Shown: positions 1 to 63,871 of the stretch, one piece after another | Position numbering within the stretch: position 1 is the first letter of the stretch | Layout: every line of letters starts with the position of its first letter | Assembly: GCF_052425735.1 (NCBI RefSeq) | Contig: NC_135762.1 | Span: forward strand, 17,794,001 to 17,857,871 | Direction of reading: 5' to 3' | From: Oculina patagonica | Lineage: Eukaryota | Length of the DNA stretch: 63,871 nt | Position numbers and translations under genes: made by a program | The notes under the pieces: generated by a model | The model's input: the letters and a program-made list of their open reading frames with translations, nothing else | What the model was told of the DNA's origin: nothing | Database searches by the model: none

Positions 1-3000
1 CTCCCTCAGGAGATATCCGTCGAAAACACAGATGGAAGCCTTTAAAGAAGCCAGGAAACAGGAGTTGCTGCCTCATTAGCCAATCTCAACCGGATAAACT
101 GTATATTAGAGGTAAGTGGCCCACGGTCAAAAGTTTACTGTTTAAATAACTGTAGTTCGACTTCGCTTGGGATGAATTTAATTTTCATAGTTACTGCCAA
201 AAAGTTTCACTTTAATCAGGCGGCGGCAGCTCAAACGTCAGATAGAGCTACAATTTTTCTAGCCTCTCACGGTAGCAAGCAATCATGCCCAAACAAAGCC
301 GAATAGTTTATTCTTACGTTTTGTTTCTGTCTCAGGGGATAGAAAACTACAAATAACATATAAGAGACCGTTTATAAAAGTACACACAAAAAAGAAGCCC
401 TACAGGGGAAAAAACAAAAAGAAGAGAAGTTTTAATTGGTTGAAAGAGAAAAAGCAATCTAATATAGCTGCAAGAGGTTATTGTCTGAAGACACTTCGGA
501 AATATGGGCTAACGAGTGGGGCTACAAAGCGCTTTTCAGCTGCTGCAGCAGCAAAAAGCGGGTGTTGGCATTCTATAACAACTTTAACTCAAATCAAAGG
601 GTTTTTACAGATCCGAATGGTCGCATCATATGTGATACGTTGCTGAGGAAAGAATCTACTGTGGCTAACACTACGCACAAGAAGACGACAAATAACAACA
701 GAAGAAAAATGGAAGTTAAACGAAAAAGAAAAAAGGGCGGCCTGCCAGAAAAAAAAATAAAATATGAGACTTCGAAAATTACCGATTGAGAACGGAGAGG
801 AAGAATAGGCGAACCGGCGCGCATAACGAAAAGCGAGTACCAGCAGACATTGCTCCTGCTAGACGATCACCCAACTACCTACACTAACCCCAGGGGAAAA
901 GGCTGGAAGTTGAACACCCCGAAATCAGAAAGAAGAAATCAAAACAACAATTAAAAGCACCGTGAACCAAAAAGGACGGACACAACGGTGAATCCAGCTC
1001 TTCTTTGGGAAATGATTAAACTAAAAGTGCGAGAAAAAACAATATCCTACGCCGCGTACAAAAACGCAACTACAAAGAGACAAGAGGAAGATAGAAAGTG
1101 AAATCGCCTTGTTAGAAAATCAACTGATAACAGAAAATAACAACCCCTCATATCACACGTCGCAGAAAGAATTACCACCTTAAAGAAAACTAGAAAAAAT
1201 CATGAGTATCGTACTAAAGGCGCACATAGATCAAAGTCGCTAGGTACAACGAGGGCGAAAAGAATTCAAAATATTCCTAAATCTCGAAAAGAGGCACGTA
1301 AACATGGAACAATAAGTCAATAAAAGTTAATGACAGCTACTTTGTAACCACGGATAAAGATATTTTAGCCGAGTACAATATAGAAACCTGTCACGCCATC
1401 CCAGACTGCCAATCAAGTGTTCGCCAAAGTAACACCACCGACAAGAAGAACAAACTCCTGCGAAGGAAAATAAGAGAAGCACAAGAAAGAATCCGACAAA
1501 ACACCAGGCACTGATGGACTTCCCGCTGAATACAAAGTCTTTTGGATAGATATCGCCCCGTTTTGATCCGGCCCAATTGCGTTTGACTCTGGTTGCCTCT
1601 CAGTCTCACAAAGGCGAGGGTCATAAAACTTATCCCAAAAAAGGACGCGGAACTTACTTCCTCAAAAATTGGCGGCCTATACTCTCCAATACTATAAACC
1701 GCAAAATCACGCAAATCGAATAAACACGTTCCCCAAACCTTATTAACCACGATCAAACAGGATTTTTAAAAGGCAGATTTATAGGTGAAAATATTCGGCT
1801 TATCGATTGCATCACCAATACCAAGAAAAGAACATCCGGGCTACCAAGACTCGAAAAGGTTTGATTCTCTTGAATGGTCCTTCATATATGACACCTAAGA
1901 ACCTTCGGTTGGTGCTTCGCCATAAGGGTAAAAATTTATATAACAATACTGAAAGCTGTGCTAAACGGGAGCGATTTTAGATAAAGAGGTGTAGAAGGCG
2001 CCCACGTCAAAAAACGGAGATAGCCACGGAAAAAAAAAAAAAAAGGGAACGTAAGAGAGGAAATAAATAAGTAGTAGCGAGAAAACATAATGACGGGCAG
2101 AACTCTCTCATCTGAGCGAGAACAGCAGTCTTGCAGCAAGAAGGGGGACGGAGGAGACGGGAAGCTAAAAGAATAAAAGATCAAGCTAGAGAGGGAAAGG
2201 AAGAAGATAAAAGCCAAAAAAAAATACTCCGTCCGTAAGAGAAAAATGGAAAGAGGTGACAAAAGAAAGGAAGACAAGTCAAAAGAAGAAAAAAGAAAAG
2301 ACTAGTTGTAGAGGAAGAAAAAGGTGCACGAAATAAGAGAGAACGGAATAGACGAGCAAACACAGGAAGAAGAGCGACACACCAAAAGTAAAAATAGAAG
2401 AAAAAAAGTAAAAAAAAAAAAAGCGATGCGGAAATAAAGACGTTGTAGAAGAGAAAAAAAAAAAAAGACGTCCCAAGGAAAGAGAGAAAGAATGCGTGGG
2501 ACACTGCGTGATGGTGTTTTTATGAAATATGTGCGTGTCGTACGAGTCGTTTTGAGTGATATTTACACAGGAACGATTCGATCCGAACATTTGGGATTGT
2601 AACAGTAATAAAGAGTTGCGATGGCGCCGAGAGACTCAAAAAAGAAGTATGGACGGGAAGATGAGAAAGTGTACCAGGAAAGGAAAAGGCAAAAAAAAGG
2701 TGAAAACCTAGGGTATGGACACAGACGAATACTTAAATACAGGAAAAATTGAGAAAGTTAGGAAATTGGATGTTGGAAATACCGAGGCTCACCTTGTTAG
2801 GTAAAATCACCGTATAAGATAGTAGTCTCCCAACTGGTTATTTACTCTCTCCCCTTGCTAAACAAAGTATAAGGAAATAAAATTATAACTAGGTAAAGGG
2901 AAAATAAGGAAAAGTTATGATAAACGATTTGGTAATGGTGGTAAAAATGATTGACATATTATAAATTAAGACACCTGGATAAAAATTTAAGGAGAACAAT

Positions 3001-4690
3001 AGCCTAGAAAAAGTGCCAAAATTTTTTCAACCCAGCGAGAGAAAGCGAAAAACCTCGATGTTAAAAGAAAATAGTATTTGGGAGAAGTATGAGCCTGAAA
3101 TAAATAAAGATTTTTTTGACACATTCTCCCTTATAAAAAAGAAAAGCCAGTTTTAAAAAATGGTTCACAAAAGGAATAACAGTAAAATCTTCTCGGTAGA
3201 CACAAACACCCACGTAAAAGAAAAGTGGAAGATCCTCGCCCCTAAGTTTTACGGAAACGGCGGTAAGTCTCGATAATTAAGATGAAGAAAAAATGTGAAG
3301 TGCACCAAAAAAAATTACAGGCCAAAGGAATAAATCAGGGGCGGATAGGATTTTCAACGGGGGGTGGTGTTTACCAATATTTTTGTTTATATATTGTTTA
3401 AGCCCCAATTTGTTTATGAGGGAGGGGGAGGTTTTAGGAGTTTTTGAAAATGGGAGGAAATATTTTGGGTTGAGGACAATATGGAGGATAGGTCCATCCT
3501 AGTGGGGTTGGGGGATGCCCCCGAGAATATTTGAAAAGTTGAGGTAGACGTGATCCGGAGAGAGATACAGCTGAAAAGTATTAAAACACTGGATAAGTTG
3601 GAAAAATTCTCAATATGAGGAGAAAAAAATAGAGTATAAATGAAAGAAATGACAGCCACGAAAATGAAAGAAAGATATGCGTGTCACCCACGTGGTAGAA
3701 ATTAGCGAAGTGGGGGAATTGGGATGGAATGTGATGCGAAAAAAGGTAAGAAACCGAAAAAAAGAGTAAATGAAGAGAACTAGCAAGGTAAAAATGAAAG
3801 TAAAAGGAACTCAAAATAAACACATGTCAAGAAAATCTCTAGGAAGCCGTTGAAGGGGATATGAGAGGTGGAGGGAATGCCTTTATTTTTATTTTTGGTG
3901 GATCAAGGGGGTGGATAGCCACCCAATCCACCCTGATGCCCTGTACAATAGTATAAAAAAATGATAGAACAAAAGTTAACGCAGAATAAGTAAAATAAAT
4001 GGAGAAGACTGAACCTACCATAGAGGAATAATGGACGCTGCCTACGTGATGAAAGTAAATAGAATACAAACGCCCAAGACGCTGACAAACCTATAGAATA
4101 GAAAAGATCGAAACTGAGCTTCGTCACTCTCCCAGAGAAAATTGAGCGACAAAAACACATTGAAAGAAGAAATGGTAGAAAACGTATGTACTGTAAAGAA
4201 AACTATCAAATGCTACTGTTTGGGGGAGGAGACAATCCAATCTGCACTATCAACTACTGCTCTAGCAAAAGGTAGTAAAAAAAGGAAATGTACCACGAAT
4301 TCACCAAAAGTGAAAAGAAAAAAAAGTGGAAAATAAAAAATGGAATTGGGAACATATAGGTATGTTTATTCGTTCGTCCGTGTTCCTTTCTATTACTTTA
4401 CTTAATCCAGTAGGAAATAGGTACTAATAAGTGAATCACATGCTTTTCCTTATTTTAATAATCAAAGGTACAATGTCTCTTCTATTATGGCATTTTATAT
4501 GCCTTCTTCTTTCTCTTTGCCCTGTAGTGTTATTGTAATTGCTAGTAGTAAGTAGTGTTTTGTAAGTTGTATTAGGTATTGTAAAGACTGTAGTAGTCTA
4601 AGTACTGTAAGTAGTGTTAATCGTGTACTGTAATCGCTTTTCTGTATGTATTGTTGCATTTCAATAAAAAAAAAATAAATAAAAAAAAAC
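1..4690 (+). mobile_element. Degraded L1/Tx1-clade LINE (ORF1 C-terminus, ORF2 EN-RT remnants, 3' UTR, poly(A))
   Basis: Fragments read QMEAFKEARKQG and SQPDKLYIRGK (ORF1 end, 30-115), EIWANEWGYKALFS (endonuclease), NPALLWEMIKLKVREKTISYA (~990), YNEGEKNSKY.LNLEKR (~1245), KTPGTDGLPAE (~1500), KNWRP, and [19 protein letters not shown] (~1750). A GTA-rich 3' UTR is followed by AATAAA and an A-tail at 4662-4689. Many single-base deletions. Confidence 0.85.
3337..3943. mobile_element. MITE-like insertion (CAGGGGCGGAT...CCCTG) inside the degraded LINE
   Basis: Ends caggggcggataggatttt and ccaccctgatgccctg, with G-run subterminal motifs, interrupting LINE ORF2. Low-quality sequence. Confidence 0.5.
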
Positions 4691-4812
4691 AACCCCGTAA
4701 CTCGAACTAACTTCTACTTCCCTTGACCTAGTTTTAGTATTTACTGTAACGAAAACCCCGCTAACTAAACTTTTTTCGTTTCCTTGAGTTCGAGTTACCG
4801 GGAAACACCGTA
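4688..4812 (+). mobile_element. 3' part of a pogo/Tigger-type MITE (same family as 46640-47081)
   Basis: aacaaccccg(c)taactcgaacta...gagttcgagttaccggg aligns by eye with 46943-47081. Confidence 0.7.
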
Positions 4813-4829
4813 CAGACTACTTTGATAGA

Positions 4830-7190
4830 CTCTCAGATTGATCTAGATTGGTGGTCATGCAAATATTGCTATCAGGAGCTACAGATGAGAAACCCTATCG
4901 ACTATAAAAAATTTAATTCTGCATTCAACACAAGACATCTTGGGTATGGAAGAGGATAAAAACCGAAAAATGCGGACAAGAGAAGAAAAAGTAGAAAGCC
5001 CACCAGAAGATAAGAATGGGCGGGTGGGAAGGGAAAGAAAAATCGAACATGAAAAGGAAAAGAAAAAAAGTGTAAGAGAAGGTGAAAAAAAAAAATGATG
5101 CTCAAGGCCGTAGAATTACCATTACTAGAAATCACAATTACAACACAGCTCCTTTTTGGGTATGAAGATTGTGATATAAAAACGACAAAATGCCGGAAAG
5201 AGAAGAAAAAGTAGCTAATAAACTCGCCCACCAACGAACCAAAGAAAGGAAAAAGGTGTGGGGAGAGACACGAAATGACCAACTAACAGGTAATGCGAAA
5301 TCGGAGGCCACTAAATCGGGAAGAAAGAGAAGAATATGCGGATGACCAGTCCCCGAACACGAATCAGCCCCGGGACACCACAACTGAAGGAAATGATGCC
5401 GCCCCTCTACGAAAAGAGTGACGATAAAGGGAAGGATGGGTGACCCCGGCCAAGCAACAGAACGAAGAAAGGCGAAAATGATGAGAAAGAGAGGAAGCCC
5501 AGAGGAAAGAAAAAGGAGGGGGGAGAAGGTGCTGGACTAGGCGATGAAACATAGTTACAGGACACAGCAGACTCCCCTGAATAGGTACCAGGGGTAGCAT
5601 AAACGGCGTCATTACACTGAATAGTCTGTATAACAAAACTAGAAGCCCACCCTCGGCGGTAAAAATATCGCCCCTACACAAATGTTTGGACATAAATGAG
5701 ATGCAGACGGGGTAAAATAGAAACTCGAGCAAACAAGAAAAATGTGAACAGGAAAGATGAGAGAAATGAACTTCCCTGGACCCAAGAACAAAGAAAAATG
5801 AATAATAATTCGGTGGTAATAGGCGGAGCTGTTAGGGGATGTTAGCAGCGGAATACCTTAAAGTTAGGCGAATAAAGAGTCAAAAAGGACAGAACCCTGT
5901 ATAAGGTGTAACAACCTCACCCCACTAATGAAAATAGATGAGGAGTAAGGGAGCGACAAAACTGAAAAAATAAGGACTCGAGAGTCGAGGAACAGGTTGA
6001 AACTAAAGTACAAGCAAAACGAAAAGTCCACTGGACGATGAGTGAGATGAGATGTGTTGGGAGATGGAGGGGTAAGTTGAAGGAGTGTTGAAAGGAAAGA
6101 ATAGAAAGACTCGTCAGAAATAAGGCGTAATCGACTAGTTTGATACTGGATAGACGTAGCGATTGAGATGAACTGAGAGAGAAAATTAGGATAAGGTGCC
6201 AACGGACAACAAATCGGCCACCCTATCCAACTCCGGTAAGTGCACCGGGAGAAACTCATGAGTAGAAGACACCAGCCAAATATGCGTAAAAGCTTTAAGA
6301 AGGGCGTCCCGTGTTTACCAGAATTTAGCATGAACACGGCCAATCGAAAATACAGTGAGGGCAGGCCCAAGCGAGCCCCACAAGCGTACGGCACAAGATC
6401 GTAAACATTAGATGGTGGAAAACGGGAACCGAACAAGAACATCAGGGGAAACTCCTGTGAAAAATCGCTACCACTGCACCCGCCGCAACCCGTGAGACAA
6501 GCGTGTGGCGAAGACCTCGTGGAGAAGACCAACATGACGAAAATGATGGAGACGCAAACTGTGGAAGGAACTCTGCACCACTGAGATCTTGGGCACTCGC
6601 TAGTAACGTTCACGTGATGATGATTTGCTCACGGACCCGGAGAAGATCAAGCAAGCGCAAAGAAAAATTCTGCTTGTCGAACACATTGAAACAAATGAGA
6701 GCCCCAAAAGAGATTGAAGCTCCCGCTTGGTGGTGCTCTGTGTAGCCAAGTGTAAGAAGAAGTGATAGTTCCGCACCCTTTCTGGGGTAACTGATATCGT
6801 CATGCCCACAGTATCAAATTGCACTCTAAGATGTCATCGTCGTAGAAGGCGGGCAGGCCTTCGTGAGATTCGACAAGTCCGAGATAAGTAACAATGACTG
6901 TGAAAACGGAAGGCACGACAGCGTGTCAGGAGTCTCGACCCCCTGAAAATCATCTAAATAATTTAGGACATCGAAACCATGCGTGCACAAAAAAGACACT
7001 GAATTGTATCCGCGGCAGGCCATAGCGCTGACCTGAGTCCCATAGGAAAACAATGTAAAGAAGTATTGATCTCCCACAAAACCCAAAAAGGAAAGTCAAA
7101 GGGTCACACGAAATTGCCGGAAGCTCTCTTAAGTCACGCGTAAATTAGGCAGCCGGTCCTTCGAACCACTAGAGCAGCAATGTGTCCACC
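4830..7190 (-). mobile_element. Degraded DIRS-like tyrosine-recombinase retrotransposon (RT, RNase H, YR; gag missing)
   Basis: Minus-strand fragments: RT motif-A region near 7140, VLNYLDDFQGVE (RT YxDD), FDTVGMTISVTPERV and TKRELQSLLG, ACLTGCGG (RNase H), and HSFRRGAASF (YR catalytic motif, ~5400). Confidence 0.85.
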
Positions 7191-7220
7191 AAGTGTGTTT
7201 TAATGACCCTTATTTTCCAG

Positions 7221-9882
7221 ATATTGATGAATGTGAAACAGAAACACACAACTGCAGCTGGGGCGCGTCCTGTTTCAACAATAAAGGATCTTTTTATTGT
7301 ACTTGTTCTCCGGGATTTTCTGGTGATGGTTTTCGTTGCTCAGGTTAGAAAATGTTCAATGTAATGTCTTAATATTTTCATTTTATCAATTTTATGAATC
7401 TAGCTTTCCATTGGCTTCAAATTGAGAATGAATAGTTAATTACGTTTTAACATAAAAGAGGGATAAAAAAGATCCTAGCAATTACATCGCTTCTGGTCAC
7501 GGGTTTATCTTTCGAATCGAAAAGAATGCGGCACAATGGTGATATTACTGATATTACAATGTCTGATATTACTAAGAATCGCTATAGGTCTATTCAAAAC
7601 AACGACGGAATGAATACCACCCCTGCGATCATTGTTCTTGGGTAAAGATATGGGGAGTGATACTCTGATGAGTGTCCGCTGGTGGCGCGGGAGATTTTTC
7701 CTCGGGCCTTCTGGAAAAGACAACAGCGTATGTGTAAGGTACAGGAGAAAAAAAGGCCCGAAGACAATCTAAACGCTCCGTTGTTCGGTTTACTGCACCG
7801 AACACATATCGGTAAGGGAGGAAGGGAGAGTGGGTCGCGGTACTTCAAATGAAGTCGTAGTGTGTTACTGGCCGACGAAAGACCTAGAAATGTGGTGTGC
7901 CTTCCGGGAAGCAGTTAATACAATACTGCTTCACCAATGGGAGAGACAAAACTATGGAAAACATGCCATTTCTAAGGACTTTTGACTTGCACGCATAATT
8001 AACTACAATGCAATTGACCGGCTTTGAATAGTGTTTTCATTGATTATATTGTTACACGAGCACTGATTGACTGTATAACCAGATCCTTAAGTGTTTGTAT
8101 TGCTTCTTTCTCTGAATTTGATCATAGTATTTCAGTCAATGTACATGTATTATATAATGTTATTTCAGATATCAATGAATGCCTTATCGGCACCCATAAC
8201 TGCCATGATGTCGCTGAATGTACAAACACCAACGGTTCTTTTGATTGCAACTGCACTCATGGCTTCGTTGGAAATGGAACATATTGTGAAGGTAACCGAC
8301 GTTTAAGTCTCCGTGTAAACAAGATAATGACACTGTGTTTGATTAAAACGATAACATCAACAACAACAGCCATAACCATTTGACATTGCTACATTATCAG
8401 CGTAGTATAAGTATTCTAAATGAACGTTAAATGACAACGAATTGCATTATCTGGTTGTTGACACCTTCTAAAGGAAGTAGAAAAAAGGAACATGATTTAT
8501 TTGTAGAAGTTTTAAAGCATTTGAAACAACAATTATCTATCTATTTGAACCGTCCCTTTGAACTACCACCGGTCTTGATTGATTTGGTTTTATGAAGTAA
8601 CTCTCAATGTGTATTTAATCAATTGTAATATACTAGACACTTTATAATTGATAAACAAAAAACGTTCCTTACGGTTAAAACAATTGAAAACTGTTAACTC
8701 TAAAGTGCTGTTGCGCGTATTACCTCCGTTTTGCAAGTTGCGGCAATATGTTGCACAAAGTTGAACTTTACGACTTGCAATGCAACAATGTTGCAATACA
8801 AGTTGAAAGAAAATGTTGCCCGTATTACTAGGTCTTTAGATGATTGTCTGCAGTGGGAAGGTTGAGTTTTTTGTGTTCTATTAGGAAAAATCATTTTTGG
8901 TTGATTTGGTTGAAAGAAAAACTGTTTTATTATTTAAGAACCTTAGGCGCTTTGACTATCAGGGCGCGCATTTCAACAAGTATTTTCTTACTGTTCTTCA
9001 AACAATAACTATTTAATTGCTATCTTGTTAAAGATTTGGACGAGTGCTTAACTGGGACGCACGACTGTAACGGATCGTCTATGTGTAACAACACATATAG
9101 CAGCTTCAATTGCACTTGTCAGCCAGGATACCGCTACAATGGCTCCGACTGCTGGGGTACGACACACTCATACATGCAGTCATGCTTCATACATATAATG
9201 GTTGCATACTGAGAATTTAAAGCTGCGACTGTCTGTTTTCAGACCCTCAGTAGTAACGTTTATTTGGTTTAAGTAGGGTACTGTATGATACAATTTACCA
9301 AGACGTATCTTACCCTCAAATATAGAACATCTGTATGTATTCACGTTAGTTTAGGATCTTGCTTTTATAAGGACTGAGTGTATTTTATAACTGCCAGACC
9401 CCGTGTTTCCAGCTTGGACTATTGGATATTAAAGAACGTTAATACTTCTTTCTGTCCTTTTATCAATGAGTATCAGATATAAGTATAATTTAGTAGGATA
9501 GCCACCCACATGTTCCCAGACATGTTTCCAATATAAAGAGTGTTACATGTAATATGGCGTGCAATATTACACCTAGTGTGTCAGCGTTTAATTCTTATAA
9601 CACTGTTAATAACTGTTTCTTTATTATTTCTTTATTTATTTATTTAGTTATTTAATAACATTTATTTCTTTATTTAATAATAATATCTATTTATTTATTC
9701 ATTTTTTTTACTTATTTATTTACATATTTCAGTACCTATTTTTTTTCATTGTTCAGACATAAACGAATGTGAAGAGGAGACACACAACTGTCACGAGTTG
9801 TACGGTGTTTGTACAAACCTGATGCCTTTCTTTCTCTGTACTTGCACACTGGGCTCCAAAGGAAACGGATCTCATTGCGTTT
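7221..9882 (+). CDS. aGPCR exons encoding four calcium-binding EGF domains
   Basis: Phase 1-1 exons of 123, 123, 123 and 126 bp starting [36 protein letters not shown] and [12 protein letters not shown], each with 6 Cys. Confidence 0.93.
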
Positions 9883-11344
9883 GTAAGTTAACATACCTTT
9901 TGTTTTGGAATAACTTTTCTTAATTTTTGTCTTAAGCCAACAAACTTGAAATGTCATTTCAGCTACTAACCACAGGTGTATTTTTAGCGCTGGATCTGGT
10001 TTACATGATCGACTTAAAGCTCCCATTAAGTAGATGGCGTGAGGAATACCGTATGTCTAACTCGTCACAATTCCAGAACCTTGCCTTGGAGATAGAACAA
10101 GGGGTATTTATTTCATTTTATTATCTAAAGTTATTTGATTTAAAAATAAATATAAATGCAGGCAACACCATAAGTTTTTTCTTCAGTCTGAAAATCAGAA
10201 GACAGCTAGCCATACCACAAGTCAAGGAGTTACATGGCTTTTCTTTAAGGAACGCTCCTCTCGAATGAATTTTATGTATTTGCTTCAGTCCTCTGCCTTT
10301 CCTTCGCAAGAAAAAGCATAAAATTCAGCAATAATGTAGTCGGTTACTCGGTCTTCGTGGTATCTGTTTATTCCATTTTTCTGGCTACAAGCCGGCCGAC
10401 ACATTTTAAAATAAAGGGCTGGTTTTCGAGAAGTTTCACTCAATACAGTGTTTCTACTATCCTCTTCCTTTTCTTACATTACCACCGTCTTCTTTTATTT
10501 TGGCCTTCGCCGCCTTTTACTGAAATGTCAAAACAACTGTTGACCAACGAACTGCATTATACCTCTTTAAGGTGAAGTACGTCTACAGAAACGATCCGAC
10601 GTTATTAAGGACGTACGTTACCTGCCTTCATAACAGGTATGGCTAAATAAATTGATAAATAGATAAATCAATAAATTAACAAATCCATTTTTATCCCAGC
10701 CATCCACAGACAAAGACGCGTGTTAACAGTTTCAGTGCTCTTATAAAGCAATTGCTAATAAAAATGGACCATTATTTTTAGGTTTGGCTGTTCAAAATCT
10801 GTCAAAATCAGTGACAAAGCCCCTTAAAAAAATTCTTGATGCCTTCTCTTGTCCATGGAATTCGTTATTATTTGAAAAGAATTTTTCTATTCTAGAGATG
10901 GAATTGTGTTGACGGAGTTCTGGATGGTGTTTAACTCTGATGGAGTACTACCGATCAGACCTCTTAACTTGGCTGTAAAGAGAGGGAGACTTCGCCACTT
11001 AGCTATAGAGATGGACGGTTATGATGTCATACAAGTAGTTGGTATGTTGAATTTTGGACCAGGGAGAAACTCCGGCAACTTAGAAGGAAGGGTACCAACT
11101 AGAAATTCTTTTTATCCATGCTTAAATAACCTTTTCTCGTTGCAGAGAGAATTGACTGTCCATTAAAGTGTTCTGAGCACGCCTATTGTAAACGAAACGG
11201 TTCTTCCTTTGAATGTGTTTGCACAAGAGGATACATTGGTGACGGAAAAGAATGCATCGGTGAGTCAGTCGTTAGACTAATAGCATAAAAAGAACACGAC
11301 GAAAGATGACTGTTGTAACTAACAGAGAGCAAGATATAACGTAA

Positions 11345-11392
<48 letters not shown>

Positions 11393-11404
11393 TCGAGGTC
11401 AGGA

Positions 11405-11435
<31 letters not shown>

Positions 11436-14400
11436 TCCTGACCGAGAGCCAAATATTTTCCCGTCCGGCCCGACCTAACTCAGTCAATAAGCATTTTATC
11501 ATATGACCACTGAATTTTTTTATTGTTTTTTCTTTCGTGGATGCAGACGCGGCGGCCCATTTCGCGCGCATTTTGAAAAGCCAATGGTAGCTCGTATAAT
11601 TTGTTTGGGAAGCCAGTAAAGTGCATTTGAACTGCGATGTGCGTGCAAAGTTTTAAAACTTCAAAATTGTCAACCAAATCGCCGAGTTAAGCTCCAATCC
11701 AAGGAGATTTAAATCCGACTAAATTCCTCGTACAGGAATGCAGTTAGTAGAAATTTCAAAGGAAACGTTTGTGAAAGACTACAACAAAGAGTTTGCACGA
11801 CGTTTCGGCTAGTCATGCTCGTCTCAGCGAAGACTGAGTTTAACCTGATTGAACAACTTAGCGACGTTTCTTCTGCCGAAATTCACAATTGGTTTGAACG
11901 AGAGGATTAATTAATTTTCCTCCAAGAAGGATTTTGGATGTTAAAAACAACACTAGACCATAATCTATCAACTACATGAAGACTTGGAAAGGGATTGTAC
12001 TAGCAATTCAGGATTTTGCTTCGCTTCGTTTCCCTTCGGCTTCAAATTGGTTTGTTTACCACGGGTCGTAGATTCATGAACGTCTGCTGTTGCTGCTTAA
12101 TCCTTGCATTCGTTAGTTCATCGACGATGTTAAGCTCTGCATTACAGTTGATGTCCAAATTGTGCTTAAAATGCTTCGTGAAAACAAGCGGAAAACTGTG
12201 TCATTGATCAGGTTAGTCGCAAACAGGTACTCGCAATTTGTTTATTGTGATTTAAAATTTCCGCAGCCTGAGAAAAGAGAAATTTATGTTTACTTCGCAT
12301 TTGCATTTTTTCTTCAATGTTTATCATGACTACAAACCAGGATGCGTCTTTGTCCGATTATGTTTTTTTTTTTGAAACGGCTTTTATTTCGATTTTATTG
12401 TTGTTGTCCGGAGTATTTCTTAATCATTTGCCGAGTTTAAACACGTTTTTTTTTTATTTTTTGCGTCTGCAAACTACATTGTTTTCTAGATAGTTAAGAC
12501 GGATTCCGCTGAAAGTTCGAGCAATGAGTGCGAAAATTAAGTACCAAAAATCCACTCATTGCACGGCAACATTTTGTATACTATTTAAAAGATCTCATTA
12601 AAATTCATTTGTCTTAGTGACCCCGCAATTAAATTCTAAAGCATTCTCGAGAAAATTAAAGTCAAACCTCGAATAAAAGTATAAAACGCGCGCCATTTTG
12701 TTTTGAACCGGCGCAAAACGTCCGTTTTAACTGAAATAAAGACAACTTCAAATCCATTTTTTTCTCGCGGGGTCAGCTTGAGTGCTAAATTTTTGGCAGG
12801 TTGTTGTTAGCTGTACTAAAACTGTTGCCATGCTAAGAGGTCTTTTTGGTAACTTTATTTTTGCCTATATTGCTCGAAAATTGTGCGGAAACCATCTTAA
12901 GTTTTAATAAACATGTTGGACATCAGTTTGCTTTTTAGAAAAATCTTAACTATTGCTCATCTGAATTCAAAGCTGTGGAATCAACTGGTTCCGGATTTCG
13001 GCAGTAGCGGGGCCGTACGCTTTTCTAGTAGGGCCGTACGGCTTTTTCCGGCCCTGCTAGAGTGAGGCGTACGGCCCTCATACGGGACTTTTTTTCATAT
13101 GGTTTTCCAAGGAAATTGCGCGCGGGTCCGTACGGGTCATATGATAATATATGTTCTTCTTTATCAATTCCTGTCGTTGCCAGATCTGGATGAGTGCGCT
13201 GTCAACAATGGCGGCTGTCAGCACGTGTGCACCAACAGCCCAGATGGAAGCTATCATTGCTCCTGTAACAGAGGTTTTCTTCTTCACAGCGACAGAAAAC
13301 AATGCCGAGGTAAACTATGAAAAAACACTGTGGATTAATCTAAGTAAGCTGCCATGTAAATTCATGTCTTATTCCATGATTGCAGCATCTGAGGGTGACT
13401 TTGCCTATTGTTCTTCTGAATGGCGTCAAGACATCTTATGGAGTCATACTGTAGCGAGCAGCACAGACATTAAGGATTGTCCTCAGGATCGCCTCAGTGG
13501 TGGTAAGTTTTATCCAGATTATATGGAACAATGTTATCATTACATGACGGTGAGATGCAAACTAAATAATATAAAATAAAAATTAATTTAGGTGCACAGC
13601 GTTTGTGTTGGTTAGGCACAATACAGGTACGTCTACCTGAATTAATAAATAACTTATTTATCACTTGGTTTGTGAATAGATTAAAGCCATTTTAAAGTCA
13701 GTCATTCTTTTACAGGGCGACAAGAGACACGGAAAACATTGTTTTTTATAACAGATTGCATGCATCAATGACTGCTAATTTTTCCTTTTTCCTTTATGCT
13801 CCTGAAAACTAAGATTTGGCAGGGCAAGAAGACTACTTCTGTGAAACTCTAAGAACGGACGTTACCTTTTTTTCGATTGCGTCCTCGGGTAAATGTACTC
13901 ATGATCATATTTTATATGTTGTAATCAGGTGACGCACAGAGGACCTGCTACAGTGGTGTCAGTAAAGGAGTGTGGGGTGTACCTGATCTCACTAGGTGCC
14001 TAACAAAAGCCATGTATGAACTCGAGAAAAAGGCAAGTTACAACGACTTCTTAGACTTCTAATTGACGTCAATGTTAGGCGCGATTAAAAACGTAGCTTA
14101 AATTTGCGCCAAATAAGTGCTTTTGTGATTTTTATTATTTAATTATTATTAACTATCATTATTGTTATTGCGTCATTATTATTATAATTGCTTCGAAAGG
14201 GCTCAAAAGGCCAGACAACGGTCTCCATGCAAGAATAACACAGCGGATCGCCTGTTTAGATCAATAATTCTAGTTTTTAGAGTATTTTAAACTATTACTT
14301 GGTTTCAAAGTTATAACTTGGACGAGGGTTTTGGACTCATGAAACGTCAGCGTTTTACCTAAAAAAATATTCAATTCAAATTCCTTTCTCCTCGTTCTAT

Positions 14401-17400
14401 CTCGACAGCTTGAAAGATTGCTAAACGGAGATGTCAGCTTCTCAGATTTGCTTTACATTGCAAAGGAATTGCGAGATATTCTGGACCCCAAAATTGATAA
14501 GATTTATTCAGGAGATATATTTGCTGCAGTAGATATCATGAATACTTTGAATCAACGGGCCACCGGCACAATGAAGAACATTACTAAAGAAGAGCTAACT
14601 GATTTTCTGGAGGTAAGAATTCTGATTGATTTAATGAATTTTCCCACTTACATTATATGTTATTATATGTGTGTGCACAAAAGGATTTTTAACGATCATC
14701 TTTTCGTCGGCTTATTTTAGTTGTTATATATTTTTTTTTTTTTGTATTTAACTACTGACTGATTATGTTACAGAATATGGGTGGCACAGTAAGTAATCTG
14801 CTCCACACAGAAAATAGACAGGCCTGGAATGGCATGGATAAGGTAGATAAACTATTTTTCGATTTGATTCTATTACTCTAGTTGGCTACAACAACTACCT
14901 AACTCATTTAATACGACATTTATGCGACACTTTTGCTCCTTTTACGTTTTTGATATGTACTTTGCAAGAAAACTACCGGGTAACATAAGTTCCTTGTTTC
15001 TAGATTGCTCTCAAGGCCACAGAGATGATGGCCGCTTTAGAGGATAGTACTGCAACTGCTGCTAGCCAACAGCTTCAAGACATGCTGAATAACGCCATTA
15101 CCGACCCAGACAAGTTTCGCAATCTTAGCATGAGAGTCAAAACTTTCCATGTTGGTAAGAATTGAATCATACAGAACATACTTTGCGGGTGGATGCAAAT
15201 GTATTTTGGCATGTATTGTTAGTGATTCACAAGGTTGTCTTACTCTGTTTGTTTTCATATTGGTCTTATTTTATGTTTTAAGGTAAGACTTTATAAACGT
15301 TTCGCACAGATTCGTACTTTATGAGGTAGTTTTCCCATGAAACTTGGACTTGAGCCACGGCGAGTTGGAGAATGTATTGCATAGCGGAGTTGTCTATTAT
15401 TTTTACCTTTTTCCACCTTCGTTAGTTGAGCAAAGAAGCTGCATAAAAGGATTTGAAAGATACCGTAAAATTTCGGTTAAAAGCCCCCCCCCCCCCGCTT
15501 ATAAGCCCCCCGGTTGTAGGTTCATCTACCTGGAAACAACAAATTACATCCGATTATAAGCTCCCCCGGATATAAGCCCCCCTCTGCTGGATGACAGTAC
15601 TGAACAAGGCTAAATCTTGCGTTATTATGTGTTTTTAACTTAAAAACGTTTTTCAATCAACACTCTCGTGGGGATCTATGTAACTCTTTCCTTTCACGTC
15701 TCAAAACGAAGAAACATGCTAAACGAATATGAAGCTTCCTCGTTATGTCACAAATCACAGAAATCACAAATTTGAAGACTGTTTAATTGATTTGCACTTT
15801 TGATTTTGTATGATTGTACAGAGATATCCATTGACGTGGTTGAGATGATAAAGTTCAAAGGTCTTTCACTTTCGATGATGCGTAACTTGTCCATGGATGG
15901 TGGAAACGGATCAGTTATTTTGAATCAGATCAGTTTTCCGCCTTCCTTATTTGAAGATGCACTTACAGAAAAGTTAGCGTCAGGTGCGTGTTAGCGGCTC
16001 TATATACATGAGAATTGAGAGTGAAAACTGTATGAAACATGTTAGATAAAAGTAATTAAATTGACAATGAATGGTGACAGAGCACATAACTAATGTAATG
16101 TGTCTGTCAGAGAGCACTGAGAGCACTATTCTGATCTTCGCATTCTCTTTTATTAACCAACTCAAACTGAATGCCATATTCAGCCATAATCCTTATTTAA
16201 AAAAAGACTAATTAGAAGGAAAGCAAACGATTTCTTTGAAATCAGGAGATCCTGACGCGGAAAGCCAAGATTTTTAAACGTGCCTAAGGTGTTTTTTAAT
16301 ACCACTCTCAAATTAGAACAAATCTGTTATGAATAGTTTCAACTACAACTATTTCATTTTGTGTTCCAGGATTCTATACCAGTCTTGGCTGTTTTAGTGA
16401 CAATGACCAAGACCGGGCGGTACCTACCATGGAAGGAACACATCAGTTGTTAAAAGGAAGCTTCCTTACTCGCAAGGATGCTGTAGAGAAGTGTGCAGAA
16501 GTGACCAGGAGTCGTGGATGGAAGGTTTTTGCCGTTCAAGATGGCGGCTGGTGCGCGTCGAGTCCCACAGCTCATTTGACGTACAACAAATACGGGACCG
16601 CAGTAAATTGTGTGGATGGGAAAGGAGGCATGTTCGCTAACGATGTTTACATCATCAATGGTAAGATATAACATGGGTTGATGTATGAGTTACCATCAAA
16701 TGATACTTAAACTAAAAGAGATGGGTTTTTTAATATAAATCAAGATAGTATTTTTCTATAGTATTACGCCGTAATTTGGCAGCATGAAAATAAATCATCC
16801 TTCCTACAACAGTACTTTCGGACTATCAGAGCCAAATACAATGGAAAGAAATACAAACAAGGGAATGGACAAGTTTCTTTTTTTGGCGATAAAAATATTC
16901 TTTACATTGTAAAAAACTGTACTGTAAACTGTACAAATTAGTAACAGTCAGAAATAAATAACGCAAATAACTAAACGCAAAAACAGCAATAATTAATAAC
17001 TGCTTTATTTCTTGCATAGCCTACTACACGAGCGTGTGCTCAATATTTTACAAGAACTTGGAGGATTTATTAACTTCGGATCCTCTGTTGGAAATATGGT
17101 GAGTGCGAGGAAAATATATTATGCATCTAACAATAATCCTACCGTAATTATTGACACTCTTTTGCCTTTTTGGTTTGCTGATGTGATTGTTTGGTAACTT
17201 TTGTTTTTTGCTCTGTTTCTGTTTTTGTTGTTGCTGTTGTTGTTTTTTCTGTAACAAATAATGACTTAAGTAGATTAGTTGTTTTTGTAATGACACTGAA
17301 TTTGCTCACGGAGTTAAATAATAATTTCATTCGTGATGGATTTTCAGGTCTTTAGAAGAGATGGGCGCACAGACGCCCTATAACAAATCCAAGCTGAACT

Positions 17401-20400
17401 CCATTATAACTTCGGGCAAAATAGTGTCAGAAGAACAGAGGTTTTACCAGTCCCTCCCAGATCCAATAGAACTAGTATTCGAACACTTGGTAAGAAAATT
17501 AACTGAATAATATACTTTATGACGTAGCTGGTGCGGTGTGTACACCATCCATAAACCGAACATCTCACGATATTTGTATTTTGAGTCGCCCTTCGGGCTC
17601 ACCTAAATACTGCATGACTCGTAAAAATATATACTAGTTATGCAACGCTTTCGAGTGGTATACTATGGAATATCCCACTTGTCACTTGTATTTTCTTGGT
17701 ATACACACTCGCCTAAAGGCTCGTGTGTATACCAAGAAAATACAAGTGACAAGTGGGATATTCCATAGTATACCACGAGAAAGTGTTGTATAACTATTTT
17801 ATACCATGCCATGGAAAATACGCTTACTAAATTTCGTCGAGAATACAATCGCAGCGCACGATGGGAAGGTTGGGTTGAATACCGTCGAATATACAACGGC
17901 TTTCCTGTATTCTGATTGGCTGTATTTTCTATGGCATGGTATAAACAGCGATATGACACACTAAAATTCCTACTAAGATATATATACCACACAAACTACC
18001 CTCATCAGGCCATTTTACTGGTTTAGAACTTAGTCAACTTATGGACTTGTTTAAATCTTCTTAAAGTATCTCAAGCCCTTATGGTCAACGCCTGAAACTG
18101 TTCGATTAAGTCCGTTATTTAAGGTTATCCAGAAAATAGCACATACCAGTCCAAATAAAAGTTTGAGACAAAGATAATCTCATTTGGGATTACGTTTTCT
18201 ACGACAATTCATGCCAGGTAACAAGGGCTGTTAATGTTAACATTTGGACATTTTATGCTTTTTGTATCCAGGATTCTAACGACACTACACCTATTCTGTG
18301 TGCTTTCCTTAACATGGACTCAAAGTAAGTAGAAATTCATGGTCTTTTGAATCGCAGTACCCTAACTGACACTGGATGAATTTGTGTTGCGTAGTCCTAA
18401 ATTCAACTCCTACGCGCTTAATTAACCAACTGGTCAGTCTCCAGTCAGTTGGCATTCTTAAATATTTTATGTTTGTTTCACTTTTGTTTGTATTCACGGC
18501 CCAACAAGCTTCTAGTTTTAAACACAACCGTGTATAAATAAAAGTCCCTTTCTGTTTTTTTTTTCTTTTCAATACTAAGATACTACGAGTTTATCAGAGT
18601 TTTTATTTACACGCTTTTACAAAAGTTCATCTTTTTTTTTCCTCTACAGTGGTCCGAACGATCGATGGTTTGACGATGGATGTTATGTGTACCAAGATAA
18701 CAACACTCATACTGTCTGTCACTGTTCACATCTCACCAACTTTGCTCTTCTTTTTGATTTCCGTGGCTCTCCGGTAAGACGACGTAGGCTATGTTTTTCC
18801 TCGGTTATTGTTTTCGGTTCGGCTATCAGCGGTTACGTTTTTGCGCCTTTGTTTGGTCGATGCAGCTTTCTTTCTTTAGATCAGTCATCATTTTGATCTT
18901 TTTAACCGGCAATTTTGGTCGAAATTTCCTTGTAATATGATACAAAGGGAATAAGCCGCGTAGCACTCTTAACCATAATAATTCATAATTCCCACGAAAT
19001 TCCTCTGCATCAATTTCCAAACAACGCTTATAAAGCTTCCCCAATTGCGGATTGTTGATGTTAAGAACATTTATAAGGTGAATTTATATTGGATACCGCT
19101 TTTGTAGTACTCCGGTCACTCCAACACACCTTCCCTATCTCTGATTCCTCCGTCTGTCCTCGTCCAGGTCGTTCTAAGTCTCCCTACTGCCCTTTTATCT
19201 GTTAGTTGCCATCCTAGCGCCACCATGCAGTCATTGTATCTATCTGCGCGAAGTAGATGGTCTATCCAGTTCCAACGCCGTCTTCTTATTTCATCACTGA
19301 TTCTGTTGACGTGTGTCATTTCTATGACTTTTTCATTGCTTATTCGCGAAAGCTATCTCATCCTTAGAATCCCTCGCAAGCATTTGGACTGAAATGCATC
19401 TAGTTTCTTTTCCTTGCCCGTGGTCATTTTCCACGTTTCGCACTCATATAGGAGTGCTGATCTAACTTGCGTCTTACACAATAAAGCAATAGAGCTTGAC
19501 CTATTTTCTTAAATACACAAATGATTTTAATATTTTGTCACTTATTTTTACATATTTTATCGCATTTCAGCGTTCGTGACTATTTTGCCTATTTTACTAT
19601 TTTAATATATTTATGCTAATTTTATATTTTTATTCGCACTTGAAAATGACCTCGGAGAGGTCGAAACGTCGTGATTTTATATCGCTAAATTTCATAACAA
19701 AATCTATATCCAAGAAACTACTTATCAGGATTTTGTTTTATCAGGACATTATTAAAAAAGATGACGACATGATCTTGTTGATGATGTCATATGTGGGATG
19801 CGTGTTATCAGCCACTTGTTGTTTTCTTGCCATCTTTATCTACAGTATCTTACAGTAAGTAATCCTGGTATTTCAATGTGTCACAGTTATTATTTATTTA
19901 AAATTGAGACAAATTCTTTTCAATTTTTTGCATAATGTATTTATGATGCGTAATCATAGTAAACGACCAAAGTTGAATTTTTGCAGCATTAAGAAATACA
20001 TGGCTGAGTGGCGAGTCTGATCACTGCCGGAACTTGAATTTGAGTCGTTCTGTTTTCTGTAATAAAGTGAGTTCCTCTTGGCGGAGTCAAACGCTCAACT
20101 TTTCAGCCACGCTGATGTAAATAAACAACTGGTCCACTTTTTAATATTTATTTCCTAACAAGCATTTATGTGCTTCTTAAAATAATTTTTTTGATATTTA
20201 CAACGTCTCCAATTAGCATCACCGTTAAAAGTATCGACCCTTAAAAGTTGACTGGTTTGAATTTGTTTTCAGCCTAAAAGGAGACAGTATACACGTGCAC
20301 AAAAATCTGGCATTCAACATAGGTGTTGTTCAACTCATTTTCCTGCTTGGAACGGACCAGACTCACAATAAGGTGAAACGATTCAACGAATAAATAATGA

Positions 20401-23400
20401 AAGACTTTTAAACTGATACTAGATCAGTTATACTTTGAATAATCCCAAGGATCGTGGGGTTTCCCCATCGATCCCTATCAAACAACAAGTAAATGACATC
20501 ATATCCATCATGTAATACCTATTTCACTGTTTTAGTGCAAATCTCTAATTGTATTCGTACGACACAATACGACATATAGAGTACCTGTCGCTCGTAGAAC
20601 TTCATGTATGAGTTCACGTTGCGTCCATCACTCATTTATTAACTCCACAGTGGCTGTGCAAGGCTGTGGGGATTGCACTGCATTTCTTCCTTACCGCCAT
20701 GTTCTCCTGGATGCTAGTGGAAGGATGGCATCTTTATCTGACCATCATCAAAGTGTTCTGCACACAAAAGAAGAGTTTCCTCAAGAGATACTATATTTTA
20801 GGATATGGTGAGCTTCTGTTTTTAAACAAAAATTAGACCTTTCTCTCTCTACATGAATTACTTTAAATGTTTAAAAAAAATTATTGTGGAACAGCCATCT
20901 CATAGAAGTTTCGCTTACATGAGTTCAATAAACCCCTGTTGTACGTATCGGTGCGTGAATGACTCCGCCCTTCCTGTTAAAATCGTATTGAATTTCTCAT
21001 CTCATGGTAGCTACTGGTGGATACGATCTCGATATACCACCCAATTCTCTAAACTAACATATAAAGGCACGGCACTGACAGTTAATATTAGCTAGGATAA
21101 GTTACTAGAGTAATCAAATAACAATAACATTATATACTTTGACTGGTTTATTTAAGGTCTACCTACCGGTGTGACTGCATTATCCATGGCTATTTTCTGG
21201 GACAATTATGGAATAGGGAAAATGTGAGTTATTTAATACATAATACTGTATATCGAGTGTTTTTGTTAACCATCCCTCTGTGTAAAAGCGTTTTGTATCA
21301 AAACAAAGTTAACTCTAGCCTCGCTCCCGCTCAAAAGACCTGGTCGCTTAGTACACAACTGTAAAATTGACCCTCGTTTTCAATTAGACAAGGATAATAT
21401 ATTAGTAAAAAATGTTCGGGTTGTAGCCAGAGATGTTAAAAATTCGAATTAATAAGTTGACACTGGCTAAAAATATTGTTTTTGGACGTTTCGGCCACTA
21501 CTGTTGCCTTCTTCAGCAAGATAAAAATGCAAATGTTCAGCGGCGTCCTGTTAAAATATGTAACGAATGTGTGATTAAAACTAAATGAACTTTCCGAGTG
21601 CAACAAAATTCTCTAGAGCATTCTTAATGAGTCTATGAATTCTTAATGCTATTGTAAACGTTTGGTAGCGCTATGTGTTCGTTTATAGCGTTCCTATCTC
21701 GCACAGAATGCCAAACTTCAAGAATTAGTCGTTGTTTCCACACCGTTGACTTGTCAACAATTTCGACGCTCTCCAAATCTATTTGATGGTCGTTATGCGT
21801 ATGGTGTTTTGCCAACAAAGAGTTTTTATCCAAAGTTGCGATGGCCTTTGCGTGTTCTTTCATACGTGTTTTAAGCGCGCGTGATGTCTGACCAACATGA
21901 ACACAGTCGCAATCGTTACACTTGATCTTATATACAATTCCTCTGGTATCTCGATCCTGCATTTGGTTCTTTCAGTATGTTCGAGATGGTACGTATAGGT
22001 TTATGGGCGACCTTGATGTTGAAGCCACGAAGAACGTTTGCAATTCTTTCGGAAAAACCTTTGGCGTAAGGGAGGATAACAAAACAACGATGGTCGATAT
22101 CATTTGTTTCTTGTTGTCTACTCGGTTGGCGCAGATTTTGAATACAATTTGCAGGGTAGTTATTAGTGGCGAGGGCTTTCGCTACTCGCTTAGTTTCCCG
22201 TGATACTTCCTCCTCGCTGGAAGGAATGTTCCTCGCGCGATCCATGAGAGTGCGAGCGACCGAGTGTTTATGCTGGGGATGGTGGTGTGATTTGAAATCC
22301 AGGTAACGATCGGTGTTGGTAGCTTTCCTGTAGACAGACACGGTGATCGAGCCATCTTCTTATCTGGTTGTTTTGGTGTCAAGAAAGGCAATGGAACCTT
22401 CTGATTCTACCTCGATTGTAAATTTGATGTGAGGGTTGATGGAATTTAGATGTGAGTGGAATTCATCTACGCGTTCCCTTTTTACACATACGTGGCTGTC
22501 ATCTACGTATCTAAACCACCATTTGGAAGGTTAGGGGTCGAAGAGAGAGAGCCTTTTCAGTAGATCCCGACGAGATCCTAGTATCTTTTGACGTCGTGTC
22601 ACTGTTTACTTGCATTCCGACCCACCTAGCAACCGAAGTGGTTAAAGAGAGACTGGATTCTGAGCAGTCACTACCGGAGAGAACCAACTTGTCCATCCAA
22701 AATATCATGGCACTTCTACAGTTCGTCCTCGACAACAATTTCTTTGTATTACAAGGCAACCATTTCCAACAAATTTTCGGTTGTCCGATGGAATCCCCAG
22801 TGAGCGCAATCTTGGCCAATCTCGTCGTGGAACATGTCGAAGAAAAGGCTCCCTCTTCGACCCCTAACCCTCCCAAATGGTGGTTTAGATACGTAGATGA
22901 CAGCCACGTATGTGTAAAAAGAGAACGCGTAGATGAATTCCACTCACATCTAAATTCCATCAACCCTCACATCAAATTTACAATCGAGGTAGAATCAGAA
23001 GGTTCCATTGCCTTTCTTGACACCAAAACAATCAGACAAGAAGATGGCTCGATCACTGTGTCTGTCTACAGGAAAGCTACTAACACCGATCGTTACCTGG
23101 ATTTCAAATCACACCACCATTCCCAACATAAACACTCGGTCGCTCGCACTCTCATGGATCGCGCGAGGAACATTCCTTCCACCGAGGAGGAAGTATCACG
23201 GGAAACTAAGCGAGTAGCGAAAGCCCTCGCCACTAATAACTACCCTGCAAATTTTATTCAAAATCTGCGCCAACCGAGTAGACAACAAGAAACAAATGAT
23301 ATCGACCATCGTTGTTTTGTTATCCTCCCTTACGCCAAAGGTTTTTCCGAAAGAATTGCAAACGTTCTTCGTGGCTTCAACATCAAGGTCGCCCATAAAC

Positions 23401-26400
23401 CTATACGTACTATCTCGAACATACTGAGAAACCATATGCAGGATCGAGAAAGAGGATACCAGAGGAATTGTATATAAGATCAAGTGTAACGATTGCGACT
23501 GTGTTTATGTTGGTCAGACCGGCATCACGCGCGCTTAACTGAAACACGCATGAAAGAACACGCAAAGGCCATCGCAACTTTGGATAAAAACTCTTTGTCG
23601 GCAAAACACCATATCCTTAACGACCATCAAATAGATTTGGAGAGCGTCGAAATTGTTGACAGGTCAACGGTGTGGAAACAACGACTAATTCTTGAAGCTT
23701 GGCATTCTGTGCGAGATAGGAACGCTATAAACGAACACATAGCGCTACCAAACGTTTACAATAGCATTAAGAATTCATAGACTCATTAAGAATGCTCTAG
23801 AGACTTTTGTTGCACTCGGAAAGTTCATTTAGTTTTTATCACACATTCGTTACATATTTTAACAGGACGCCGTTTAACATTTGCATGTGTCAACTTATTA
23901 ATTCGAATTTTTAATATCTTAGTCGTCGAAAAAATAGTTGAAGCCATTTTGAGTCTGCTTCTGTGTTTCTTATAGATGCTGGATGACAGAAATTGTGCTG
24001 GTTTCTCTCTTTCTTCCTCCAGTTGTGGTGGTCATTTTGGTAAGAAAGAAATATCGCTGCATTTAAATGCGTTGACTGTTGAGTTAAATTCTGAGTCTGA
24101 GTCAACCCTAGTTTGGTATAACATTAACTAGCTAACTTTTATATTTATATGAGTAATAGCTTATTAGTTCAACTTCAAATAACAAAGAGTTTTCACTTGT
24201 CATTCTATAGTCTATTTTTTACTGATATGAATTTTGTATCTAATTTGTATCGATTTCTGTTTATTTTTAATTTCAGACAAATGTGGTAATTCTTGGTATG
24301 GTCATTGGTGTACTAATATCTCCCACAACAGAGAGTAGACAGAAACATGCTAACGACAAGACATTTATTAACAATATCAGGTATCTGCATTTGTGCCTGA
24401 AATTACCTATCTTACGAAAGGAACCATTATTGAATCCAAAAATGTTCTCAATAAGACTATTAACCAAATCACGTTATGTGCCGTCTGAACTCACTTTTCT
24501 CGTTTCCTAGAGGATATTGCCAAATGTCACAAACGGCCCTCGCCCTAACCTACCTTGCTTCGGCTGCACTGTTCAACACAAGAAGCTTTTTTGCTTATGC
24601 TCTAAACACTTTAGGGACAAAACAGTCGTGATCGCCAAACAAAACATAAAAAAAAATCGAATTAGTAATTTGCAAGGAGAGAAGCTACACACAAACAGCT
24701 TCATTGTGGTGTTCAAGTACTTGAGGAACATGGAAGTCGAGCCATTGTTATAAAAAAAAACCTTTACCCCATTCGATATGGATGTTTTTGGTTTTTGATC
24801 CTTTTATAGATTTCAGGTTTATCCAGTTTTATAAAAGCAAACCGAGGAACTGATTAAATTTTGCAAGAAATAGCTGAAGCACTAGATTGTTTGTAAAGCT
24901 CAACATTCGCTGCAATAAATTAGCAATAAATCATCGTGGTGTTACAAGTACTTGAGGAACATGGAAGTCAAGCCATTGTCATCATAAAAACCTTTACCCC
25001 TTTGATATAGAGGATTAGGTCCCGTCCTTTTATAGATTTCAGGTTTATCCAATTTTATAAAAGCAAACCAAGGAACTGATTGCATGTGGCAAGAAAAAGC
25101 CACTGCAGCAGATTGTTTGTAAAGCTTTACATTCGCTGCAATAAATTAGCTCATATCATTTTACAGTTAAGGATAATTTTCATATGATCGCTAGCGATCA
25201 CAAGCGATCACTGGACCGGAGATTCTTGATTTATCATTCCCGGGCCAAGCTTCAACAAAGGTTTTTTCTCATAACAGGGTGGCCCTGAAGGCATCTCTGA
25301 TACTCCTACCCCTGCTCGGAGTCACGTGGTTGTTGGGTTTGTTACAAGCAAACACTAACTCGGCAGTAATGTCTTACGCCTTTGTTCTACTCAACTGCTC
25401 ACAGGTGAGTACGATTATATATTTGTTTTGCTAAACCACTTTTATCGTTTACTCGTCTTAAATGTAACACCACCTTCATAAATAAAATATGATGCGATAA
25501 AGACTATACAACTGTGTAAGCATCGGCCTTCTTTCTGCTCTTCAGTTTCCTTGCAAGAGAGTTCAGAATGTAAGTTTAGTTTATTACTGTGGTCGTGAAA
25601 GCAACAAAGAAGATTGACAAATTCCAATATAGCCGTTCCCATAGTATACGTTTCGTTTGAAAATGTGGTCTCCCGTTCACAATAAACAATCGAAATCGGG
25701 CAATTCTTTCGAACGAAGACATGTTAACGTAAGTCATGTATGGTAAAAACACACGGATGTGATCTTGGTGTCACGGAAACTCTTTTTAAAGTAGTTTTCT
25801 ATGTGTCGTCATATTCGAATGCAATCATCAAAACGCTTATTTTTAAACAAGCAAAGCAAAACTTTATGTAGACCAGTTGTAAAATTTAGCGTCAATTCAG
25901 CACTTACCGAGGGTCACCGGGCAAACTGAGGGTTGTTCGCTTGGTTTTTGTTTCGTTTCCTCAGAAACGATACGGTATTATTTTGGATTCGATGTGAACT
26001 ATTTACACAGTGGAGGCTACTATCCAATCAGGACAACGCTCGCAACCACAGAGTAAATAAGTTTGACCGAAGGCAATTAATTTCGTAAAAGCATGTTCTT
26101 CAAATATCGAAAAGTTAATCCTCAGCATGACCAAAAAATATTGAGATTCCTTACAAATACAAATATCCGACGACTGCAATGGTTTTAGGTTTGATTGAAG
26201 CGATGTATTGGGAAAAAATTAGAGTAAGCTCTTTTAGCGTTTAATTGTAAAGTAAACATTCTAGCGATTTTCTGAAACGGAAGAAAATTTCCACCAATCA
26301 AAAGCGTGATGACATGGCATATCCGCCGTGTTTCCTCGCACGGAAGGGCTAGCGTGCCCCGAAAACGGGAAAGTTGATTGAAGAGAAGGGCATATATGCA

Positions 26401-29237
26401 GGAGAGTTACAAAGTTTTCTCACTTAATGTAACAGATTAATGTATAAATGTGTAAAGGGAAATTCACGGCATCTTCGACGTCACAAGCCGTGCGAATACA
26501 CGCAAAATTGCGTGGGTTCTCTCGTGGACGTATCCGGAGTTGCGTGATCAGTGTCACGTGAATCGCGAAAACATTCGAGTCGGCACGAAAAGTTCAGAAC
26601 GAAAAAGAAGACAGTCAAGTTCTGTTAAAACATCAAATTTCGTATGGACAGTTTCGTATAGCAAGCTGTGCAACTGCCATGTCGAACCACATTTATCACT
26701 TGATGTAAAGCTTAAGATTAACTACCGCGACTGCCGGATAAGTTTTCTGAGATGAAATTAACAATATAAACATTCTTTGCATTACTCAAAGCCATCGTGG
26801 TCTGATCGAAACTCCACGGCATCGCCAAAATGCAAAATGTATTTGTGCTTATCTCTGTTCTTGTCGACTAGGGTTTTGGTTTGTCTAGAATTTGGCATTT
26901 ATTTGATTTGAGCGTGTGCCTTGAGCATGTGATCAATTTAGAGAAGTATATACCTCAAGATTTTTTGTCAAAAGGTAATAATTCCATCTACGATTATATT
27001 GATAGGAACATGTTATTTTCTGTAGTTTTTTTTTTCATTAATAAAAAACATGTTATGCAGAAGAAATCATTTTAATTTTCATTGGATGAATAAAAAAGGT
27101 GAAGGCAAGCTCCTTTTATTTAACTTTATCAGTTTGGAGAGAAAGACACATACTATTTCTATAAGGAGAAATCTTATTATTTTACTTGAACTCTGCCAAA
27201 CTGTAGCAGGTCTGAGTTTATGCCTCCTTCACATAAAATGGACAGTAGGCGTTAAATGGGAAGTTACTACTGAAAAATATGATAATGAATATGAAGTTCT
27301 TTTGTTTTCTTCACTCGCGCATAAATTCAGCAAATTCAACATACACTAGGACCTCCAAATTAAAATAAACCCCAAACCTACCTCTCCTTAAACATTACGC
27401 TATTCTCACCCTTCCACAATCTGGAAACGAAACACTATTTCTTTTTGAAATAGCTGCTTGTTGAGTCTAATGCTTGCGTGCGCTTTGCGCATGCGCATTA
27501 GACTCTTTGTTATATGAAAAAAAGCTGTTAGCAATCCCAAGGGAATGGTTCGGGATCGATAATCGTTCGCTGTAATGTAGAAAACAATGATCAGCTGCAA
27601 GATCAAGAACGGACTCCGTACGGACACGCACGATTAGTTTCAATTAAAAACAGCCAATCAGCGACACGTGTTCCCACGCATAATTAAAAGTTCTTTCTCA
27701 AGTCACGATTATTCAACACTTGAACAGGACGAAATAATTTTCCAGTTAAGACATTTGTAAGCTTTTTGTGAAAATAAATCTTCGTTTTCAGTTCAGTTAA
27801 GCACTTGTGTTTTCGTCTTGCTTAAAAAGCAAGACGTCTTTGAGAAAAAATATTTCGACGGCGACTCGCGTTTATTTACACAATGCGACCAAATATTTAT
27901 TTTGTTTTAAAAAATAGAAAACTTTACCTCGGTTTTTGTATTTAAGTCATTCGAATTTTGACCAATTTTTTCTTTACAGTGCAAACAAAAAAAAAATAAA
28001 AGATGTACATGGATAAATGTAAATCAAGTTACGCGACTAAATCAAAATGCGTTTGTTTGGCCGCTTTGCAGTATTACACTGTCCCGGCCTTTGCCATACA
28101 AGACTCATACACTGAAATCGAATTTCATGCTTTTACGACTCTTAGAGATCTTAAGTTCTTCTTACAGCTAGAAAAATCATAAAATGGTTACATTGATATG
28201 GAAGTGATGATTCGCGAAATTTGTACATCATGATAAACAGTCTTCGCTCCTGTGTATGGTAGCTCGATAATAATTGCCTAGTTTCCAGCGTTCAAAAGGT
28301 CATCATTATATTGACGTGAGCATTTACACCCGTTTTTAGGAAAATCTGTCACTAAGTGCTTACAGTACAGTGGAGTAACAGTCACTATTTCAAGTGCTTT
28401 TATTGCAAAATCTGTTTCAAGAGAGTCATCATCAAAATGGTGAAAAATCTGAAAGAAAACGATGTGAAGTTCTTCAACCCTTGTTGTAATGAACATGCTT
28501 TTTGTAAATCGTCACGCAATCTTGTCCAAATGTTTAATCGTTTCTGCTTTTACGGACAATACGGAAGAAGTAACATCAACTCCTGTTCATACTTTAAATT
28601 TTGTGAAGCATATAACATTTATGACTGTTTCGTTTTCATCCATAATCATCCACGATGCCCCTAGCTTGCTATAAGCATTTTAAATTAAACTCCCGAACAC
28701 AAACCTCTAACCAATTTTAACCGGCTTACGAAAACCGCGCAATCTGTATCACTATGCCATACGGCATTAGACTCATGTCACCCTTGGTGACCTATTTTTA
28801 AACTTGTGTTCCTCAACGTTCATCTGATAGTTCAGATTTCAAGTTTCTTTCACTAAATATTTGATATAATTTCCTTGCAGGGAGTTTTCTTCTTTGTAAC
28901 TAACATAGTCCTCAGTCAAGAGGTAGGGTTGCCCTTTTCAAGACTGTGTGTTACAGAGCTTATTTTTTGGCACCTATTTCTGCCAATTAACCGGTTAATT
29001 AATGTTCTCGTGTTTACGTTTTAGGTGTCCACGGCGTTTAAGAAGAAGTTCTTAAAGAAACACTACTCCTGGGCCTCCTTTCGCTTCTTTTCACCTCCCA
29101 GGATGCGAGACAGTGTCAGAGAAGGAGACATTTTATCTGCGTCCGTTAAAAGGGTTGGGAAAATGTTGACTAACTAATTATCGTGAATCCGAAATCCTCT
29201 TACTGCCATCTTTATAAAGTTGGTCGGTCCTACGGCG

Positions 29238-29287
<50 letters not shown>

Positions 29288-32200
29288 TCATTCATTTAGA
29301 AAATAACACACAAAAAAAATACTTACAATATTACAACGCTATTTACAAAATACTATTTACAATTCACAATACAGTGGCAACGGATCAGAAATATTACAAA
29401 TTAATATAAGAAGCGGTGGAAATCTTTCACTAAACAATATAAAGAAACTATATACTACACATAGGAGAAGGCGAAGAAGTTGTTAGATAGCTGGTTTATA
29501 TGTACTTAAAGAAGTTGTTCTATTCTATATTTATAAATGATTTTACTTATAAATTCCGAGATTAATAATGAATCGTTCTGGAGTTTCATTTTATAAATAT
29601 AATAACACATGTATAAAAGAGTGTAGTTTAGCTTTCTCTTTAATTCATCATTCGGTGTATTGGGAAGGCCAAATAAAATCTCTTCAGTATTGAGTGAAAA
29701 GGACGAGTTGTTGGTTGAATTGAACCACTGCAACACCTGCTGAATGAAAGACTTTGTGAAATGACAGTCAATTAGCGTATGGTCTCTCGAATCCGTTTCT
29801 CCGCAGTATGTACAATCTCCATCCTCCTTTATCTTAAATATGAAAAGCTCCTTTTTAGTTACAAAAAACCTATGAATGACCTTGAAATGAAATTCTCGCA
29901 ACTTGTTTTCTTTAGCAGTTTTGTGGACCGATTGGAATGTTTTCTTCCAGTTGATGTTTTCGGAAGTAAGTGATTTTTCCCAACGTTTCGGCCCCGTGTG
30001 GCTGTTTGTATGGATTTTATTCACTAACAGCCAATAAAAATCTTTGGCTTTGGCTTTCGTCAAGTTTAAGAAACTATTATCGTCGACCTGAAAGGACTTC
30101 ATATCTTCAAAACATATACCGCTGTCTTCAGAATTAAGTAACTCTCTTGCTTTTTCGAGTAGGTGGTTTGGAATTGCACTTATGGCTTGATAAAAATGGA
30201 GAAACGATGTCTTTTTAAGATGAAATTTGGATTTAAAATCCGCAAAAGATAGAACTTTACCCTCAATGTCTAAAAGGTCCATGACCGTCTTAATTCCTTT
30301 GTTTAGCCATTCATGAAACAAAAAGGGTTTCCCTCCTATTAGTATTTCCTTATTATTAAACAGGATTGTGTCATGAATGTTATGACAATTGTAAAGCGAT
30401 TTGAGTTCTTTATAATATAATAGAATGTCCCTGTAAAAACGTGGTATTTCTTTAAAGTCCTCCATCCGATAATTACACTTCAGTAGAAATTCCAATCCGC
30501 CATATTTTCGGAAATAGTAATTCGGTACCGCTTTCCAATTTGGGTCCCCATTTTTTAACAGTCTAGGGATCCACGCGAGTCTTAAAGACTTTATCATTAT
30601 CTCTATGTCAACCATTCGCAGTCCTCCATTTACGTGGTCCTGGTAGGTACTAGTTCTTTTAACCTTGTCTCTTTTATTTTTCCATAAAAATTTAAAAAGA
30701 CGGCCCTGCACATTTCCTATAATCTCATTTGGTACGTCGATATTCGAAGCAGAGTAAACGAGGGACGATACACCCATTGCCTTAATAATAAGAACTCTTC
30801 CAAATAAGGTCAAATCTCGCGATCGCCAAATGTCTAAGTTTGCCTGAAGCTTTTGAATTTTTAGATTAAAATTGTGCTGATTGTTACCGTTACTATCATA
30901 TGAGAAAAAGATTCCTAAAATTTTCACTGGGTTTTTAATCCAAGTCAGTCCTAATGGTTTGTCGCTCTCATTGACTAATTTTCCAAGCCACATAGCCTTT
31001 GTTTTTTTTAAATTTAGTCTAAGTCCTGAGATATCCCCGAAGGATGCTATGATATCAAGTCCCTTTTTCACTGATGTTAAATCTGCACAGAAAAGATTAG
31101 TGTCATCAGCAAACTGACTCAATTTGATTTCCTTATTCAAAAAAGATATACCTAAAACCTCGCTGCTTTGACGGATCTTATTGGACATAAGTTCTGCTGT
31201 AAGGATAAACAGGTATGGAGAAAGCGGACAGCCTTGTCTAACTCCAGCAGAAGGTTTGATCCAATCTGTTGCAAAGCCATTGTTTACCACTGCACTTTCA
31301 ATGTCACTATAAAAAACGGTAATCCATCTTCTAAGTCCGTCTCCAAAGTTAAACAACTTTAGGGCATGTTGTATACAGGACCAGTCCAGGGTATCAAAAG
31401 CTTTGCGAAAGTCTAGCGACAAAAGAATACCTGGGATATTACATCTCTGCGTTTGTTCCATTATATCACTAATGAGTCTTATATTTTCCCCTATATATCT
31501 GTCTTTTACAAATCCTGTTTGATCTGGATGGATAATTTTCGACAATACCGGTTCAATGCGTCTAGCAATAGCTTTGGAGGCGATTTTGTAGTCTATATTT
31601 AACAGCGTTATTGGTCTCCAATTTTGAAGGTAATTTAGGTCAGAATCATCTTTAGGAATTAAGCTTATAATTCCTCGGCGTTGTGAAATTGAAAGTTTTC
31701 CCTTTTCATACCCTGCGTTAAGGCAGTCAACTAAATCATTTCCGACAAGGTCAAAAAAGAATGAATAGAATTCCGCAGTGAAACCATCTTCCCCAGGAGA
31801 CTTGTCGTTTTTAAAAGAATCGAGAACTGTCTTACATTCCTCATAGGTTAAGAGGCCTTCCAAATTTTCGCGCTCTTCATTAGAGAGTTGAGGAACTGTT
31901 ATATCCTCGGTAAATTGATTTAATTTTTCTCCCATTACGCCGATTTTCGAGGAATAAAGATCCTTATAAAAGTTCTCAATTTGCAAAAGAATTTCTTTGT
32001 CGTCCGTTATAGTATTTCCTTCTTCGTCTTCAAGCTCAGAGATAACCTTTTTATTGTAGTTCTTTTTCTCGAGGTTAAAAAAGTATTTCGTTGGACGCTC
32101 GCCATTTTCAAGCCAGGCGCATTTTGCTCTGAACTTTGCTGCCTCTCCTTTGGCTTTATATAATTCCTGTAATTCCTTTTTAAGAGCGTCATACTGCTTC

Positions 32201-43198: not shown

Positions 43199-43495
43199 TT
43201 AAGATCTCAGGCTAGGGAAGCCCCATATGGTGGGAGCATTTGAGGACTTTTGTAGGCAGACAGCTTCCCCTTGGACTGGGGAATTTGTTGATAATTGTGG
43301 ACAAGATTGTAGCCCGTAAAGAAGCTCCTTGAATTGGGTTTGTGAAAGTAAAATATATATAGGTTAGCAAAACTAACTCACCATATTTCTCTTAATGTCA
43401 TCAGTGTCATGGGGCCTGATTGCATGAGCCGGGCTGGCTCAGTTTGCTGAGATGCCTTTCAGCCCGGTTTTAGCACGAATGATCAGAGCACAAAT

Positions 43496-45025
43496 GAAGA
43501 GCTGCGGGAATAAACGGCCCCTGGACTTTCTGACTAAATCGAACATTATCGAAACAGCTCCAAATTGCGCATGCAGGTTTGTTTACGTGTGCTTAATAAT
43601 GTCCTGTCTTTCATTTCACTGGTCTTTGTTTCGTTTTTGAAAAATTACACATGCAAAAAGACAAGGTTTTTGCTCGCGCGGCTTCTTTTGTCTTTTCTTT
43701 TACAAACGATAAACAAAGGAAACCTTTTGTTTCTCAAAACGATGAAGTTAGCTAAAGTTTTGGGATTACAGGCCTAGCCCCAACCCCTTAGCTTAACCCT
43801 AGCGAAAAAAAGCTTAACCCTAAACCCCAAGGGTTAGGGTTAGGGTCTGACGCTAGGGTTTCATTTCAAATTTAGGGTTAAAAAGCTAAACCCAAGTTTA
43901 AGGGTTAGGGTTAGCGTTAGCGTTTCAAGCGGCTAGCTTTCACTGCAGTCTGCTTGCGGTTAGCTTCTTTTTGTTGTTTCGGGCAAGACTATTTTACTCT
44001 GTTACCGTTAGCTGTAATTTTGAGGTGAAAGTGAAATAAAGACCGATTGTTGATTGAATACGTTTGCTCGTGTTGTCACATTATACTAGTTTTGCTTTCA
44101 GTTAAGTGCCGCCAGCTTGCTCTCACTTCTATCTCCACTCCTTACATCATCACACATCTACAAAATCCCGCGAAAACAAGATAAACTAAGGCACGAATCG
44201 ATTGATTGATTTATTGATTGATGAATATTTAATGAGGCACAGAAAATAATTTTGCGAGGGAACGTCCCCTGCGAAACCTATAAAGAATTTTTTAAAGTCT
44301 AAAACCAGGTCACTTCTCGGCAACTTTGTCGCGGCAGAACCCAAGCGGACCCTGCAAAACTCGCGTTGACGAAGTTCCCGGCAAGAAACCTCTTGTTTTA
44401 GGCCTTCTATGCGGCCAGGCTCAAACTACCTTGTTTGCAACGTTTTTTTCCGAAGCGCTAAACAGCGCTGTTGTACAAAACAAAGGCAGAAACATCACTC
44501 AGTTCTTCGAGCGATGCTGTAAACTTACGGGTATTCAGACTTAATGATGTCCTTCAACCACCTGGCAGCCGCAATCGAGCTAAAACTATAAACTTTTCCG
44601 TTTTACTTTCACAGGCGCCATTTCGCTTAATTCAAACTCTTCCGCCTCTAACATGTGACCTTACGTCACAATGCAGTATCCAGTCCTACTCTACTCAAAT
44701 CAACAAAAAAACATGCGCAGCGAGTCGAAAGAATGCTTGTTAAATGGTTTCTCGTCTTCCGTAGACGCTTAGAAAACCCTACAGGGAAAGATGTAAACGC
44801 GATGCGTTGGAAAACTCAGACTGCTAGCTGACTGGAAGCACGTAAGCCTGCAAAATGCCTTTTTTTGCATACATAATTTCTGAAAAACGGAGAAAAGGCC
44901 AGCCGAATGCAACACAGGACAGTGTTTAGCACACGTAAACAAACCTGCATGCGCAATTTGGAGCTGTTTCGATAATGTTCGATTTAGTCAGAAAGTACAG
45001 GGGCCGTTTATTCCCGCAGCTCTTC
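43496..45025. mobile_element. Non-autonomous DNA transposon with ~97-bp TIRs and a 4-bp AAAT TSD (Sola-like)
   Basis: aaat|GAAGAGCTGCGGGAATAAACGGCCCC...GGGGCCGTTTATTCCCGCAGCTCTTC|aaat. The superfamily is inferred from the 4-bp AWWT TSD only. Confidence 0.8.
43775..43925. repeat. Degenerate telomere-like CCCTAA/TTAGGG repeats in both orientations
   Basis: ttaaccctag, ttaaccctaaacccc, gggttagggttaggg, gggttagggttagcgttagcg. Confidence 0.7.
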
Positions 45026-45689
45026 AAATGATCTTGATCACGTATTTCTGGCAATTTGGTGGTTAATTTTTTGCACTTATGTGGATGGGTTACTTTACCT
45101 CTACATCCTATTTAGAAGGAGGAGCATTGATTTTTTTGTCGGATATTGTGCTCGGAAGAGAAATTTTATGCTGGTCCTTTAGTCAGGCTGGCCCAGTGAA
45201 TGCGATTACATGGAAAATTTTCAGCCCGGCTAGCCGGAATCCCCGCATCGCAATACCGGGATCTCGGCTAACCGGGCTGGCCCGGTATTTATGTAATCAC
45301 AAAGTTGATTTTTGTTGCTCTTAACAGGCGTGCCGAGATCTCGGCAAACCGATTCAGCCCAGCTGACCAGGCTAGCCCGGCTCTTGTAATCCCAATCCCA
45401 TAGTCTGGTCCGTTTAGTCGGACTGGCCCAGTGAACGCGATAACATGGAAAATTTTCAGCCTGGCTAGCCAGGATCACGATACGGGGATCTCGATTAACT
45501 GGGCTGGCCGGGTTGTGATGTAATCGCGAAGTTGATTTTTGTTGCGTTGAACAGACGTGCCAAGATCTTGGCAAACCGAGCCAGCCCCGCTAACCGGGCC
45601 AGTCTGGCTCATGTAATCAGGCCCATAGTCTTTTAGTGAGGCAAGGCAATGATAAGAATCCAATTTCTTTTCCTTTAATTTTTGAATAC

Positions 45690-46160
45690 TGTTCAAATAT
45701 GTTGATTTTAATATATGGTTCATTAGACAAAATCCATTACCAGATAACATGCCAAATAAGGTTATCATTACCAGTCCTTTGCATTTTTGGCTAGGTTTTC
45801 AAAATGAACAGAAATCTTTTCAGTTGTTTTGTATTTGTCTAGCAGTTCATGCTTGACATTAAATAAACAAGAGATCTAAAAAACTTTAACTTGATATCAA
45901 GTGTCTTATTGCTATTTTATTTAGCCTTGGATTTTATTCATCTTTTCAGTCTGTGGTTCATTAGACACAATCCATTACCAGATATAGAAAACATGCCAAA
46001 TAAGGTTATCATTACCATGGCCATGTTTTCAAAATTGACATAAATATTTTTAGTTGTTTTGTGTATTTTGTCAAGTCCTGCAGGCTTCCTATAAAATAAA
46101 CAAAAGACCTGAAAAACTTGATATGTTAATTGTTTAATTGCTTTTTTATTCAGCCTTGGC
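45690..46160. repeat. Two-copy tandem duplication (~240 bp)
   Basis: tggttcattagaca.aatccattaccagata...aggttatcattacca occurs at ~45716 and ~45954. Confidence 0.75.
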
Positions 46161-46480
46161 AAAAGATGAGTCACACTTGGTGAAGGAAAATGAGCAGGCA
46201 CAAAGTATCCAGCTCAGCCATAATAAAGATGCTGGGGTTTCTGCTGACAAATCGCTGACGGATCTAAACAGAAGACACCTCAGTCATGTCAAAGATCCCA
46301 GGAGTTCTAATGACCAACCACTGCTACTGGGATGTGGGGTCTTTGGCCAATGCTACAATATGTTTTATAGCCAGGCATGTAAGTTGCTGTTAAACAATTC
46401 AACAAATATCTGTCGTCAAAGTTTTGAAAGTCACTAAAGAAGCATCACTCTTAAAACAGTTAGACAACCCCTGTTTCACC
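46155..46480 (+). pseudogene. Protein kinase N-lobe pseudogene fragment
   Basis: LLLGCGVFGQCYNMFY / GM*VAVKQFNKYLSSKF / VTKEASLLKQLDNPCF covers subdomains I-IV, with two frameshifts and stops. Confidence 0.75.
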
Positions 46481-46639
46481 CCTGGTTACATCAGTAAACA
46501 ATGACTCCTTTTTTTCACAGGTTAATGATACAACCGAATCCCAGCAGATAAAATTTCATTCTCTTAGTGGATGCTTTGATAAATTAAGACAATTTCAATA
46601 AATTCCATTAAAGGAAAGACCAGTCATCTTTGTTACATA

Positions 46640-47081
46640 CAGTTGAACCCCAGTAACTCGAACTCTGAAGGGAAACGAAAAACAGTTCGAGTTAGCGGGG
46701 TTTTCGAATTAACCGAGTAAAAATGACTGAAAAGTGGGTTCAAGGGAAATAGAAGCTAGTTCGAGTTAGCGGGGTTGTTTGAGTTATCCGAGTTCGAGTT
46801 ACCGGGCTTCTACTGTAGTTTCCACTATTGGGTTTTCAAAATGCGGTCATTTTTAGTAAGCCCACTGTCAAGATGTGGTCGTCTTTAGTCAGTCAGTGAA
46901 AACTACAGTAGAACCCCGGTAACTCGAACTCGGATAACTCGAACAACCCCGCTAACTCGAACTAGCTTCTATTTCCCTTGGATGCACTTTTCAGTCATTT
47001 TTACTCGGTTAATTCGAAAACCCCGCTAACTCGAACTGTTTTTCATTTCCCTTCAGAGTTCGAGTTACCGGGGTTCAACTG
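46640..47081. mobile_element. Two inverted copies of a 176-bp pogo/Tigger-type MITE (46640-46815, 46906-47081)
   Basis: ta|CAGT(T/A)GAACCCC..TAACTCGAAC...GAGTTACCGGG..ACTG|ta, with TA flanks. Confidence 0.85.
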
Positions 47082-49590
47082 TATATAACAATGTAAATAC
47101 CAATCATGATTGACAATAAATAAGCAAGCAATTATTTTATTATTTTCTTGAAACCCTTTTTGTTATAGACATAACCTTCACATAGAAAAAAAAAACAGTT
47201 GAGGATTTACTGATGTAACCATGTTTTTTAGCCCAAAGGTGACAAACGAAGAATTTATTATTTTTTCTTGAAATGATTATTGAACAATTTGAATGTTATT
47301 GTTGGTGTTCAGCTTTCCACTTTCTTCATGAGTATCATAAATGACTGTAATGGAAACTTTTTGAAATCCCCTACTCAACTTTCAAGCAGTGGTTACTTTA
47401 TAGAGGTGAAATATAAAATGAGCTGACTGTTGGGCCTTTGTCCAGCAGTTTTTTGTTGTCCTGTTTGAATTTAGGCAGAGGCACCTGGCATTATCAGGAA
47501 CAGATCTTTTTGCGTTCGACGAAGGAGAACGCATTCCTAATTTCAAGTGGTGTCCTGTACACATACTGGGTGTCCTGCGTATACCAGGGGGAATTTTGGA
47601 GCTAGCATAAATGCCTCGCTTTCAAGTTATCGACGCCCATTTAATGGGCATACACACTTGGACTTACCGCACATGACATCACACTTATCAACGCTTATAA
47701 CTTGCCCACAAGTCAGTCCGATAAGACCCAAAAAAACAAGGGAGAGTAGGGCGGTGGGGATAGCCGGGTGTTGGGGAGAGACACCCAACGATCAATTTTC
47801 TGTCTAAATAGTGAAAATGGCAGTAAACAGACAACCATCGAAGCTCCTGTCGATGGCCACCCATGAGACAAAAAAAGTATTCAAAACTATAACTGCCTGC
47901 TTACAGAAGTGATTTTCAAAAACTAAGATTTCAAAAACCCGTATGGTTATACCATTGCAGCCATAACTAGAGATGCATGACCACCCCTTATAGGGTTCGC
48001 TTGGAGAGCTTCCACTGTAGTAGTAGTAGTATTCCTCCGCAAGTGGGATATGTGCCAGAACATAAGGGAGTTAGGTCGTCATGTTTTCATGGTAGGGAGA
48101 TTATGATTTCAAGCCTATAGCTAGGCGGATCCTTGTTGATGGTCGAAGTCTGATCTACACGTGAAAAATCATTGAAAATTTTATAGTAAGCTTGGGGAAT
48201 AGCCTGCGAATATTGCCGCCACTCATCGCTCCCGCTACTTCGCTTTTCGCATGTGAAAACACGAAACATTGAAACAGACAGTTCTTGCAAAGAGAGCAAA
48301 TATTAAGAAGAATTAAAGTGAACCATGGGCTCCTGAGTGAACTGAATTTAAACATTTGCCTCGGTAGCAAAAATTTGATTAATTCACATATTTGCTCCCT
48401 GGCAAATGTGAGCGTAATTGAGGCAAAATAATTGCTTTGACACATGCGCACATCTATAACAAATGTACACGTTTGCTTGTATGGCAAATCCGAGAAAATT
48501 GACCGTAAAGATACTTATTTGTATCTCGCGCAAATGTGATGTAAACCTAGTACAAACAATTTATTTTGCACAGTGTTTACTTGAATTTGCATTAAGTAGT
48601 AAACGTGTAATTTATACACAGAAGGCAAATGTTTAACAAATGAATATGAAAGTTAAAAATTTGCCTTGAGAGCAAAAGTGAGGTAAATAAGGAGCAAATG
48701 TCATCTTTGCGTCACATTTGCACAAAAATTCATCAGATACAAACATTTGTGTTTACATGGACTTTACAACTTGAGCAAATTTAGTGCAAAGATAGATGCC
48801 CAAATTTGCATCATATTTGCTCAACTTTCAAACTTGAGTAAATCCATTTTTTGGTCCAGTGTAATAAAAAAAAAATTGATGGGCTATTGAGATAACACTG
48901 CACTGATAAATATGACAAAATCAAGTACAAACACCATAACAGAGATGATCTAATAAAAAAATTATGCAAAGTTGTTGGTTGTGCTTTTGTTACTTTTTCA
49001 GTGATTTGCTTTTTTTACCAAGTGTATTTTTTGGCCGGATGCCTTATTTCCGCGGTCTGCATGATTAAAATGTTCAAGTGTTAAAGATAAACCCTTTACA
49101 GCATCCATCTCCACTTTTTTGGCGAACTGTAGGCTCAAGGGTATAATGCATGGCAACTGCCTAACTGGTAATATGTTGCCAGTTTGCCTCACTTAATTAT
49201 TCATTAACGATGCTCCTACTACGGGAAGATTGCAAATATTCATAAATTCGTGGAATGTGCTAACTTGACAATTAAACGTTGATAAAATAGACTTTCAAAG
49301 GAGTTTTAGATGAAAATAAAAACGAAATACAGGGCATACTGTTAAAAGTATGGTATGATAAAACGGCTTTGACGAATAATTAAATCGAAAAAGCAATAAA
49401 AAGGCACACTGCAACAGACTTAACTGAAATAGACTGAAAGCTATGTAAGTGCAATGGCAAGAGAGTTAAAGGGGTGAAAGCTCCGTGCAAAAACAGGCAC
49501 AAAACTGTTAAGGGTGGTTAATCTGAGATTTGATGTTGCCAGTAGTTGAACACGCACCTCCTGGCATACACGTGGTAGTATTTATTTCCT

Positions 49591-50302
49591 TTTTACGACT
49601 GAATTTTTAATTCGGGAGTATAGTGGGTAGCCCGACTTCACTCACATGGTTGGTCGGTCGGTTGGTTGGTTTGTTGGTTGGTTGGTTGGTCCATCAACTG
49701 TAAACATTTTGACAAGAAAAGAAAGAGCGTAGCAAGGCGGCCGTAACTGAAGGCTATTTTGTAACGTTTAACAAGGAAGACAAAAGCAAAGAAACAAAAT
49801 GCGGCTGAAAATTATGTGTGGAAGGTACTTGACCGACGAAAAGAGGACATAAAAACGATGCACCGATCGATCTCTTTCGTATACTTACCTGAATCCGTCT
49901 ATATATTCTGATATATTTATTTACAGCATTATTACTGTACGGCACATGTTAATGCTTATATAATAATCAAACCATTTTCGTGCTACGGAATAAAAACAGA
50001 AAAAAAGGACACTTCTGGGTTTTGAACCCACGACCTCTCACACGCCATCCTGAAACCTACACGACTGAGCCAATCCGCGAATCTCAGTCACGTGAGATGA
50101 AAAGATCCTATATCAATGTAATAGACATTGTGTGCTCAACCGCCGATTGTCTGCAATTTTCACGCATGTTTCCTCGTTTTTTGCTTTTTTAATTGCATGA
50201 AAGAAATGTTTGAATCACCTGCTGCTCATATATATTCAAGTTATGAAAACCAAACGTAAAACTTGGTGAAAAAAAATTCAGTCGTGGCTCGAAGAGCTCT
50301 TT
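49591..50302 (+). mobile_element. Helentron-associated non-autonomous element (DINE/HINE-like)
   Basis: Subterminal IR acgactgaatttt (49595) / aaaattcagtcgt (50273), a 5' short hairpin, a (GGTT/GGTC)n microsatellite, a 3' hairpin gctcgaagagc, and T-rich flanks. Confidence 0.65.
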
Positions 50303-51173
50303 GATTAAATAACCAATTCGGCAGGAAGCTTTACAAGGGCTCGAGGGAGAAGTGCTCACGAAAAAGGTCGTGCATGGAACGTTTTCTTAGGCAGCTAAAT
50401 CTGGGAATATTTTCGCTGCAGAAAGCTGGACACATCATGGATGCGCTGGGTAGAGCATAGATAGGGTTGGAGACGAAAGGACGCTCTTATTTTTGTGGGA
50501 AGTAAATCTTAGGGTTGACGTCGCAGTCTGAAGTTCGCTGAGTACACACAGGAATGGAATGGGTACCGGTAGTTTCTTTGCCAAAGTTTATGAAGAACCC
50601 TGTAGTTAAAGGCTTACGAATTTCTTTTGGCTGCTCAGGCAGAGAGTATTAAGAACTTTTGAGAGAAGAAACGTTCCGGCTAAACTTGCATGGAACTTTT
50701 TAGGTGCTAAATTTAGGGGTTTGACGTCGTTAGTAGTTGGAAACTAAGAAAGAAACTCATCTCCTGGAATGGGTTATGAAATTACTCAACTTACTGGATA
50801 AACCTGCAGCCGGGGACCTGAAAGTGTACAGTATAGTCAAAAGTATAGAGTTAATATCAAGTGACTGCTATGTCAACACAGCTATAACAATGTCTTTTAT
50901 TTTACAATCCGACAACAAGACTGAAATAATACTGACACGAGACATTTGCCAGCAGCCAATGTGATGTCAGCATGATACGGACAAGTTGACAGTCAGTTTA
51001 ACTGAGAACTGCCTCCTATCCATGTTTATATGCTAGAGAATTGTAGTATGTCTCTTGTGGGACAATATCAGCTTTACATGGAAAACAATTACAGCTAATT
51101 ACACTAAAATAAATAAATAAATCAAACGCAAACGAAATGAGGAAAGCAGTAATTATATAAGTTCAATCTCGCT

Positions 51174-51734
51174 TAGGGCTTTCCACAAATTGCTCGGCAA
51201 CTTTGCGGCAACTTTGTGGCAACTTTTCATGTTTCGAGCAACTTTTTCCCCTTCGAACAACTTTTTTCCTCTCGAGCAACTTGTGTCATTTTGAGCAATT
51301 TCCAGACCGAAGATCTCCGAAGATTATCCGAGTGTTGTTCAAAGGCCATACGAACATTTTCGAAGATTTACGATGATTGACGAAGATTTTCGAGAAACGT
51401 CTGAAGACGTTGCAACTTTTGGCTCATTCTGCATTAAAACATTACAAAAACTTCTCAGCAAACATGACATCATCATTTTACAAATTTTCCCCTTGATATG
51501 TTATTTAGATACTTCTTTTGCTGTAAAATTGCATAAATTGCTTAGAAATCTTTTTTTGTTTTCAAATCTAACCCTCAAAGGGAAATTAGTATATATTAAA
51601 TTAAAAGGAATTATCTTAATTAGAAGCAGAGTTTTGAATTTTTTTTGGAGCAACTTTCGAGCAACTTTTGTCATCAGAAGCAACTTTTTTGGATTTTTGA
51701 AGCAACTTTCTCGAGCAACTTGTGGAAACCCCTA
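51174..51734. mobile_element. hAT-like MITE
   Basis: TIR TAGGG(C/G)TTTCCACAA, 8-bp TSD atctcgct/atctcgcc, and GAGCAACTT subterminal repeats. Confidence 0.8.
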
Positions 51735-52465
51735 ATCTCGCCTAAGGAAACAAATGACTGGTAGTACTGGTCAAACTCGTGTATACGTACTAGGTTATAA
51801 CAAATTCTGCGAGGAAGAGCAATTTCATTGATTTAATACTGCGTATGTTTGATATGTGCTATATATCACAGCACATAAAAAGGATTAAAACCACGCCCCT
51901 TCTGGAACAGCTTTTGGCGCTGGAATAGTGAGTTGTTTTGCTCTAGCCCAGGCCTCTCTCGGGGTGAGTTGAATTCTCGTTTGCCCGGGACTACAATAAG
52001 TTTGATTGACAGCTATGTTCATGTCCGCGTCAATTTCTGACAGGTCTGATATTTCAGACGGTAGGTCTTCATCAGGACCACCTTCAGGGAGCACTTTTCC
52101 TTTCTTTGTCCTTTGCCTTCTCCTTGTAAGCAATAAAAATAAAATACAGGGACATGAAGAGGCAGCAAGTAGAGAAGCTGTCACAACTACTCCTATCTCC
52201 ACTGGAGTAAGACCTTGTTTAAGCTCCCTTTCCTTTTCAGTAGGAGACGTATAGCGGGACGTGGTTACACTCCACTCTAAAAAAGAAATAACATTCAATT
52301 ATTTCCCCTTTTTATTTTAGCTTTTGTAATAAGGAGATAACAACTCTCTTCTCTACTTTAAAGCTTTAAAGTTTACTCTTGTTATGATTTTTCCTTTAGT
52401 TGAAACCATGAACCCTAACATTTCCGTCAATCGGCTTACGCAGAGTACAAAACAACTCGAATACT

Positions 52466-52900
52466 ATATATATGATAATGCAAATGCGGCCTTACACTAC
52501 TGAAGACCTGAAAAAAATTTTCAGGCTCTGAGCGGGAGTCGAACCCACGACCTTTGCGTTGCCAGTGCAATGCTCTACCACTGAGCAGGTCTTCAGTAGT
52601 GTAAGGCCGCATTTGCATTATCATATATATATTTCATTGCTACTGCTGGACACACATTCATTTATTTCACATATACTTGGGCCGAGTATCATGTCCACCA
52701 TAAAGGGATTACCCATATACGACCGCTCTCATGTGGCTTTGATAGCTCAGTGGTAGAGCATTGCACTGGCAACGCAAAGGTCGTGGGTTCGACTCCCGCT
52801 CAGAGCCTGAAAATTTTTTTTTCAGGTCTTCAGTAGTGTAAGGCCGCATTTGCATTATCATATATATATTTCATTGCTACTGCTGGACACACATTCATTT
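52466..52900. mobile_element. tRNA-derived retroposon insertion with an inverted plus partial tandem structure and a 12-bp TSD
   Basis: TSD aactcgaatact at 52454-52465 and 52901-52912. Minus copy at 52466-52586, then a plus-strand unit with a directly repeated ~75-bp tail. Confidence 0.85.
52735..52808 (+). tRNA. tRNA-like sequence with anticodon GGC (Ala); probably SINE-derived or pseudo-tRNA
   Basis: Cloverleaf: GGCTTTGA/TCAGAGCC, GCTC/GAGC, TTGC..CTGGCAA..GCAA, GTGGG-TTCGACT-CCCGC. A and B boxes are intact and a T-run follows. Confidence 0.6.
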
Positions 52901-53032
52901 AACTCGAATACTGTCAAGGACATTTTAAAAAGTTCTGACATCGCGTTACAACTAAGACTATTTGTCCGAAAGCTATTTTCTCGGTCGATCTCGGCGTGTT
53001 GAGACAAATGGCTTGTGCAGCCCCAGTCTTAA

Positions 53033-54066
53033 GGTGGCTCGTACCGGTTTTTCTTGCGTGGGAAGTCTGGTGACTAGCGCGCGCGTCACGCTTCATGCCC
53101 ACGAGTCACGCGCGAGATTTGAAAAGAAAAACAAACATGGCGGCCGAGTGCGAGGTTGCTTTTCTTCATTTTAAGAAAGAAATTCCGCGTTCCACTGAAG
53201 TTTTTTCAACAAGAACATTTTAAGTCAACTTAATGTTCGACAGTCAAAATGTTTTCGGATCTCACTGCTCGAGTTACAAAAGCAAATTCGCATGTGCTAC
53301 GATCGATCTTGTCGGAGATCGTGACTCAATTCCACTTTTTTCGTTTCAGCTTATTTGAGTTCGCTTTCAAACACATGATTATTCAGACAAAGAAATACTA
53401 AACAGTAAGACCTAAGAGGCACAACTGGCGCTAACTGAAACTGGCTAAATCCCATAAAATCCTGAGCGGAAAAGTTTCGCAGACAAAGCGAGGGGAAGTC
53501 CACGCGTGTTGCGCGCGTATGTGCCCGCAAAGATCAGCGGTAGTCAGAACTGAGCATGAGTAAATACCAAACTTTTAAAATCGAAATTTTAAAGTGCGCG
53601 GAAACGCGCGTGGGAATTATTGAGTTCGCGAAGGCTTTAGCAAGAAAACTAACCCGATGACCCCTATTTTTTATTGCCCTAATATTTTCCTTTTATGTAA
53701 AGGAAACGCCAGAAAAAATCTAAAAAAATTCTACGAAAGGAATTTTTAATTACTTACAAATTGCTCTTTTTTGCATTTGCAAAAAATCCGCTTCGTAGAA
53801 TTTTTTTAAAATAATTATACAGTTTCTTTTTCATATGCTTAAAGTTATCACGAGAAAAAAAATGGGGGTCATCGAGTTAGTTTTCAAGATATAAGCACTG
53901 GAAACTGAAAAAGGGTCCAAAAAAATCATTGCCTACTGTTGCCATGGTAACCACTGATGACGTAATTTAATTATACAAAAATTTTGTTACGATCTTTAAT
54001 TATTTTTTTGGCCATTTTCTTCCAAACGTCGCACAGTCAAAAACCTGAAAACTGGTACGAGCCACC
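53033..54066. mobile_element. TTAA-flanked non-autonomous transposon (Kolobok-like)
   Basis: ttaa|GGTGGCTCGTACCGGTTTT...AAAACTGGTACGAGCCACC|ttaa, with an internal inverted repeat at 53650-53890. Confidence 0.8.
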
Positions 54067-55108
54067 TTAAGTTGTGTCCTGAACTGGGTGAGCTAGCACG
54101 AGCCTGCCAAAGCATCCTGTTTTCATCTTTTACTTTTTAGCAAGCCTTACGGAAATCTCTTTGGCTTTTATTTGATATTCAGTAAAATCCCGATATAACG
54201 AAGTTCCAACGCGAAGGACTGGGAAAATGTGCCCGTTATAATCGGGCTTTGTTATAACGTTGTACCTTTTTAGTTTTTTTTTTAAATTACATTTTAGTAT
54301 TGTAGATGAGTTTAAACTTTGATAACTGAATGTCCAATTTAAGCGCGGCACCTCCTTTTCTTGAATATGGCCCTTTTTATCATAACTATCAGCAGAAAGC
54401 CAAAACGCGATGCAAAGGGTCATATTAGTCAAGGTCGTCTCACCTGTGGTACTGGTAGCATGCTCAGTGGTCGGCTGCGGTGTTGGCGGTGAAGATGAAT
54501 ATGGATGACACAGGTAATCAAACGCACCAAGAGCAAACATTTTTGTTACTGTAATTTTAGCTGTGGCAGCTTCTCCATTAACAAGAGGAACGTTGAGAAA
54601 GAATTGTCCCGATTTTACCGCTTGTTCAAGTCGTTCTTTCATTGTGTTGATTGGATACATGCTTATTTCACCCTCGTTGCTCAAAGAAAACTGTACAGAT
54701 GTCTAGGATAGAAATAGTAATTTTAAGAGACAGAGCGAAGGAAATTAAATCATTGAACAAGAAGTTCCGCTATACCAGGATTTACACTTTACGGGCGCGA
54801 GGGCGCGAAATCTGGGCGTTAATGGCTTAATAATTGAAGACCCCCACTAAACATGCTTCAAAATCTCATGGAACAAAAATAAACCGTAAAAAAAAAAACA
54901 GGGAAACAATTGCAAATGCTTTAACAGGACATTCTTAGAAAATTGAAAAATCATTAGAAAACGAATGGAAAATCATTTTATCAGTAAAGATCTTGGTCCG
55001 AAAATACTCTAGGTTTTTATCAGTTTGATTGACAAATTGTTGTAAGGATGGCCAAGATAGGCCTCTTTTATACTAGAACTTCATGCTTAACTTGCCATAA
55101 GTCAGTTA

Positions 55109-56022
55109 GGGACCGGTCATTATTTATGTAGAGGGGGGAGGGAAAAAAAGAAGGGGGGGTCAAGGCTATTTCAGAGTGGCAAGAGGGGGGGGGGGCTAAA
55201 ATTTTTTATAAAGAAGTTAAGGGGGGGATCAGCAGTTTGAGTTGGGTAAAACAGTTAAATAGAAGAGTGCAAACACTATAAGTGAAACAGTGAGATGCTA
55301 AATTGTACAATTTTATGTTATTTCTATTGTTTTCTTTTGTTTAAACTCCACTATTATGTACAACTTTAGTGATTTGTATTTTACAGAAATACTGTTTGCA
55401 CTCTAAACTCCATTGTTATCTCAAATTTTAGTTTAATAAAGAATCCAGACCTGTCTGCTTTAACATCTGGTTTGACTGAAATGATTTCTTTTTACAAAAT
55501 GATTATCACTGCAATAGCCCAAGAAGTAATAAAACATGATATAACAACAAGAAAGAAGTTCTTTTACAACTTTAGGAAAATCATTGGAAAATAATTATAT
55601 TTTGCATGGTTATTACATATGTGTTCACCACGAGAGCATAATTTGTAAAAACTATCACTTTTCCAAAGTCAAGGAGTTAATAATTAGGTATGTTTACTAT
55701 ACACATAACTCATCCAAAATTTGCCCTATTGCTGGAAGAGTATCCATAGCAAAGAAGCCTTGGCTGACTAAGTGTTGATCCAGCCTTTGTGCATCAGAAC
55801 AAGTGTGCAATTAAGATTGTATGTAACATGCATTTAATAATTACTTAAGGCATATAAAGGGAGATATGAGGTGAGGGGGGGGGGGGGGTCATCACGTAAA
55901 TATTGAATAAAGAAGAGGGGGCACTTGCTACTTACACGGCCTGGAGGGGGGGCCTTACAGAAATTTTGATCCTTCCAACATATTTTTCCCTCCCCCCCCT
56001 CTCATAAATAATGACCGGTCCC
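55109..56022. mobile_element. PIF/Harbinger-like MITE
   Basis: tta|GGGACCGGTCATTATTTATG...CATAAATAATGACCGGTCCC|tta. Confidence 0.85.
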
Positions 56023-57841
56023 TTACCAATATGGAAACTTCAAATGCACCTTAAAAAACACGGTTTTACCTCATTAACCTTTAAACGACGAGTTCTGCTG
56101 ACTTGTGAATTGCCCAACAGTGTGATCAAAATTGAGTGCAGCTGGGCCTGTATGTTTGTACTCTGCGAGGACTGTGGCAGAGCCGGGTCCAAGGTGAGTG
56201 TAATATGGAGACTGCGGAGATTTGAACATATGTAATTCAATTAAGTAACAGTTGAAAGCTCCAGTGAAATGACTACATCGTACTTGTTTTCTATGACAAA
56301 AGGGGGCATTTTTGAAGTTCAATAATTAAAGAGACCACAAGAAATCGTTAAAAAATACCAAAATAAAAAAAATCCTAAATTCGCCCAATGTTGTTACCAA
56401 ACTGTTCGACGTTGTATGGGAATATTTTTGAGAGAATTCTAAATTGCGCCAGTGTCTCAAGTCCATCTGCATTGTTTTGGAGCTTTGAATATGTTCACAC
56501 AAATTTAGCGTCAGAACTGCATGATTCTATGACTGTCATGAAACCGATCGCCATGTTCACCTTCATCGAAAAGAATAACCACAGATCACACTAAGGAAAT
56601 CATTGAATTTAGCCTTTAAATATTGTTCAAGCCGTGCGCTATCAGGAAGACTAAATATAAGAACCTTGACTTGCATACTGATTTCGCGTTCCTCTTGGTG
56701 CTTTATTAGTACACTAAACTGCTGTGTACCCTGCCTTCTAATCGCCGCAGCATTAACTTAAAGTCAAAGTAAAATGTTTATGTACAACCACATTTATAGA
56801 ATTCGCCTCCAATGCTGACTTTTTTCTTCACTACGTTATCACAACTTACTCTGTAAACTGCTCAGGGCCCCTGGCAGTGTAAATCTCAGGTAATTCCGCA
56901 ACAGGTCCAAGTACAATTTTACTTTCATTTACCAAGTGTTGTATATTTTCTTGCAAGCTCTTCAGATCACTGTTTGAGCTTGTTGCATACAATTTAAATA
57001 CGATTCCATCCTGTTAAAAAATAGCCAGTAATGTTTCAGTTTAAAATATGAAACAATCTAAACGTAAAGTTCTTAGATAGTTAGATGTGTGTGCAGTATG
57101 ACTATGTTTTAGGGGTCTATGTCAGTTGCAGGCTTAAATAAGTTTAAAACACTTTAACATCGCAACATGCATGGTCTCGATTTCTCTCTTCCGTAAATAT
57201 TCCAAGTTAATTACTATACTTGCCTTCTGTAGCTGTAAAGTACCCAAGTTTAGCGCAGAGAGATTGGGAACAAGGTGTTGTAATCGTTGCTTGAACAAGG
57301 ATTTGACAGTACTTTGTTGTATAGCAGATAAGTTCATGAAGTTTTGGCAAGGGAAGAGGACATGCATTGTCAAACTGAAAGGAAAAAAGAAATGGAAAAA
57401 ATTCTGTTGGCTATATTGATTGTTCCATGCAATAATTTGTGAAAGAGGGACAAATTCATAATTTATTTTAGACAGAAGATATTATCGCAGCAAATGATCG
57501 TGATACACTCGTGACACTCGTGTAAATCCATTTTTAACCAAGTTAACAAAGAGAGACCTTTCCTCACGCCCATGCAGTTAAACGACATTACCTCTGACTG
57601 GACTCAGTAAATTGTATTGTTTAGAATATTTTCTATCCCACATAACGTTCGTACCCTACATGTAGCTATGGGAAGAAAACTACTCCTTGGCAACACCAGT
57701 GCTTTTACATTACTCTGGTTAATCGATAGGAGAATAAAAAGCTTTTATCTTTGATTTTGGTTAAAATTGCTGCTTTTAATTCTCATTTGACTTGATCCGT
57801 GCATTTCAGCAAGTGATATCAAAACAACCTCTGACCACAAA

Positions 57842-58838
57842 GAGGGTCCTGAAGGGGGGTTCTAAATCCCATTTCCCAGCCAAAATTTTGCCTAAATCCC
57901 ATTTCCCAGCCCATTTTTTGCTCAAATCCCAGTCCCAGCAGTGAAAGTTTTGGTAAATCCCAGTGCATGAAAAATCAAGGCTCAAACGCACAATACGTGC
58001 AGTAACTGTGTTGGTTTAATTGTCCTAAATCCTGTTTTTATTTCTGCTAGTTGAAATCGGTGAATCCCTTTCGTTTTCTGAAATTTTCAACTCAACACAT
58101 CCGTATTAACGTTTTCTCCAGTTCTTTGAGTGAGCAGTTCAGAGGAATGTCTTATTCACAATTTTCCGTGTGTGTTACTAGGTTAGTAGAGGAATTGCCG
58201 TCACGTTTCGTCCAATCTCGTACCTCGAGTCTTCGTTCCATACTGCGCAATCTTGACGACACGAGCGACTCTCAAAAGCTCCGTTGCAAGATTGATTTTG
58301 ATTGGTTTTAAAAACAATAAAATGGCCGGAAGTAAACACAAAGAAAAATCGTTGAGTCATGGTTTTTAAAGCTAAGCATGCGCAATTCAACCGGAAGTCC
58401 GATATTTTTGGACTTCCAAATAGAACCTTCCAGACTCGCTCGTTTTCAGATCGCTGTTCAAAGGGAATGAAGACCCTGGTTACGAGGATGTGTTTCGCTC
58501 ATATTGTTAACCCAACGCTAGTTTGAGCATGCTCAGTCATAGCTGTTCCGCTCAGTAACTAAATCACTGACAGGAAAATTGACCGCCACTTGAAAGACAC
58601 TTGCGCGTGCAGGCGTTGGTTTTGTTTCAGAGTTTTCAACATTGTAACTATGCCTTGAGGAATATTATTGAGCCTGAAATATATGTTTTTTTCGTGTACT
58701 GACGTGCTTCCCATTCCCATTTTCTGGTTGTGAATCCCAGTCCCAGTGACCCAAATCCCATTTTCCCAGTAAAAACATATGCAAATCCCAGTAAAAATAG
58801 GCAAATCCCAGTTCCCATTTTACCCCTTCAGGACCCTC
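57842..58838. mobile_element. Non-autonomous DNA transposon with a 6-bp TSD (unclassified)
   Basis: cacaaa|GAGGGTCCTGAAGGGG...CCCCTTCAGGACCCTC|cacaaa, with AAATCCCA(T/G)T subterminal repeats. Confidence 0.8.
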
Positions 58839-61800
58839 CACAAATAATCAATGGTTCCTCTTTCTTCATCACTGCTCATGACAGTATCGACTAGTTTGTT
58901 ACCTTCGCCCTGTTCTGCATTCTGAGCTGCAGGATGGAATTTCTTTGTTAAAACACCAGTGGCAGCCTACAGTTCTTTCACATTCAGTTACGTTTCCTCT
59001 AGAAACAAACACAGAAGGAACTCCGTCAAGTGTTCACTGATCTTTTAGTTTAACGTTTTCAATAAAATTCCTCCAAACTTCAATTATTAGGCAACAGACA
59101 GGGCAATACTTATTTTTCAAATTGCTTTAATAGAGCGGTTTTTAACTGACTGTCGAAAGTAATCCGTACGTTTTTGGTTTTACATCACTACGCCATGTGA
59201 TTGGTTTAAAAAAAACGCGCCACGTTCTCAACCAATTAGATGCAAACCCAAAACGAATGGTGGCTTGGCTGGTTTTGATTTTTCGAAACTAAAATGACCC
59301 TCAAATGAAAACCGCTTAAATAATTTTGAAATTATTTAAGTCGCTTGATTGAAATTGGAGTTTTTTAAGTCATTCTGTATTTAATGGCCAAGAAGTATTT
59401 ATTGTCATATTGTGTTCAAATATCATAATGGGTTTACAACTGGCACTCACATTTTGAGGCAATCACGCGCACACATAGGTAAAGAGGCAAGTGCATCCTG
59501 CAACGCTATCTCTTCCTTTTCTGTGTCAAACAGCGGAGGAGCTGGTACTACAGATGGATCATGAGCAATGAAGTTAATTGTTTTGTTGCATTGTGGAAAC
59601 AGCAAGTAGACCAAGTAAATTAAGACTTCCAAACGATCCTTAACAAAACCAAAGTTGCCATGGCCACGATTTTATTTGATTAAATTAATCAATAAGAATA
59701 TAGCAGGGTATCAGGCACAGGGCCTTACAATTAGAGTTCCAGCCTAGATTTTTTTAAAGTTTTGCTACTCAAAAGCAATGTAAAAAATTAATTATTTGGT
59801 GAAGATGTCAATGGTGCACTCACAACTTAAAGATGTAATTACCAGGGCATGGTGATGACGTCCAAAGTCTTGTAACAGAATTATCACATTCATCATATGA
59901 CATATGACATGAGCAAGGGCACTAAAAAAAATAAACTTACTGATTAGGAAAACATATCATCTACTTCTTATACTTAGAAACTGCCGAGCGTATTTTCAAA
60001 TCGTTTATTAAAAAGGTCATTTCTTGGTGTTCGATCACGTAAAACAAAAGATTCGAAAGACGATATGCAATACCACCAAAACACATTCACTAACAAGTGT
60101 TTCCACAACGCGCCGTTTAAGAATGCTAATGTTATATAACTGGCGGTATACTCAAATGACATGCCCAACTCGAGCTTGAGTATTATAGAGAAAACAACTC
60201 TGTATAATATTCAATATAATGGAGTACAACGTTCGTTATCGAGACTAACCTGGCAGTTCAACTCGGCATTACTTGAACAAACATCGCAAGACTTCCCACA
60301 AAAACATCCCTGTAAGTAAACGAAATATTAATCGGTAGTTTGTAAGTATCCTTAAATTGTAATGTTCTGTTTCTCCTGTGTAGAAGATGCATTTACTGCA
60401 AGTTTCACTCGTTTCAACACCAACATTGAGTAAACAGATTATTGTTGACTTTCTTTTCGTTTTTTTCTCATATTGAATATTTTGTCAAATACTAACTGGC
60501 TTCCAAAGTCTATTTTTTATTTTTAAGATTCGCGGACTATTAAAACCATGATAATTCTGGGATTGTTCGTTGTCAGTAGTCCCTAGCTAACAATAACAGT
60601 ACAAACCTCGTTGTGAGTGACAGGGCTATCAGTGCAGTTATGTACACTCCTGGATGGCACTCCCAGCAAGAAAAGAGATGTTCCTTGTACTGGGTTTATA
60701 GTGAACTGACGACAGGGATCCGAACTGTTTGAAGATGCACCATTGGAGTCCAAGAGTTCGTAAAACATTTCAACTTTGTGCTGCTGGTAATCATTGCACC
60801 AAGAAGCCTGCAAATCAATTCAAATTCACCACCACAACCGAATCAATTCAAATCAATTTTCTTATTTCGAAAACAGATTTTTTAGTTAGTTTTTAATAAT
60901 AAGTTTTTTGATTGATAATTCGTTTCTTATATAATATATCGTAGGTTTTTTTATTGTATATCTTGCTTTTTGGTTTAATAATTGTGAATAGGAGAGCAAC
61001 AGGTTTATTAGCTTGTGCTATCCTTTATAAATAAAGATGCTACTACTACTACTACCACATCATCCGCATAATGAGACGTTTTCGTACTATTTCAGAATGA
61101 AGCCAGGTGCATAAAGCTTGATGCACTCGCATGCTTATTCTCAAGCAAATGACAATTATTAAACCTTTTAAGACTTTGCAATAAGCCTCACTTTGAAAAG
61201 GATGTCTAAAAGGCAACTTGGCGATGGAGTGGGAAACACATCCTGCTGTAAACGATTCAGAATTATCGTTCAGAAGCACTGATACTGAAAGAGCGATTTT
61301 AATAATATATACTGTAAACTTTACTTCCAAGTTTTCAAGTAATTCTCGTGCTAAGCTAATAAAATTTGACAATTTAAATTCTCGTTAGGGTTAGCGCAAC
61401 TAAACGTACACCACATGCTAGAGACCCTGTATGTGCCGATCTTGTCGTCTACGTAAATGAAAAGGCACTACCTTGTATAGATAGGTGCTTTTCGCCGATG
61501 TTTTTTTTTTAATGTAACACAATTTTGTAGCGTTTGCGAAAAAGCCCCCAATTTCCATTATTTTAGGGATATGATACCTGATAGTTGTTAACCTTAGCAG
61601 CCGTGTTACCACATCGTACCTTGAGAATCTTTTCCTTTTTGATTAATTTATTTGCCAGCCAAGGCATAACTTCTGTTAAATGCATCTTGTAAGTTTGTAA
61701 GAGAGTGGGACTTGAAAAGTTCAGCACGATGAACCTGCAAAGTCAGCGAAAATACGAGAATGAGAGATTTTTTACTTTTTTATCTCTATGACTGAAGCGT

Positions 61801-61896
61801 TCTAAAGCTAGACTAGGTCACTTGTTTAATTTTTAAAAAGTTTTGTTTTTAACTGAGCTGCTTTGTTTTGGTTTTTACTAAATTTTGTAGTGGCTT

Positions 61897-63792
61897 CACA
61901 GGGAGCCCAGGCTCACGCTTTGACAACTTGGTCAAAATGGCGGCGTGAAAATTATAAGGATTTGTATGAAACTTTAGAGGAAAAAATGTTATCGTACGAA
62001 AATATAATAAACCGCTAGTAAAGCTCACATTTCACATCATATGTTGTCTATGTGACGTTTCTAAACTGTTCTAAAGCATTTAACCCTATTTAACCGATAT
62101 TTTTAATTTTAGTTTACTCTTACCTAAATATATGCAAGGGTGAACACTTCCGACGCTAGATAAACACCACTGTTCGACAAAAATGAGCCAAAACTTGCTT
62201 TTAATTTGGTCCACTCACTCCAAAAACTCGCATGGGCATAGTTCGAAGACCATTCTTTAACTGCTGCAAATTTTTGATTCGCCTGCCTCTCTTCGTGATT
62301 TAAGGATACGGGAAAAATAACCATGTTCTGCAAACTTTTAGCTTTCTCCAACACCTTGAACCAGAGAGAGTGGACGCATTTTTAATTAGCCTTGCCTTTC
62401 ACGTGCAGCCTCACGCTATGATTGGGCGATGGTTGTCAGGTCGACGATACTTTTTTTCCCGTAGGGGAGGGAGGCAAACGAGACCGTCGAGGGTGCTCTG
62501 CCTTACTCATGTACACTGGCCTGAGCTCCCACAGGTTGATTTTGCCTCACGTACGAATCTAGACTCACTGGTGTAACGTGACCATGGCGGAATTTTGCAA
62601 AACCTTGCATATTAATATTATGACCGCACACAAATTTAAAGCACAGACACGCGACAAAGCAAAAATGCTGCTAAAATCTCAGTAGTTGCAAAAAGTTATG
62701 CGAAGAGCCTTCGGATGTAATAGCTAATGCTAGTACCATGCAGGTTGGTGTTCAGCTGAGAACAGACAAGAAACGTAGCAAGATTCAAAACGCATTTGTC
62801 GACTACATTCTTAATTCATTCTCCACAATTTATGCGAGAACTTAAAAAGTAATCGCATTTACATTAAAATGAAAACACGTTCACCAATACTGTATTCTAT
62901 GTTCAATTTCTAAAATATTTCGCTTAAACATTTACGATAATAATAGTAGTTTACGCTAACCTTTTGACTTTTTATTACATAAGCGGACACTTTGATCGAA
63001 CGCCCTGAGCTATTGCCCTTTGCTTTGTTACATTGTTGATGATGTTGCTGTAGTCGCGTGTTATTTTGTGAAGTGTGACGAATTAAATTCACAAGGGATT
63101 TACAAAATTCACTCGCGGTACACCTGTGAGTCTAGAATTTTTTTGTGAGGCAAAATCACCCTGTGGGAGCTCAGGCCAGTGTACAGGCAGAGCACCCTCG
63201 ACGGTCTCGTTTGCCTCCCTCCCCTACGGGAAAAAAAGTATCGTCGCCCTGACAACTGTCGCCCAATCATAGCGTGAGGCTGCACGTGAAAGGCAAGGCT
63301 AATTAAAAATGCGTCCACTCTCTCTGGTTCAAGGTGTTGGAGAAAGCTAAAAGTTTGCAGAACATGGTTATATTTCTCGTATTCTTAAATCGCGAAGAGA
63401 GGCAGGCGAATCAAAAATTTGCTGCAGTAAAAGAATGGTCTTCGAACTATGCCCATGCGAGGTTTTGAAGAAAGTGGATCAAATTAAAAGCAAGTTCTGG
63501 CTCATTTTTGTCGAACAGTGGTGTTTATCTAGCGTCGGAAGTGTTCACCCTTGCATATATTTAGGTATGAGTAAACTAAAATTAAAAATATCGGTTAAAT
63601 AGGGTTTAAATGCTTTAAAACAGTCAAGAAACGTCACATAGACAACATATAATGTTAAATGTGAACTTTACTAGCGGTTTATTATATTTTCGTACGATAA
63701 CATTTTTTCCCCTAAAGTTTCATACAAATCCTTATAATTTTCACGCCGCCATTTTGACCGAGTTGTCAGAGCGTGAGCCTGGGCTCCCTGTG
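61897..63792. mobile_element. Long-TIR foldback element, P/Galileo-like (~680-bp TIRs, 7-bp TSD)
   Basis: gtggctt|CACAGGGAGCCCAGGCTCACGC...GCGTGAGCCTGGGCTCCCTGTG|gtggctt. Arms ~61897-62580 and ~63110-63792. Confidence 0.85.
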
Positions 63793-63871
63793 GTGGCTTC
63801 AGTCCACCTTCATCAGAGTCTCACTTGGTCAAGTTAGTGCATTGTAGTTAGTGCATTGATTGTGCTATAAA

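Follow-up and report, generated by a model that had tools for sequence, protein, structure and literature searches.

For adhesion GPCRs, the central unsolved problem is how forces and ligands that act on the extracellular region are relayed to the tethered agonist. In the usual picture GAIN is a closed cap and the ligand-binding modules all lie on its N-terminal side, and among known GAIN domains we know of none whose adhesion modules lie anywhere but N-terminal. A receptor gene of Oculina patagonica raises the question of whether a complete folded domain may also be built into GAIN itself and, if so, what it would do there. The gene lies in a stretch of 63,871 nucleotides, here called the window, and all positions below are window positions.

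Here we show that this gene encodes an adhesion GPCR in which one constitutively spliced exon carries a module with a predicted WSC fold. The data as a whole are probably best explained by a single ancient insertion of this module into GAIN subdomain B, where it would form a membrane-proximal binding site.

Results

The host gene is a class B2 adhesion GPCR

The receptor is laid out as four EGF domains, SEA, EGF, a HormR-like motif, GAIN and 7TM, with a canonical GPS (HL|T, the bar marking the predicted scissile bond). Its exons were traced with RNA joints and with two scyphozoan homologues, from Rhopilema (P0062) and Sanderia (P0171), and compared with L001.

7202-14032, + strand: N-terminal adhesion part, from tblastn colinearity with P0062; boundaries approximate
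about 7202-7342, 8159-8290, 9033-9152 and 9744-9878, + strand: calcium-binding EGF exons, from tblastn with P0062
about 9951-10136, + strand: SEA-like region, a weak Pfam SEA match
13183-13305, + strand: EGF exon, Pfam FXa_inhibition/EGF_CA
13373-13501 and on to the exon ending at 14032, + strand: HormR-like cysteine motif
14409-14612, 14774-14842 and 15004-15154, + strand: GAIN subdomain A (helical) exons, from RNA joints, junction contexts and the open frame
15822-15983, + strand: GAIN subdomain B exon before the insert, first beta strands; RNA joints 15154^15822 and 15983^16370
16370-16660, + strand: WSC-like module exon, 291 nt, phase 1-1, placed by alignment within GAIN subdomain B
17020-17098, + strand: GAIN subdomain B exon after the insert; RNA joints 16660^17020 and 17098^17348
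17348-17489 and 18272-18324, + strand: further GAIN subdomain B exons, from RNA joints, colinear with the jellyfish homologues and kept in L001
18650-18773, + strand: GPS exon, CxC...HL|T followed by the Stachel TNFALLFDF
19745-25401, + strand: 7TM exons, with TM1 at 19745-19854, TM3 at 20666-20809, TM6-7 at 25279-25401 and the others between

The adhesion part is tied to GAIN by RNA depth on 13950-14032 and by an RNA joint from 14032 to 14409 across a GC-AG intron (14033-14408) that precedes the first subdomain A exon. The P0171 region homologous to the subdomain A exons (14409-15154) matches Pfam GAIN as well as subdomain A of BAI2/BAI3. Exon 15822-15983 is colinear with the pre-insert segment of both P0062 and P0171, and the exon and its splice sites are kept in L001.

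At the other end of GAIN, Pfam GPS matches 18651-18773 with 50.2 bits (cutoff 22.5), and the GPS exon finds ADGRG6, ADGRL3 and ADGRD1 in the PDB at E 3e-6 to 1e-5. Codons 18732-18734 (L) and 18735-18737 (T) flank the predicted scissile bond. The window receptor and L001 both have the motif CHCSHL|TNFALLF, autoproteolysis being predicted from the motif only. An RNA joint (18773^19745) connects the GPS exon to the TM1 exon. Pfam 7tm_2 scores 42.1 bits on 20666-20809 and 27.1 bits on 25279-25401 (cutoff 20.6), and the 7TM exons were also traced by tblastn with the 7TM of P0062. With 7tm_2, a GPS directly before TM1, and GAIN, the host is an adhesion GPCR of class B2. An inverted Penelope pair lies within an intron of the 7TM region (about 21431-23919), and the window also holds an intact LINE, for which the only named relatives are in the stony coral Oculina patagonica (56% identity).

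The WSC-like module exon is constitutively included

Exon 16370-16660 comprises 97 codons with phase 1 at both ends and AG/GT borders (...ttccag on the 5' side, gtaag on the 3' side). Read from 16372, it gives 96 open codons of the pattern LGCFSD...EKCA...FAVQDGGWC...NC..GKGG..ANDVY. Seven public runs (X1-X6, X9) have RNA contigs with both flanking joints, 15983^16370 and 16660^17020. In these runs, under three organism labels, single contigs join the upstream exon, the WSC exon and the downstream exon, and RNA depth in the contigs is zero over both adjoining introns. The clean phase 1-1 exon of the original prediction is thus real and spliced in. Once spliced, exons 14409-19854 form one open frame that reaches the canonical GPS and TM1.

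Two other readings of the exon were rejected. A chance open reading frame would not find the 1612 database proteins that match it at E<=1e-3 (708 of them at E<=1e-10), and an unspliced pseudo-exon would not carry RNA joints on both sides in all seven runs. Exon 16370-16660 codes for protein and is included constitutively.

Because the exon is symmetric (phase 1-1, 291 nt), its skipping would preserve the frame, and it had been proposed that some receptors from this locus have the module and others lack it. The corresponding joint, 15983^17020, is absent from the RNA contigs of the seven runs under their three organism labels, even at min_share 1, although rare isoforms may escape contigs. Phase 1-1 is moreover common to the whole module family, so that it gives no sign of regulation at this exon. 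A regulated cassette is therefore decidedly unlikely, and the predicted skipping found no counterpart among the contigs.

The module is predicted to adopt a four-cysteine variant of the WSC fold

A PDB profile search with the module alignment reached Kremen1 only at E 1.5-3, so that a comparison of folds was needed. The AF2 model of the module (96 residues) has a pLDDT of 96.3, and Foldseek of this model against the PDB returns a probability of 1.00 only for WSC domains, the next match standing at 0.06. The model shares its fold with three WSC domains of known structure at TM 0.57-0.72: those of Kremen1 (5FWS-5FWV; TM 0.70-0.72, about 20% identity), Fusarium glyoxal oxidase (9N3U; TM 0.64) and yeast Wsc1 (7PZ2; TM 0.57). 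In contrast to these, the module has only four invariant cysteines (51 family members aligned), where canonical WSC domains have eight conserved ones. Pfam WSC (PF01822) scores 21.9 bits on it (E=2e-4), below the gathering cutoff of 27.8. A canonical eight-cysteine WSC domain was rejected on these two grounds. Of the WSC-like domain originally predicted, the fold is borne out by the structural model and the canonical membership is not; the module belongs to a four-cysteine branch of WSC.

This branch numbers about 1600 representative proteins and has no curated Pfam model. Its members are about 50% identical, share invariant G, C, C, C, C and G positions, and superpose in their AFDB models at TM 0.9-0.96; since all are similar to about this degree, similarity alone is no proof of orthology. 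The domains found beside the module in other family members are C-type lectin, F5/8-C, SUEL, ricin-B, tectonin and laminin-G. Multi-lectin proteins of amphioxus, Styela and Ptychodera resemble the receptor module in identity (about 50%), in its phase 1-1 exon and in the invariant positions. They differ from it in being secreted or lectin-type arrays, with at most 38 tandem copies. Among the proteins of this type scanned with Pfam, none nests the module within a second domain or places it in a GPCR. An amphioxus lectin gene has the same module on a phase 1-1 exon of its own, and the receptor module therefore looks shuffled, in line with the exon shuffling first proposed for it.

Alignments place the module inside GAIN subdomain B

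The position of the module was read mostly from the homologues. In P0171, a single Pfam GAIN match (49.7 bits, cutoff 26.5) runs across the insert, pairing residues 30-324 of the piece with profile positions 3-181, with the WSC module at about 207-303. A phmmer alignment of P0171 with BAI2 (8oek_A, E 1.1e-4) covers the subdomain A stretch before the insert. Residues 304-411 align by phmmer with BAI2 304-408, beginning right after the insert and reaching the GPS. Foldseek of the P0062 GAIN+WSC model retrieves both GAIN structures (8oek, 8vy2, 8vti, 4dlo) and WSC structures. Across GAIN, the window protein is colinear with P0171; its own exons, too short to reach the GAIN score, give no Pfam GAIN match. 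By these alignments the insert would follow the strand ending ...FPPSLF... and precede the strand of exon 17020-17098.

The same site is used in the scyphozoan homologues: in Rhopilema, in Sanderia and in a third contig (L002), whose module exon likewise has 291 nt and the same phases. In the tree the five nested modules group together as a single clade (97/82); taxonomy may account for part of this grouping, since these five come from cnidarians and most of the other sequences from deuterostomes.

It could be argued that the flanks are not one GAIN domain and the module lies between domains, or that the jellyfish and window insertions arose independently. Apart from the lack of a Pfam GAIN match on the short window exons and the roughly equal identity of all family modules, such readings can point to the AF2 model of P0062:1735-2165. 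Built from two full-length rows, with the short window exons left out because they were misplaced as separate rows, it has a pLDDT of 92-96 for WSC, 70-80 for subdomain A and below 50 for subdomain B. With so low a value for subdomain B, it is sequence alignments that indicate which two strands flank the insert and where it lies with respect to the Stachel. A module between domains, however, would not be spanned by one Pfam GAIN match in P0171, nor would the BAI2 alignment restart directly behind it and continue to the GPS. About 55 residues with predicted strands also separate the helical half from the insert, and the site, length and phases identical in L002, together with the single clade, speak against independent insertions. 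Both readings are very improbable. The single GAIN match and the resumed BAI2 alignment bear out the earlier view that the flanks form one GAIN domain, and we place the module, from alignments mostly of homologues, in a loop of the subdomain B beta-sandwich. The comparisons also strongly support a single event, in which a mobile module exon of phase 1-1 would have been inserted before the window lineage split from scyphozoan jellyfish.

The module is strongly conserved

Orthologous module exons in other assemblies share 82-92% protein identity with the window exon. Compared with L001, the module is 90% identical with a dN/dS of 0.03, against 59-79% and 0.13-0.61 for most other GAIN exons, values that are rough because dS against L001 is saturated. 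The exception is exon 17020-17098, directly after the insert, with 96% amino-acid identity and the same dN/dS of 0.03. Compared with the jellyfish, the module is 55-56% identical and the rest of GAIN 20-37%. These values strongly support the module as the most conserved part of the stalk, with the short exon 17020-17098 equally constrained against L001, and point to strong purifying selection on it.

In both P0062 and P0171 the module is kept at the same site, whereas the HL|T triad and the GPS cysteines have been lost and GAIN is otherwise degenerate. Since these copies retain the module without the cleavage triad, a conserved role of the module cannot depend on GPS cleavage. A Pfam scan of P0062 finds EGF, CUB, SEA, GAIN and 7tm_2 together with an ADGRF3_N-like match; the Rhopilema members are currently annotated as 'fibrillin-1-like'. 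Word-indexed searches with the P0062 GAIN region returned only Rhopilema isoforms and Sanderia, and a shorter query returned no match; as the index misses proteins known to bear the module, these blanks say little about how widely the architecture is spread.

Discussion

The window receptor agrees with canonical GAIN receptors (ADGRL1/3, ADGRB2/3; 4DLQ, 4DLO, 8OEK, 8VTI) in having subdomains A and B, a CxC...HL|T GPS, a hydrophobic Stachel and 7tm_2, but differs from them in what appears to be a complete WSC-fold domain within subdomain B, where they have no nested domain. Its EGF-CA repeats and SEA upstream of GAIN-7TM are also found in EGF-TM7 receptors (ADGRE/ADGRL4) and in SEA-containing ADGRF/G receptors, none of which, to our knowledge, has a nested domain. 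Polycystin-1 (PC1) has a WSC domain as well, far N-terminal of GAIN, and its membrane part is 11TM with PLAT. The membrane part of the window receptor, unlike that of PKD1 and PKD1-like proteins, is 7tm_2, and the Pfam scan of P0062 shows no PKD, REJ or PLAT domain; a PKD1-like protein was rejected on this basis. The GAIN extension of PKD1 is an extra beta-sandwich and not WSC (PMC11697300). Loops of GAIN can exceed 50 residues, and a folded domain inside them is not mentioned (PMC11697300). Our literature search found no published description of a WSC module inside GAIN, in agreement with the earlier suggestion that the architecture is undescribed.

We propose that the module binds a ligand, probably a glycan or glycoprotein, close to the membrane. 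This would make the GAIN domain itself ligand-competent, and binding or load on the module may be passed into the GAIN sandwich. Two observations make a binding site likely: conservation along the stalk is highest in the module, and its family otherwise occurs among lectin domains. Glycan binding is inferred from the fold and the neighbouring lectin domains only. The WSC domain of Kremen1 is part of a protein-binding ectodomain.

Other roles may be considered. The module could serve the receptor itself: by stabilising a divergent GAIN, by docking to glycans or 7TM loops of the same molecule, or by gathering receptors into clusters. Clustering is reported for the head group of yeast Wsc1, and the relation of the fold to the domain of that mechanosensor, the retention of the module in jellyfish receptors with a degenerate GAIN, and its strong conservation together with the adjacent strand would all suit such a structural or cis role. 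In the relatives, however, which are secreted multi-lectin proteins, the module has classical lectin domains as neighbours; this fits binding in trans better and makes a cis role rather improbable.

Alternatively, the module may be a lever on the tethered agonist, a ligand or pull on it loosening the GAIN sandwich and so releasing or exposing the Stachel. The window receptor has the intact GPS and typical Stachel for this, the module appears to lie in the same beta-sandwich that holds the Stachel, and the exon right after the insert is under as tight a constraint as the module. Rhopilema and Sanderia nevertheless keep the module at the same site without HL|T or the GPS cysteines, so that the conserved function needs no cleavage-dependent Stachel release, and we regard such a lever as doubtful.

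The proposed binding site might have a further consequence, which we put forward as speculation: GAIN as a sensor of ligand or force, in which glycan or extracellular matrix on the module would deform subdomain B and thereby control exposure of the agonist or, in the uncleaved jellyfish forms, the contact between GAIN and 7TM. If this is true, nature would offer an adhesion GPCR that is gated directly and allosterically via GAIN, a mechanism conserved since early cnidarian evolution.

In the receptor family described here, a folded domain of binding type, under strong constraint, appears to be built into the GAIN sandwich. As the family includes both a predicted cleavable form, in the window, and non-cleavable forms, in jellyfish, it would offer a system for asking whether perturbation of a GAIN loop drives signalling and whether this needs cleavage.

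Results

Receptor gene and its transcripts

Exon 18650-18773 encodes a GPS (Pfam, 50.2 bits; cutoff 22.5) with the sequence CHCSHL/TNFALLFDF; its PDB matches include the GPS regions of ADGRG6, ADGRL3 and ADGRD1 (E 3e-6 to 1e-5). Two exons 3' of it match Pfam 7tm_2 at 42.1 and 27.1 bits. The 5' part of the gene comprises four calcium-binding EGF exons, a SEA-like stretch, a further EGF and a HormR-like cysteine motif, and is colinear with the last 1000 residues of P0062, a homologue from the jellyfish Rhopilema esculentum (XP_065058300.1). These domains identify the window gene as an adhesion GPCR, in the order EGF x4, SEA, EGF, HormR-like, GAIN, 7TM.

The start of the gene seems to lie 3' of positions 1-6000, a region with almost no hits from Tandem Repeats Finder and no EGF homology; its base composition is strongly skewed (AT skew 0.29-0.36; GC skew 0.33 at 2-4 kb). 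An intron of the 7TM region holds two mirrored Penelope-like element ORF sets (21431-23919), inverted and near-identical at 21633-22341 and 22596-23780. An apparently intact non-LTR retrotransposon lies at 29506-34396 (minus strand), with an ORF1 of 286 aa upstream of a 1242-aa ORF2 bearing endonuclease and RT domains; its relatives in ENA and Logan assemblies number in the hundreds (45-68% identity), and those with a name come only from the coral Oculina patagonica.

Exons of the GAIN region and its flanks (all seen in RNA contigs)
14409-14612, plus strand, exon preceded by a GC-AG intron
14774-14842, plus strand, exon
15004-15154, plus strand, exon
15822-15983, plus strand, exon
16370-16660, plus strand, exon of the WSC-like module, also supported by splice borders
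17020-17098, plus strand, exon
17348-17489, plus strand, exon
18272-18324, plus strand, exon
18650-18773, plus strand, GPS exon
19745-19854, plus strand, exon

The 291-nt WSC exon is flanked on its 5' side by a polypyrimidine tract with cag at its end and on its 3' side by gtaag. Translation from 16372 runs through 96 codons with no stop and reproduces the protein text quoted in the original prediction; the remaining two frames contain stops throughout. About 36% of the words sampled from 15800-17110 were present in Logan contigs of public RNA runs, approximately the exonic share. Contigs of X1, X2, X6 and X9 and of X1, X3, X4 and X5, aligned to the window, cover the exons, with zero depth in the introns flanking the WSC exon. 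Both expected joints, 15983^16370 and 16660^17020, are present, joints being read after stated cut shifts of the contigs. The exon is in phase 1 at both ends, and exons 14409-19854 join into a single open frame. The in-frame skipping proposed earlier was not borne out: none of the contigs of seven runs carries 15983^17020, even with min_share 1, and inclusion therefore looks constitutive, at the resolution of contigs, which lose rare variants and which a minor skipped form could escape.

The GC-AG intron (14033-14408, donor AG/GCAAGT) has its joint, 14032^14409, backed by RNA in four runs. Intronic repeats at 15542-15740 and 17532-18128, the latter holding an inverted pair of short ORFs, reach a summed contig depth of ~80,000 with many loose ends, and are probably abundant transcribed repeats originating elsewhere in the genome.

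A WSC fold in a separate four-cysteine family

Pfam WSC matches the module at E=2e-4 (21.9 bits), under the 27.8-bit threshold. Searched exhaustively, a set of 1.84 billion representative proteins gave 1612 matches at E<=1e-3, 708 of them at E<=1e-10, with up to 38 tandem copies in some proteins (amphioxus P0001, 5602 aa). Canonical WSC domains have eight cysteines, whereas a 51-member alignment of the module (~50% identity) has as invariant positions only four cysteines and two glycines. AlphaFold2 with this alignment gave a pLDDT of 96.3, and the sole strong Foldseek matches in the PDB were WSC domains, all three with probability 1.00: Kremen1 (TM 0.70-0.72, rmsd 2.3-2.8), Fusarium glyoxal oxidase (TM 0.64) and the yeast Wsc1 sensor domain (TM 0.57). 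The first non-WSC match, an HGF N/PAN domain, had probability 0.06. The predicted fold is thus WSC, as originally proposed, in a sequence family that forms a separate, uncurated four-cysteine branch; large as it is, this family of WSC-like modules has no Pfam model that fits it.

In other proteins, from amphioxus, Styela and Ptychodera, the module neighbours C-type lectin, F5/8-C, SUEL, ricin-B, tectonin, laminin-G, Mucin2_WxxW and CUB domains; lectin-type neighbours are the usual case. A mobile module spread by exon shuffling fits these data, because in the gene for amphioxus P0066 it is likewise one phase 1-1 exon.

Alignments place the module within GAIN subdomain B

We use the framework of Arac et al. 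2012 (PMC3321182), in which the GPS is made up of the final five strands of a single GAIN fold. P0062 (2477 aa, named 'fibrillin-1-like') is the lone long receptor among the best 150 of the 1612 matches; its Pfam domains are numerous EGFs, CUB, SEA, a weakly scoring GAIN and 7tm_2, and the module (1940-2034) lies between the GAIN match and the 7TM. The Rhopilema isoforms are labelled 'fibrillin-1-like' or 'uncharacterized protein' at source, yet their C-terminus is GAIN-7tm_2. P0171, from the jellyfish Sanderia malayensis, has the same layout; the window protein is colinear with both, and the module aligns at an identical position in all three.

P0171, a homologue of the window protein, supplies most of the evidence for nesting. 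A single Pfam GAIN match (49.7 bits; cutoff 26.5) extends over residues 30-324 of the P0171 piece, aligned to positions 3-181 of the 210-position profile, and spans the module at ~207-303; the part before the insert alone reaches profile position 99 only. With phmmer, two stretches of P0171 align to the crystal structure of BAI2 HormR-GAIN (8oek_A, E 1.1e-4): residues 34-125 against 111-196, in subdomain A, and residues 304-411 against 304-408, from the module's end through to the GPS. The second stretch opens with FFVGISTISFKSLGALL in P0171 opposite YFVIGAVLYRTLGLIL in BAI2. BAI2 has ~78 residues of subdomain B before this resumption point, in keeping with the ~55-65 residues with predicted strands that precede the insert here. 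By these alignments, the insert is therefore placed about one third into subdomain B, between the ...FP.SLF... and ...Y.NL..LL strands, in agreement with the neighbouring strands first suggested. An AlphaFold2 model of P0062:1735-2165 recovered GAIN structures (8oek, 8vy2, 8vti, 4dlo) alongside WSC structures in Foldseek; its pLDDT was 92-96 for the WSC domain, a fair 70-80 for subdomain A and <50 for subdomain B, too poor to show where the insert lies with respect to the Stachel strand.

Conservation and origin

Alignment of the window with L001, an ENA contig from a relative, is confined to exons (73-85% nucleotide identity); in the GAIN region all compared exons are equal in length and all but 18272-18324 keep their AG/GT borders.

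Window versus L001, amino-acid identity and dN/dS
WSC exon 16370-16660: 90%, 0.03 (dS saturated)
Next exon 17020-17098: 96%, 0.03
Other GAIN exons: 59-79%, 0.13-0.61

In comparison with the jellyfish proteins, identity is 55-56% for the module and 20-37% for the rest of GAIN. In L002, a third jellyfish-type locus with colinear exons, the module is encoded by an exon of exactly 291 nt whose acceptor and donor fall at the same codon positions. A maximum-likelihood tree of 53 modules groups the five GAIN-nested ones into a single clade (97/82), which may in part mirror taxonomy, the remaining modules being mostly deuterostome; it divides into window plus L001 and the three jellyfish types. With site, exon length and phases identical as well, this clade is most simply read as the product of one ancestral insertion into GAIN.

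Discussion

The GAIN region of this receptor has a folded WSC-type domain as a fixed component, and this domain is its most constrained segment. The full-text literature covered, with most subscription journals outside its scope, brings WSC and adhesion GPCRs together only in a polycystin-1 review and yielded no domain inserted into GAIN; the suggestion that the architecture is undescribed therefore stands provisionally. A large GAIN survey (PMC11697300) describes loops often >50 residues and PKD1 GAIN domains with an extra beta-sandwich, in contrast to the WSC-fold domain here, and its main text has none of the insertion-related terms sought.

Binding or pulling at the module could possibly act on Stachel release in the window receptor, where HL/T and Stachel are intact. 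However, the Rhopilema and Sanderia receptors retain the module despite having lost the HL/T triad and the GPS cysteines (CxC); with so degenerate a GPS they are probably uncleaved, and judged from these sequences, the function of the module therefore does not depend on cleavage. Live alternatives are that it acts in cis or structurally, or in Wsc1-like clustering. We propose that the nested module serves as a binding site, with a glycan or glycoprotein as the likeliest ligand because of the lectin neighbours in the family; that site would lie near the membrane, on the domain housing the tethered agonist.
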